This document shows, in pieces, positions 1 through 64,000 of a stretch of 64,000 nucleotides of DNA. The DNA lies in assembly GCA_002269645.1 (NCBI GenBank), contig NIVC01001816.1:170302-234301 (forward strand), given 5' to 3'. This DNA is from Macrostomum lignano (taxonomy: Eukaryota). Position 1 is the stretch's first letter. Each line of letters begins with the position of its first letter. Position numbers and translations under genes: made by a program. The notes below the pieces were generated by a model, which was given only the letters and a program-made list of their open reading frames with translations, searched no databases and had not been told where the DNA came from.

Positions 1-1183
1 ACTCAGGTCGCTACATTAGCACTCCAGTCTGTTAGCATCTAGGCTATCTCTTTTTAATTGGAGAACATGAATTGTGGCCATTATAATTCAATTCTTACAG
101 CAAGTCAATTGAAGTAAAAAGTTATGACATAATCAATTTCTCAGTCAGCCAGTATCAGTCTCAATTTGAGTTAGCAATATGGTTACACAATTTAAATCAA
201 GTCGTGTGTGCATTTCTTCAGCACTGTTTTGAACTTGTTGTGATGCAATCTTTATCACAATCGGAATTCAGTCAGTCAGTTTTTTCTCTAGCATTCTTAC
301 AATGCATTTCAAGTCGAAAATTTGGCTTGACCTTTGCAAAAAAGCATGTTTTTCGAATATTTAATCCCTTTAACATTGAGCAATTTCTTAGCCAAGATGC
401 ATGTACCGTCCATGGAAAATTTCTGATCGAATGGTGCAAGTTTGAAGAAAATCGGTTGAGCCAATTTTTCTAAAATCTATCGCATAGCTAGTTAGTTACA
501 GACATTTCATTTTTAGTATATACGAAATCGCATACACTTAATGACTTAACACTTCTAGATTGAAGTGTTCTATCTTAGATTGACAGGGCAAACAGAATAT
601 TCGTTTACAGTATTAACATCAGTACATGTATACGCCCCTTTTATTCAACATTATTTCATACGAAATTAAGAAATAGGCAAATAGCTAGGTCTATATCTGG
701 CTAAGCCTAAATAAAAAAGTTATAATTATCAGTCGTCTAGACTCTTGTCTTGTAATTGTCTTTTGCCTATTGTTTTTTTGTAAAAATCGTCTCAAACCTT
801 AATGGCAAATTTGTATTAAAAAATAGCAAAAATATGTATTAAAAAGTTGGTTAGGCCTAACTTTTTTTAATTCTAGGGGCGTAGGCTAGGTTCAGGGATT
901 GCAATCCCAGGATTTGGGTTACACCAAATTCATCAATATCTAATTAATTTGTCAACAGACTTAAAATAAGAAATTGACTGATTTGTCAACAGCTAAAACA
1001 AGCTAAGGGAATTCATCAACAACAAGACAGACAGACTTGCTATAAAGTTTATTCCTTAATGCAATAACTGTAAATTTCTGTAATTCAATGAGCAAAATAT
1101 TGCCAAAGACTTCCATAAGACTTTATGAATATGCATTTTAAATGCTCTTATGCATACACAATTCAAAATCTAAAAAATGGGGC

Positions 1184-1545
1184 AATCAATAACAACAACA
1201 ACAATAACAAAATATGCGACCCCACACGCATAGTCACAGTTAGAGCAGGGCATGTCAGATGGCATGCTGCAGAGCCTGGGAACAAACAAAGTCCACTCTG
1301 TTGGTAGTGTTGGGTGCCCCAGAGTGGCAGAGTAGGCAGTCCATGGACCATGTATTGACAGGTTTAGGCCTGACCCTGCCTGAATGGACCCTGCAAGGTG
1401 AGCAGTAGGACATCTTAAATAGGTTGGGGACAGAAGCCCTTGGCCCAGATCACATGACCTGCCAATTGAAGTTGCCACCAGCGCAGAATGATAGATGGGC
1501 TCTGCAACTTGGCCTGATTGGGTAGGCCAGTAGCGGGCCATAGTT
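1184..1545 (-). mobile_element. Decayed 3' end of a non-LTR retrotransposon (LINE, RTE/CR1-like) with (TTG/TTA)n tail
   Basis: One minus frame reads ...RWWQLQLAGHVIWAKGFCPQPI*DVLLLTLQGPFRQGQA*TCQY..., resembling the post-RT 'RL.(F/L)AGH..R' C-terminal motif of LINE ORF2. It has in-frame stops and is followed by a short repeat tail (plus strand aacaacaacaacaataacaa, ~1190-1210). Family assignment is from memory of motifs. Confidence 0.45.
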
Positions 1546-2919
1546 TAGATCATATATTAGTGTATGCCTCATTTGTGGTATTGCAATGCACCAAATAACC
1601 TTTTTTGGTCTCTCATTTTGTCTACTAGGGGGCAAGGGGGTGACCACCCAACCCCCCTCCCCTAACTAGAGATATGCCACCATTGGCAACCTAGGATTTG
1701 GGGTCCCAAATCCTAGGACAAATTTTTGTTATTATTTTTATAAAAAGTGTTATAATATAAATAAAATTAGTTTATTAGGCCCCCCTATACTATGATAATT
1801 TCTATTAATTGCCTCATATGGTATGGGACCTTTTTAAACCCCATATTACAAATTAAATGTGTAAAATTTATTTTAGTATAAATTTTGATACATTATATGC
1901 TTCCTTATTACTAATACTTTAATATTACTTACCTTAATATATCACAAGATGATGCTATATTTTATCTCCAAATAGATCATAGGCTTTATAAAAATACAAT
2001 AGAAGCAAAAAATGTTTAGCACATATTTTGCCTGGCTTAAAATTCCAACTTAGGATTGAATGCTAGGATTGGCCAAATTCTAAGATTAAATCCTAGGATC
2101 TAATGATTGGTAAAGTTTAGGATTTTGCAATCCTTAGGCCTAGCCTAGGCCAAATTTTGAAAGTAAAGTGTCTTTACTCATATAATCAAGCTCTTAGTCT
2201 TAGGCCTAGTCTAGTCTAGGCAGTAGGCCCTATTCAGTATTCTATTATATTATATCAAGACAAGATACTGTAGTTTTTGAACTTTTAAAATTCAAAATCT
2301 CATTGAAGCCCTTTCCTCCTAATATTATTATTAATATTAGCATTGATAGATAGGCCACAAGGCCTAGAAACTAGAATAGTATAAATAGGCCTACTAGATA
2401 TTAATTAAGTCTAGGAATAATCCCAAATCTCAATTGAATTTTGATTGTCTCAAAGGAACAAAAATAATGTGATGTTTTCTGACATTTATTATAGATTTAG
2501 ATTTAACCTTTGACTTTAGTTGGTTATAGTTACCATATTGCAGATTGTTATATATACACAGGAAAATACTCTGCTATCTAGTAAAGTATATGCCAATAAA
2601 GTATAGGCCTATTAATTAGGTGTTCTAGTAAATTGTATGCCAATAAAATTGTGTGATTAACAAGCATAAAAACAATTCAACAAGCAATAGACCTAGCAAA
2701 TAGTTGCTGCAGAATAATAAAACCTAAATCATTTCAAAATAACAAAAATTAATAAAACAAAATAGTTTTGTGTATTATTGATTTGAATACATTCTTTACT
2801 AGTAACTGTAAAAAATTGTCTATTCTTTAAAAAGCTAACTTATTGTCATATTTGAGAAAGTAACTTTATTATAGCAAAGGGTTGTTTAGTATAATTTATG
2901 CAATGATGTTAAATTCTTC

Positions 2920-3217
2920 CATACATGCGCAACCTCCGAAATTCGGTCGGCCATGCGACTTAGTTTTAACAAAAATGCGACGTAGTTTTTGGCCCAAAAT
3001 GCGACTTACATGTAAAAAAACCCTAAAGCAAAATAAACGCAACTTTGGGTAAACGGCAGGAGTAACTATGACTGTTTTATTAAGCTAAAATGCCTCGTCA
3101 GCTACTTAGTACTACTCTTCAGGTTATTTTTTGGGTGGGCATTTTTGCGACTTCCTTGATTGGCCGCCAAATCGGTCGGCCGAATCGGCCGACTCGGCCG
3201 ACTGTTGCGCATGTATG
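2920..3217. mobile_element. ~298-bp MITE (hAT/P-type, 8-bp TSD)
   Basis: Perfect 14-bp TIRs CATACATGCGCAAC (2920-2933) and GTTGCGCATGTATG (3204-3217). Identical 8-bp direct repeat AATTCTTC on both sides (2912-2919, 3218-3225). Subterminal TCGGCCGA-like repeats. Confidence 0.85.
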
Positions 3218-4075
3218 AATTCTTCTATGCTTTTGTATGCTGCATCATAAGCTTGAATAAATATAGTTAAGAGTTGTAAGCCAATGATTGTGCTAAAATG
3301 AATTTGTATTTTTTCTTTGTATACCAAATGTATATTAGCCAAAGCATTTGTATTCCAGAATTTTCCAGCATATACTATACCTGCAATATGGTATAGTTAT
3401 AGAAACACATACTTTCTATATCTAGTTACAAGTACTATTTTAACACTAATAGGATAAAACTAATAGGATAAAAAACAAAATTTGTTGATATCTGAATAAA
3501 AGCCATCAGATATTTGCCTAGACTACAGAATTTTAGGAAATTCTAGATTCATAGAATAATTACTTAAAACATTTTAATTATAATTCATAAGTGAAAAACT
3601 TTTTATGATATCATTTTTAGTATTTTTGGTAAATATATAGCCAGTTTATTTTGCTTTTATTAAAAAATCTCATTTTAATTTTCTAATAATCATCAAAATG
3701 AGAAAAGATATATCCCTATCTCCCCTCCTAGCTAAACTACTATTTAAGTATTTCTTATTTTGTTCTATTAGTATTCATATTCTATATCATATTGCAAACT
3801 GTTAAAAGCTAGAAAGTATTTAGCTATCTAGTAAAAAATATGCCAATGCCAATAAAGTAAGTCAATTAAGTGTAGAGTTCTGCTATAGCTATGGATATGG
3901 CTATAGGAAGTTATAGATAGAGATTTTTTGGCAAAGCATAATATGGATACAAGTAATGTTTATAGTTATGGCAACATACCTAGTTTATGTATCTAGTAAT
4001 TGAGAATTGAAAGACCATTGTAGCTATTAATTTAATAGGGTTACAGTAGTTGAAATAAATGAATATTTATAGTTT

Positions 4076-4272
4076 TGTAAGACCGTGGGTTGAATTGCAG
4101 TGAATAACAAAACGTGAGGAGACCTCACTGGCTCACGCCAATATATTTAATGCCAAAGTTGGGGTGGGTGTAACCACCCTAAGAACGCACACGCTGCAGC
4201 GCTAAAACCTCAACCCCCAAACCAGCCAGACGTGCACATTTAAGTGCACGCGCACCAACAAGCCAGCCTACA
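4076..4272 (-). repeat. 3' LTR (~197 bp) of the Gypsy element
   Basis: On the minus strand it starts TGTAG (plus 4268-4272) directly after polypurine tract AGGGGGAAAGTAG (plus 4273-4285) and ends TTACA (plus 4076-4080). Canonical TG...CA termini. Confidence 0.85.
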
Positions 4273-6325
4273 CTACTTTCCCCCTAGAAGCAAAAGACAG
4301 TTCCAGAGTCAAGCAAAGCCCGCCATGTACAAGTCAGGTGGCCGCCGCTCTCTCGCCGACCGCCGCGGAATCGTGACCAACTCGGCCGGTGCCGCCGGCT
4401 GCTCCTCTGGTGCCTCGTCTGCCTGCAGCTCGGGCCAGGTCACCGCGTCGCCGCCAGGATCGACCGCCTGCCTGGGGGGCTCAGCGGCGGTGCCGTCGTT
4501 GTCGGAGTCGGCGGCTGGTGGTCTGCTGCGGCCGGAAGCTCCAGTGACGCCCGCCGCTGCACGAAGCGCTTGAGGTGGTCGTGGTGCACCACCAGCCGGC
4601 GCCTCAGGACTCGGTACGGCCCCTTCCACTTGGCGCTCAGGCACCGCGTCTGGCCGCGCTTGACGAGCAGCATCACGAGCTGGCCCTCTTCGAACGGCAC
4701 GAACCGAGAGTCCTGGTTGGCCAGCCGGTTGCGCTCGACCTGGGCGCTCCGCAGTCGGCCGTGCACCGTGTCGAAAGCGCTCTGCAGGTTCTCCTGAGTC
4801 CGCCGCAGGAAGCCGTGATGTCCACCGTCGGCTGCCGGCCGGTCGCCGCTTATCAGCCAGCTGTCGAGATCCAGCCTCAGTGGCCAGCCGTGGAGGACCT
4901 GGTACGGACTGAGGCCGGTGTTGCTGTGCACGGAGGTGTTGTAGGCCCAGGTCACATACGGCAGCTTGCTGTCCCAATCCTGCTGGTTCTCGGCCACCGT
5001 CGTCGCCAGCATATCGCCGAGCGTCCGGTTGCCTCGCTCGACGATTCCGTTGCCACTCGGATGAAACGGCGACGTGCGCGTCTTTTCAACGCCCAGCTGC
5101 TCGCAGAGCCGGCCAAACACCTCGCTCTAGAATTGCCGTCCCTGGTCACTGTGCAGCACCTGAGGAGCGCCGTGACGCAGAACCACCGACTTGAGCAGTG
5201 CATCCGCCACCGTCACCGCGTCGATCGCCGCCAGGGCTGCCGTCTCTGGTCTCCATCCACTTTGAAAAGGCGTCGCACATGCTCAGGATGTACGCCTTGC
5301 CATCAGTCGTACGCGGAAGCGGCCCTTTGATGTCGATCTGCACCAGCTGCCACGGAGCCGTCGGCTGGCACGTCGATTGTAGCGGCGCCTTCTGCGGCTT
5401 GGTTGGACTCTTCTTGGCGAGGCAGACCGCGCAGCTGGCCACCCAGTTTTCGACGTCCCGTCGCAGACCAGGCCACCAGCAGCGCTCAGACAATCTCGCT
5501 CCGGTCCTGTCGACGTCTAGATGTCCGCTCTGGTCGCACGAGTGCGCCTGCTGCAGGAAATGTGGCCGCAGGTGACCGGGAATGACTGGCCGGCCACCCA
5601 CCAGCCGGACACCCGCCGAGCTCACCGAGGCCTCGTCCAGCAGCTCGCGAACCTGCGCCGCCCATGAATCGGACAGGCTGTCAATCCCTTCGGTCAGCGC
5701 CTGGAACGCCTTGCTCAGCAGCGGGTCTTGCAGTTGCTCCTCATGCAGGCGGCTGTCGTCCCACCGAGGCTGCAGGCGCGTGCCGGCCATCCGGCTCAGC
5801 GCATCCGGAACGACGTTGTCCCTGCCAGGCCGGTACAGCAGCTTGAACGAAAACTGCTGCAGCGTAGAAAGCCATCGCGCCAGCCGACCTTCGGGGTCCT
5901 TCTTTGTCAGCAGACCTTGCAGTGGCCGGTGGTCCGAGTAGACTGAAGCTCGGGACACTCAGCAGGTACGTCCTGAAGTGCTTCAGACTCCAGACCAGCG
6001 CCAGCAGCTCGCGGTCGGTCGCCGAGTAGTTGCGCTCGGCCTTGTTGAGGGTGCGGGAGGCGAACGCCACAGGCAGCGCAGCTGAGCACGAACTGCTTGG
6101 TAAAATCCGGCAGCCTCAGCACCGGAGCCGTCGTCAGCCGGTCCTTCAACTCGCGGAACGCTCGCTCGCAGTCGCTGCTCCACGCGAAGTCCCTCGATTT
6201 CACGCTGACGTCGTGCAGGACCCTCGCCGTCTGGCTGAAGCCTGGGATAAACCGACGGTAGAACCCCAGCATTCCAAGAAACCGCTTCACCTCCTCGGTC
6301 GTCGTTGGGCTGGGCATGCTGCATG
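4076..6325 (-). mobile_element. 5'-truncated, degenerate Gypsy/Ty3 LTR retrotransposon (RT end, RNase H, integrase, PPT, 3' LTR)
   Basis: Frameshifted minus ORFs carry KRFLGMLGFYRRFIPGFS (RT thumb), [23 protein letters not shown] and YSDHRPL (RNase H), H-H-C-C zinc finger (HSCDQSGH...CAVC), SPFHPSGNGIVER (rve) and KWKGPYRV (GPY/F). Gypsy domain order RT-RH-IN. Small deletions remove e.g. the RNase H TDAS motif. Confidence 0.95.
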
Positions 6326-7483
6326 AATAGGGTTACAGTAGTTGCAATAAATGAATATTTATAGTTTCATATTGAAAGAGTCCCTGGAAGTTTCAAAGTC
6401 CCTAGAAGTTGGGACTCTAGCATTAGCATATATTGTTAATGCCATTTCCACATTTTGGTTGGGTGGTAGGAGCTAAATTTAACATGAAAGTTTTCACTTT
6501 TAAAGGGGAGCTCTTAAGTCACTTCAATGATTTAAAGACTTTAACTTAGCAATGGAAAATTTCAATGCATAAGATTGAAGAAAAAATATTTATTAGTTTT
6601 AAAGCAAATCCTAGGCAATTTCTTCAACAATTTTGGCATGGCCCTAACAGATAATAGTAAATGCTAAGCCTGCCAACTTTGCAAATCAAGGGTATGGTCA
6701 GACTGCCAAGTTTGTACTGTGGATTCATAGTTATATAGAAGCTCTCTGCATTAGCCTTTAGACAGTCTTTTTGTCATGGCTCAATTGAAAAAAGCATAGA
6801 CTGGTTTGCTAAATTAACTGTACAAGATAGAATCATTGTACATGGGAATTAGTGTTGTGTTTTATGCACTTATTTAGTGTTGAGCCAAAGGCTATTATCA
6901 AAAGAGCATAGCTTAAGTTGAATGTATATTTTGTTTAATGCATATTCTATGGTTTAAGGATATATGTCAAGGCAAGCCTTTATAGAGTCAGTCAGTAGCT
7001 GTTTAGGACAGACAAATAAGTTAACACTGGGACGACAACTTGGAATAAAGTTACCTTAGTACATTGGAATTGGATCGGTATACAACAATTAGCCAAGCCC
7101 ATTCTTGGATGGAATACTCAGCTGGACCCTAGACAGAGGCATTGTTAAAGAGAAATATTAGAATAGTTTCAGATAATGATCAATTGTCACAAGACCTCTG
7201 ACACCATATAAAAAAACTAATAATTAGCACTGGGTTTCCCTACTGATTATTAAATTGCTTGCTAATAGTATTAAATGTATTGAAATAGCTATAATTGTTT
7301 TATTTCAAGGAATAAAAGCAATAAGGAAGATCAGTATATAGGATGTACAGAAACAGCTATAGTTGTTGATTTAAAAAATGATTATTGTACTTTTGTTTAT
7401 GTGCTAAGTTATAAGCACTTTTATTTATCAAAATTTTAAGGAAAAGTCAATATTAGTTTGTTTAACTTTCTAATTTATTTCAG

Positions 7484-10400
7484 AAACTCTGCCAGTTCTG
7501 CAATGGTGAGGTGGCCAGAGCCACTCTGTCGCACGATAAGGCCTGCTTAGATTGCGGCGCAGTGCAAGACCAGGCTGTTAAAGTTGATTCAGCCACTGGG
7601 GCAACAGTTTTAATGGGTAGTTGCGAGCTTGTCACCGATCCAGATGCCGTTGGTGGAGCGCCGTTTGATACTGAAGGCGTTGCATTTGCTCAGGTAACTC
7701 ATTTGTTTAATGGTGTCAGTAGCTGACCTGATTCAGGTTAGGTTTTGGGTTTTGGTTTAAATTATGCTTTAGGTTAAGATTTAGGTTAGGGTTGAGGTTA
7801 GGTTTAGATTAGGTTTAGATTAGGTTTTAGATTAGGGTTTAGATTAGGGTTTAGAATGGGGTCTAGGTCAGGTTTTAGGTTAGGGTTTAGATTTGGTTTT
7901 AGATTAGGGTTTAGGTCAGGTTTTAGGTTAGGGTTTAGATTTGGTTTTAGATTAGGGTTTAGGTCAGGTTTTAGGTTAGGGTTTAGATTTGGTTTTAGAT
8001 TAGGGTTTAGGTCAGGTTTTAGGTAAGGTTTAGATTTGGTTTTAGATTAGGGTTTAGATCAGGTTTTAGGTTAGGGTTTAGATTTGGTTTTAGAATAGGG
8101 TCTAGGTCAGGTTTTAGGTTAGGGTTTAGATTTGGTTTTAGATTACGGTTTAGGTCAAGTTTTAGGTTAGGGTTTAGATTTGGTTTTAGATTAGGGTTTA
8201 GGTCAGGTTTTAGGTTAGGGTTTAGATTTGGTTTTAGATTAGGGTCTAGGTCAGGTTTTAGGTTAGGGTTTAGATTTGGTTTTAGATTAGGGTTTAGGTC
8301 AGGTTTTAGGTTAGGGTTTAGATTTGGTTTTAGATTAGGGTCTAGGTCAGGTTTTAGGTTAGGGTTTAGATTTGGTTTTAGAATAGGGTCTAGGTCAGGT
8401 TTTAGGTTAGGGTTTAGATTTGGTTTTAGATTACGGTTTAGGTCAAGTTTTAGGTTAGGGTTTAGATTTGGTTTTAGATTAGGGTTTACGTCAGGTTTTA
8501 GGTTAGGGTTTAGATTTGGTTTTAGAATAGGGTCTAGGTCAGGTTTTAGGTTAGGGTTTAGATTTGGTTTTAGATTAGGGTTTAGGTCAGGTTTTAGGTT
8601 AGGGTTTAGATTTGGTTTTAGATTAGGGTCTAGGTCAGGTTTTAGGTTAGGGTTTAGATTTGGTTTTAGAATAGGGTCTAGGTCAGGTTTTAGGTTAGGG
8701 TTTAGATTTGGTTTTAGATTACGGTTTAGGTCAAGTTTTAGGTTAGGGTTTAGATTTGGTTTTAGATTAGGGTTTACGTCAGGTTTTAGGTTAGGGTTTA
8801 GATTTGGTTTTAGAATAGGGTCTAGGTCAGGTTTTAGGTTAGGGTTTAGATTTGGTTTTAGATTAGGGTCTAGGTCAGGTTTTAGGTTAGGGTTTTGATT
8901 AGGTTTTAATGTTACGGTTTACCGTAGATAAAGTTTTAAGTTAGGGTCTTGCTTTGGGTTCAATTGAATTTAGTTAAAAGTTTAGGTTAGGGTTTATATT
9001 TTAGATAGACTTGGATTTAATATTAGGGTTAGCAGTGTCACATTCTGGCAGTCAGTTGTCGTAGACGAGGAACTAATGATCTGTAATTCAGTCCAGTGCT
9101 GTCTGGCCTATACTATATCAATCTCAAATTCCAACTACCAGGCCCGGTCTCGAGTGGCTCTGGCTCGCTGCTTGGGTGTATCTAATGTAAACTCAAATGC
9201 TAATCGTGCAACAACAACTACTACTGATAGTAATAAGCTGTTGCTTCGAACGCCGCTTGGTCGCAGGATGTCTCGCAGGCTGGTTGGCCTGTCGCAAACG
9301 CTCGGCATTCGCAATCAAAGCGATTTAGACCGGATTCGCCTGGCGCTCGGACAGTTATTGGCCGAGAAGCCGAATATTCGAGAGTCCGGCCTGCGTGGCA
9401 AGTTAGCCTGCGTATTGCACCTGCTGTGTCCGGGGGTTAGTCTGGCAAAAGCTAAGCTTGTATGCCAGGCGCCTTCTTGCGCCAGTCTGAAAATTATGGA
9501 GTCTGTTAAACGTTCTCTAGTTGAACGCGGCTGGAACCTGACTGGAGGGTCCGCTGCGGCTTTTCTATGTGAAAATAATGATGTAAGTGGCAAATCTTGC
9601 TAGTTAATGTACGTTTGAGGCAACAATTTAATCAAGAGAGCATTGAGAAAGGAAATCCAGTTAATGTACATCCAGATATTGGGGTAGGAAATCCACTTAA
9701 TGTACATCCAGATATTAGGGTAGGAAATCCACTTAATGTACATCCAGATATTGGGGTAGGAAATCTCGTTAATGTACATCCAGATATTAGGGTAGGAAAT
9801 CCACTTAATGTACATCCAGATATTGATGTAGGAAATCCCGTTAATGTACATCCAGATATTGGGGTAGGAAATCCACTTAATGTACATCCAGATATTAGGG
9901 TAGGAAATCCCGTTAATGTACATCCAGATGTTGGGGTAGGAAATCCCGTTAATGTACATCCAGATATTAGGGTAGGAAATCCACTTAATGTACATCCAGA
10001 TATTGGGGTAGGAAATCCACTTAATGTACATCCAGATATTGGGGTAGGAAATCTAGTTAATGTACATTGAGATGGGGGTAGGATATCCAGTTAATGTACA
10101 TTGGGATGGGGATAGGAAATCCAGTTAATGTACATTGGGATGAGGGTAGGAAATCCAGTTAATGTACATTGGGATGGGGGTAGGAAATCCAGTTAATGTA
10201 CATTGGGATGGGGGTAGGAAATCCACTTAATGTACATCCAGATATTGATGTAGGAAATCCCGTTAATGTACATCCAGATATTGGGGTAGGAAATCCACTT
10301 AATGTACATCCAGATATTAGGGTAGGAAATCCCGTTAATGTACATCCAGATGTTGGGGTAGGAAATCCCGTTAATGTACATCCAGATATTGGGGTAGGAA

Positions 10401-11266
10401 ATCCACTTAATGTACATCCAGATATTAGGGTAGGAAATCCCGTTAATGTACATCCAGATGTTGGGGTAGGAAATCCCGTTAATGTACATCCAGATATTAG
10501 GGTAGGAAATCCACTTAATGTACATCCAGATATTGGGGTAGGAAATCCACTTAATGTACATCCAGATATTGGGGTAGGAAATCTAATTAATGTACATTGA
10601 GATGGGGGTAGGAAATCCAGTTAATGTACATTGGGATGGGGATAGGAAATCCAGTTAATGTACATTGGGATGGGGGTAGGAAATCCAGTTAATGTACATT
10701 GGGATGGGGGTAGGAAATCCAGTTAATGTACATTGGGATGGGGGTAGGAAATCCAGTGAATGTACATTGGGATGGGGGTAGGAAATCCAGTCAATGTACA
10801 TTGGGATAATCGATGCAATGTACATGAAGTGCATTCTCACCCACCACTCCAGAACGCATTCTACTCTCTGCTATCGCCCGATGGCGCTGCTCGTTACGCC
10901 AGCTCAGAAGTGGCAGCGGACGCGGCCGCACTGACGGACACTCTGGCATCGTCTTGGCGAGCCAGCAGCATTGCTAGATCACGCCTGCGACGACTCGGCC
11001 TTTACTTGGCTCTGATGAAGCACGGTCTGACTAAAGGCGAGATTCTGACAGCTCTAGCCGGGCCGATCAACCAGCGGGATCTTCATTTATTTTCTGAGGC
11101 CAAAGAGCAGGCTTTGAGACTGTTGCGCCTGCATCCGCTGTTGCAGCATCGCGCAGACTTGACCGAAGCTCAACTGCATCGCTACCTGCAGGATCTCATC
11201 GATTGGAGGCAGCGGCTTGTGAAGGAACGACTGGCGCTGGTTGGCGATGCCGATTGCCCCCTGTAG
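7484..11266 (+). CDS. BRF2: Divergent TFIIB-family factor, most like BRF2 (TFIIIB 50-kDa subunit); 5' exon/start codon not found
   Basis: Three phase-0 exons join in frame: 7484-7693, 9142-9582, 10853-11266 (354 aa + stop). They have AG/GT sites (cag|gtaact, gat|gtaagt). Exon A has zinc ribbon CQFC-x14-CLDCG. Exon B has cyclin-fold-like RRLVGLSQTLGI...ACVLHLLC. Exon C has L-x7-W-x15-YLA and DLIDWRQRLV, paralleling my recollection of human BRF2 (LVELANETW...TFLA; DLLQHRQSLV). Confidence 0.65.
7735..8920 (+). repeat. Telomere-like (TTAGGG-derived) 48-bp minisatellite
   Basis: Unit ttaggtcaggtt-ttaggttagggt-ttagatttggtt-ttagattagggt. Period 48 (taggtcagg at 7864, 7912), roughly 22 copies, inside the intron of the BRF2-like gene. 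Confidence 0.9.
9653..10822. repeat. 36/34-bp intronic minisatellite with two-block higher-order structure
   Basis: 36-bp unit AATGTACATCCAGATATTGGGGTAGGAAATCCACTT followed by 34-bp units TTAATGTACATTGGGATGGGGGTAGGAAATCCAG. The whole pattern occurs twice. Confidence 0.9.
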
Positions 11267-11894
11267 CGAAATTTACAATGTCCTAACTAAACTACTTACT
11301 ACGTGCTTGTAAGTAGAAATTTAAGTTTTTTATCCTCTAATCTGAGAAAATAACAACAAAATGTCTGTTTCTACTTATTCAGTAGCTGCGATAGGAAATA
11401 TGATCAAATCATAATTTTTTTTCCTCATAATTGAAAATTTTTATATGCTACTTGCACTACTTACCGCTTCTAAGTGAGTAAAATTGTACATACTTTGTTC
11501 TCAGCTTGTTCTTAAACTAGTTAATTCCGATATCTATTTGCATTTAAATAATGATTTTAGAGTTTTTTGTCATATGTTCTGTACTATTACTTTGGTATTA
11601 ATTTCATGTTGGGCATGTAAAGTTACGCTCAGCAATTAACCACTTCTCTCTGCATTCAACTTTTTAAATAATGCGCTCGACACCGCAAGTTACACCGACT
11701 ATAATATATCAAGTGCTGCTTTTTTACTACTTACAGTAGCGTATTCGACTCCTGTTGGTTTCTTAATTGAAATTTCGAAATATTCTTAGTCATAGGTGCT
11801 CTGTCTGCTTATTGGTATGATCTGCTCCTGGAAAATGTCAAGCAGTTTGGCTCTTGCTTTCAGTTCAATACGACTTTGGGACTAGGCTAGGCTA

Positions 11895-12715
11895 ACCAAT
11901 CAGTGAAATCCCAATCAGTGAAATCCCAATCAGTAGAATCCCAATCAGTGAAATCCCAATCGGTGAAATCCCAATCAGTGGAATCCCACTCAGTGGAATC
12001 CCAATCAGTGCAATTTTCTCAGTGGAATCCCAATCAGTCAAATCCCAATCAGTGAAATCCCAATCAGTGAAATCCAAATCAGTCAAATCCCAATCGGTGG
12101 AGTCCCAATCGGTGGAGTCCCAATCAGTAAATCAGTGAAATCCCAGTCAGTGGAGTCCCAATCGGTGGATTCCCAATCGGTGGATTCCCAATCAGTGGAA
12201 TCCCAATCAGTGGAATCCCAATCAGTGGAATCCTCTCAGTGAAATCCAAATCAGTGGAGTCCCAATCGGTGAAATCCCAGTCAGTGGAGTCCCAATCGGT
12301 GGATTCCCAATCAGTAAATCAGTGAAATCCCAGTCAGTGGAGTCCCAATCGGTGGATTCCCAATCAGTGAAATCCCAATCAGTGGAATCCCAATCAGTGG
12401 AATCCCAATCAGTGGAATCCTCTCAGTGAAATCCAAATCAGTGGAGTCCCAATCGGTGAAATCCCAGTCAGTGGAGTCCCAATCGGTGGAGTCCCAATCG
12501 GTGGAGTTCCAATCAGTGGAATCCCAATCAGTAAATCAGTGAAATCCCAGTCAGTGGAGTCCCAATCGGTGGAGTCCCAATCGGTGGAGTCCCAATCAGT
12601 GGAATCCCAATCAGTGAAATCCCAATCAGTCAAATCCCAATCAGTCAAATCCCAATCAGTGGAATCCCAATCAGTGGAATCCCAATCAGTGGAATCCCAA
12701 TCAGTGGAATCCAAC
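11895..12715. repeat. 15-bp minisatellite (AATCAGTGGAATCCC)n
   Basis: Directly visible tandem unit with variants. Confidence 0.9.
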
Positions 12716-12782
12716 TCAATGAAAGTGTTTATAAAGAGAATTTTTTAGAGACTGACTAATTCCAATTTCCAGAACAAAGGTC

Positions 12783-13028
12783 ATGAGTTCGAATCCTACA
12801 AACACATTTATTGCTGCTTTTAAATCGAAACTCCGCACAGTGCCGAAGCACAAGCTGGTCACGGTGTTTCTGTTTGGCAGCTTGTTCTCGAGCGGTATTG
12901 GCTACTATAAGTATAGGTTCTCTGACGATCACAGGTTAGACTTTATCGAGGCTGAGCTTGCTGAGATGAGAGCGAGGACTCGATTGCAGCAGCAGCAGCA
13001 GTTGGAATCCGCTCGCCAAGCGAAGTGA
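12783..13028 (+). CDS. Small (81 aa) predicted single-pass membrane protein, function unknown
   Basis: ATG preceded by branch-like CTGACTAAT, a pyrimidine tract and AG (12771-12772). Hydrophobic segment LVTVFLFGSLFSSGIGYY, then a charged helical tail with poly-Q like other host exons. GC/CpG-rich relative to flanks. Confidence 0.55.
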   Translation: MSSNPTNTFIAAFKSKLRTVPKHKLVTVFLFGSLFSSGIGYYKYRFSDDHRLDFIEAELAEMRARTRLQQQQQLESARQAK

Positions 13029-13091
13029 CCGCTTTTACTGCCTGCTTTTTGCTTGCTGGTACTGACTTCTTTGTTAAATCGCTAGAGGCAG

Positions 13092-13355
13092 GTGTGAGAT
13101 CTAGAGAGGTAGATGTGAGATCTAGAAAGGTAGATGTGAGATCTAGAAAGGTAGATGTGAGATCTAGAGAGGGAGGTGAGATCTAGAGAGGGAGGTGAGA
13201 TTTAGAAAGGGAGATGTGAGATCTTAAGAGGTAGATGTGAGATCTTAAGAGGTAGATGTGAGATCTTAAGAGGTAGATGTGAGATCTAGAGAGGGAGGTG
13301 TGAGATCTAGAGAGGGCGATCTGAGATTTAAACAGGGAGGTGTGAGATCTAGAGA
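13092..13355. repeat. ~17-19-bp minisatellite (GTGAGATCTAGARAGG core)
   Basis: Visible tandem units with AGATCT palindrome. Confidence 0.85.
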
Positions 13356-14204
13356 GAGTTGTACCGATACGCACCGTAGCTTTCAGGCGGAGTAGCTCGA
13401 GTTTATTTATTACGCTTTTAATATTTTCATATCACTTTAATAGCATAAATTTTGTCACAGTCGTTAAAATGTATTCAGCTATAGTAAATACCGATGTACG
13501 TTGTTTAAATAAAATTCTAATTTATGTCATGCTTGAATTGTATGCTAAGAACTCGAATTTAATTAGCTATTAACTATTTGAATATTTTATTTGAGCATGC
13601 ATGTACACTCTGTGCAAACAGTAAACATGGAAATGAATTCTTTAATGAATTAATTAATTTAAAAAACGCAGTTAAAATCTAATTTATCTAATACATAGAT
13701 AATTCTTTATTCTACGCAAAGAAACGTGTGTATAATTTAACAAAATTCATGTCTTGTACATGGTAAGGATCGCATGCATTTACACGGCGTGTACATGAAT
13801 TATGGTTACGGTTAGCATTGCGAAATATTTGTGGGAATATATAAAAATTGTTTTCTTATTTATAGAAGTCAACGAACAGAAAATGAATCTCTGGGTCTAA
13901 AAATATAAAAATATGGAGATCAACTACGTAATTAATCATTTTTAATTGCGGGTTGTTTTGAAAAGTTACGCTTGCAGTTAAGCTCGAGTTTTTATAAGAA
14001 TCGAATTTTAACAAAAACTACTAATAGTAGTTAAATAGTTTTTTGCGGTGTAGAAATAGGGAGATAAAAATAGTAAATCGGATTTCGCATCCAACACATT
14101 TTTCATGTTGCGTTTGCAACATCCAACATGATACATACAATGGGTGTGAGCACCCTGTGTTGCAGGGGAGTAGCATATGGCGCCTTTTGCACATAGTGAT
14201 GGCG

Positions 14205-15140
14205 ACAAATTATGAAATGGCGCCCCAATAACTAAGATGGTGCCACCACAACTCAAATGGCGCCACCAAAATTGAAATGGCGCCACCAAAACTGAAATGG
14301 CGCCACCACAACTAAAATGGCGCCACCAAAACTGAAATGGCGCCACCACAACTGAAATGGCGCCACCACAACTGAAATGGCGCCACCACAACTGAAATGG
14401 CGCCACCACAACTGAAATGGCGCCACCACAACTGAAATGGCGCCCCCATAACTGAGATGGTGCCACCAGAACTTAAATGGCGCCACCACAACTGAAATGG
14501 CACCACCACAACTGAAATGGCACCACCAAAACTGAAATGGCGCCACCACAACTGAAATGGCGCCACCACAACTGAAATGGCGCCCCCATAACTGAGATGG
14601 CACCACCACAACTAAAATGGCGCCACCAAAACTGAAATGGCGCCACCACAACTGAAATGGCACCACCAAAACTGAAATGGCGCCACCACAACTGAAATGG
14701 CGCCACCAAAACTGAAATGGCGCCACCACAACTAAAATGGCGCCACCAAAACTGAAATGGCGCCACCACAACTGAAATGGCACCACCAAAACTGAAATGG
14801 CGCCACCACAACTGAAATGGCGCCACCAAAACTGAAATGGCGCCACCAAAACTGAAATGGCGCCCCCATAACTGAGATGGTGCCACCAGAACTTAAATGG
14901 CGCCACTACAACTGAAATGGCGCCACCAAAACTGAAATGGCGCCACCACAACTGAAATGGCGCCACCAAAACTGAAATGGCGCCCCCATAACTGAGATGG
15001 TGCCACCAGAACTTAAATGGCGCCACCAAAACTGAAATGGCGCCACTACAACTGAAATGGCGCCACTAAAACTGAAATGGCGCCACCACAACTGAAATGG
15101 CGCCACCACAACTGAAATGGCGCCACTACAACTGAAATGC
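14205..15140. repeat. 20-bp minisatellite (CGCCACCACAACTGAAATGG)n
   Basis: Exact 20-bp register across many lines; explains the spurious 'GGAISVVVAPFQLWWRHFS' ORFs. Confidence 0.95.
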
Positions 15141-15494
15141 ACGCACTCAAAATGAAAACGATGCCTTTGAAATGACATTTTCTACGGGTTTACAGTGAAA
15201 ATCTACGGGTAGAGAGAATTGTGTTTAAACTGTTTAACAGTAAAGTATTTTAAACTATTTTTGGTTGCATTTAAAATGGATACCCATGCACATTATCCAT
15301 ATTAATGGCAGTAGAAAGTTTCACATTATAAACAGAAATTACAGCAATTAATTATATATAAGCTTGTTTCGTGTCGACTGGTAACATAGAAAAATAAGTG
15401 CGACTTTGTGTGTCCAAAAGCATGTTAAACCTGTTCAGCAGTATCCCGGCAAGTACTGGAATCTGTTTCTTAGAAAAAAATCACAGCTCCATCA

Positions 15495-18400
15495 TCACAC
15501 TGCAGTCATGGCCAGGCCTGTGGCCTCCCCAGCCTCCTCGGCCTGCACCATGGTGCACCTGGCGCCACTGACCGCCCGCGCAAGCAGGTCCGCCTGGCCG
15601 CGAAGCACGCGGACGTTCCAAGCGAAACTGTCGGCAATTTTGGCCACCTTGCGCGGCTTATAGCCGGCCGATGAGCACATGGGTGCCAAATCGTCGTAGA
15701 ACTGCATGCAGGCGGCCTCGCAGTCTTGCAGTCGGGTGTGCATGCCCGGCCCGAGCTGCATCAGCTTCTTGCTCTCCGTAACCAGCTGCAATTGTTTTGG
15801 AGAAAATGAAATTAGTACAAGGTTTTAATATGTCACAATACAAATTATACATGCAATATTCGTATCTTGCCTACTTTTAAGTAGTGCAGTTTGAATTTTT
15901 ACACAAATTAAATTACACAGTAAATATTCCCATTTTGACTACTTAAAAGTAGTGCAGTTTGAATTTTTACACATTATATTTCGCCATCCCTCTGCTTACT
16001 TATTAGTAGTTCACTAAGAATTTGATGCTATTGCGTCAAACCAACTCAAATAAACACACCGACCTGCTCAAACGCGACTAGAGATTTTTTCAACGGTTCA
16101 GGCAGCGGCACCAGCGCTTCCAGACAGGGGCAGCTGGCCTTGCAGATCATTCGGAGACCGACAGCCTGCGGGCCTGAAGTGGCTGTTGAGTCTGAGCCAG
16201 CAGCAGCAGAAGCCCCAGATGAGGCGGCAGCGGCGCAGCTGCTGGCTCTGGCGGCCATGACCCTGACGCACTGCTTCACATTGGCGATGTGCGACAGGCC
16301 GCAGGCGTCCTGCAGCCCGGCCAGCGCCCTGTCGAATCCCTCGCGCAGTCCGGCCGCCTCGCGCAGTGTCGGCAGAGCCGCTTTAAACGCGTCGTCGATG
16401 TCGCGAAATCCGGTCGGCCGGAGTCGCGGATAGCCGCCGCCGGACCCGATGGACTCGACTCGCTCGCCGCTGTCGCCGCCTCCGCCGTCGCTGCCACCGC
16501 TGCTGGTGCGCGCTTTTAAATTCGGTTCCAAAGAGGAGCCGACGTTGAAATTTGTTGAATTTGAAGATTTCTTGTTCGAGGAGGCGAAGCTTCGTTTGCC
16601 AAGACGGCCGCCGCCGTGCCGGTTCGTCACGGCCACGTGCAGGAACAGGTGCGCCTCCGGCAGCGGCTCGCCGTCGCTGTCTAGCAGGCGGACGTGTCGA
16701 TAGCCTGACAACGATTAAAAAAGCTGTAATTTAGGTTGCAATTTGCTTTGATTGCTACTGACCTAATTTTCAGTACGATTTTCAGGATTTTATTTGAAAT
16801 TTATTGAAAATATTCATCTGAAGAAGAAAATTACAAAATAAATTGTAAAACTTTTTCGTTTCAGCAGGATAGATTAGCAATCCATTCTGATAGGATAGAT
16901 TAGCAATCCATTCTGATAGGATAGATTAGCAATCCATTCTGATAGGATAGACTAGCAATCCATTCTGATAGGATAGATTAGCAATCCATTCTGATAGGAT
17001 AGATTAGCAATCCATTCTGATAGGATAGACTAGCAATCCATTCTGATAGGATAGATTAGCAATCCATTCTGATAGGATAGATTAGCAATCCATTCTGATA
17101 GGATAGATTAGCAATCCATTCTGATAGAATAGATTAGCAATCCATTCTGATAGGATAGATTAGCAATCCATTCTGATAGACTAGACTAGCAATCCATTCT
17201 GATAGAATAGATTAGCAATCCATTCTGATAGGATAGATTAGCAATCCATTCTGATAGAATAGATTAGCAATCCATTCTGATAGGATAGATTAGCAATCCA
17301 TTCTGATAGGATAGATTAGCAATCCATTCTGATAGGATAGATTAGCAATCCATTCTGATAGGATAGATTAGCAATCCATTCTGATAGGATAGATTAGCAA
17401 TCCATTCTGATAGGATAGACTAGCAATCCATTCTGATAGGATAGATTAGCAATCCATTCTGAAAGGATAGATTAGCAATCCATTCTGATAGGATAGATTA
17501 GCAATCCATTCTGATAGGATAGATTAGCAATCCATTCTGATAGAATAGATTAGCAATCCATTCTGATAGGATAGATTAGCAATCCATTCTGATAGGATAG
17601 ATTAGCAATCCATTCTGAAAGGATAGATTAGCAATCCATTCGGATAGGATAGATTAGCAATCCATTCTGAAAGGATAGATTAGCAATCCATTCGGATAGG
17701 ATAGACTAGCAATCCATTCTGATAGGATAGATTAGCAATCCATTCTGATAGGATAGATTAGCAATCCATTCTGAAAGGATAGATTAGCAATCCATTCTGA
17801 TAGGCTAGATTAGCCATCCATTCTGAAAGGATAGATTAGCAATCCATTCTGAAAGGATAGATTAGCAATCCATTCTGAAAGGATAGATTAGCAATCCATT
17901 CTGAAAGGATAGATTAGCAATCCATTCTGATAGGATAGATTAGCAATCCATTCTGATAGGATAGATTAGCAATCCATTCTGATAGAATAGATTAGCAATC
18001 CATTCTGATAGGATAGATTAGCAATCCATTCTGATAGGATAGATTAGCAATCCATTCTGAAAGGATAGATTAGCAATCCATTCTGATAAGGATAGATTAG
18101 CAATCCATTCTGATAGACTAGACTAGCAATCCATTCTGATTGGATAGATTAGCCATCCATTCTGATAGGCTAGATTATCAATCCATTCTGAAAGTGTTTT
18201 GAAAGTGCCAATTTCTTTAAGTAAAGTCGATCTGAGCAAGGAGAGCGAAATCCATTAAAGCTTTTCTAATTCAGTAATTGCAACAATGTCGAGTGCCCAC
18301 TTGGCTTCAGTCTTCAGCCACTCGGCTTACAGGACCCGCCTATTAATAGTAAGACACTTGACTAACGAGATTGATTAATTATAACCATTACAACTGAATC

Positions 18401-18725
18401 GAGGGGAATTGTAGGGAAAAATTACAACCAGAGCCTGGTACTGGAGCCGGCAACTCCATCAAGTGAAAGAATGCAGGCAACCTTCGAGTCGGGGTGAGGA
18501 ACCCTGGGAATTGTAGCTTTAGTTATCAGCATCAGCGTGAAAAGGCTGAGGGTGCGAACAGGCAGACAGACAGACATACACAGACAGACAGACACTAAGA
18601 CAGACAGACACTAAGACAAGACAGACACTAAGACAGGCAGACACTAAGACAGGCAGACACTAAGACAAGACAGACAGACAGACAGGCAGACACTAAGACA
18701 GGCAGACACTAAGACAGACAGACAA

Positions 18726-18758
<33 letters not shown>

Positions 18759-18765
18759 GGCACTA

Positions 18766-18814
<49 letters not shown>

Positions 18815-18850
18815 CTACAACAGACAGACAGACAGACAGACAGAGACTAC

Positions 18851-18909
<59 letters not shown>

Positions 18910-18917
18910 CGACAAAA

Positions 18918-18962
<45 letters not shown>

Positions 18963-18973
18963 CTAATACAGAC

Positions 18974-19008
<35 letters not shown>

Positions 19009-19097
19009 CTAAGACAGACAGACAGACAGACAGACAGACGGACAGACAGACAGACACTAAGACAGACAGACAGACAGACAGACGGACAGACACTAAT

Positions 19098-19173
<76 letters not shown>

Positions 19174-22100
19174 CAATACGATACAACACAGCAAGCATAG
19201 CTCAATCCAGGTCATTAATTCCAATTCCAATTTGCCAAGCTGTGTCCAACACTTGCGTGCGCGTGACTTGAAAGCTGAGCAGGGAGAGAGAGTGACGGAC
19301 TGCGGCAGACAGCAATCCAACCCAAGCAGCGCCCGTGCTGCATGCATTGATCAGCTGTTGAAACCACAGCACAGATTTGCTACGCATGCATTGCACTCGC
19401 CCCAAACATTCATATATTCGTAGAATCTCACCTGAGACTGTCATCTACAGGATGTACATGTAATCTCAACTGAGACTGTCATCTACAGGGACAAAATCTC
19501 ACATGAGATTGTCATGTACAGGTATTGAATTTCACATGAGACTGCCATCTAGAGGAATAGAATCTCACCTGAGACTGCCATTTACAGGGACAGAATCTCA
19601 CCTGAGACTGTCATCTACAGAGATAGAATCTCACCAGAGCCTATCATGTACAGGTATAGAATCTCACCTGAGACTATTGTCTAGTTCTCAGTAATCAAAC
19701 CCAGGTACTTTACGATAAAACAGGCGTACTAACCGCAACCGACTCTGCTTAACTTTCGCCCGCCCCACTCACCAGTCTGGATGCAGTCGAACGGAATCGT
19801 GAACTGGCCAATAAAGTCGTCACCGATTGCGTCATCGTCCAGCACCACGAGCCGCAGCAGGGCCAGCTCAGGCAGACTTACCCGGAACTCAAAGCACTCA
19901 TCGAATACCGGATTATAGCCGTTGCCATGCACCGTTTTCGTCCGCTCTTCAGAACAGTCAGCGGGCAGGCCGAACACTTCCACAACAACGCAGGGGTCGG
20001 TGACGTCGCCCTTAGCAACGGAGCCGCGTGGCTTCGGCAGCTGCGAGCCGCTGATGACGCGAATATGGAGGCTGTGCGGCGCCAAGTCCGAGCCGCCTCC
20101 GCCGCGCTGGGCGAGGAAGGCGAAAGTCTGGCGCATAGCGCCCGGCTTCAGCACGAAGCCGCAGGAGCCGTTCTTAGAAAACTGGCCTCGGTTTAAATCG
20201 GTCATGAGGCCGGGAGTCTGATGGTTGAGGCAGACCAGCTGACAGCCGCAGCTCCACATGTCCTGAGGGTTGTAGTTGCTGGAGTCCACCCGGATGGCGT
20301 TGGGCTGCACCTGCACCAGGCAGCGCCGGCTGTACTCCACCAGGCCGTCCATGTCCGACTGGGCCAGACGGAATGCGGCCGACTCGCTGATTGACCAAAC
20401 CTGCTGATGGAGCAGCTGGTGCTGCTGCTGGTGATCAGGCTGACGACGGGAGGCCGCCTGCGCCGAGTCGGATTCTGGGAATGAGGACAGGAGTAATTTT
20501 TGTTGGATTTTCCGAGCTCTGCAATTTGGATTTTCTTGGGGTTCCCCCGGGTTGGATTTCCTTTTGGCCTCCCGAGGTGGATTTCTTTGGGGTTCCCTGA
20601 GGTGGATTTCCTTGGGGGTTTCCCGAGGTGGATTTCCTTGAGGTTTCCCGAGGTGGATTTCCTTGGGGGTTTCCCGAGGTGGATTTCCTTGAGGTTTCCC
20701 GAGGTGGATTTTCTTGGGGGTTTCCCGAGGTGGATTTCCTTGAGGTTTCCCGAGGTGGATTTCCTTGGGGGTTTCCCGAAGTGGATTTCCTTGGGGTTTC
20801 GTAGGCGGACTTTATTGAGATTTTCCTACGTGGATTTTCTTGGGGTTTCACCCGGGGGTGGATTTCCATGGGGTTTTAGAGATTTCTTAGAAAATTATGA
20901 AATTTCCTGAGGATTTTCCAAGATTTATTAATGACTTTTGGGATTTTCCAAGACTTCCATGGAACTGAAAAGGACTTTTCCCAGGATCTAGTTGAGAAAA
21001 AAATTCTTTTTTCAGAACTTTTCAACTCACTATAAAAATGGAAGCAGCAGTCGTCCAAATCCGCGAACCGCTCGGAGCCCAGAGCTGCCAGATCCGACAG
21101 CTCCTGGCTCAGCTTGATCCGCCTGCCGCACTGCTGCTGCTGCTGAGGCGGCGGCGGCGGCTGCTGCTGCTGCTGCTGCTGCTGCAGGGACTGGTGTGAC
21201 TGATTTCCAGCCTTTTTAAACGCCTTGGGACTTCGATCGCGCTGAATATCCACATTGTCGTCCTCTTCGCTGACGTAGCCGAAGGCGACTGCGCTTTGCT
21301 GCACGGTGGCCACCTGCCGTTCGCAGCCAGCCGAAGCGCCACCTTCTGGCGGAGGCGGCAGCTTCTTGCACTTCACCAGGATGCGTCGGCGAAGTCGAGA
21401 CGGCGTCAACAGCCGAGGATCCGACAGCAGTTGAACGTCCGACTCGCTGGCAGAGCCGGGGTCCAGCAGCCAGTCGCCAAGGGTGGAACGAATGAGCTGC
21501 ACCATGCGGCACTGCTGGGCCAGGCTGCAGTGGTTCTCGATGCTCAGGATTAGCGGCATGCTGCGGGAGGGTTGAGGTGGCGCGTGCCAGACTCGTTGCA
21601 TCTTGAGGATCTTGAGGAATTCCCCTTCTCGGGGATTCCCATCTTGAGGGATTTCCCCTCCATAGAGATTCCTGATCTTGAAGGATTTCCCATCGTGAAG
21701 GATTTCCCATTAAGATGGATTTGCATCCTGGGGGATTTCCCATCTTTATAGATTTAAAATCTTGAGGGATTTCCCATCTTTAGGGATTTCCGATCTTGAG
21801 GGATTTCCCATCTTTAGGGATTTCCCATCTTGAGGGATTTCCGATCTTGAGGGATTTCAAATTTTGAGGGATTTCCCATCTTGAGGGATTTCGCATCCTG
21901 AGGGATTTCCCATCTTGAGGGATTTCGCATCCTGAGGGATTTCCCATCTTGAGGGATTTCGCATCCTGAGGGGTTTCCCATCTTGAGGGATTTCCCATCT
22001 TTAGGGATTTCCCATCTTGAGGGATTTCCGATCTTGAGGGATTTCCCATCTTGAGGGATTTCCCATCTTTAGGGATTTCCCATCTTGAGGGATTTCCGAT

Positions 22101-25100
22101 CTTGAGGGATTTCAAATTTTGAGGGATTTCCCATCTTGAGGGATTTCGCATCCTGAGGGGTTTCCCATCTTGAGGGATTTCCCATCTTGAGGGATTTCAA
22201 ATTTTGAGGGATTTTCCATCTTGAGGGATTTCCCATCTTGAGGGATTTCCCATCTTGAGGGATTTCCCATCTTGAGGGATTTCCCATCTTGAGGGATTTC
22301 CCATCTTGAGAGATTTCCACTCCAGAGGGATTTTCCATCGTAAATGATTTCCCATTTGAGGATCGTCAGGAATTCCCCATTTTGAGGATTTCTTTAACTT
22401 AAGGATTTCATATTTTAAGGGATTGCCCATCCTAAGGGATTGCACTATTTTGAGTTCCGTTTTCCTATGGAATTTTTACATTTTACATAATTGTTACATG
22501 AGGGATTTCCCCATCATAAGAGAAATTTCTGCATCCTGACGGATTGCCATTCTGGGATATTTTTTCATCATGAGAGATTTACCAATGCGTTTTACGAATA
22601 CTTCTTTTTAGAGCAATAAAAAAATAATTTTAAAATATTGGCAATAGATTTTTCGGCATCTCTCAAGGCACCCTGCCGCTAATTACCCCGTAGCGCATGC
22701 AGGAGCTCGTCTCTTCATCTACCTTAACGACAGGACTTCAATTAAATTAATTAGACCCAGTTAGTGTCCTGTCAGCAGGTGCAATTAACATAATTATAAT
22801 TTTTCAGGATAAAATCCTGAGAAATCAAATCGGCTTAAAGAAAGATAATTAATTAGCTTCATCAAATGTATTCAGTTTCATTTGTGCTGATTGCAGTTCT
22901 CAGAATTTGTTCGATTTCGAAGATAAAAAGCTTAAGTCGTTCCTAGAGACTTCCTAGCTGTTTCTAAAATCCCAAATTCTGGTCCCATCCCTACAGAAAT
23001 CCCACACCCTGACCTCAACTCCGTGAGACATCCCACACCCTGACCACACCCCAATAGAAAATCTAATATTTGATCCCATCTCAATAAAAATCCCACACTC
23101 TGATCCCATAACCAATAGAAATCCTACAACCCGATCCCATACCCAATAGAAATCCCACACCCCGATCCCACCTCCAATAGAAATCCCACACTCTGATTCC
23201 ACCTCCAATAGAAATCCCACACTCTGATTCCACCTCCAATAGAAATCCCACACTCTGATTCCACCTCCAATAGAAATCCCACACTCTGATTCCACCTCCA
23301 ATAGAAATCCCACACTCTGATCCCATACCCAATAGAAATCCCACACTCTGATCCCATACCCAATAGAAATCCCACACTCTGATCCCACCTCCATTAGAAA
23401 TCGCACACTCTGATCCCACCTCCAATAGAATTCCCACACTCTGATCCCATACCCAATAGAATTCCCACACTCTGATCCCATACCCAATAGAAATCCCACA
23501 CCCGATCCCATACCCAATAGAAATCCCACACTTTGATCCCATCCAAAAATCCCACACTTTGATCCCATACCCCAGAGCACTCACTCGGTCTTGTAGAAGG
23601 CGAACTGCCTCACGGTATCCAGGACATCCCGCAGGCCAATCTTGCTGGTGAGGGTGTGGCCGTGGTATATGATCGGCTCATCATTGGGGCCGTTCCACAC
23701 TTCGACTGGAATCAAATCATTAATGAGGCTGATTGTAAATCTAACAAAATTAAGTTTTTGATTTAATATACTGACTAGAAACACAAGCAAGATAACAATC
23801 TACCAACTCACGCTCAATGTAACGAACTTGCGACTTCAACGCTTTCTCGTAGCCTTCAACGCTGGACTTCCCTTTTAATTGGTCCTCAAGCAGGTAGCTG
23901 CATTTCAAGGTTAGGATAAAATCTCGTTTGGTGGGCAAAAAACTCCCTCCCCCCGGCTAAAGTGAAACCAATCAGGATTTCTACATACGTGTTATGCGAC
24001 GAGTTAATAAAGTAGTGCGTTAGCGGCTGCTCCATGTCCTGGCACACTGCCAGGTGCTCAGGGTCGAAAATATCGCAGAATTCCGATTGAAGAAAGGCGG
24101 TGAATCCTGGATCAGGGTTTTGGAGGGATAACAAAATTTATAGTTGTCATGTTGAGCCATTTTGGATATGGGATATAGGATTCGGGATATGGGTTATAGG
24201 ATTCGGGATATAAGATATAGGATAAGGGATATGGTATTCATGAAATTCGGGATTTGGGATTTGAGATTCGGGATTTAATATTTGGGATTTGGAATTTGAG
24301 ATTTGAGATTCGGGATTAGAGATTTAGGATTTGGGATTCGAGATTTGAGATTTGGGATTTGAGATTCAGGATTTGAGATTCAGGATTTAAGACTTGAGAT
24401 TTGGGATTTGGGATTCGGGATTTGGGATTCGGGATTTGGGATTCAAGATTTGAGATTTGGGATTTGGGATTCGGGATTTGGGATTTGGGATTCGGGATTT
24501 GGGATTCGAGATTTGAGATTTGGGATTCGGGATTCGGGATTGAGGATTTAGGATTTGGAATCCTGGCTTTGGAATTTAGGATTCGGGGCTTATTATTTGA
24601 GGTTTTCAACGCCACTAACGTACGTGGTATTGGAAATGTCACATACTGTACAGGATTAAGTGCTAGGACAAACCATCAGGGATCTTTTACATGTACTGGT
24701 TTACTCAAAATCCCATTAAACGTAGACCCACCGTCAATGCCCAGCTGCCCTTTAGCCCGACCCTCTGTAGACGGCTCGAACTGGTTAATAATTTCCGAGC
24801 ACTTCTCTTTGCTAACTTTCGAATTCTGAAATAAAGACACGAGCTCGAGTTAAGAACTGTCGATCATACAAAGATCAATAAAAGTTATGAGCACCGTACC
24901 CCCTGTTCGGCTTCGAGAAACATGAGCAGATCTTCTGTAGACAAATAGTCTCCATCTGATGAGTATCTGCGCATTGGTGAAATTAGTCAAGTTAAGGTGC
25001 GACTCAAAAGGCAATGCAATCAATGCGGTGATTAAACTTTGGTCAGAACAATCTTTACTGAAGTATCTGATCTGGGGTGTCCGAGGGATCTGGGGTGTCC

Positions 25101-28085
25101 GGGAGATCTGGGGTGTCTGAGGGATCTGGGGTGTCCGAGGGATCTGGGGTGTCCGAGGGATCTGGGGTGTCCGAGGGATCTGGGGTGTCCGAGGGATCTG
25201 GGGTGTCCGAGGGATCTGGGGTGTCCGAGGGATCTGTGTGTCTGAGAGATCTGGGGTGTCCGAGAGATCTGGGGTGTCCGAGGGATCTGGGGTGTCCGAG
25301 GGATCTGGTATGTCTGAGGGATCTGGGGTGTCCGAGGGATCTGTGTGTCTGAGGGATCTGGGGTGTCAGAGATCCAAACAGGTCCATTAGACAGGCCACT
25401 CCAAACTCACAAATAGTACAAGCCCCAGGACAGCGCCCATTTCCCTCCAAGTTCTTGCCGGGGGGAAATCAGGCGGGCAGGCGAGAGCCCAAAGAAGAAA
25501 AAAACTGGAGCATCTTCTTCAAGACGACAGGACATGCTCAGGCATGCAATAACCGTGTCGCTGAACTGAAAAAATGACTGATTTGGACTGGGGGGAGAGG
25601 GCGTGCTGCTCGCGAGCCTCTGTCTCTCCCTTCGCCACTCCTTTCTGCTGCTCCACGTTTTCTTCAGAAATTTTAAGGCGCAGGATTTTTCTAGGAAAGC
25701 AATTAGTTATCATACACTGGGGGCTGGACTGATTTGGAATAAATGCGGAGGAGTAGTCGCTAACTGGAGATTGATGAAGGCTAATTGGTTAAATTTGAAA
25801 CAAGAGGAGAGAGATTAGATGAGATGAGACAGGATGAGCAAAGAAGAGATGAGACAGGATGAGATAAGACAGGATGAGACAGGATGAGACAGGATGAGAC
25901 AGGATGAGACAGGATGAGACAGGATGAGATGAGACAGTGGGACAGGATGAGACGAGACAGGATGGGACAGGATGAGATGAGACAGGATAAGACAGGATGA
26001 GATTAGACAAGAGGAGATGAGACAGGATGAGACAGGATTTAGCTTCAATCTGACTTCCCAGTCCTGATTTTGGCTATCTAAAAATTTGCAAAAAGTACGA
26101 AAATCGAATGGAAATAATTAAGAATTTAAGTGGAACTCGAGCCAACCGAAAGTCAATTCTCCAAGACCCATTTCGCCCCAGAGATCTGGCACGCCTGACA
26201 TTTGACTTACCTGACAAGCAGGAAGTAAACCTCCGGCCGCGTTGAAATCTCCTTAAACAGGTTAACAAACTCTGAGCTACTCAAACGACCGCGGGAAGAG
26301 ATTGCGTTAGCGATGTCCACCTCCTGAATTTGTGGCGAATAGGAAGAAATTTTGATGGTGGGCTGAATAGGATAAAAATCACCAGTGACAAGGCTGAATG
26401 AAATGGGATCTTATTGGGATAAAATTCCCCTAGGACTAGAATAATGCAATGGGATCTTATTGGGATAAAAATCCCCAGTGACTAGGCTGAATGCAATGGG
26501 ATCTTATTGGGATAAAATTCCCCTGGGACTAGAATAATGCAATGGGATCTTATTGGGATAAAAATCCCCAGTGACTAGGCTGAATGCAATGGGATCTTAT
26601 TGGGATAAAATTCCCCTAGGACTAGAATAATGCAATGGGATCTTATTGGGATAAAATTCCCCTGGGACTAGAATAATGCAATGGGATCTTATTGGGATAA
26701 AATTCCCCTGGGACTAGAATAATGCAATGGGATCTTATTGGGATAAAATTCCCCTGGGACTAGAATAATGCAATGGGATCTTATTGGGATAAAATTCCCC
26801 TGGGACTAGAATAATGCAATGGGATCTTATTGGGATAAAATTCCCTGGGACTAGAATAATGCAATGGGATCTTATTGGGATAAAACCCCCATGAACTAGG
26901 CTGAATGCAATGGGATCTTATTGGGATAAAATTCCCCTGGGACTAGAATAATGCAATGGGATCTTATTGGGATAAAATTCCCCTGGGACTAGAATAATGC
27001 AATGGGATCTTATTGGGATAAAAACCCCCATGAACTAGGCTGAATGCAATGGGATCTTATTGGGATAAAATTCCCCTGGGACTAAAATAATGCAATGGGA
27101 TCTTATTGGGATAAAAATCCCATGGAATATGATGAATGCAATAAGATCTTATTGGGATAAAAATCCCATGGAATATGATGAATGCAATGGGATCTTATTG
27201 GGATAAAAATCCCATGGAATATGCTGAATGCAATGGGATCTTATTGGGATAAAAATCCCATGGAATATGCTGAATGCAATGGGATCTTATTGGGATAAAA
27301 ATCCCATGGAATATGCTGAATGCAATGGGATCTTATTGGGATAAAAATCCCATGGAATATGCTGAATGCAATGGGATCTTATTGGGATAAAAATCCCATG
27401 GAATATGCTGAATGCAATGGGATCTTATTGGGATAAAAATCCCATGGAATATGCTGAATGCAATGGGATCTTATTGGGATAAAAATCCCATGGAATATGC
27501 TGAATGCAATGGGATCTTATTGGGATAAAAATCCCATGGAATATGCTGAATGCAATGGGATCTTATTGGGATAAAAATCCCATGGAATATGATGAATGCA
27601 ATGGGATCTTATTGAGATAAAAATCCCAAGGAAAAGGAAGCAATGATGCAAAATGAAAAGAACCGTTACCCTCACCTTCAACTTCTTTTTAATCCTGGAG
27701 GTGTTGACGCCGCTGTTGAGTTTCTTCATCAGCTGGATGACGTCCTGCTCATCGAGAAATCCGTCTTCGTCTAGTGAAGCGGCTGAGAACACTTCTTCAA
27801 GCCATCTAGCAATGTTATTGGTAAACTAATTTTTATGTCTACTGTCAATATGACTACCATATTTGGTAAGTGATGAGTGCGGACTGCATCTTGGCAAATA
27901 CGGACAAAGTTGACTCACCTGTCCCGCATGAGTTGCCGTTTCTCGATTGTATCACTTGCTAAAATAAAAGTACAAATAAACCGGGTTGGCCTGTTTTAGT
28001 GACCGACTTGCTGCGTATTCTAATTTATTAATGACTAACTGACAAACAAACAGACACTAGGATGGACACTGACAGGCACTAAAAC

Positions 28086-28124
<39 letters not shown>

Positions 28125-28139
28125 CCCACACAGACACTA

Positions 28140-28236
<97 letters not shown>

Positions 28237-28237
28237 C

Positions 28238-28268
<31 letters not shown>

Positions 28269-28283
28269 CACAGACAGACAGAA

Positions 28284-28332
<49 letters not shown>

Positions 28333-31300
28333 CCCACACAGACACTAAGACACACACAGTAAAACGCGGTCACGCACACAGCTGCCCAGGCCGGCCATTG
28401 ATGAGGCAGGTGAGGCCGGTGACCCACACGTTAGCGTCGTCAAGGGACACGGCGACAAGGTCCATGGACAGGAAGTCCTCGCCGTAGATGACGGTGAAAG
28501 CGCAGTCTGCCGGGTAGGCGGCGGCAACTTCGCTGTCCTTCAGGATGGCCGACGTGCGGCCGCGGCGAACCTCCTTGAGCTGGTCGATTGGCACTGGAAA
28601 GGAGGGAAAGAACACAAAAGGTGAGATCTATATATACTCATATATTAGAAATCAAAAGTACATTCCATACACCTCTAACACACCCAACATTTTGTTTTAA
28701 TTAACTAACTCCATTCAATAATCTTTGCAATGATATATGAATCTATAAAATAATAAGCAAATATTAGCGAAAAATCAGCGAAGAGCAATGATTTATTACT
28801 TTCTACACGCTAATACACCAAGGGTAGAGTAAAAATAAATTATAGACTTCTTCAGACGGAGTGAGAGACTTAAGCGGGGCTCGTGAGCTAGGGGAGGCCA
28901 TAGAAAGACAAACATTAAACTGGGAAGCGAGTGGACGGAGTCAAGGACACCCTGAACTAAAGTCTGGGAGTGCCAACTGTTCCCCATGACCTCTTCGAGT
29001 TTCGAGCTTGTGAAGATTCGAGCTTGTGAATATTCGAGCTTGTGAAGATTCGAGCTTGTGAAGATTCGAGCTTGTGAAGATTCGAGCTTGTGAATATTCG
29101 AGCTTGTGAAGATTCGAGCTTGTGAAGATTCGAGCTTGTGAAGATTCGAGCTTGTGAAGATTCGAGCTTGTGAATATTCGAGCTTGTGAAGATTCGAGCT
29201 TGTGAAGATTCGAGCTTGTGAAGATTCGAGCTCGTGGATATTCGAGCTTATAAAATGCTTCCATCGGTATCCAAGGATTTTTAACTTATATCAAGTTTAT
29301 GCCACATGCACATAAGACAAATTTGCACTCCAGATTTTATTTTAGAGATGTCCTTGACCGAGTGCAAGCCAGTGCTAGCTCAGCCTCTCTACACGCTGAG
29401 CACTTCCGCGTGAGTGAGCTCAAATTGCCTACATCTTTTAGAGCCTCTTACCCTCTCTCCCGCCTGTCTCTCAGCTCTCTCGTGTCGGCGAGAGCATTCC
29501 AGCGCTACTTGATTTTAGTTTCTGCTTACATACTTGGGGCCGGCGGCCAGCACTGGCTTGCATTGTATCGAATTAATTTCTCATGGCTGCTGCCCACATA
29601 AATTGAAGTTGGCCAGACTGATAGAGCGCTGTGTACTTTAAAATGAACAATCAGCATGCTTCACTGCGTGACGGGAGACAAAATTCTCAATATGAGTAAT
29701 GTAGATGTTGTGATTGACAATATTCCCGATACTGTAAGCCCGAATTCCCATACTGTAAGCCCAGATCCCCATATTATAAGCCCAGATCCCATACTATAAG
29801 CCTGAATTCCCATACTGTAAGCCCAGATCCCCATACTATAAGCCCAGATCCCATACTATAAGCCCAGATCCCCATACTATAAGCCCAGATCCCATACTAT
29901 AAGCCTGAATTCCCATACTGTAAGCCTAGATCCCATACTGTAAGCCCGAATCCCCATACTCTAAGCCCAGATCCCGATACTGTAAGCCCAGATCCCATAC
30001 TATAAGCCCAGATCCCATACTGTAAGCCCGAATCCCCATACTCTAAGCGCAGATCCCCATACTGTAAGCCCAGATCCCATACTGTAAGCCCAGATCCCAT
30101 ACTATAAGACCAGATCCCCATACCGTAAGCCCAGATTCCCATACTGTAAGCCCAGATCCCATACTGTAAGCCCAGATCCCATACTATAAGACCAGATCCC
30201 CATACCGTAAGCCCAGATTCCCATACTGTAAGCCCAGATCCCCATACTGTAAGCCCAGATCCTCATACTGTAAGCCCAGATCCCCATACTGTAAGCCCGA
30301 ATCCCCATACTGTAAGCCCAGATCCCCATACTGTAAGCCCAGATCCCCATACTTTAAGCCAGCCCAGATCCCCATACTGTAAGCCCGAATCCCCATACTG
30401 TAAGCCCAGATCCCCATACTGTAAGCCCAGATCCCCATACTTTAAGCCAGCCCAGGTCCCCATACTGTAAGCCCAGATCCCACGACCTCTCCCGTACTCC
30501 TTCAGCCTTGCAGAAGCAGTGGCAGCCCATAATAATGGAGGCAATTCATTTGGCACTTGATTACGCCTCATCAATCCCGCCTTATTCCAATTCCAGCCCA
30601 GCATCCGCTTCAGGCATTCATAAATCATTGTGTCATTATCCATTTCCTGAGTAGATTTCTCACACTAGCGATATCAGATGTATTCTCGCTGTGGAAGATG
30701 TAGATGTCCATAATTACTCGTAGGCGTTACGCGGGAATTGCAGTGCAGAATCCTCCTTGTGTCAGTAGATCCCGCAGCAGTAGACAGATTATCGGATCAG
30801 AAGTTGACAACTTTTCTTACTTTGCTCTCGAGGGTTTATTTGCTCACTGGGGAGGCTTTTGGGAGGATCAATGCTCTAATTTATTGCCCTTACATTTCTC
30901 ACACTCTTATTACATCAGACATCTCAGTCTAAATCTATCAATAGATCTACTTCTGGATGTCCCTTTAGATGTCCTTTAGATGCTCTCCCTATATATCCCT
31001 TAGAGACCTCCCTATCAATACTCCTTCAGATGTTCTTCTAAGTCTCCCTCTAGATGTCCCTCTAGATTTTCCCCTAGATCTTCCCTTAGATTCCCTCTAG
31101 ATCTTCCCATATATCCCTCAAGATTTCCCTCTAGATCTTCCCCTAGATCTCCCTCAAGATGTCCCTCTAGATTGCCCCTAGATCTCCATCTAAACTACAC
31201 TCTAGATGTCTTTTAGATGACTCTCTAGCGTCACTCTAGATCACCCTGTAGATTTTCCTCTACAGTAGATGACCCTCTAGATGTCCCTCTAGATCACCCT

Positions 31301-34300
31301 CTAGATGCCCCTCTAGATGCCCTTCTAGATGTCCTTCTAGATGTCCCTCTAGATCGCCCCTAGATCTCCATCTAAACTACACTCTAGATGTCTTTTAGAT
31401 GACTCTCTAGCGTCACTCTAGATCACCCTGTAGATTTTCCTCTACAGTAGATGACCCTCTAGATGTCCCTCTAGATCACCCTCTAGATGCCCCTCTAGAT
31501 GCCCTTCTAGATGTCCTTCTAGATGTCCCTCTAGATCGCCCCTAGATCTCCATCTAAACTACACTCTAGATGTCTTTTGATGTCTCTCTAGCGTCCCTTT
31601 AGATCACCCTCTAGATGCCCCTCTAGATGCCCTTTTAGATGTCCTTCTAGATGTCCCTCTAGCTCTCTCCCTGGACAATTCAAATACTATACGATAGCAA
31701 ATTATAACATTTTTACTTTAATTTCCCGAATATAGAAACTGTCAAAAGAAGTGGCCATCTTTAGTCACAATGAAATCTAAAAGTACTAAAAATTCTTTTG
31801 AGCAGGCTCTCTGTGGAGCTTTGTGGAGCTCCCAGAGACACAAAAGCAAAGTTAAGAAGAGATTTGGCCCGATGGGGCGCGGGCTATTCTCATGCGAGCG
31901 CCAAGGTTGAATAAATACTCACGGTCTCTTTCTTCCTTTCGTGCCGGTGTTAACACAAAACTGATGATACAATATCAAGCTCAGCCTCTCTTTGAATTTC
32001 TATGCACACATTGAGTCTCTGCTTTCATATGCGCGACCGAGGTAGAAATTTTTTCATGTAGGAAGCTGGTATAGTGCAAAGCAATACAATGATGAGAGCG
32101 ATAGAATGGATTGCTAATCTAGCATATAACGGAAGGCAATAGAATGGATTGCCAATCTAGCATATCACGGATGCGAAGGAATAGAATGGATTGCTAATCT
32201 AGCATATCACGGATGCGAAGGAATAGAATGGATTGCTAATCTAGCATATCACGGATGCGAAGGAATAGAATGGATTGCTAATCTAGCATATCACGGATGC
32301 GAAGGAACAGAATAGATTGCTAATCTAGCGGCCGCTAGCCTATCACGGATGGGAGGAGCATTGCACAATTCTTAGTATATAGCATAAAGGATCTACCGTG
32401 CGTAAAATGTAGCACCAGAAATCAAGGCCCAGCTTCATCAAAGGAAGGCGAATCTAATTTCCGAAATGGCAAACAAGTACAGTCCCTTGCTAGCAGAGAC
32501 TGCAGCTGGAGGCCGTGACCCGAGCTAGAATAGTAATTGCAGCTGTAAAGGGCTAGATTAGTGGCTGGGGACAGGATCAATGGATAGGCAAAGGTTTTTT
32601 CGATCGCAGCAACCCATCTAATCCTTGCCAAACACTCAATCTATTTTATCTTGTCCTTGTAGTTCATGCAGAACGGACAGAGAATGGAAACTACGTTTAA
32701 CAATCACAGAATAACAGGAAGGCGCACTGGACTGATTGCAGCGTGTTGCTGCCCATCCATGCGTCTGTCTGCTGGACTGTGCCCAAATATTTTATAAGGC
32801 GCTTGTAGGAGTGGGTGTGCGAAGTGGGGTGGGTGTGCGGAGTGGGGTGGGTGTGTGGAGTGGGGTGGGTGTGTGGAGTGGGGTGGGTGTTCGGAGAGGG
32901 GTGAGGGTGCAGAGTGGGTGGGTGTTCGGAGTGGGGTGGGTGTGCGGAGTGGGTGGGTGTTCGGAGTGGGGTGGGTGTGCGGAGTGGGGTAGGTGTTCAG
33001 AGTGGGATGGGTGTGCGGAGTGGGGTGGGTGTTCGGAGAGGGGTGAGTGTGCGGAGTGGGGTGGGTGTGCGGAGTGGGGTGGGTGTGCGGAGTGGGATGG
33101 GTGTGCGCAGTGGGGTGGGTGTTCAGAGTGGGATGGGTGTGCGCAGTGGGGTGGGTGTTCGGAGAAGGGTGAGTGTGCAGAGTGGGATGGGTGTGCAGAG
33201 TGGGGCGGGTGTGAGATACTAGATGCTGCATTTAATGTACCCAAAAATGATTTAATTAAAAGAACTCACATTTCGCTTTCTGTCTCTTCTTAGAAGACGG
33301 ATGCCACCGAATTTCCATGGTCTCAGTGTCCAAAAAGAAGAAGCGTTTAAAGTGTCGACCGCTAGACCGAATCTTCAGCAATTCGGTGCCGTCGCGCATG
33401 TAGTTGACGCAATCGGGCGCTGGTTAATGGCATTAAGGAAAAGGGGCAGCACAGTAAAATACTCGTATTCTTTCGCAAAAAAGGCGACACACAGCGTCTT
33501 TTATGACCCGCGGTATACCGGCTAGTTTATGGTTTATAAGATTCTGGACACAGTTGTTAGCAATTAGGTAAAGCAAAATAAATGTACGAAGACAGGGTGC
33601 TGTGTCACATGCCCGGACGAAGGACTACAATGAAGGGATAGTGATAAAAGGATCGTGATGAAGGGATCATGATCAAGGGATTGTGATCAAGGGATAGTGA
33701 GTGACGAAGGGATAGTGATGAAGGGATAGTGATGAAGGGATAGTGATGAAGGGATAGTGATGAAGGGATAGTGATGAAGGGATAGTGATGAAGGGACCGT
33801 GATGAAGGGATTGTGATGAAGGGATAATGATGAATGAAGGGATTGTGATGAAGGGAGAGTGATGAAGGGATTGTGATGAAGACTTTATGATAAAGGGATT
33901 GTGATGAAGGGATAGTGTTGAGGGGATAGTGATGAAGGGATTGTGATGAAGGGATTGTGATGAAGGAAGAGTGATGAAGGGATTGTGATGAAGAATTAGT
34001 GATGAAGGGATAAGGCGCGGCGCTAATGCCTGAAGCAATATCTGGTCGATAATGCCCACATAAACCCCAATACAACATGCGCACATATAACTACTAAAAA
34101 CTCGGTTCAGCCTGTCAGACAAGAATGATAATCAAAGTCTTTCGGGATAGCCGCTGTCACAATATCCGCGAGTGGGAGGCGGCTAGCGTTTGATATATGC
34201 ATTAACATCGTGAGCCAACCGCCGTATCGCTATACTGCCTACATTATAATATCACAATACATTATCGATTAGCGGCAGAGCCTTCAAGCTGCAAATCTTC

Positions 34301-36271
34301 CGTCTCGGACGCGGCCCCCGCTATCCGCACTAAAAAATCATCATTTTTGTCCCCGGGCCAGCCAAGTCTATTTATTTAGCTGTCTGCCCTTCTATCCATC
34401 AATGTTTTAAAGTACTTTTGTGGGGATGAGCGAACTCGACTGCGTTATGTCAAGTTAACTCAGGACCATTTTTATGAGTAAAAAGTTTTTTCAGTGAGTG
34501 AGTGAGTTAGTGAATGAATGAGTAAATGAGTGAGTGAGTGAGTGAGTGAGTGAATGAATGAATGAGTGAGTGAGTAAGTGAATGAATGAGTGAGTGAATG
34601 TGAGAATGAGTGAGTAAATGAGTAAGTGAATGAGTGAATGAGTGAGTGAATGAGTGAGTCAGTGAGTGAGTGAGTGAGTGAGTGAGTGAGTGAGTGAGTG
34701 AGTGAGTGAGTGAGTGAATGAGTGAGTAAATGAGTAAGTGAATGAGTGAATGAGTGAGTAAATGAGTAAGTGAATGAGTGAATGAGTGAGTAAAGGAGTG
34801 AGTCAGTAAGTGAGTGAGTGAATGAATGAGTGAGTGAATGTGTGAATAAACTAGTGAGTAAGTGAGTGAATGAGTGAGTGAGTGAGTAAGTGAGTGAGTG
34901 AATGAGTGAGTAAATGAGTAAGTGAATGAGTGAATGAGTGAGTGAATGAGTGAGTCAGTGAGAATATGTAAATGAGTAATGGCGCAAGTAAAATGTAAGC
35001 TGTTAATTACATAAAAGTTTCCAAAAGCTGAACTCCAGCGAACAGATAAAAACGGGAATTTATTGAACTTTAGAGCCCACTTTGCTCGGTGGAGATCTTA
35101 TCTTAAAAATTTTCCTGAGAAAATCGCTCCAAAACGAGTTCGAGTTTCAAAAAGCTGTCACGCCCAAAACCCCCTCATCCACTTCTACCCCGTGTCCCAG
35201 ACTCCTTCCTCATCTCGCCAAGATGGGGATTTCCGCGCCAACGAACTTCCCGGTTGGCTGAGTCAATAAAACGCGCGCATATAAAAGTGCGGACGCCGCG
35301 GGAAGAAAGGCGAAGGCTAAAAATGGGAGGAAAAAAACGAAAGACTCTCCCGACCGGGCTGATCTTATCTACGGTTGCCATGCCATCCTTCCTGATATCT
35401 TTTCAGGGTCATCCATTCCGCAGAGTTTTTCTTTCAAGTCTTGAGTTCTTTTTTTCTTCAAAAAATTGACTTTGCTCAATTCCGTTAGCTTTGAGTCTCC
35501 CCTGTCAGGCCAAAAAACGATCGCTTATACTCGCAGCTGTCTACCCAGCAAGACTACTCAGATTACCTAATCTAGAAGAGCAGTTGTCTATCCAGCAAGA
35601 CTACTCAGATGACTTAATCTAGAAGAGTAGCTGTCTACCCAGCAAGACTACTCAGATGACCTAATCTAGAAGAGCAGTTGTCTACCCAGCAAGACTACTC
35701 AGATGATCTAATCTATAAGAGCAGCTGTCTACCCAGCAAGACTACTCAGATGCCTGATCTAGATGAGTAGCTGTCTACCCAGCAAGACTACTCAGATGCG
35801 TGATCTAGATGAGTAGCTGTCTACCCAGCAAGACTACTCAGATGACCTAATCTATAAGAGCAGCTGTCTACCCAGCAAGACTACTCAGATGACCTAATCT
35901 AATCTATAAGAGTAGCTGTCTACCCAGCAAGACTACTCAGATGACCTAATCTAGAAGAGTAGCTGTCTACCCGATAATAATCTACTCAAATAAGCAGAGA
36001 AAACTGGTCAAATATCGAAGCTCTACTCACCATCGATAACGCGAATTCCCTTGTCAAAGGACGATGAAAGAAATGACACAGATTTTTTCTGTATTGGCGT
36101 TGGAGATGAGACACTGCTGCCTCCGCTACCAGGGTCTTGACACTGCGACTTCAACAGGCCTTGAAGTTTGCCTGTACGAGCTTGAGCTATTGGAGTTGAT
36201 GATGATGTTGAAGCTGATGGAGTACCTAAAGCATCTGCCATGTCATTGCCATTGCCATTTGCATCCATCAT
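15495..36271 (-). CDS. PLCL1/2: Phospholipase C-like protein (PLCL1/PLCL2, PRIP type): PH, EF-hands, X, Y, C2 and PRIP C-terminal domain; 15 exons, ~1179 aa
   Basis: Exons (minus): 36271-36031, 33419-33270, 28593-28378, 27958-27919, 27805-27676, 26323-26211, 24966-24900, 24825-24732, 24106-23989, 23897-23812, 23705-23585, 21560-21031, 20474-19773, 16704-16064, 15785-15495. All are GT-AG and phase-consistent, total 3540 nt. Motifs: [82 protein letters not shown], and the PRIP-specific [16 protein letters not shown]. Confidence 0.95.
16866..18190. repeat. 26-bp minisatellite (GATAGGATAGATTAGCAATCCATTCT)n, ~50 copies
   Basis: Period 26, highly homogeneous; PLCL intron 13. Confidence 0.95.
18560..19175. 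repeat. (GACA)n array with GACACTAA variants
   Basis: Visible. Confidence 0.95.
19405..19680. repeat. ~30-bp degenerate minisatellite (AATCTCACCTGAGACTGTCATCTACAGG core)
   Basis: About 8 diverged units. Confidence 0.8.
20525..20880. repeat. 25/26-bp minisatellite (TTCCCGAGGTGGATTTCCTTG(G/A)GG(G)T)
   Basis: Alternating 26- and 25-bp units; PLCL intron 12. Confidence 0.85.
21600..22560. repeat. 17-bp minisatellite (GAGGGATTTCCCATCTT)n
   Basis: Visible; PLCL intron 11, degenerating towards both ends. Confidence 0.9.
22965..23570. repeat. 31-bp minisatellite (AATAGAAATCCCACACTCTGATTCCACCTCC)
   Basis: Period 31; PLCL intron 11, abutting the exon 11 donor. Confidence 0.9.
24155..24590. repeat. 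~7-bp GGGATT(T/C) simple repeat
   Basis: Visible; PLCL intron 8. Confidence 0.85.
25066..25372. repeat. 18-bp minisatellite (GAGGGATCTGGGGTGTCC)n
   Basis: Visible; PLCL intron 6. Confidence 0.9.
25808..26038. repeat. 10-bp repeat (GACAGGATGA)n
   Basis: Visible. Confidence 0.85.
26385..27625. repeat. 46-bp minisatellite with two variant blocks (shared core AATGCAATGGGATCTTATTGGGATAAAA)
   Basis: Period 46. The CCCTGGGACTAGAAT variant is at left and the CCCATGGAATATGCTG variant at right; fills PLCL intron 5. Confidence 0.95.
28085..28358. repeat. (GACA)n array with GACACTAA and GACACCCACACA variants
   Basis: Visible; PLCL intron 3. Confidence 0.95.
28998..29250. repeat. 16-bp minisatellite (TTCGAGCTTGTGAAGA)n
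   Basis: Visible. Confidence 0.9.
29725..30482. repeat. 20/21-bp minisatellite (ATACTGTAAGCCCAGATCCC(C))n
   Basis: Visible. Confidence 0.9.
31000..31665. repeat. Degenerate ~11-12-bp CTAGATGTCCCT repeat with an internal longer duplication
   Basis: Visible; block ...CTCCATCTAAACTACACTCTAGATG... recurs three times. Confidence 0.8.
32100..32350. repeat. 42-bp minisatellite (GGAATAGAATGGATTGCTAATCTAGCATATCACGGATGCGAA), ~6 copies
   Basis: Period 42 (32178, 32220, 32262). Confidence 0.9.
32808..33212. repeat. 18-bp G-rich minisatellite (GGGGTGGGTGTGCGGAGT)n
   Basis: Visible; G-tracts give G-quadruplex potential. Confidence 0.9.
33628..34012. repeat. 14-bp minisatellite (GGGATAGTGATGAA)n
   Basis: Visible. 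Confidence 0.9.
34493..34960. repeat. (GAGT/GAAT)n tetranucleotide array
   Basis: Visible. Confidence 0.9.
35536..35970. repeat. ~47-bp minisatellite (GCTGTCTACCCAGCAAGACTACTCAGATGACCTAATCTAGAAGAGTA)
   Basis: About 9 units, just inside PLCL intron 1. Confidence 0.9.
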
Positions 36272-38242
36272 TTGTGAACTTGAGTAGTCAATTTGTTTAG
36301 CTCTGATACTTTATAGCCCAAGAATTTTAGGATAGACAATTAGGAATCCATAATCAGGTCAAGCAAGATACAATCTATTTTGATTACTTTGCTGACAAAA
36401 TTTTCCAAGTAGACTGAAAAGGGGTTTGAAGTATCATGACAATGATACTTTTCATATTTTTTCATATTTGTATATATAGATTCTCATAGTAAATATCATT
36501 ATAAAAATTTTGTCAAAAATTTAAGATAATTTGATACCTTAAAATTATTTAAATCCATACTTAGATTAAACTCAATCTATAGAAGCCTATTATTTGTTTT
36601 ACAAATTTATTATATTATTTAATTCTAATGTATAATAAGCAATAAGATATATATATATAGTAATATTAAAATATATCTTTAAATTAGCATTCTTTCAAAG
36701 ACCTGGGTGTATGGGTTATAAAATGTTAATTTTTTAAGACATTTAAATACTAATATTTGTTTGAAAAATTAAGTTTGAGATCATATGATAATAGGCAAAA
36801 AATTAGCATACAGCAAATAGGCAAATCAGAAAACTAATGTATTGCATATAAAACAATTCAATTTCAATATATTATAATATTGCTTATAACTTTTAATAGT
36901 GTATTGTAAATATTTAAAAAATATGTTCACTTTTAATATATAGACCCTAAAAAATACTTACTAAATAAAGTACTTAAAAAAGGCCTATAATAATATGGCA
37001 AGCTATTCTATGAATCTAAAAAATAAAATAAGTACATGATAATGATAATAAATAAATATATTTCTTTCTTTTTAAGAAACTGTTTATAGTTCTTTATTAT
37101 TAATTTATTTATAGGGCCTATACAAATACATATTCTTTTATTTTCTCCTAATAAATATCTTTTACCTTGGCACTATTTTTAAATCAAGATTAGATCAATA
37201 AAATCAAAATATTTATTGAATACAGGATTCAGAGCATCAAAGATCTGGTGCAATATTTAATCTAATAGTATTATAAAATGTTTATTAATTTAATCAAGAA
37301 AAAAAGGCACTTAATAATAAAAAATCTAAGAGTGCTTCAGTTGTCAAAATCTTATTCCTATACAAAGCAAATAATATGAAACTTATTTAATTTTCTGTAG
37401 TTTTTATACTTTTTTACTAATAATACATCATAGAACTGTGCATGTCAAAGTCTCACTTCGCTTACTTTTATGTATTGAATATAGAACAAAAAAATACATT
37501 TCTTACTTTTTGCGACACGAATGAGGAAAATATTGCCAATATAATACTGCATTCTAATATTCTACATCTACCCAGCAGCTTACGCTTCTAATTAATATTT
37601 TTTTAAAGATAAGTTCACGACCACATTATGTTTTTGTTACAATTCAATTCATTAGAAGAAAACTTGAATTCTTGCTATCTTGAAGTCTAAAATCAAGAAA
37701 AAGATATTTCCTGGCCTTTCAAGGAACTTTTAAGCTTGCCAGTAGCTTCTAAAGAGCCTGTCAGCTGACGCCGGCGGCGGGAAAAGTAAGAAGAGAGCTT
37801 ATTCGTAGAATATTTAGCTTTAGATTTTACCGCGTAAACTATGAATAAAGAAACAAATTTTTTTAAATTTATTTACTTACACTTGTTTCATGTCACACAC
37901 ATACACACTTGTAAGAAAACTACTAAAAAATATCTGCAAAGCATTGGTTTGTGATAGTTCTAGTAATAATAAATCGGTATTAACTTTTATCAATTGAATA
38001 ATTCCTTTCAAGCGACTCGAACTGAGAACTGAACTTGGTACTTCTCTCAACGTGTGCATGATCAACGATCTTAAGATGCATGGTTTAGTTGTATTTCATT
38101 CTATTTCTCGAACTATGTTTTGATAAATAGAGAAAGAAGGACTGCGCTGAAACCTATTTTTATTAGGCGAAAGCTTTTGCATGTTTGGTTAACATACAGC
38201 AAAAGTTATTCTCTAAAGGTAAAAAATTCTTAATCTGATATA

Positions 38243-41200
38243 ATGAGGCCAGCAAATGTTGCTAGCCCTGAAAATTGTGCCCAGACTGGTAGTATTGATC
38301 CCAATCAAGTAAGTGACGATTGGGAACCACCCCGTTCGGCCAGAGATCACCAGTTGGAGACTGCATATCACCAAGCCTTATGGGATGCTTTGACCTGGAT
38401 TAAAGCATGTACTGGCAAGAAGCAACCCCAGGAACAACAAAGACCATTTCAAATCGGCGAATTTCGCAGAGAAATTAGCGATGGCGTACAACTTTGCGAG
38501 TAAGTTGCATTTAAATATTTTCCCCACGTGGATATAATTACATGACACGTTTTAAAGTATTCTGAAGATCGAGGTAAGCACCGTAATTATATGCATCCCC
38601 TTCCGCCCTTTCTTCAGGCTACTAAACGCTTTAAAGCCAGGAAGTATAAAACGGATTAACCGGCTTAAGATTAGCCTAGCCGCAGGACTGGTAAGAATTA
38701 TTTTGAGGCGCAGTTTGCATCGATTTTTTGTGCCTTTACGTTTGTAACAAGAATTTGGAAAATCAAACTAATTTGTATGCAGTAGGCTTCGAGCTGGTGA
38801 TTGACCAATTTCAATAACTGTTTGAATATCTTAGTCTAATATGAGATAGAAGAGAATGGAGGGAGAGGAATAAGAGCAGAGAAGCTCCCAGAGTTCATTC
38901 TATATATTAACGAGACACACTTGGCTGGTTGGAAATTTTTTGTAGACAGAGAAAGTTTATAATGGCTGAAAGGAGGTGAGCAGGTGCGTCAGAAAGATCC
39001 AACATACATTTATAGCTTGAGCGTGTTGCGAAGCGAAGGGCGTATCAAATTAAGAGTCTAATGAGCGCTTGAGCCGGCTGCGTCTTGCATGGCGAAATTT
39101 TAACATCGCTTAACATAGTTTAAATCGGCATAAGTTCATTTCACAATCTCTTGCAGTGTGAGGCAGAGGGAGAGGCAGATGGATGGGCGGAGGGAGAGGC
39201 AGACGGATGGGCAGAGGGAGAGGCAGAGGGATGGGCAGAGGGAGAGGCAGAGGGAGAGGCAGAGAGAGAGGCAGAGGGCGAGGCAGAAAGAGAGAGGCAG
39301 AGAGAGGAGCATAGGGATAGGCAGATGGATGGGCAGAGGGAGAGGCAGAGGGAGAGACAGAGGGAGAGGCAGAGGGAGAGGCAGAGGGAGAGACAGAGGG
39401 AGAGACAGAGGGAGAGGCAGAGGGAGAGGCAGAGGGAGAGGCAGCAGAGGGAGAGGCAGAGGGAGAGGCAGAGGGAGAGGCAGAGGGAGAGGCAGATGGA
39501 TGGGCAGAGGGAGAGGCAGAGGGATAGGCAGAGGGATGGGCAGAGGAAGAGGCAGGGGGATAGGCAGATGGATGGGCAGAGGGAGAGTTAGATGGATGGG
39601 CAGAGGGAGAGGCAGAGGGATGGGCAGAGGAAGAGGCAGAGGGAGAGGCAGAGGGAGAGACAGAGGGAGAGGCAGAGGGAGAGGCAGAGGGAGAGGCAGA
39701 GGGAGAGGCAGAGGGAGAGGCAGAGGGAGAGGCAAAGGGAGAGGCAGAGGAAGAGGCAGAGGGAGAGGCAGAGAGAGAGGCAGAGAGAGGGGCAGAGAGA
39801 GAGGCAGAGGGAGAGACAGAGGGAGAGGCAGAGGGAGAGGCAGAGGGAGAGGGAGAGGCAGAGGGATGGGCAGAGGGAGAGGCAGAGGGAGAGGCAGAGG
39901 GAGAGGCAGAGGCAGAGGGAGAGGCAGAGGGATGGGCAGAGGGAGAGGCAGAGGGAGAGGCAGAGGGAGAGGCAACTGAAGCAGAGACTGAGTGATGTAT
40001 AAAGGGCTAGGATTAGGTAATAATGAGATTGCATACGGGCTATTACACAATATACTTGCCCAAACACAGCACCCACTAAGCCAAGGAGAAAATTTTCTCT
40101 TTAACAAAACATGCACAAGCCATGGCTGATTCCGCAATTCAAAGCAAAGCAGAGACAATTAGAATAAAAGAAGACTTTCCAGAGGTCTGTCTGTCTGTGA
40201 GAGCGGTTTATTGCTCAAAGTTGGCCAGAAAAAGACAGTGAGAAGAGAAAACTAGATCGTACAGCCTAAGCACGGCTTCAGCAGCCGAAGAATTTAGATA
40301 ACAGTTTTTTTAGCACTCCGCTGTCCGTACGGAGAACTTTCTCTGCATGAAATCTGTTGCTTTTAAAAAATATTATTATCTATACTTCTAGGTTTAATCT
40401 CAGCTGTGACCTACTGTGCATTGGCTTAAAATAAAATACTGCATTTTTCTGTATGCATTCGGCTACCAAACCAGATCATTCTAACGCTTAGAAGTGCACA
40501 AGGCATGGAAAATTAGAGAAAAATTCTAGAAAATTTCAAACATTTCTTTGATCATAAAAATGTTTTACAACGAAGTCATTGGTACTTTTTATGTGCTATG
40601 GTGTACGGTACATTATAGCTTTAGAGTAGCATGAGAGTGCTGTGAGGGGAGATGAGGGGGCAGATGAGAGGGGAGATGAGAGGAGAGATGAGGGGGAGAT
40701 GAGAGGAGAGATGAGGGGGAGATGAGAGGGGAAATGAGAGGAGAGATGAGGGGGAGATGAGAGGAGAGATGAGAGCGGAGATGAGATGAGAGATGAGAGT
40801 GGAGATGAGAGTGGAGATGAGAGGGGAGATGAGAGGGGAGCTGAGAGCGGAGATGAGAGGGGAGATGAGTGAGCAGATGAGAGGGGGGATGATAAAGGAG
40901 ATGAGAGTGGAGATGAGAGGGGAGATGAGAGGGGAGCTGAGAGCGGAGATGAGAGGGGAGATGAGTGAGCAGATGAGAGGGGGGATGATAAAGGAGATGA
41001 GAGGGGAGATGAGAGAGGGGATGAGAGGGGAGATGGAGAGGGGAGATGAGATGAGAGGGGAGATGTGGCGGCATTGAGAAAAGGTTGATTCTTTATTCAT
41101 TTTAAATTTAAAATAAAAAACTCCATTCGATTTGTGTGGACTAAAGAAACAGAAATATTCTCTGAACTCTACTAAAAGTAGAAACACACGAATTTTATTA

Positions 41201-42581
41201 AGTTTCAGTCTAACTCAAAGAAAGCGATGCATTTACATGGAAATAAAAAAGCTTGGCAACCATTGCAGGACAATTTGACAGTTTTCATCAGTGCATGTCA
41301 AAGCACGTTTGGCCAATCAAGACTGTCAATTTTTGAAATTGCGGATGTTGTTGAAGATATTTCTGAGAGATTTCTACCGTAAGTATTGTTTGCAATCAAT
41401 GATTGGTTGTTAGGCATCTAATGATTCTCTCAGACACCTGTCTGAAGCATCTACTACTTCTCTCAGACACCTGTCTGAAGCATCTACTTCTCTCAGACAC
41501 CTGTCTGAAGCATCTACTACTTCTCTCAGACACCTGTCTGAAGCATCTACTTCTCTCAGACACCTGTCTGAAGCATCTACTACTTCTCTCAGACACCTGT
41601 CTGAAGCATCTACTACTTCTCTCAGACACCTGTCTGAAGCATCTACTACTTCTCTCAGACACCTGTCTGAAGCATCTAATTCTCTCAAGACACCTGTCTG
41701 AAGCATCTACTACTTCTCTCAGACACATGTCTGAAGCATCTAATTCTCTCAAGACACCTGTCTGAAGCATCTAATTCTCTTCAGACACACCTGCCTGAAG
41801 CCAAACCAATCTGTGCACTACTAGCTTTGAATAGTAATTCCATCTATTCCACCCTAGCAACCTATGCGACAAGTATCAAATTGCTTTTTATTCCAGAGAA
41901 GAAGCAGCCCGAGAAGACGAACGCAGGTGCAAAAAGGTAAGACAATTGACCCCCTATAAACATTTTTTACTATCATTTTATTTACGCCTCCAATGCTGCT
42001 TTTCTAACACCACGTGGGTAGGGCGTTCTTCTGCACAGGAAATGCTATGAAAGAGAAAACAAACTTGCTGAATTAGGAAAGTATAGACAGAGCACACATG
42101 GCAGGCTTATATTGTTGAATCGACCATTATTATGTGCAGGGAGGGTTGTCAGCCCTGAGAAATAACAACCCACCACACCCTTCTTACCTTCTCTCTTCTC
42201 TCTCTATCTCTCTCGTCTCGCCCACAATGCCAAAGCATTTCGGAGTCTATGACTCGATTCCTAAAAAACTATTCGAGTACAGCATAAGCTGGCATGAGCA
42301 CTTATAATACATTTAGTAGCCCCTATAATCAACCCAGAGCAAGACTCCTGAGCAAGGTTAGCTGTAGCCAATCCAACTTATGTGTATACTTACTGAGGAA
42401 ATAGACAGCAGGGGGGGGGGGAGGCCGCGGACACAGGGCAGAGCTACACAGTCGGTCAGAGGTGTATAAGCATACTCAGACCAAAGCGCAGGCATATTCA
42501 AGTGAGTCTCTCTCTGGCTAGCTGCGAGTGTCAACTGAGCTTCAAAGTTCATTCCTGGCCCAGGACTTGGACTCCATATAG

Positions 42582-42612
<31 letters not shown>

Positions 42613-44938
42613 TGTCAATCTTGACTAGCAAACTTGGTTTTAATTATCGATTGACGTTTAACTGAAAAGAAAGTTAATCATTCTCTCAGATTCTTGACTG
42701 CCTAGTGAGGCTTTACCGACTGCAGCAGCAGCAGCAGCAGCAGCAACTGCCTCAGCTATCATTAGAAGCGCTGCAAGTTGTCCTTGGAGAATCCGCCGCA
42801 GCAGTCACCAGTCCCGTTGATTCTACCGGTCGCCGACAGTCGCTAAGACCGAACAGTTCTGTAGAACCGGCAATTTCAGCAGTCAGCGCTGCCGAGGCTG
42901 CAGACATGGCCAGGAGGCAAGCTGAGAGTAGCAAACAGCAGCAGCAGCAACAAAGGCGTTCCGTCAACAGCTTTGATGATGATGACGATGATGCTGGATG
43001 GTTGGAGGTGAGTTAATGAAGCTTCTCAGTCTGAGTAAACTCAGTCGCCGAGGAAACCAGTCTCTGGGTAACCTAGTCCCTAAGTAACCTAGTCCCTGAG
43101 TAATCTAGTCCTTGGATACCCTAGTCTCTGAGTAACCTAGTCCCTGAGTAACCTAGTCCCTGAGTAACCTAGTCCCTGAGTAACCTAGTCCCTGAGTAAC
43201 CTAGTCCCTGAGTAACCTAGTCCCTGAGTAACCTAGTCCCTGAGTAACCTAGTCCCTGAGTAACCTAGTCCCTGAGTAACCTAGTCCCTGAGTAACCTAG
43301 TCCCTGAGTAACCTAGAATCTGGATACCCTTGTCCCTGAGTAACTTAGTCTCTGAGTAACCAGTCCCTGAGTAACCAGTTTCTAAAACGCTGGGCCCTGG
43401 GTAGCAATACGCAGCCCATGTAGCAAGACAGTCCATGCGGTTCAGCATCGCCACTAGCTACTTCAAGTCTCCCACTTGCCGAACCCTCCTACAGTCTCTG
43501 AGCAACTGGAAGGAGAAGCGTCGAAGGTCGCTGCACAACTCGCTGCCCCGTCTCAACCTTGTCGAGGAGCTTCGTCGGGCTGATGAAGAAGCCGAGACTG
43601 AAGCGGCCACCACCGAGGCCAAAGAAAAAAATCGACCGCTGGCTCAGCGAATGCAGCAAAGGTGGGAGCAAAGTTTTAATTCTAAGAATAACTCACACCT
43701 GTACAGGTACAAGAGTTCCAAAGAAATTTGCTCCAATTCATCCTGGACCGTCTCATATTTTATTGAATGTCTCTCTTTAGCCTGCCTAACATCTGAAGCG
43801 ACTGTCTGTCTCCAGCCTGATTCGTCTTAACTCATCTGTGAGTGATTTGTCTCCATCCTGATTCGTCTTAACTCATCTGTGAGTGATTTTTCTCCATCCT
43901 GATTCGTCTCAACTCATCTGTGAGTGATTTGTATCCATCCTGACTCGTCTCAACTCATCTGTGAGTGATTTGTCTCCATCCCGATCCGTCACAACTCATC
44001 TGTGAGTGATTTGTCTCCATCCCGATCCGTCACAACTCATCTGTGAGTGATTTGTCTCCATCCCGATCCGTCACAACTCATCTGTGAGTGATTTGTCTCC
44101 ATCCCGATCCGTCACAACTCATCTGTGAGTGATTTGTCTCCATCCTGATTCGTCTTAACTCATCTGTGAGTGATTTGTATCCATCCTGACTCGTCTCAAC
44201 TCATCTGTGAGTGATCTCTCTCCATCCCGATCCGTCACAACTCATCTGTGAGTGATTTGTCTCCATCCTGACTCGTCTCAACTCATCTGTGAGTGATCTC
44301 TCTCCATCCCGATCCGTCACAACTCATCTGTGAGTGATTTGTCTCCATCCTGACTCGTCTCAACTCATCTGTGAGTGATCTCTCTCCATCCCGATCCGTC
44401 ACAACTCATCTGTGAGTGATTTGTCTCCATCCTGATTCGTCTTAACTCATCTGTGAGTGATTTGTCTCCATCCTGATTCGTCTTAACTCATCTGTGAGTG
44501 ATTTGTCTCCATCCTGACTCGTCTCAACTCATCTGTGAGTGATCTCTCTCCATCCCGATCCGTCACCACTCATCTGTGAGTGATCTCTCAAACCGCAGAG
44601 CCAAGAGCGTTAACGGTGTTGAATCCGAGTCAGAAGACGAGATTTTCGAGCCGCAACTTGAAGCAAAATCTGCTTCTACTTTAAGATTCGAAACAGACAA
44701 CAGACAGGAAGACTCAAGACTCGATAAAGAGCAAGACAGTATCAAGGACTGCGGCTCTAGTCGACTAGCATCAAAGGCTAATGCCCAAGACGATTTGAAA
44801 AGTTACAACGGAAAATCTTCGCCATTAAATGACAAGCAAAGCCAACCAAAGCGATCAGATGAAGCATCGAGCAGACTTCAAGCTGGAGGTGCGAGGCTCC
44901 AGTTTTCAAAGAAGCCGCCAGCACCGCAACCGCCAACG

Positions 44939-44970
<32 letters not shown>

Positions 44971-47900
44971 ACGGAAGCAGCATCAGCCACCTCCACCGCC
45001 GCCACCACCGCCGCTAAAGCCAAAACCGCAAGCAGCAACGACTCCGGTGACTTCGGCTCCAGCGGTGGACACTGCAGCAACTCTGTCAGCTCGCGAGCGC
45101 CTGTTTCTAAGCAACGGAGACGGTCAACAACAGCATCGAAGTCGGCTTCAGCAGCGACAGCAGCAGCCTTTAGTGAGAAGTCGCAGCACAGATGCTTTGG
45201 ACGCCACGCCATCGGATGATGTAGTTGCAGATCAAGCAGACGACAGCAGAGTGTCCTACTACGGCGGTGCTCGCAGAACCAGCCCGGAGCCAAGACAGCA
45301 GCGGCATGTTCGGCAAATTAAATCTGAGTTCGAGCCTCTGGCTACCAGCAACTTCAGTTCAGCTACGAGAGTTGTGCAGCAGATGCAGCCAGTCGCCAGT
45401 CAGCAGTCAGTGCCAGATCCGATGCCAGGGAATCAGTCTGCAACACCTAGGGCTGTCAAGGTAATTTTTGCATCATATTTTATTTTACTTATTTCAAAGC
45501 ACATTCATTTGAGAGGAGCTGTAAGGCAATTTAGTGTATTACAGGTAGAAGTGCGCATGTAATTAGGTTTGCACGGAACTGGTTAATTAATAATTAACAG
45601 TACCAAGCTTACCTTTAAAAAACAAGACTATGCATGCCCAGATGTAATAAAAAGTTTTTAATTATTGAAGCTAAGGAAATAAAAAGCTCCTTTGAAATCG
45701 AAGGCCTTTTATTATAGCTATAAATTGTACTTTTGCCAAATAAACAAATTGGCTCCTAATTAATATAGTAACTACTTTAAGGTTGCGCGTGTACTACTCA
45801 CGCAGACTTTATTTCCTCATATATTAATTCATTTTACCATTTGATGTTGGTCCATCAGTTCACAGGCGCCAATGAAGAGGTAAAGAAAATGATTTTTTAA
45901 ACCTGCTTTTTATCTTATAAATCAAACGGTTGATTGGTTGCTTTGATTAAATGCGCTACTTTTAATCACGTGTCAGTTTAGATTGGTGATAGGTATTTAC
46001 ACAAGGACTTACATGAGTAATCTACACGGGAATTATCAATACAATTACGATAATAAATCATTCTAAAAATGTATTTTAAACACAAAAACAAAAAATGTAA
46101 TTCAGTAGCTAGACATACAGTAGCCAAATAAAATTTGTACATCGAAGTATTGAAAAAAGTTTCATTTAGACGTAGCTATTGAATAAATTTGGATTTAAAA
46201 GACTCCCGTTAAAATAATTGAGACCATGCAATAAACAATAACATACTCCCCAGTGAAAAATGATTTATGGATTCCACGTGGGTTCCACGTGGCCATGTGG
46301 AATTTAAATGTTTCTTTTATTTTTGCAAATTAATGAATTAAAGATTACATAATGGTACGCAAAGTATTTTTTATGCATTCATTTTCTATTTTTACTATCC
46401 TAATGTAGATGTGGATTTTACAAGGAATTCATCAGAAATACGCGAATATTGATTCAACATGGAATCCACTTCGATAAAAAACAGAGACATACTACATTCA
46501 GATGTTTTTATAAAATTAATTAAATTAATTATTATATTTATGTGCTTTTAAGTAAAACTTAATAACTTTAAGCTAAATTATAATCGAAAAATTAGACGCT
46601 GTTTGTTATAATAGACAAAATAGAAGTGGACAGTAAAAAATGTTTCGTGCTTTTTTAAATTGAATTTATTTTATTTTTATTCGCCAATGTCTTGGTTCAA
46701 GGCCTTGAAAGATAAATTGCCTTGTTTATGGCTATTTAAGCACCTTATAAATTTTAGTAGGCCTTACCTATAGGCAACACTTATAAGGCCATGGCCTCCA
46801 TGGGATTCGAAATTAGATAAATCAGTATTTTTTCATAGATAGGCCTACTTTTGGTAAAATCCATGATAAAATTATTTATCCAATTTCTAGGAATCCTATG
46901 GCCATGCCCATAGCATAGTTTAGATACTCATTTTTAACTTCAATAGGCCTACAGAAGCTCATTTCCTCTTAGTCCTACCTATCTGTTTATATGTATGCTT
47001 ATTAAGCCTATTTTAAGCCATAACTATCAAGTTATGTCTAGTTCTATTTTAATTAAGGTTAGGACTAGCTTGACTTTGTGAATTGAGTAGTCAATCTAGC
47101 TATTCAGTTAAATCTATAAATTATGATTTTCTGCAAGAAAGCCTGTTAGCATCTTTTGGACTTGTTGCATTTTTAAAAACAATGTTATTAGATCTAATAA
47201 TTAAATTCTTTGCAATTATGCTTGCAACTTGCTTTTGGCATAACTAGCCTAGCAACTAAGGTTGTTATTATGAATAAATAATGATTATTGTAAATTTGAT
47301 CAAATGTAGGGCTAGGCCAAGTCTAGAATTTAATAGCCATGGGGCATAATGCCTATTTAGACTTAGGCCTAATGTTTTATCATACTAGCAAATAAATGAC
47401 ACTTGCATTGTTTTGCCTAAAAACTATATGGTCTAGAGCCAATTTTAAAATAAAAAAATTAAATCTATAAACGAATATAATAATAATTTCTATACTCATT
47501 ATTTTATTGGTATTTCTATTTATTGACTTAGGCCTTGTTACTTTTGAAATAGTCTTTATTAAGTATTCATCCTTAAAAGTATACTAATATAATCTATCAA
47601 TCTTAATTGGCAACAACTATTTTTTTGTTTCATTTCAGCCTAACATCATGTGGCTTATCCTAAAACTTGAGTATCACCTTGGTCTTGCCTTTGAAGAAGC
47701 ATGCAGAGCTACTTGGAATTTGAATTTAATATCCAGAATGCTACCTTTTGTGAAGCAGTGGTAAGTTTTAGTTACAAACTGATTTTTTTCTGTCATCAAA
47801 ATGTACATTTATCTGTTATTCACAGATACTAATAAAATTCTGTATTTTAACTCATTTCTTTTCTAAGGTTTCTCACCTGACCTAAAGAAGCAGCATTCTG

Positions 47901-50271
47901 GCAATTGGCAGCAGCTTGTTTCTGAGCATTCTAATTCTGGTGCATTATAATATTGTTAATTAATGCTATTGACAATGTCAGTTTCAAATTATATATTATA
48001 TCATATGCGCAACTCTAAAGGTATCAATATCTACATCAGTGTGTTTATTCTTTGTGTGCCAGTGACTTACTACTGTACATAAATACACCTTACTTATTGA
48101 CATCCTTTTTTGAATATATTTTTGTGCATAAATATTTTTTGGCTTTGGTGTTTTATCTGTGTTTCAGTTTTTTTATATGGTATTGAGATCTAGGGTTTGT
48201 ATGAAATTTTGAGATCTGGTATTATTTTGCAATTTAAGATGCAACAATTTATTATGGCAACCAGTATAATGGCTGCTACTCAATGACAATGTGGATTCTA
48301 TGTGAAATACATAATTACTTCCATGTGGATCTTCGATGTGGAATCCATATCTTGATTCCACATGGATGGACGGAGACAAATGCACATATGGATTTCATAT
48401 GAAAAATCCACATGGAATCCATATCATTTTTTTCACTGGGTCATAAGTCAGTGTAGGTGGTTGATCACTGCATCATTCAGTTTAGTAATCACTGAAATTT
48501 TTGCTGGTAATATTATACCACAAAATCACCAATCAAAACATAAAAATTTCTGTGCCGTACCTTCATGATGAATACTCCGAATATCTATTTATATCTATTT
48601 TTGTTATAATCTCTTGCAACGTGTATATTCACTTATCAAGTACACTCTTTGTTTTTTATAACAAATACATTATTATGCTTAGCTAGCAATACGAGCGTAC
48701 TATATTGATAGATTTAATTTTATTGAAAAAATCTGTAACTAATGCTGATGGGAAATATTTTCTGAGGAGAAATAGTATTACATAAAGTATCTGCCTTGAT
48801 GAATGATTAAACTTTACACTATTTTGGTGTCGGTGATTTAACGCGATAATTTAAATAATTAACGAGCCTGTCCGTTGGATTAACGGGCCTCTTTGTGTTA
48901 TATTTGGTCTTAAAAATTAAAACTTCAGTATTTAAACATCTGCAGAATAATTAACAAGTTTCGTCGTTATAATAATTACGAGTATTCAAATCTTTTTATC
49001 GGATAGGTTGTGAATTAATTAGTGCTTCGCAGTTAATAAAAAGAGATATACATTAATTTGAAGCTGGGTGTGAAATAAATAATAGATTGCATTACTAAAC
49101 AATATTATATTAAGTATTTGAGTTCCTTACCGCACTTCATTCATGTATAGATACACATAGATGTAGTCGACAACTAGTAGGCATCAGTGCAATATTGATT
49201 TCTGACACAGAACCTTTCTTGTACAAATTTTTAATAGTTTTTATAAACGCATTTTAAATATCGCAGCACGTACCACTGCGAGCGGTCAACAATCCTCTGA
49301 TGTTCAGCGCTGAACAAACTGATTTGATGCGCAAGTCCTTGTCAGCAAAAGACTCGGCCGAGCCTGATGCTTTTCGGGTGAGTAATTGTTGGCATGAATA
49401 GAGTGACTTGGTGCTGGTTGCAGGGAGTGACTAGATTCACTGATGCTGGTTGCAGGGAGTGACTAGATTCACTGATGCTGGTTGCAGGGAGTGACTAGAT
49501 TCATTGATGCTGGTTGCAGGGAGTGACTAGATTCATTGATGCTGGTTGCAGGGAGTGACTAGATTCATTGATGCTGGTTGCAGGGAGTGACTAGATTCAT
49601 TGATGCTGGTTGCAGGGAGTGACTAGATTCATTGATGCTGGTTGCAGCGAGTGACTAGACTCATTGATGCTGGTTGCAGGGGTGACTAGACGATCACTGA
49701 TGCTGGTTGCAGGGAGTGACTAGATTCATTGATGCTGGTTGCAGGGAGTGACTAGATTCATTGATGCTGGTTGCAGCGAGCGACTAGACTCATTGATGCT
49801 GGTTGCAGCGAGCGACTAGACTCATTGATGCTGGTTGCAGGGAGTGACTAGACTCATTGATGCTGGTTGCAGGGAGCGACTAGACTCATTGATGCTGGTT
49901 GAAGGGAGTGACTAGACTCATTGATGCTGGTTGCAGGGAGAGACTAGACTCATTGATGCTGGTTGCAGGGAGCGACTAGACTCATTGATGCTGGTTGCAG
50001 GGAGCGACTAGACTCATTGATGCTGGTTGCAGGGAGCGACTAGACTCATTGATGCTGGTTGCAGGGAGCGACTAGACTCATTGATGCTGGTTGCAGGGAG
50101 TGACTAGATTCATTGATGCTGGTTGCAGGGAGTGACGAGACTCATTGATGCTGGTTGCAGGGAGTGACTAGATTCACTTATGCATGCTAAACCTCTTCTC
50201 TACAGAGTATATCAAATGGGGTTGACCTCCCCGGAGCAAGAGACCTGCAGCAACCATATCTGCCGCCCCAG

Positions 50272-50305
<34 letters not shown>

Positions 50306-50715
50306 TGCAGCAATCTTTTCTTCAACCGTCTAATGTCGGTTTAATGAAGATTCTACAGAATCGAGCGCTATTGGAGCAGCATCAGGAGCAGAGGCACAAT
50401 AGACATCTGTGAGTCTCCGAGCTTTGCTCATTCAATTGTAATGACTGTTAAAATACGCCACTTTATTCGCTTAACCACATCTCGACAGCTGTGTGCATCT
50501 TTAAATAAAAATAAAAATATTTGTGGCAGCCCGAAAATGCGTCTGAAAAATATAGTTTGCAAAACGTGGGAAAGCAGCACAATGGATATTACCATGAAAA
50601 TGGCGTTCGCTACGGAAAATCGTAAATACATTGGTTATAAATAGATAATCAAGTTGACGCGATGAGTTTGTGAGTGAATGAGATGCAGTGTGAGGCATAC
50701 AGTCAGTCAGTCAGT

Positions 50716-50813
<98 letters not shown>

Positions 50814-50826
50814 TACAGACAGACAT

Positions 50827-50871
<45 letters not shown>

Positions 50872-51044
50872 GAGACAGACAGACAGACAGACATACAGAC
50901 AGACATACAGACAGACAGACAGACAGACACTAAGACAGACAGATAGACAGACAGACAGACACCCACACAGACAGACAGACAGACAGACACTAAGACAGAC
51001 AGACAGACAGACACTAAGACAGACAGACAGACAGACAGACACTA

Positions 51045-51077
<33 letters not shown>

Positions 51078-51130
51078 CCCACACAGACAGACAGACAGAC
51101 AGACACTAAGACAGACAGACAGACAGACAC

Positions 51131-51221
<91 letters not shown>

Positions 51222-51284
51222 CCCACACAGACAGACAGACAGACAGACAGACACTAAGACAGACAGACAGACAGACAGACACTA

Positions 51285-51317
<33 letters not shown>

Positions 51318-51370
51318 CCCACACAGACAGACAGACAGACAGACACTAAGACAGACAGACAGACAGACAC

Positions 51371-51425
<55 letters not shown>

Positions 51426-51430
51426 CCCAC

Positions 51431-51461
<31 letters not shown>

Positions 51462-53565
51462 CTAAGACAGACAGATAGACAGGCAGACAGACAGTCAGAG
51501 AGGCAGGCAGGCACGCAGGCAGGCAGGCAGACGAAGGCAGATGCTATGCAGACTTACACGGTGGAGCTGTGCAACACCCAAAGCTTGCAGTTGAGCGTAA
51601 AACCAATTTGCAACTCTCATAGTCAGGCCACTCTAAATAGATGCGAATTCCAGCTATCGAATTACTCAACCACGAGCAAATACTGATGAGCATCCGGTCG
51701 GCCAGGTTGGGCTAGTATATAACTGGACCATCCATCCTGGCAGCCGGGTCCATGCAATGCTGCACGCACACAGTTTAAAGAGAAATGGACGATGAGCTTG
51801 TGTCTTCCGCTGGATTTCCCACTTGCACGTGTCGTTGCACCTGCGATAGCGCGCACTACTCCGAGCAGGCATCGAGGGCCAATTCGGATAGGCCAGCAAC
51901 CGATCAATCAGAGTCATTTGACGCTTTGATAGCCGATATGCGCAATTTCGTGCACGAACTGACTAAACTCGATGCCGACCTTCATTGCAGCCGGCGTCAG
52001 CAGTTGAAGCAGCGCAGCCGGTCGGCCGAGAGACGCGGCAACGACGCGTTCAACGACTACGATGACGACGTCGGCAACAACAACAAAGACAGGAACAAAG
52101 AGCCTCGAGAAGTTGCTACTCGCCGAGCTGCTGCGTTGGACGGTTCGCAGACTTTATCCCATCAGAAGCAGCAATATTTACCGCAGCAACAGACTGCAAG
52201 GTCGGTTTGAAGACATTACTTTGTTTAAGTTTTGAGATTAAAATCTTCATCAAATGCTCTGTTAATAAGCTTGAATCCAAGAATTTTATATTGTAATATC
52301 AGCTCTTATTAAAAGTTTGTGAGATGCGTCTAAACGGCGATTTAACTTGGCGACCAGGAAATGACGTTTTAATCGCGAATTCTGAAGGCCCTATTGACTT
52401 TTCAGTGCTTTTCATCAACAACTTGGCTGATTTGCGATTGTAGTATGTTTAGCAGTACGTTTAAGAATATACTGAGTGTTTCTGCAAAACATCATTCGCA
52501 TCTTTTGTTTATTTGCAATGTTTCTACCATCTCTCTACCAGACATTCGGCCGAATGGGATCCAAAATTTGGTGGTCCCGCGCACTTGCGAGCGGTGCAGC
52601 AGCAGCAGCACCCACTGTCGCATCAGGTTGTGGTCAAGGATTCACGGATGAGGGTGGCTGCAGCGCCTACGGCAACCATGACTGTGGGCAGGCAACCGCG
52701 CCAGCTGCAGAACCATCCCCCGATCCAGCAGCAGCAGCAGCAGCAGCAGCATATTCCTGCAGCCAGAGGCACAGCTGCCGCTCGTGGTCCGTTGCCGCCG
52801 CCGCCTTTGCCACCGAGAGGCGCACCGGATCCGGTGGTCGGCAGTCGGACAAATGGAGGCTGGAACAATGGGGTCGGCAGCCGCGGTCAGCAGCAGCAAG
52901 TGAGCAGCCGGCAGTTGTGCTCCCACTGTCGTCAAGAGTTGGGTAAGAATCAGTTTTTGATATTTGTTGAAATTGATGGAGATTTGAATATAGCTATTGC
53001 CTAAATCGGTTTTAAAATTCATACAAAATAACTTGTACCAACATTTGTACCAATCAGAGACCTTTGTGCCAATCAGAGACCTTTGTACCAATCAGAGACC
53101 TTTGTGCCAATCAGAGACCTTTGTACCAATCAGAGACCTTTGTGCCAATCAGAGACCTTTGTGCCAATCAGAGACCTTTGTACCAATCAGAGACCTTTGT
53201 ACCAATCTGTGCAAAGCTCAAATTTGTTCTGCTATCTTATATTTATAGCTGTTGACCTTAAACCATGCACGTACCGCGTGATCACTGTTAAAATGCTATC
53301 AAGATGCAATTGGACAAATTGTAAAATACCACACTTTTCCGCCTCTGGGATTTCTACCAACTACACAGGCTCGGGAGCAGCGATGGCCATCGAGACGCTG
53401 CAGCTGTTCTATCACGTGAAATGCTTTCGCTGCAGCGTCTGCAACACCCCGCTTGGCAACGGCAGCTCCGGTGCGGACGTTCGAGTCAGACGCGATCAGC
53501 TGCACTGCCCCAGCTGCTTCAGCTCAGACGAAGGTATCTCCTGCATCAATCTTGGTCCCGTGTGA
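38243..53565 (+). CDS. LIMCH1/LMO7: LIMCH1/LMO7-like protein (N-terminal calponin-homology domain, WxxxLxxWKxxRR motif, C-terminal LIM domain); 12 exons, ~1052 aa
   Basis: Exons: 38243-38499, 38618-38690, 41269-41378, 41897-41936, 42690-43007, 43495-43661, 44599-45460, 49267-49377, 50206-50408, 51781-52200, 52542-52942, 53369-53565. Phase-consistent, 3159 nt. CH: WIKACTG...[23 protein letters not shown]...[13 protein letters not shown]: [58 protein letters not shown]. The last exon may instead splice at 53533 (g|gtatct). Confidence 0.92.
39160..39985. repeat. 12-bp purine-rich repeat (GAGGGAGAGGCA)n
   Basis: Visible; LIMCH1 intron 2. Confidence 0.9.
40640..41065. repeat. ~12-bp purine-rich repeat (GAGGGGAGATGA)n
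   Basis: Visible. Confidence 0.85.
41412..41800. repeat. 30/33-bp minisatellite (CTCTCAGACACCTGTCTGAAGCATCTACT(ACT)T)
   Basis: Visible; contains dyad CAGACA-CC-TGTCTG. Confidence 0.9.
43058..43382. repeat. 16-bp minisatellite (GAGTAACCTAGTCCCT)n
   Basis: Visible. Confidence 0.9.
43812..44590. repeat. 41-bp minisatellite (AACTCATCTGTGAGTGATTTGTCTCCATCCCGATCCGTCAC), ~19 copies
   Basis: Period 41 (43816, 43857); runs into the acceptor at 44597-44598. Confidence 0.95.
46249..48440. mobile_element. ~2.2-kb non-autonomous DNA transposon, CMC/EnSpm-like
   Basis: Imperfect ~33-bp TIRs CCCAGTGAAAAATGATTTATGGATTCCACGTGG and CCACATGGAATCCATATCATTTTTTTCACTGGG. 2-bp TSD TC (46247-48, 48441-42). Subterminal ATGGA(A/T)TCCAC repeats at both ends. 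CCC...GGG termini with a 2-bp TSD are known for animal CMC elements. Confidence 0.75.
49405..50180. repeat. 32-bp minisatellite (GATGCTGGTTGCAGGGAGTGACTAGATTCATT), ~24 copies
   Basis: Period 32; fills LIMCH1 intron 8. Confidence 0.95.
50700..51535. repeat. (GACA)n array with GACACTAA and GACACCCACACA variants
   Basis: Visible. Confidence 0.95.
53035..53208. repeat. 19-bp minisatellite (CCAATCAGAGACCTTTGTR)n
   Basis: Visible. Confidence 0.9.
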
Positions 53566-54173
53566 TAACCGACCTTTAGTGCCTAACCAACATTGTTTGA
53601 GTTCCTAACACTAATCTGTGGCTCTGGTTGTGCACGCTTTCCTTTTTACTCACTTGGCAATAACTTTAAATATGAAGGTCTATCTGTATACTAACACTTT
53701 CTTAACACTGGTGCTGCGCATGCGTATTAAAACTGTAGTTTCAATACTGTTTAACCATTTCCTGCGATTCGGTTCACTGTGTCTTGAGCTCCACAAGCTT
53801 GCATGCAGAATTAGGGTTTAACATGTGCAATACAATCAAGAAGAGCTTTGTGTAACTGTATCTCAGAGCATTAATTCAATAGACGTTGATTTGCATGGGT
53901 GAAAGGCACGCCGAATTAGAATTAGTGCTGATTCACCAACATAAGCAATATTCGTACGATAAATTTAAATTAAGAGACACAAAATGCGCTTTTTTCTTAC
54001 TTACGCATTCATTCTCGGTTGTGGTTTTGGTGTTGTTTATCTTTGAAGACAGCAGGTAAGTGTCAAAGTTTCATTGCTGGTTTTTCCTCTCTGATTTCCT
54101 TTTAACTTCTTTTTTGTTTGAGTCAGTACCCTACTTCTGTGCGAGTATATCGGGCACAAGGCACAAAAAAGGA

Positions 54174-54422
54174 TTAAATGTACATTCGCTAGTCAGGTTT
54201 AGCTTAAATGTACACTCCTGCCATTCTTAAGGCGCAATGAAGATTAAATGTACATTCGCTAGTCAGGTTTAGCTTAAATGTACACTCCTGCCATTCTTAA
54301 GGCGCAATGAAGATTAAATGTACATTCGCTAGTCAGGATAGCTTAAATGTACACTCCTGCCATTCTTAAGGCGCAATGAAGATTAAATGTACATTCGCTA
54401 GTCAGGATAGCTTAAATGTACA
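54174..54422. repeat. ~70-bp tandem repeat, ~3.5 copies
   Basis: TTAAATGTACATTCGCTAGTCAGG...TTCTTAAGGCGCAATGAAGA recurs. Confidence 0.85.
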
Positions 54423-55827
54423 GTGGGAGAAGTGCACACTCGCTAGTCGCATTGATTGGAAGTAATTTTCAGCTTTAATAGAAATATTTGCAACTAACAA
54501 ACAATTTATCTAACACTGCACATATACGCTGCACTTAATCACGTCTTTCTCTTAGATATAACCAGCTCCTGCTTTTTTCACGCTTCTCCTAACCATTTTA
54601 GTTCCGCGAAGAACTTTACCTGGGCCGAGCTGACATGCTTCAAGCTGACAAGCTGGCGTTAAAGTTTGACGCGACCGTCAAGACCTCAAATTGTTCGTTG
54701 TAGATTAACATAAACTTTTTGACATGAAATTAACCGCTGATTTCACACAATAAATACAGTAACACGCCTCACACCATGTTAGCAATTTTGCACTGTTCTC
54801 TGTTTTCCGCAACATTGCGCGCACCGTTTAACTTGGTCAACTGAAACAGAAGGTCTGCACTGGCGAGATGGATAGCTTTTCAGATCGGAATTTTGAATCG
54901 CAAATGAAGCAAGCAAGAGTTTATGGTTGTATTCATTTGTTAAAATCAAATATGGATTTTGTACAAAGATTTGCTTTCTGACTGAGGTTTCTTTTGCAAT
55001 TTAGAAGTCCGGAAGGAGTGTAAGAAAATGTTTAACAGAACCAAACGCAATACCTTTTTTGTTTTGAGTTGAGAAATTAAAAACGCCATTTTCTGTAATG
55101 CATATTCTTTCGGTAAAGCCTGCATCCTAAAATTTCCAACAAAATTCGGTTTCCTGTCCATCTACCTAAGTAGTCCTTAGTGAGATACGCGAGTGAAGCG
55201 CAGTCCCGATCTCTACTTCAGACGTCCATGATGCCAATGTATTGGGGTTCTCCAGCTATTTTAATGAAACTCATTGTCCAACCCGGCATAAAGCACTGCT
55301 GTATTTGTACAGAACTGCTTTATTCGTCTCATTTTTTCTTCAGGACAAAAATTCAGCTGCATTTGACAGTCTGATTTGGAGCTCGAGGCAAACCGACTCG
55401 AGGGCAGGACCAGCCACCGCGATCCCTGCTCACTGCCTTCGCTTCAATGCTTTAATCGGATTTTCTTTCCAATAAAAATTGCTCGAATTGTAATACTTGC
55501 CAGCAGTAGACAAGTACGAGTGTGTTCTGTGCAAAGAGTTGTTATAACGGCATTTTAGGCTCACACTATACGATAACTTCCTGCGAATCATATTCATATT
55601 AAACTTTCTTCAATACATCATCAGACAGTTTATCATTGAATGGCGTTCGTTGTTTCATGCTCATTAACTCTACTACTTATCAATAGTAGCAAGCGTAAAT
55701 ATACAGGCAAATACACGCCACGCAGAGAGTCGGGACTGCGAATTCTAAGTTTAGATCAGGCGCCTGACTGACTTACTGACTGCCTATTGACTCTTATAAA
55801 CAATACGTGGCTTAGCGCACGGACATG

Positions 55828-56170
55828 CTGTCCCCTTCTGTTCCCTTCTGTCCCCCTCTGTCCCCTTCTGTCCCCTTCTGTTCTCTTCTGTCCCCTTCTG
55901 TCCCCTTCTGTTCTCTTCTGTCCCCTTCTGTCCCCTTCTGTCCCCTTCTGTCCCCTTCTGTTCTCTTCTGTCCCCTTCTGTCCCCTTCTGTTCCCTTCTG
56001 TCCCCTTCTGTCCTCTTGTGTCCCCTTCTGTCTCCTGTACCCTTCCATCCTCTTGTGCCCCCTCCCTGTCCCCTCTGTGCCCTCTCCTCTGTCCCTCTTT
56101 CCCCTCCTGTCTCATCCCCTCTGTCCTCTCCTGTCCCCTCCCCTCAGTCCCTAGCTTCCCTCTGTCCCCC
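55828..56170. repeat. 10-bp pyrimidine-rich repeat (TGTCCCCTTC)n
   Basis: Visible. Confidence 0.85.
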
Positions 56171-56565
56171 TTACAGCTAGTGGATAACTAACCTGTATTC
56201 ACACGTTCTTTGAATCCATTCGCTCGTTAAGCTTCTAGAACAATCCTTGTAGTTTTTTCGCCAAAAAATGTCAAAAAGTGGTATGAGATTCTGTGAATGT
56301 CATGGAAAAATTCAGCGCTCTAAGAAATCAATCTGCTCGTTAAACTGGAAACTCATTTCCTCTAAGAATCTTGAAAAGAAGAAAATGTGTCGAACCGTAT
56401 GATTATAATTTTTTCGATTCTTTTTGACTTTTTACACTTGGCAGAACAAATGGCAGGCGTGTTGCTTTGAGCAGCATTTCACTTTATAGTCAGTGATTCG
56501 TGGTGTAAAATTCAAGTCTGTAGTTCATTCCATGAAAATCTAAATTGGTTGATGAATAATTTGAG

Positions 56566-57075
56566 ATCTTGTCAGCCATCTGAGCAATTGTTCATTTGAG
56601 ATCTTGTCAGCCATCTGAGCATTTGTTCATTTGAGTTCTTGTCAACCATCTGAGCAATTGTTCATTTGAGATCTTGTCAGCCATCTGAGCATTTGTTCAT
56701 TTGAGTTCTTGTCAGCCATCTGAGCAATTGTTCATTTGAGATCTTGTCAGCCATCTGAGCAATTCTTCATTTGAGATCTTGTCAGCCATCTGAGCAATTG
56801 TTCATTTGAGATCTTGTCAGTCATCTGAGCAATTCATCATTTGAGTTCTTGTCAGCCATCTGAGCAATTCATCATTTGAGATCTTGTCAGCCATCTGAGC
56901 AATTGTTCATTTGAGATCTTGTCAGCCATCTGAGCAATTCTTCATTTGAGATCTTGTCAGCCATCTGAGCAATTGTTCATTTGAGATCTTGTCAGCCATC
57001 TGAGCAATTCTTCATTTGAGTTCTTGTCAGCCATCTGAGCAATTTATCATTTGAGTTCTTGTCAGCCATCTGAGT
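56566..57075. repeat. 35-bp minisatellite (TGAGCAATTGTTCATTTGAGATCTTGTCAGCCATC)
   Basis: Period 35. Confidence 0.9.
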
Positions 57076-57654
57076 CATCATCTCTGAGTACTTGGCCATC
57101 TGACCGCTTCCTCCTAGAAGCAATCGTGAATGTTTTAAACATTTTAGTTGCAGCCGTCAAGTTTTAATCCCGCATTTACGGTCGTCATTTTTTCTTCAAA
57201 AGCACTTTTAAGAATCCACTTAACCCAAAGGCAGAAGTCAGTCTCGAATATCGAATGTCTATTTGGCATCCCCCCCCCAGCAACAGATGCCGCGGACCAG
57301 ATGGCCATCTTACTTGAGTAAACCTCAAGTTCGCATTCGCGTCTCGGGTTTCAGTCGCCTCGCTACTCAACTATTCGATCAAATTCTGCTCGGCTAATCT
57401 CTCAAGACTGAGTTCGGATTGTTGACCGCATGTTATATTAGATTTCTCTGCTCTGGAAATGCATATTTTTGAATTGAAAATTGTTTGCTAAATTTAGAGA
57501 GCAAAGTAAACTTGCCATCTGTCACCGGAACTGAAAACTGTGTCTCAAAACGTTTTCTTTAATAAATCCAACTAGGTTTTCTTCTTTAATCTAGAATCCA
57601 ACCAGGGGATTAATCCTTTCCAAACTGATGATGCTCATGTACAACTTGAAGCTG

Positions 57655-58250
57655 GCACTCCTGTCTAACAGGGGACACTCCTGTCTAACAGGGGACACTC
57701 CTGTCTAACAGGGGACACTCCTGTCTAACAGGGGACACTCCTGTCTAACAGGGGACACTCCTGTCTAACAGGTGACACTCCTGTCTAACAGGGGACACTC
57801 CTGTCTAACAGGGGACACTCCTGTCTAACAGGGGACACTCCTGTCTAACAGGGGACACTCCTGTCTAACAGGGGACACTCCTGTCTAACAGGGGGCACTC
57901 CTGTCTAACATGGGACACTCCTGTCTAACAGGGGACACTCCTGTCTAACAGGTGACACTCCTGTCTAACAGGGGACACTCCTGTCTAACAGGGGACACTC
58001 CTGTCTAACAGGTGGCACTCCTGTCTAACAGGGGACACTCCTGTCTAACAGGGGACACTCCTATCTAACAGGCGAAACTATCTTGTCTAACAGGTGACAC
58101 TCCTGTCTAACAGGGGACACTCCTGTCTAACAGGGGACACTCCTGTCTAACAGGGGACACTCCTGTCTAACAGGTGACACTCCTGTCTAACAGGGGACAC
58201 TCCTGTCTAACAGGCGACACTCCTGTCTAACAGGTGGCACTCCTGTCTAT
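57655..58250. repeat. 20-bp minisatellite (CTGTCTAACAGGGGACACTC)n
   Basis: Exact 20-bp register; dyad CCTGT-CTA-ACAGG. Confidence 0.95.
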
Positions 58251-58586
58251 CATGTACCTGGCCCCCATCTACCACGTGGAATTCATATCTAACAGATGAC
58301 ACCCAGCTGTCTAACATGCGGCCAAGTTGTCTAACAGGTAAGAGCCATGTCTCCTCCGTAAAACAGACAAACAGCTCACAGCATGAGAAGTGTGTGTCTC
58401 TAGCGCTTCGCTAGCATCCTTCGCATAGATATCGATTTGCGCCAATCCAGAAGACATCTCCACGCAACACCCACTTGGCCCCTCATTGGCTGCCCGCAAT
58501 GAGCATTTAAACTCGAATTTTTCTTGCTCATTCAAATCTCGCGCCAGGAAAATCAGACAGAAAACAACTCAAGCCAGTCCGTCATC

Positions 58587-58949
58587 ATGACTCAACCAAG
58601 TGGAACGGTGCCAGTGGCCCTGCTGCTACTTCTAGCTCTGGCTATTCAACTCTCGGCTGAGAGTGTCTCAGCCGCTCCTTCTGGTCGAGGCTCGAACCAA
58701 CGGCTCGTGGCCGCTCCGGCTGACTGGGCCGCCGCTGCCGCCGCCGCCGCCGCAGCCGCAGCGGACGTCGCAGCGGAAGAGGCCGCCGAGGCCAACGACA
58801 GCTCCGACCTGACGGAGCCCGGCGACAAGCGAGGCATGTTCCGCTATGGAAAACGACAGATGTTCCGGTTCGGAAAGCGAGCCCTGCTCGGAAAGCGAGC
58901 TTACATGTTCCGCTATGGAAAACGGCAGATTGAAAGCCCCCAATACTGA
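58587..58949 (+). CDS. Neuropeptide precursor (FMRFamide-like; MFRY/MFRF-amides), 120 aa
   Basis: Signal peptide MTQPSGTVPVALLLLLALAIQLSAESVSA, an Ala/acidic spacer, then KR-GMFRYG-KR-QMFRFG-KR-ALLG-KR-AYMFRYG-KR. These are dibasic cleavage sites with Gly amide donors. Probable 5'UTR acceptor near 58547. Confidence 0.9.
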   Translation: MTQPSGTVPVALLLLLALAIQLSAESVSAAPSGRGSNQRLVAAPADWAAAAAAAAAAAADVAAEEAAEANDSSDLTEPGDKRGMFRYGKRQMFRFGKRALLGKRAYMFRYGKRQIESPQY

Positions 58950-59349
58950 CAATTCTAGCTGTGTGAATTAAAACAATTCCAAATGCATGGGCTTAAACTA
59001 AATACAAGTTTCATTCTCTTGTCGTAAGAGAAATGCAGGTCCTGGTTGCTTGAAACGGCTTCAGATTGTGTTTTTCACTTATTTTGTCCGCAAATTCACG
59101 CCAAGCTTTAATTTAGCCGTTGTTATTTGCTAGTTACTAGCAAGTTACGCCCTCGAAGCCTCTCTAACCGGCCCCCGGGTCCTTTGAGACTTCACATCTG
59201 CAATACGGCTCTCTCAAGGTTTGCGTCTCTGCTTAGCTCTTTTCTCTCTTCTCTCTTCCCTCTCTCCTCTGCTCTCAGAGCGAGTTCGTTATTGTCTGGG
59301 TTTCGGCGTTGTAAAGCAGAAAAATTTTCGGCGTATTTCTGAAACGTTC

Positions 59350-59640
59350 TAACCACTAAGACGTCGGACTCACGACTGAAAGGTCGGGGGTTCGATTCTC
59401 GACACAATCGGAACAATTGTCCTTGAGCAAGACATTTAACTCTGCATTGCTTCAGTTTACCCAGCTGTAAAATGGGCGCCATGGCATTAGCTAGGGTAAT
59501 TGAGGGTTTGTGTGACAACCTCCCCTGTCCTTGGACTAAACAGCCGTACGCAGCCTTCAGATGCGCCGCGCAATAGCTGCGGCTGAGCTGTCGGCTGCAC
59601 ATCTCCCATTAGGGCAGGTGTAATCAGTTAATTAATTAAT
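59350..59640 (+). mobile_element. tRNA-derived SINE with CORE-like central domain
   Basis: tRNA-like head with B-box GGTTCGATTCT (59388-59398). Then TGTCCTTGAGCAAGACATTTAACTCTGCATTGCTTCAGTTTACCCAGCTGTAAAATGGG, which resembles the MIR/CORE consensus (GGCAAGT.ACTTAAC...CAGTTTC.TCATCTGTAAAATGGG). Ends in an (ATTA)n tail. Confidence 0.7.
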
Positions 59641-59689
59641 CTGAAGCGCATTTCGAACTAACCTCTTCATGAAAAACTCCTGAAAAGGG

Positions 59690-60445
59690 CGCTAGCTACA
59701 GAGAGGCGCCAGCAACAGAGGGGCGCCAGCTGCAGAAGGGACGCCAGCTACAGAAAGGCGCCAGCTGCAGAAGGGACGCCAGCTACAGAAGGGCGCCAGC
59801 TACAGAGTGGGCGCCAGCTACAGAGTGGGCGCCAGCTACAGAGGGGGCTCCAGCTACAGAGTCAGCGCCAGCTACAGAGGGGGCGCCAGCTACAGAGTCA
59901 GCGCCAGCTACAGAGGGGGCGCCAGCTGCAGAGGGGGCGCCAGCTACAGAGGGGGCGCCAGCTACAGAGGGGACGCCAGCTACGGAGGGGGCGCCAGCTA
60001 CAGAGGGGGCGCCAGCTACAGAGGGGGCGCCAGCTGCAGAAGGGCGCCAGCTGCAGAAGGGACGCCAGCTACAGAAGGGCGCCAGCTACAGAGGGGGCGC
60101 CAGCTGCAGAAGGGCGCCAGCTGCAGAAGGGACGCCAGCTACAGAAGGGCGCCAGCTACAGAAGGGCGCCAGCTACAGAAGGGCGCCAGCTACAGAGGGG
60201 CGCCAGCTGCAGAGGGGACGCCAGCTACAGAGGGGGCGCCAGCTACAGAGGGGACGCCAGCTACAGAGGGGGCGCCAGCTACAGAGGGGGCGCCAGCTAC
60301 AGAGGGGACGCCAGCTACGGAGGGGGCGCCAGCTACAGAGGGGACGCCAGCTACAGAGGGGACGCCAGCTACAGAGGGGGCGCCAGCTACAGAGGGGGCG
60401 CCAGCTACAGAGGGGGCGCCAGCTACGGAGGGGACGCCAGCTGCA
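59690..60445. repeat. 18-bp minisatellite (GCCAGCTACAGAGGGGGC)n
   Basis: Visible; source of the 'ATEGAP' repeat ORF. Confidence 0.9.
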
Positions 60446-61144
60446 GACGATTCAAGCAGCAGTTAAAAAACTGTTGCTTATAAAACTTGTTTGTTTTCAT
60501 TCCTATCACTTTAGTCAGTTGATGCTCGAAAAAACCTCGAAAACATTTTAGAATTTTGAAGCATATTTTGAAATGAGAAGAGCGGACGGGGCAACTCAAT
60601 TTGAGACAGTAGAAATCTTTAACGTATTAGTAATTTAAAAGCTGACAAACTGTCGGAACTCAATTTGGACAATTTGTTGGAGAAAAAACAATATTTTTTC
60701 TAACCAACTTGTCATTTTTCAGTCGCTGTATACAAAGTCTGAGCGTTATTACAATTATTTATTTATTTTTGTTTGTTTACAGTCAACTTTATTATCGAGT
60801 GCATTGTTGTTATACTTCTATTCGTGTCCTTATCGAGGGCTTCTGGATCAAAGACGCACACCGGCAGAAGTCATTTGCTCACAGAACCAATAAAATGGGC
60901 CGGTTTATTGACTATAAAACTTATCATCATACTAACTCGTAATTTATTGCCGATTTTGAACTGATGTGGATAACAGAGTATCGCTGATAACAGACTTAAG
61001 TCCTCATGAAGACAACTATAGTCGCTGAGTCGCTAGCCTATCCTTCGGAATAATTGATAGGAAGATTTTATTTCTGCACTACTCTTAGTAAGAGAACTGA
61101 TTTTTTTAATAATTCTGTCAGATGTCGGCGAAATTTCCTGATGC

Positions 61145-61533
<389 letters not shown>

Positions 61534-61887
61534 TCAAGTCGCGCCCAGTAAACGATGACAAGGCCGCCCGTGGGCTTGGTTAGAGTCAAGTACGAGTTTG
61601 TGTATTTGAGACAAGCGAAATATAGCAATGATAGTGAGATACGAGGTGGTAGGTGGCGAGACCAATATATAGGCTTAAAAGACAAACTAGTAAGTGGGCT
61701 TAAAACTCAGAATCTATCACTACTGAATATTATCATGCCAAGGGAGAGAGAGAGAAAGTACGCAGAGCAGCGTACACCGGAGTAGGCCGGTTTGGTTAGT
61801 TAGGCTGGCTGGCTAGTTAGAGTTACTCATTATTGGACTCAGGTGAGTCAGGTGCAGTGCAGTACATCAAAACACGCCCGGCACCTC

Positions 61888-62450
<563 letters not shown>

Positions 62451-62969
62451 AACTGCGCGCTGTGTTCCACCAAATAGCCGTAGCCCTCGCGGGCACACAG
62501 CGGGCAAGCTACAGCAAGTGCTTCTCCTGCCCTGGGCGCAGGCAATTCAGACGAGCAACAGGGCAATCACGGCATGGGAGCGAGGCAGTCCCGTGCACAA
62601 GCGACGAGGTTGTGTTTGTGTTTCACTGTCCCAACAATTAGTCTTTGACCGCGAAGCCCCGGACCCAGGGACTCCTACATCGCTGGTTTGGAAAGCATGG
62701 ATGGACGGCCGCTGCCTCATCCAAAAACATCGTGCCAGCACGGGATCAAGACTGAACTCACGGTTTACACCAAGCTGGCACACTCTCTACAGACGCTAGA
62801 ATCGTTTCAAAAAAACAGTTTAGCTTATTATTTTTCATAAATTTGCTAAGAAATCGAAAATTGCCACCATATTTGTTAACGAGGTACCTTTTTGTACAAG
62901 TGGCCAATACTGTGGTCAAATGGGTCACTTGAGCAACCTCTGTATCCAAGTAGGTCAAGCCAATAGGTC

Positions 62970-63690
62970 AGCTGACCACCTCTGGATTCAGGCGAAGTCA
63001 AGGGGGTCAGCTGACCACTTATGGATCCAGTTAGGGTCTAGGGGTCAGCTGACCACTTATGGATCCAGTTAGGGTCTAGGGGGTCAGCTGACCACTTATG
63101 GATCCAGTTAGGGTCTAGAGGTCAGCTGACCACTTATGGATCCAGTTAGGGTCTAGAGGGTCAGCTGACCACTTATGGATCCAGTTAGGGTCTAGGGGGT
63201 CAGCTGACCACTTATGGATCCAGTTAGGTCTAGGGGGTCAGCTGACCACTTATGGATCCAGTTAGGCCAGGGGGTCAGCTGACCACTTATGGATCCAGTT
63301 AGGGTCTAGAGGGTCAGCTGACCACTTATGGATCCAGTTAGGGTCTAGGGGGTCAGCTGACCACTTATGGATCCAGTTAGGGTCTAGGGTCAGCTGACCA
63401 CCTCTGGATTCAGGCGGAGTCAAGGGAGTCAGCTGACCACCTGGATCCAGTTGGGGCCAAGGGGGTCAGCTGACTACTTATGGATCCAGCTAGGGTCAAG
63501 GGGGGTCAGCTGACCACCCTGGATTCAGGCGAGTCAAGGGAGTCAGATGGCCACCTCTGGATCCAGTTGGGGCCAAGGGGTCAGCTGACTACTTATGGAT
63601 CCAGCTAGGGTCAAGGGGGGTCAGCTGACCACCCCTGGATTCAGGCGGAGTCAAGGGAGTCAGCTGACCACCTCTGGATCCAGTTAGGGC
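62970..63690. repeat. 38/39-bp minisatellite (GGGGTCAGCTGACCACTTATGGATCCAGTTAGGGTCTAG)
   Basis: Visible, with a second variant (TCTGGATTCAGGCGGAGTCAAG) at both ends. Confidence 0.9.
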
Positions 63691-64000
63691 CAAGGAGGTC
63701 AGCTTGACCTTTTCTTTGCGTCCGGATATTTAGTCACAATCGTGTAATCAATGAGCTAGAGAATCAAATGCGCTAGAGAATATTTCCAGAAACAGTGTAA
63801 ATCAGATATCCAGTCCAAATAATGCAATGTCAGAGGTCCCCGCCCCTTTAACAAAACCATCGGAGTCCCTCCCGCCGTCTGTCCAGACGCGCAATTTTCA
63901 GCAGTCACTTTCAATTTGCTCGGGTGGATCCTCTGCGGCTCTCTGTTATGAATGGGCCGCCGCGCTCAACATACACATCGGCGGGCCGTGATTGCCCCAA

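What the first reader, a model, noticed from the sequence alone, without database searches (positions are those of the whole stretch)
7484..11266. Hidden, highly divergent BRF2-like (TFIIB-family) transcription factor that appears to lack the C-terminal TBP-anchor/redox region
Seen: three exons missed as a unit by the ORF track splice in phase 0 into a 354-aa frame with a CxxC-x14-CxxCG zinc ribbon and two helical repeats. Knowledge (recalled human BRF2): zinc ribbon, two cyclin folds, a W-x15-F-L-A spacing in fold 2, a 'DLLQHRQSLV' helix, then ~100 aa with the Cys361 'molecular pin' and TBP anchor. BRF2 drives type-3 Pol III promoters (U6, 7SK) and is absent from Drosophila and C. elegans. 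Inference: this is a BRF2-lineage protein with the same spacing (SSW...LYLA; DLIDWRQRLV). The TGRHP motif is replaced by SSIAR and the protein stops ~14 aa after that helix. It could be a minimal BRF2, a dominant-negative or a neofunctionalised general transcription factor paralog.
Basis: partly seen in the sequence, partly recalled or inferred. Interest (0 to 1): 0.75.

Follow-up and report, generated by a model that had tools for sequence, protein, structure and literature searches.

The report
Divergent TFIIB-like factor gene in flatworm
The three exons are real and match an already annotated but unstudied Macrostomum lignano gene; its protein most likely belongs to the TFIIB family of polymerase-recruiting factors, but the specific claim that it is a BRF2 is not shown.

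Summary
Exons 7484-7693, 9142-9582 and 10853-11266 (+) have AG/GT boundaries and join in phase 0 into 354 codons plus a stop. The product is 100% identical to NCBI PAA63754.1, "hypothetical protein BOX15_Mlig003425g1, partial" (Macrostomum lignano), so the gene is not hidden in public annotation. Exon 1 starts at a TTTCAG acceptor. The species' spliced leader ends in ATG, which would be in frame (M-KLCQFC...) and would explain the "partial" label.

By sequence the protein is an orphan. Exhaustive phmmer over 1.84 billion proteins finds only its own M. lignano cluster. Pfam, PDB, hhalign and filter-free HMM tests against BRF2 and against a mixed TFIIB/TFB/Brf1/BRF2 profile are at chance. Only the N-terminal zinc-ribbon region scores above shuffles.

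Fold evidence points to the family. A single-sequence AlphaFold model of residues 101-354 has a 5-helix first domain (pLDDT 65-81). Its 31 best PDB matches are all TFIIB-like proteins, human BRF2 first (E 0.006-0.03). BFVD and the poor full-length model also rank TFIIB-like proteins first. No E-value is below 0.001.

TFIIB-like membership is probable and BRF2 lineage is unresolved. The missing BRF2 tail is real in every public model.

The parts
7478..7483 (+). 3' splice acceptor TTTCAG directly before exon 1; probable spliced-leader trans-splice site
   Evidence: Sequence. It matches the M. lignano trans-acceptor motif [T/C]TNCAG (PMC8629364). An in-frame TAA lies 7 codons upstream with no ATG between. 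The NCBI CDS is 5'-partial and starts exactly at 7484.
7484..7693 (+). Exon 1 (70 codons): zinc ribbon plus the start of the linker
7490..7558 (+). Zinc ribbon C3-x2-C6-x14-C21-x2-C24-G25 (CQFC...CLDCG)
   Evidence: The N-terminal 105 aa is the only segment above shuffles: Z about 5 against yeast Brf1 and 3.3-4.5 against a reptile BRF2. UniProt name 'TFIIB-type domain-containing protein' for paralogous entries.
7694..9141 (+). Intron 1, GT..AG, mostly a 48-bp minisatellite (7735-8908)
9142..9582 (+). Exon 2 (147 codons): linker plus the first helical repeat
9253..9531 (+). First cyclin-like 5-helix domain (about residues 108-200)
   Evidence: AF2 truncated model: five helices, pLDDT 65-81. Foldseek top hits are TFIIB-like cores.
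9583..10852 (+). Intron 2, GT..AG, mostly a 36-bp minisatellite (9650-10801)
10853..11266 (+). Exon 3 (137 codons plus TAG at 11264-11266): second, longer helical region
   Evidence: All public models share this C-terminus.
10955..11011 (+). W252-x15-Y268LA, the candidate equivalent of the Brf1/Brf2 TBP-stacking Trp and helix H3'
   Evidence: for positions. Gouge 2015 on W215. The equivalence rests on a MAFFT alignment only.
11192..11221 (+). DLIDWRQRLV inside the long terminal helix (residues about 322-348), the candidate counterpart of the BRF2 'arch'
   Evidence: The HMM alignment of this piece scores only -4.2 bits.

Best explanation
This is the Macrostomum lignano gene Mlig003425.g1. It is one of at least three near-identical genomic copies.

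Inferred start: the mRNA is most likely trans-spliced at 7484, and the spliced leader's terminal AUG supplies the initiator Met. That gives a 355-aa protein beginning M-KLCQFC.

Protein: an extremely divergent member of the TFIIB-like family of initiation factors. It has an N-terminal zinc ribbon, a linker of about 80 aa without the TFIIB EWRxF reader motif, a 5-helix cyclin-like repeat, and a longer second helical repeat that ends in a long helix. Nothing follows that helix.

Inferred mechanism, by analogy with the family: the ribbon docks on an RNA polymerase, the linker reaches the active-site cleft, and the two cyclin repeats clamp TBP (or a TBP paralogue) on promoter DNA.

Which polymerase it serves is unresolved. 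Three features lean towards a Brf-type (Pol III) factor: the Brf1-like N-terminus, the Trp at the Brf1/Brf2 TBP-stacking spacing, and the BRF2-like length of the second repeat. Its overall tail-less architecture, however, is that of TFIIB.
For: Gene model:
- Canonical phase-0 splice sites and only frame 0 open.
- 100% identical to the transcript-based NCBI model (annotation method in PMC5730564).
- The ORF is kept intact in three loci, with only one in-frame 3-nt indel, while the upstream flank carries 6 gap events.

SL-AUG start:
- The spliced leader ends in ATG and the trans-acceptor motif matches (PMC8629364).
- Flatworm SL AUG is used as an initiator (PMC9851317, citing Cheng 2006).
- The CDS is 5'-partial exactly at the acceptor.

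Family:
- Ribbon spacing, N-terminal Z about 5 against yeast Brf1, and UniProt 'TFIIB-type domain' names.
- AF2 first domain of 5 helices with pLDDT 65-81.
- Foldseek against PDB: the top 31 hits are all TFIIB/TFB/Brf1/BRF2, followed by cyclins.
- Foldseek against BFVD: top hits are giant-virus TFIIB-like proteins.
- Even the poor full-length model puts TFB/TFIIB/Brf1 in its top 8.
Against: - No sequence method detects any relative. phmmer over 1.84e9 representatives finds only its own cluster, Pfam gives 0 hits, and PDB phmmer gives 0 hits at E<=10.
- The family HMM scores -1.8 bits, a score reached by 36% of shuffles. The cyclin segments give Z from -1.6 to 2.1.
- No Foldseek E-value is below 0.001, TM-scores are 0.25-0.36, and the models are single-sequence with mean pLDDT 55.5 and 38.5.
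- dN/dS among copies is 0.5-0.9 on 7-15 substitutions, so purifying selection is not shown.
- One copy (g4) has lost the AG acceptor.
- I saw no expression or SL reads directly.
Confidence: 0.65

Rival explanations
1. It is the flatworm orthologue of BRF2. It has diverged beyond sequence recognition and has lost (or never had) the molecular pin and TBP anchor. It works with SNAPc at type-3 Pol III promoters (U6, 7SK, tRNA-Sec).
For: - Five human BRF2 chains are the best PDB matches of the better model (E 0.006-0.03, probability >=0.97, 260-288 aligned columns), against 200-217 columns for TFIIB.
- The second helical region (about 148 aa) matches the length of the BRF2 C-repeat plus arch (PF21886 covers 168-305), not the roughly 100 aa of TFIIB or Brf1.
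- In a MAFFT alignment the BRF2-specific insertion aligns with SPDGAARY against SPSVPAKY, W-x15-[FY]LA is kept, and DLIDWRQRLV aligns with the arch DLLQHRQSLV. The arch is the SNAPc interface.
- BRF2 evolves fast (human-reptile about 59%), so loss of detectable similarity in a flatworm is plausible.
Against: - The BRF2 HMM is at chance, hhalign gives probability 1%, and PF21886 gives no hit.
- BRF2 does not appear at all among the hits of the full-length model.
- In human BRF2 the anchor domain is required for TBP binding and the pin for the ternary complex. Both are absent here.
- I could not check whether M. lignano has a canonical BRF2 elsewhere.
Confidence: 0.25
2. It is a lineage-specific, fast-evolving paralogue of TFIIB itself (Pol II), for example a tissue- or germline-specific general factor variant.
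For: - Its architecture is exactly that of TFIIB/TFB: ribbon, linker, two repeats and no C-terminal extension.
- TFB and yeast TFIIB are the first hits of the full-length model, and viral TFIIB-like proteins lead in BFVD.
- TFIIB-like expansions are known in plants (PMC7865254, listed).
Against: - It lacks the EWR[TA]F B-reader motif and the GRxP loop of repeat 2.
- The second repeat is about 45 aa longer than in TFIIB.
- The N-terminus resembles Brf1 more than TFIIB (Z 5 against 2.3).
Confidence: 0.25
3. It is not a TFIIB-like factor at all. It is an orphan zinc-ribbon plus helical protein, or a decaying young gene family, and the fold matches are artefacts of low-confidence all-helical models.
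For: - All sequence tests are negative.
- Foldseek E-values are all >=0.006 with low TM-scores.
- dN/dS is not clearly below 1, and one copy has a broken acceptor.
- No Logan (run-assembly) protein of it is in the database.
Against: - Three searches, two models and two libraries all put the same small family on top, out of 350,542 PDB chains.
- That family is the one predicted beforehand from the ribbon.
- The ORF of 354-355 codons is intact in all three loci.
Confidence: 0.2
4. It is the missing or divergent TAF1B/Rrn7 (Pol I) orthologue.
For: TAF1B/Rrn7 are the known precedent for TFIIB-like factors that sequence searches do not see. In line with that, phmmer with TFIIB finds Brf1 and BRF2 but no Rrn7.
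Against: - No Rrn7 or TAF1B chain appears among the top 50 Foldseek hits listed, nor among the 31 hits of the full-length model.
- No Pfam Rrn7 hit.
- Those proteins are 500-600 aa with a C-terminal extension (my knowledge).
Confidence: 0.05

Closest known systems
Human BRF2 (TFIIIB50), core residues about 1-314 (PDB 4ROC/4ROD, 8ITY)
   Same: - N-terminal ribbon at the very start of the protein.
- Two helical repeats, the second about 147 aa long and ending in a long helix.
- Best Foldseek matches of the better model.
- The W-x15-[FY]LA spacing and a short DL[IL]x[HW]RQxLV match.
   Different: - No detectable sequence or profile similarity.
- The TGRHP loop is replaced by SSIAR.
- The K113/K114 dyad is not evident.
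- There is no molecular pin (LPPC/C361) and no TBP anchor. The protein stops 14 aa after the arch-like motif.
TFIIB / archaeal TFB
   Same: - Overall architecture and size: ribbon, linker, two cyclin repeats, no tail (316 and 300 aa against 355 aa).
- Top hits of the full-length model and of the viral library.
   Different: - No B-reader EWRxF motif and no GRxP loop.
- A longer second repeat.
- No PF00382 or PF08271 hit.
- Canonical members find each other by plain phmmer, but this protein finds none.
Yeast/human Brf1 N-terminal half
   Same: The best pairwise score is to the Brf1 N-terminus (MxxCxxCxG...CxxCGxV...GAxVxxGS; Z about 5). A Trp is present at the TBP-stacking spacing.
   Different: The whole Brf1 C-terminal half (homology regions I-III, the TBP/Bdp1 interface) is absent. 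The cyclin segments are not similar above chance.

Membership tests
TFIIB-like factors (TFIIB/TFB/Brf1/Brf2/Rrn7-TAF1B) | N-terminal C-x2-C-x(14-17)-C-x2-C zinc ribbon | tested here: met
   CQFC-x14-CLDCG at residues 3-25. The N-terminal segment scores Z about 5 against Brf1. UniProt names paralogous entries 'TFIIB-type domain-containing'. Pfam PF08271 gives no hit.
TFIIB-like factors (TFIIB/TFB/Brf1/Brf2/Rrn7-TAF1B) | Two cyclin-fold repeats after a linker | tested here: inconclusive
   For: the Foldseek top hits are all TFIIB-like (E 0.006-0.5), and the first domain has 5 helices with pLDDT 65-81. Against: PF00382 gives no hit, the family HMM is at chance, and the second repeat is modelled at pLDDT below 55.
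TFIIB-like factors (TFIIB/TFB/Brf1/Brf2/Rrn7-TAF1B) | Binds TBP-DNA and recruits an RNA polymerase | not testable with these tools
   Needs biochemistry or ChIP.
BRF2 | BRF2-type C-terminal cyclin repeat (Pfam PF21886) | tested here: not met
   No hit at E<=10 with the whole protein or with exon 3 alone. The BRF2 HMM with filters off scores -1.6 bits. Human BRF2 scores 233.7 bits.
BRF2 | Arch helix (residues 291-314, the SNAPc interface) | tested here: inconclusive
   A long terminal helix is predicted and the DLIDWRQRLV / DLLQHRQSLV match exists, but it scores -4.2 bits.
BRF2 | Molecular pin (LPPC, C361) and TBP anchor domain (374-419) | tested here: not met
   The protein ends at residue 354. 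All six public models share that stop. There is no LPPC and no BRF2-tail-like ORF anywhere in the window. The features are defined in PMC4671959.
BRF2 | TBP-stacking Trp (W215), shared with Brf1 | tested here: inconclusive
   W252-x15-YLA has the same spacing, but the equivalence depends on an unsupported alignment.
TFIIB proper | B-reader/linker motifs (EWR[TA]F) and TFIIB repeats recognised by PF00382 | tested here: not met
   The motif is absent in the alignment and PF00382 gives no hit.
BRF1 | C-terminal homology regions I-III | tested here: not met
   The protein ends after the second repeat.
TAF1B/Rrn7 | Rrn7-type ribbon and cyclin domains plus a C-terminal extension | tested here: not met
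   No Pfam hit. No Rrn7 or TAF1B chain among the Foldseek hits listed.

The most novel reading that the evidence does not exclude
Flatworms carry a minimal, tail-less BRF2-type factor. It would be a Pol III (or SNAPc-linked snRNA/SL-RNA) initiation factor that keeps the ribbon, both cyclin repeats and the SNAPc-binding arch. It would work without the TBP anchor and the redox-sensing pin, both of which are essential in human BRF2. That would place BRF2 outside vertebrates and show that the tail is a later addition.
Probability: 0.2. Interest if true: 0.7.

Novelty: new member of a known kind. Interest (0 to 1): 0.42.

Why it matters
Animals are usually credited with four TFIIB-like factors: TFIIB, BRF1, BRF2 and TAF1B. 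Gouge et al. 2015 describe BRF2 as found only in vertebrates.

A fifth, or hyper-divergent, family member in a regeneration model with RNAi and transgenesis would be a tractable case for two questions: how far these bridging factors can drift while keeping the fold, and whether a Brf-type factor can work without a TBP anchor.

It is also a clean example of a flatworm gene whose start codon probably comes from the spliced leader. That would explain why the annotation calls it 'partial'.

As things stand, it is an uncharacterised and already annotated gene with fold-level evidence only.

Tried and rejected
Sequence searches that found nothing:
- Pfam on the whole protein and on each exon product: no hit.
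- PDB phmmer at E<=10: no hit.
- Exhaustive phmmer of 1.84e9 representatives: only its own cluster.
- The 5.8e9-protein search at E<=10: only three M. lignano entries. Two earlier attempts timed out.
- No deeper alignment could therefore be built.

Comparisons with known family members:
- BLASTP against human BRF2: short, non-colinear pieces only.
- hhalign against a 16-species BRF2 alignment: probability 1%.
- hmmsearch --max with 2000 shuffles against the BRF2 profile and the mixed family profile: at chance.
- Test for an internal repeat between the two helical halves: negative.

Structure:
- Full-length single-sequence AF2: pLDDT 38.5, unusable as a model.
- I considered feeding AF2 an alignment of the query with BRF2 orthologues and rejected it, because the alignment would impose the fold and test nothing.

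Other checks:
- dN/dS and exon-versus-flank divergence among the three loci: too few changes to be informative.
- Search for a BRF2-like tail or LPPC motif in all six frames of the window: none.
- The 81-aa gene downstream is a small membrane-type protein, not a detached tail.
- Rfam and tRNA scans of the window: nothing.
- Literature searches for the gene id and for BRF2 in flatworms: nothing.
Full report
**1. Observation**

The window is Macrostomum lignano assembly Mlig_3_7, contig NIVC01001816.1.

- Exons 7484-7693, 9142-9582 and 10853-11266 on the + strand have canonical AG|...|GT boundaries. They are 210, 441 and 414 nt, all phase 0, and splice into 354 codons plus TAG.
- Frame 0 is the only open frame in each exon. 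Exon GC is 52-58% against 32-40% in introns and flanks.
- Both introns are almost wholly minisatellites: a 48-mer x24.5 and a 36-mer x32.6.

**2. Already annotated**

- The 354-aa product is 100% identical over its full length to NCBI PAA63754.1, 'hypothetical protein BOX15_Mlig003425g1, partial'. The called gene span of 3783 nt equals 7484-11266.
- Near-identical copies g3 and g4 lie on two other contigs in the same neighbourhood, with a phospholipase C gene downstream on the opposite strand.
- Three UniProt entries come from the older assembly. Two are named 'TFIIB-type domain-containing protein' and one, a frameshifted model, 'LisH domain-containing protein'.
- From my knowledge, such UniProt names are assigned automatically from domain signatures. 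I could not rerun that signature.
- The Mlig_3_7 annotation is built from RNA-seq and de novo transcripts. Transcript ends are cut at mapped spliced-leader and poly(A) sites (PMC5730564). The exon junctions therefore have indirect transcript support, but I saw no reads myself.

**3. The 5' end**

- Exon 1 has no ATG in frame before M44. An in-frame TAA lies seven codons upstream of the acceptor.
- The M. lignano spliced leader is CGGTCTCTTACTGCGAAGACTCAATTTATTGCATG, and trans-acceptors carry [T/C]TNCAG (PMC8629364). The window has TTTCAG|AAA.
- Joining the leader would give ...ATG|AAA CTC TGC..., that is M-K-L-C-Q-F-C, in frame.
- Flatworm leader AUGs are used as initiators (PMC9851317, citing Cheng et al. 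2006).
- This explains why all NCBI models are '5' partial' and start at the acceptor. It is an inference and has not been shown directly.
- Copy g3 keeps the CAG acceptor. Copy g4 has CTG instead, so g4 may be impaired.
- No called gene lies within 8 kb upstream in any copy.

**4. The 3' end**

- All six public models end in ...LVGDADCPL*.
- A BRF2 profile and a search for the LPPC motif over all six frames of the 64-kb window find no tail-like coding piece.
- The next gene on the same strand (12783-13028) encodes an 81-aa protein with one hydrophobic segment. It has no Pfam hit and its own TTCCAG acceptor.
- The absence of a BRF2-type tail is therefore real, as far as the annotation and the window can show.

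**5. Sequence-level homology: negative**

*Database searches*
- Pfam: no hit at E<=10 for the whole protein or per exon.
- PDB phmmer: no hit at E<=10.
- Exhaustive phmmer over 1.84 billion representatives: one hit, its own cluster.
- The 5.8-billion-protein search at E<=10: only three M. lignano entries.

*Direct comparisons*
- I recalled the reference sequences of human BRF2, human TFIIB, Pyrococcus TFB and yeast Brf1. I checked each against PDB chains, where they gave full-length matches at about 2.0-2.3 bits per residue.
- BLASTP against BRF2 gives only short non-colinear pieces.
- hhalign against 16 vertebrate BRF2 sequences gives probability 1%.
- With HMMER filters off, the BRF2 profile scores -1.6 bits, reached by 14.7% of 2000 shuffles.
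- A mixed TFIIB/TFB/Brf1/BRF2 profile scores -1.8 bits, reached by 36% of shuffles.
- Pairwise Z-scores of the two helical segments lie between -1.6 and 2.1.
- Only the N-terminal 105 residues stand out: Z about 5 against yeast Brf1 (MxxCxxCxG...CxxCGxV...GAxVxxGS), 3.3-4.5 against a reptile BRF2, and 2.3 against TFIIB. Part of that signal is the generic Cys pattern.
- Canonical family members find each other easily. TFIIB finds BRF2 at 3.6e-7 and Brf1 at 6e-15 within PDB.

**6. Structure**

- Full-length single-sequence AF2 failed, with pLDDT 38.5.
- Residues 101-354 alone gave mean pLDDT 55.5. They form a five-helix first domain at pLDDT 65-81 and a weaker second half with 7-9 helices ending in a 27-residue helix.
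- Foldseek of this model against 350,542 PDB chains returned only TFIIB-like proteins in the top 31:
  - BRF2 chains first: 9k3b_V at 6.2e-3, 4rod_A at 8.5e-3, then 5n9g, 8iue and 9fsr, all with probability >=0.97 and 260-288 aligned columns.
  - Then human TFIIB (0.05-0.1), archaeal TFB (0.13) and yeast Brf1 (0.15).
  - Then cyclins T2, C, L2, H and K at E>1.
- Against BFVD, the top hits are giant-virus TFIIB-like proteins, at E 0.045-0.5.
- Even the poor full-length model lists TFB, yeast TFIIB and Brf1 in its top eight (E 0.3-2.4). BRF2 is absent from that list.
- No E-value is below 0.001 and TM-scores are low. Each search alone is therefore weak. The repeated, exclusive enrichment for the family predicted from the ribbon is what carries weight.

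**7. Which subfamily?**

*For BRF2*
- First rank with the better model.
- The second region is about 148 aa, like the BRF2 C-repeat plus arch (PF21886 covers 168-305).
- In a MAFFT alignment the query fills the BRF2-specific insertion (SPDGAARY against SPSVPAKY), keeps W-x15-[FY]LA, and ends on an arch-like DL[IL]x[HW]RQxLV.
- Gouge et al. report that W215 stacks on TBP and is conserved in Brf1 and Brf2, and that the arch (291-314) is the SNAPc interface.

*Against BRF2*
- None of this is statistically supported.
- MAFFT always yields a colinear alignment.
- The TGRHP loop and the K113/K114 dyad are not recognisable.
- The pin and anchor are absent. In human BRF2 the anchor is needed for TBP binding and both are needed for the ternary complex.

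*Other subfamilies*
- The overall architecture (ribbon, linker, two repeats, stop) is that of TFIIB/TFB, but the B-reader motif is missing.
- Brf1's C-terminal half is absent.
- Rrn7 and TAF1B do not appear among the fold hits.
- I therefore assign the protein to the family and not to a subfamily, with a lean towards a Brf-type factor.

**8. Constraint**

- Among the three loci, dN/dS is 0.52-0.88 on 7-15 substitutions.
- Exon divergence (1.2-1.4%) is not clearly below non-coding divergence (1.3-3.9%).
- The copies are too young to show selection.
- The only positive sign is that all three keep the full ORF, with one in-frame indel.

**9. Mechanism**

By analogy with the family, and inferred rather than shown:
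- the ribbon binds the polymerase dock,
- the linker enters the cleft,
- the repeats bind TBP-DNA.

Without an anchor or a Brf1-type C-terminal half, TBP binding would have to be TFIIB-like, or be helped by a partner such as SNAPc through the terminal helix.

**10. Verdict**

- TFIIB-like membership is probable (about 0.65).
- BRF2 lineage is possible (about 0.25) but unproven.
- The truncation is supported.
- Novelty: a new, very divergent member of a known kind. Interest is moderate.

Noticed in passing
window 4076-6325 (- strand ORFs 4440-6317): A GC-rich (about 62%) fragment of an LTR-retrotransposon pol gene lies 1.2 kb upstream of exon 1. It has RT_RNaseH, RT_RNaseH_2 and Integrase_H2C2 domains and its frames are broken. 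It is absent from both paralogous loci and is flanked by a 42-bp direct duplication of the target (4034-4075 and 6326-6367).
   Followed up: partly
L001 7999-8000 (paralogue g4), equivalent to window 7482-7483: In copy g4 the AG acceptor before exon 1 is TG (tttctg|AAACTC). The window copy and g3 keep CAG. The next in-frame AG would remove the first ribbon cysteine, so g4 may be non-functional although it is annotated identically.
   Followed up: partly
window 7649 and 9436: The UniProt models from the older assembly use alternative in-frame GT donors. GTTGGT at 7649 drops 15 aa of the linker. GTTAGT at 9436 drops 49 aa of the first repeat. These could be prediction artefacts or minor isoforms.
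   Followed up: no
window 12783-13028 (+): A small annotated gene lies 1.5 kb downstream on the same strand. It encodes an 81-aa protein with one hydrophobic segment, has no Pfam hit, and is preceded by a TTCCAG acceptor. It could share a transcription unit with the TFIIB-like gene.
   Followed up: partly
window 15495 onward (- strand), e.g. ORFs 19729-20352 and 20876-21601: A phospholipase C gene (PH_12, EF-hand_like, PI-PLC-X, PI-PLC-Y and C2; about 1180 aa) converges on the TFIIB-like gene. The arrangement is the same in all three paralogous loci.
   Followed up: partly
window 7735-8908, 9650-10801, 11896-12712, 13084-13356, 14213-15139 and many further sites to 40 kb: Introns and intergenic DNA are packed with minisatellites (units of 48, 36, 15, 21 and 20 bp). 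These create long spurious ORFs on both strands. Copy number differs between the paralogous loci, whose gene spans are 3783, 2760 and 2928 bp.
   Followed up: partly
P0001 (UniProt A0A1I8H5G1): One public model of this gene, from the older assembly, contains frameshifted stretches and is named 'LisH domain-containing protein'. That name probably reflects an assembly or prediction artefact rather than a real domain.
   Followed up: no

What the first reader, a model, noticed from the sequence alone, without database searches (positions are those of the whole stretch)
19773..24106. PRIP/PLCL-type PLC with the reverse of the vertebrate inactivation pattern: X-box catalytic residues kept, Y-box substrate residues lost
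Seen after splicing: [47 protein letters not shown] and [17 protein letters not shown]. Knowledge (PLC-delta1 numbering): H311/H356 are catalytic; N312/E341/D343/E390 bind Ca2+; K438/K440/S522/R549 bind the phosphates; Y551 stacks on inositol. Vertebrate PRIPs are inactive through loss of H356 and E390 while keeping RIYP. Here H311, N312, E341, H356, E390, K438, K440 and S522 equivalents are intact, but D343 is E and SRIYP is VQVQP (R549Q, Y551Q). Inference: either an active enzyme with altered headgroup specificity (e.g. PI or non-inositol rather than PIP2), or an independent route to a pseudoenzyme.
Basis: partly seen in the sequence, partly recalled or inferred. Interest (0 to 1): 0.7.

Follow-up and report, generated by a model that had tools for sequence, protein, structure and literature searches.

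The report
Flatworm PLC-like gene, substrate-binding residues lost
This is the already annotated but unstudied Macrostomum lignano copy of the PRIP/PLCL "phospholipase C-like" gene; it keeps the catalytic residues but has lost two residues that hold the lipid headgroup, one more of many independent ways this gene family has damaged its active site.

Summary
Window 19773-24106 (minus strand) holds exons 9-13 of a 15-exon gene (36271-15495). Its spliced CDS translates exactly to GenBank PAA63756.1 of the flatworm Macrostomum lignano, a transcript-derived model. Aligned to rat PLC-delta1, H311, N312, E341, H356, E390, K438, K440 and S522 are kept. D343 is E, R549 is Q and Y551 is Q.

The protein is a PRIP/PLCL ortholog: PH, EF, X, Y and C2 domains, a PRIP-type C-terminal extension and an N-terminal KSVSF motif. 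Three subgenome copies carry the same motifs, with dN/dS 0.11-0.14, so the gene is functional.

The pattern is not the general protostome state. Mollusc, annelid, nemertean, brachiopod and echinoderm orthologs keep all 11 residues. It is not unique either: trematodes, ticks, a spider, a leech and amphioxus also lack R549 and/or Y551, always with further X-box damage. A monogenean keeps RVYP, so the Macrostomum loss is probably independent.

Most likely (about 0.6) this is a PRIP-like pseudoenzyme or scaffold that cannot hold PI(4,5)P2 in its X-Y pocket. A weak PLC with changed headgroup preference (about 0.2) is not excluded. It is a modest new variant of a known kind.

The parts
36031..36271 (-). 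Exon 1: start codon, low-complexity N-terminus, and KKSVSF (residues 62-67), a PP1-docking-type K-x-V-x-F motif
   Evidence: Exact mapping of P0281. Other PLCL orthologs carry RKKTVSF at the same place.
33270..33419 (-). Exon 2: first half of the PH domain ([14 protein letters not shown], equivalents of PLC-delta1 K30, K32 and R40)
   Evidence: Pfam PH_12. Alignment to 1mai. Model matches 1mai with TM 0.85.
28378..28593 (-). Exon 3: second half of the PH domain
27919..27958 (-). Exon 4: 40-nt exon ([13 protein letters not shown]), missed in my first model
27676..27805 (-). Exon 5: EF-hand region
26211..26323 (-). Exon 6: EF-hand region
24900..24966 (-). Exon 7: EF-hand-like region
24732..24825 (-). 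Exon 8: EF-hand-like region
23989..24106 (-). Exon 9: start of the X box; SSHNT(Y) with H388/N389 (= H311/N312)
23812..23897 (-). Exon 10: YLLEDQL...RYIE with E418 (= E341)
23585..23705 (-). Exon 11: (L)EVWNGP...IIYHGHT with E420 (= D343E, GAA 23703-23701) and H433 (= H356)
21031..21560 (-). Exon 12: LSIENHCS (E467 = E390), ILVKCKKL (K522/K524 = K438/K440), and the Q/P-rich X-Y linker
   Evidence: The linker has low pLDDT.
19773..20474 (-). Exon 13: Y box and C2 domain; S663 (= S522); LVQVQP with Q690 (CAG 20313-20311 = R549Q) and Q692 (CAG 20307-20305 = Y551Q)
   Evidence: Predicted strand 688-692.
16064..16704 (-). Exon 14: end of C2, a disordered Gly/Ser-rich stretch, and the start of the PRIP-type C-terminal helical extension
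   Evidence: tblastn with Aplysia PLCL residues 694-846
15495..15785 (-). Exon 15: C-terminal helices with [15 protein letters not shown] (1137-1151) and the stop codon

Best explanation
The region is the catalytic-core part of the Macrostomum lignano ortholog of PRIP/PLCL (phospholipase C-related, 'PLC-like' protein). The gene is transcribed, intact and under purifying selection in all three subgenome copies.

Its X-Y barrel keeps the general acid/base histidines, three of the four Ca2+ ligands (the fourth is D to E) and K438/K440/S522. It has replaced R549, which binds the 4-phosphate and gives the polyphosphoinositide preference, and Y551, which stacks on the inositol ring. Both are now glutamine.

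Inferred consequence: the pocket can no longer hold the PI(4,5)P2/IP3 headgroup productively. The protein would then act like mammalian PRIP, as a non-catalytic scaffold. It would be targeted by its PH domain, whose IP3/PIP2-binding residues are kept. It would dock phosphatase through the N-terminal KSVSF motif and use the conserved C-terminal helical extension. Unlike mammalian PRIP, its X-Y domain should not sequester PI(4,5)P2.

In evolutionary terms it is one more independent decay of the active site in a clade whose ancestor had a complete site.

Shown: gene structure, identity, residue states, copy conservation, selection, distribution among orthologs. Inferred: loss of substrate binding and catalysis, and the scaffold role.
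For: Gene and identity:
- The 15-exon CDS is identical to PAA63756.1.
- That annotation is transcript-based.

Family:
- Pfam finds PH_12, EF-hand_like, PI-PLC-X, PI-PLC-Y and C2.
- The best named relatives are PLCL orthologs.
- The C-terminal extension and the FAWN[IV]RVL[KR]GQADL motif are shared with PLCL orthologs.
- PLCL and PLC-delta separate in 200/200 NJ bootstraps.

Residues:
- Alignment to 1djg, site table, census over 43 sequences.
- The AlphaFold model (pLDDT 77, X and Y boxes about 85-97) superposes on 1djg_A with TM 0.92. The strand 688-692 carries Q690/Q692.

Residue roles: K438, K440, S522 and R549 bind the 4- and 5-phosphates and Y551 stacks on the ring (PMC12195575).

Selection: three copies have identical motifs, dN/dS 0.11-0.14, binomial p<=1.4e-8.

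Relaxation: 11 of 76 otherwise invariant X/Y positions are changed, against 0-8 in intact members.

Recurrence in degenerate orthologs.

PH domain: the R40/R134 equivalent is kept. The mammalian PRIP X-Y domain binds PI(4,5)P2 (PMC6726632).
Against: - Every residue of the chemical step (H311, H356) and the other Ca2+ ligands are intact, as are K438, K440 and S522. In every other lineage that lost R549/Y551 the X box has also decayed, so their retention here could mean continued catalytic constraint.
- From my own memory of the literature (Wang et al. 1996 J Biol Chem; not retrievable here), loss of positive charge at 549 abolishes PIP2 hydrolysis by human PLC-delta1 but not PI hydrolysis.
- D343E is conservative.
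- No activity, binding or expression-pattern data exist.
- 11/76 deviations is only slightly above the intact range.
- dN/dS over the whole gene says the protein is needed, not that the pocket is inactive.
Confidence: 0.6

Rival explanations
1. It is still an enzyme. A Ca2+-dependent PLC has lost its preference for polyphosphoinositides and cleaves PI, or another phosphodiester headgroup, using the intact His pair and Ca2+ site.
For: - H311, N312, E341, H356, E390, K438, K440 and S522 equivalents are all retained.
- The fold is essentially that of PLC-delta1 (TM 0.92).
- The gene is under purifying selection.
- The nearest relatives by distance (nemertean, brachiopod, annelid, mollusc) have complete sites, so the ancestor was probably active.
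- From my own knowledge, R549 substitutions in PLC-delta1 spare PI hydrolysis.
Against: - Y551, which stacks on the inositol ring of any phosphoinositide, is also lost, so PI binding should suffer too (role).
- Y to Q needs two nucleotide changes, so this is not a very recent accident.
- S548 is V and D343 is E as well.
- 11 of 76 invariant core positions are changed.
- In every other lineage, the same losses accompany obvious inactivation.
Confidence: 0.22
2. The Y-box loss is not a Macrostomum event. It is the ancestral state of rhabditophoran flatworms, inherited by both Macrostomum and trematodes. This concerns evolutionary history only and is compatible with either functional reading.
For: - All six trematode orthologs lack R549 and Y551 and share RYIE[LIV]E (D343E).
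- Schistosoma even reads L-[VI]-Q-I-C-P against Macrostomum L-V-Q-V-Q-P.
Against: - The monogenean Cichlidogyrus ortholog is clearly of the neodermatan type elsewhere, yet it keeps LMRVYPSPARTDSSN.
- Residue 549 varies among trematodes (Q, E, K), which points to drift after loss.
- A Macrostomum + trematode clade appears in only 44/200 NJ bootstraps, although long branches make this weak.
Confidence: 0.25
3. Artefact or dead gene: an assembly error, a mis-splice, or a decaying pseudogene copy in a polyploid genome.
For: The older UniRef models P0001 and P0058 of the same gene are riddled with frameshifts. The genome is redundant.
Against: - The window gives an uninterrupted 1179-codon CDS with 14 GT-AG introns, identical to a transcript-derived GenBank protein.
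- Two further loci in GCA_002269645.1 encode the same motifs in 15 exons.
- dN/dS is 0.11-0.14.
- The QVQ codons lie mid-exon.
Confidence: 0.02

Closest known systems
Mammalian PRIP-1/PLCL1 and PRIP-2/PLCL2 (phospholipase C-related catalytically inactive proteins)
   Same: - Orthologous family with the same PH-EF-X-Y-C2 architecture plus a C-terminal helical extension carrying the FxWN[IV]xVLKGQ motif.
- N-terminal K-[ST]-V-S-F motif.
- PH-domain Arg equivalent to R40/R134.
   Different: - Vertebrates disable the chemistry (PLCL2 H356T; PLCL1 H356 and E390 replaced) but keep K438/K440/S522/R549/Y551. Their X-Y domain still binds PI(4,5)P2.
- M. lignano keeps H356 and E390 and loses R549/Y551 (plus D343E).
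Rat PLC-delta1 (PDB 1djg, 1qas, 1mai), the active reference enzyme
   Same: E=3.7e-117; model TM 0.92 to 1djg_A; 8 of 11 active-site residues identical.
   Different: - D343E, R549Q, Y551Q.
- Hydrophobic-ridge W555 is I, and Y358/F360 are H/L, as in other PLCL orthologs.
- It has the PRIP-type N- and C-terminal extensions that PLC-delta lacks.
Trematode PLCL orthologs (Schistosoma mansoni A0A3Q0KTJ3, S. japonicum 'inactive phospholipase C-like protein 1', Paragonimus, Calicophoron, Dicrocoelium)
   Same: Same phylum. They share D343E (RYIE[LIV]E) and lack R549 and Y551.
   Different: - Trematodes have also lost N312 (K), H356 (R) and the NH of ENHC.
- They have changed 23-25 of 76 invariant core positions against 11 in M. 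lignano.
- They have long insertions.
- The monogenean relative keeps RVYP.
Lophotrochozoan and echinoderm PLCL orthologs with a complete site (e.g. Tubulanus, Lingula, Littorina, Crassostrea, Owenia, Strongylocentrotus)
   Same: Closest in sequence (48-51% identity over the whole protein). Same architecture and terminal motifs.
   Different: They keep all 11 PLC-delta1 active-site residues although NCBI names them 'inactive'. M. lignano does not.
Caenorhabditis elegans PLL-1 (NP_741067) and other nematode PLC-like proteins
   Same: PLCL-clade members with a damaged active site.
   Different: Damage is mainly in the X box (H311R, N312K, H356N, E390S in C. elegans). R549 is kept and Y551 is F or T.

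Membership tests
PRIP/PLCL (PLC-like) family | PH - EF-hand - X - Y - C2 domain order of the PLC-delta type | tested here: met
   Pfam PH_12, EF-hand_like, PI-PLC-X (3e-52), PI-PLC-Y (1e-29) and C2. Model matches 1djg_A with TM 0.92 and 1mai with TM 0.85.
PRIP/PLCL (PLC-like) family | Closer to PLCL orthologs than to PLC-delta, zeta or other isozymes | tested here: met
   Top named hits are 'inactive phospholipase C-like protein 1/2' from many phyla; PLC-delta4 ranks lower. The PLCL/PLC-delta split is found in 200/200 NJ bootstraps.
PRIP/PLCL (PLC-like) family | C-terminal extension of about 280 residues after C2 with the conserved F-[AST]-W-N-x-R-[VIL]-L-x-G-Q motif | tested here: met
   Exons 14-15 align to PLCL C-termini. 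[15 protein letters not shown] matches FAWNIRVLKGQADLL in molluscs, nemertean and brachiopod. The extension is predicted helical with pLDDT 80-97.
PRIP/PLCL (PLC-like) family | N-terminal phosphatase-1 docking motif (K-[ST]-V-S-F) upstream of the PH domain | tested here: met
   KKSVSF is at residues 62-67 of P0281; orthologs carry RKKTVSF. Binding itself was not tested. That this motif docks PP1 in PRIP-1 is from my own knowledge.
PRIP/PLCL (PLC-like) family | PH-domain residues for Ins(1,4,5)P3/PI(4,5)P2 binding (R40 of PLC-delta1 = R134 of PRIP-1) | tested here: met
   The alignment to 1mai puts K, R and R on K30, K32 and R40, and S and K on S55 and K57. The role of R134 is from PMC6726632.
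PRIP/PLCL (PLC-like) family | No PLC activity | not testable with these tools
   Needs an enzyme assay.
PRIP/PLCL (PLC-like) family | Vertebrate-type inactivating substitutions (H356 replaced; E390 replaced in PLCL1) | tested here: not met
   H433 and E467 are retained. This is a feature of the vertebrate members, not of the whole orthologous clade.
Active eukaryotic PI-PLC (EC 3.1.4.11, PLC-delta type) | Catalytic histidines H311 and H356 | tested here: met
   H388 and H433
Active eukaryotic PI-PLC (EC 3.1.4.11, PLC-delta type) | Ca2+ ligands N312, E341, D343, E390 | tested here: inconclusive
   N389, E418 and E467 are kept; D343 is E420. Whether Glu can replace Asp in the Ca2+ site cannot be told from sequence.
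Active eukaryotic PI-PLC (EC 3.1.4.11, PLC-delta type) | Phosphate ligands K438, K440, S522, R549 | tested here: not met
   K522, K524 and S663 are kept, but R549 is Q690.
Active eukaryotic PI-PLC (EC 3.1.4.11, PLC-delta type) | Y551 stacking on the inositol ring | tested here: not met
   Q692. Y is present in 32 and F in 2 of 43 aligned PLCL/PLC-delta sequences.
Active eukaryotic PI-PLC (EC 3.1.4.11, PLC-delta type) | Hydrolysis of phosphoinositides | not testable with these tools
   Needs an enzyme assay.

The most novel reading that the evidence does not exclude
The M. lignano PLCL protein is a working Ca2+-dependent phospholipase C. Its headgroup pocket has been remodelled (R549Q, Y551Q, S548V, D343E), so it no longer prefers PI(4,5)P2 and cleaves PI or a non-canonical substrate. 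That would make the PLCL clade a mixture of active enzymes, re-specified enzymes and pseudoenzymes, rather than an 'inactive' family.
Probability: 0.2. Interest if true: 0.55.

Novelty: new variant of a known kind. Interest (0 to 1): 0.3.

Why it matters
PRIP/PLCL proteins are treated as catalytically dead by definition, on the basis of the two mammalian genes. The comparison made here suggests three things:
- The ancestral PLCL had a complete active site, which many invertebrate orthologs still have.
- The site has been damaged independently, and in different places, in vertebrates, arthropods, nematodes, leech, amphioxus and flatworms.
- M. lignano is the cleanest case where only the headgroup-binding half is hit.

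If confirmed at the bench, it would give a natural separation-of-function allele, with chemistry residues present and PIP2 binding absent. That could be used to ask whether the X-Y pocket's PIP2 binding matters for PRIP function, in an animal with RNAi and transgenesis. Practically, it also shows that the database names are unreliable in both directions: 'inactive PLC-like protein' for intact-site orthologs, and 'phosphoinositide phospholipase C' for this one.

Tried and rejected
1. A 127-residue Y-box query to the search for homologous proteins found only 4 word-sharing candidates and no hits, which wasted one of three searches.
I used exon 13 alone.
3. An exact look-up of the frameshifted UniRef model P0001 found no contig.
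4. My first gene model missed exon 1 and the 40-nt exon 4 and chose a wrong donor for exon 3. I corrected this with P0281.
5. After I thought the R549/Y551 loss was ancestral to flatworms. The monogenean sequence with RVYP and the weak NJ support (44/200) made me downgrade that to a rival.
6. The first NJ script timed out. I reran it with my own numpy NJ code.
7. The primary mutagenesis papers (Ellis et al. 1998 and Wang et al. 1996, J Biol Chem) are not held. What I say about them is from memory and is marked so.
8. Literature searches for PRIP in invertebrates or flatworms found nothing specific.
9. The AlphaFold tool gives no coordinates, so the pocket itself could not be inspected or docked. 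Only fold conservation and local confidence were obtained.

Full report
WHAT IS THERE

The finding's coordinates (19773-24106) are five exons of a gene on the minus strand. I first rebuilt the gene by hand from stop-to-stop frames and GT/AG sites. I then corrected the model with a database protein that turned out to be identical.

The final model has 15 exons, from 36271 (ATG) to 15495 (stop), and every intron is GT-AG. The 3540-nt CDS translates residue for residue to GenBank PAA63756.1 (P0281), 'hypothetical protein BOX15_Mlig023826g1' of Macrostomum lignano. So the window is M. lignano genome.

The GenBank annotation of that assembly (Mlig_3_7) was made from a genome-guided RNA-seq and de novo transcriptome assembly (PMC5730564). 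The splice junctions therefore have transcript support. Nearly every intron is filled with minisatellite arrays, as expected for a genome with 15% simple and tandem repeats.

THE OBSERVATION

Pfam finds PH_12, EF-hand_like, PI-PLC-X, PI-PLC-Y and C2. The best solved relative is rat PLC-delta1 (1djg, E=3.7e-117). Its printed alignment fixes the residue correspondence:

| PLC-delta1 residue | M. lignano (P0281) | State |
|---|---|---|
| H311 / N312 | H388 / N389 | kept |
| E341 | E418 | kept |
| D343 | E420 | changed to E |
| H356 | H433 | kept |
| E390 | E467 | kept |
| K438 / K440 | K522 / K524 | kept |
| S522 | S663 | kept |
| R549 | Q690 | changed to Q |
| Y551 | Q692 | changed to Q |

The E420 codon (GAA, 23703-23701) lies entirely in exon 11. 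The two CAG codons (20313-20311 and 20307-20305) lie in the middle of the 702-nt exon 13. None of the three changes depends on a splice choice. No alternative Y-box exon exists in the window.

An AlphaFold model built on 43 orthologs (mean pLDDT 77, X and Y boxes mostly 85-97) superposes on 1djg_A with TM 0.92 and on the PLC-delta1 PH domain with TM 0.85. It puts L688-Q692 in a beta-strand, as in PLC-delta1.

IS THE GENE ALIVE?

The Mlig_3_7 assembly holds three copies: PAA63756.1, PAA88402.1 and PAA77340.1. This fits the three subgenomes S, L1 and L2 described for this neopolyploid (PMC10733133). All three have 15 exons and identical active-site motifs.

Pairwise dS is 0.027-0.034 and dN/dS is 0.11-0.14. 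The deficit of non-synonymous changes is significant (binomial p <= 1.4e-8). Artefact and pseudogene are excluded.

WHAT FAMILY

The named relatives are 'inactive phospholipase C-like protein 1/2' from molluscs to vertebrates; PLC-delta4 ranks lower. The protein has the features that set PLCL apart from PLC-delta:
- an extension of about 280 residues after C2, ending in [15 protein letters not shown] (FAWNIRVLKGQADLL in molluscs, nemertean and brachiopod);
- an N-terminal KKSVSF, corresponding to RKKTVSF of the orthologs.

The PH domain keeps the equivalents of K30, K32 (as R), R40, S55 and K57 of PLC-delta1. R40 equals R134 of PRIP-1, and mutating it abolishes IP3/PIP2 binding (PMC6726632). 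In an NJ analysis, PLCL and PLC-delta separate in 200/200 replicates.

HOW GENERAL IS THE PATTERN?

I tabulated the 11 sites in 39 PLCL and PLC-delta sequences, in 43 aligned sequences, and in the 150 best cluster representatives found with exon 13.

| Lineage | State of the 11 sites |
|---|---|
| Molluscs (Littorina, Crassostrea), the annelid Owenia, the nemertean Tubulanus, the brachiopod Lingula, echinoderms, a hemichordate | all 11 kept |
| Vertebrate PLCL2 | H356T |
| Vertebrate PLCL1 | H356 and E390 replaced |
| Arthropods | E341K |
| Nematodes, a tardigrade, the leech Helobdella, amphioxus | several different losses |

It is not singular either. R549 and/or Y551 are also missing in several other lineages:
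- all six trematode orthologs (Schistosoma L[VI]QICP, Paragonimus FEVIP, Calicophoron LKVLP, and an unnamed trematode-like Logan protein with LEVRP), plus the partial Dicrocoelium model (EIV), which was not in the table;
- ticks (HVS) and a spider (HVF);
- the leech (LVF) and amphioxus (EVH);
- Y551 alone in coelacanth PLCL2.

In all of those the X box is damaged too. M. lignano is the only sequence in the sample where the Y-box pair plus D343E is the whole damage.

SHARED WITH OTHER FLATWORMS OR INDEPENDENT?

Trematodes share RYIE[LIV]E (D343E) and the missing R549/Y551 with M. lignano, which at first suggested an ancestral flatworm state. Two results speak against that:
- The monogenean Cichlidogyrus ortholog is a partial model running from the Y box onward, and it is plainly of the neodermatan type. 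It reads LMRVYPSPARTDSSN.
- Residue 549 varies among trematodes (Q, E, K).

The simplest reading is that the Y-box losses of trematodes and of Macrostomum are independent. D343E may be older, because the X box of the monogenean is unknown. NJ does not recover a Macrostomum + trematode clade (44/200), but trematodes sit on very long branches. I keep common ancestry as a rival at 0.25.

Y to Q needs two nucleotide changes (TAY to CAR), so the state is not a very recent accident.

MECHANISM

According to the literature at hand, K438, K440, S522 and R549 bind the 4- and 5-phosphates and give the preference for PI(4,5)P2. Y551 stacks on the inositol ring (PMC12195575; see also PMC11174929).

From memory, and not retrievable here:
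- Alanine replacement of most of these residues lowers PLC-delta1 activity by orders of magnitude (Ellis et al. 1998).
- Loss of the positive charge at 549 abolishes PIP2 hydrolysis but not PI hydrolysis (Wang et al. 1996).

Mammalian PRIP has lost the chemistry but its X-Y domain still associates with PI(4,5)P2 (PMC6726632).

M. lignano shows the converse: the chemistry residues are present and the headgroup clamp is gone. A leave-one-out count over 76 X/Y positions invariant in ten intact enzymes gives these numbers of changes:

| Group | Positions changed (of 76-84 compared in the leave-one-out sets) |
|---|---|
| M. lignano | 11 |
| Intact members | 0-8 |
| PLCL2 | 7 |
| PLCL1 | 13 |
| Trematodes | 23-25 |

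This points to mild relaxation of the catalytic core.

I therefore favour (0.6) a PRIP-like non-catalytic protein. It would be recruited through its PH domain and act through its N-terminal phosphatase motif and C-terminal helical domain, with an X-Y pocket that no longer holds PI(4,5)P2. The alternative is a feeble or re-specified PLC (0.2), and only an assay can decide. The retention of all X-box residues is the main argument for that alternative.

COMPARISON AND NOVELTY

The gene is already in GenBank and UniProt, as 'hypothetical protein' and 'Phosphoinositide phospholipase C'. Those are automatic names without study. I found no paper on PLCL in flatworms or on invertebrate PLCL active sites.

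It is a member of the PLCL clade by orthology and architecture. It does not show the vertebrate-type inactivating changes, and it fails two defining substrate-binding features of active PI-PLCs. I rate it a new variant of a known kind, of modest interest (0.3). The broader pattern may be the more useful result: intact sites in many 'inactive'-named invertebrate orthologs, and repeated independent decay.

LIMITS
- There are no enzyme or binding data.
- The flatworm sample is M. lignano, six trematodes and one partial monogenean.
- The phylogeny is NJ only.
- The structure tool returns no coordinates, so the pocket was not inspected.

Noticed in passing
window 58587-58949, + strand: A single-exon ORF of 120 residues. 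It has a signal-peptide-like start (MTQPSGTVPVALLLLLALAIQLSAES) and a C-terminal run of dibasic-flanked units: KR-GMFRYG-KR-QMFRFG-KR-ALLG-KR-AYMFRYG-KR. This looks like an FMRFamide-like (MFRF/MFRY-amide) neuropeptide precursor. It has no Pfam hit.
   Followed up: partly
window 4443-6332, - strand: A degenerate LTR-retrotransposon pol region (Pfam RT_RNaseH_2, RT_RNaseH, Integrase_H2C2, weak rve_3), broken over several reading frames, in the GC-rich block at 4-6 kb.
   Followed up: partly
window about 53395-53530, + strand: An exon-like ORF segment encoding a LIM domain (Pfam LIM, E=3e-7). It is probably part of another gene, to which the Q-rich ORFs at 51.8-53.0 kb may also belong.
   Followed up: no
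window 16866-35972 (introns of the PLCL gene): Almost every intron carries long minisatellite arrays. Examples: 26-bp x 51 copies at 16866-18191, 46-bp x 27 at 26370-27632, 34/51-bp arrays at 21609-22361, and (ACAG)n at 18558-19173 and 28086-28344. These create long spurious ORFs in all frames.
   Followed up: partly
related proteins P0002, P0300, P0335, P0284, P0292, P0017, P0286 (not in the window): Mollusc, annelid, nemertean, brachiopod and echinoderm orthologs that NCBI names 'inactive phospholipase C-like protein 2' keep all 11 PLC-delta1 active-site residues. The word 'inactive' is probably carried over from the vertebrate genes, and these proteins may be active PLCs.
   Followed up: partly
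loci L001 (NIVC01000190.1) and L002 (NIVC01000750.1): Two further full-length copies of the same gene in the M. lignano assembly, 97% identical at synonymous sites. They differ mainly by indels in the poly-Q/poly-P linker and a Gly run, and fit the S/L1/L2 subgenome structure.
   Followed up: yes
P0281 residues 970-1172 (window exons 14-15): The PRIP-specific C-terminal extension is predicted with high confidence (pLDDT 80-97) as long helices plus a beta-hairpin. The whole-protein search returned no PDB match attributable to it; this region was not searched on its own.
   Followed up: no
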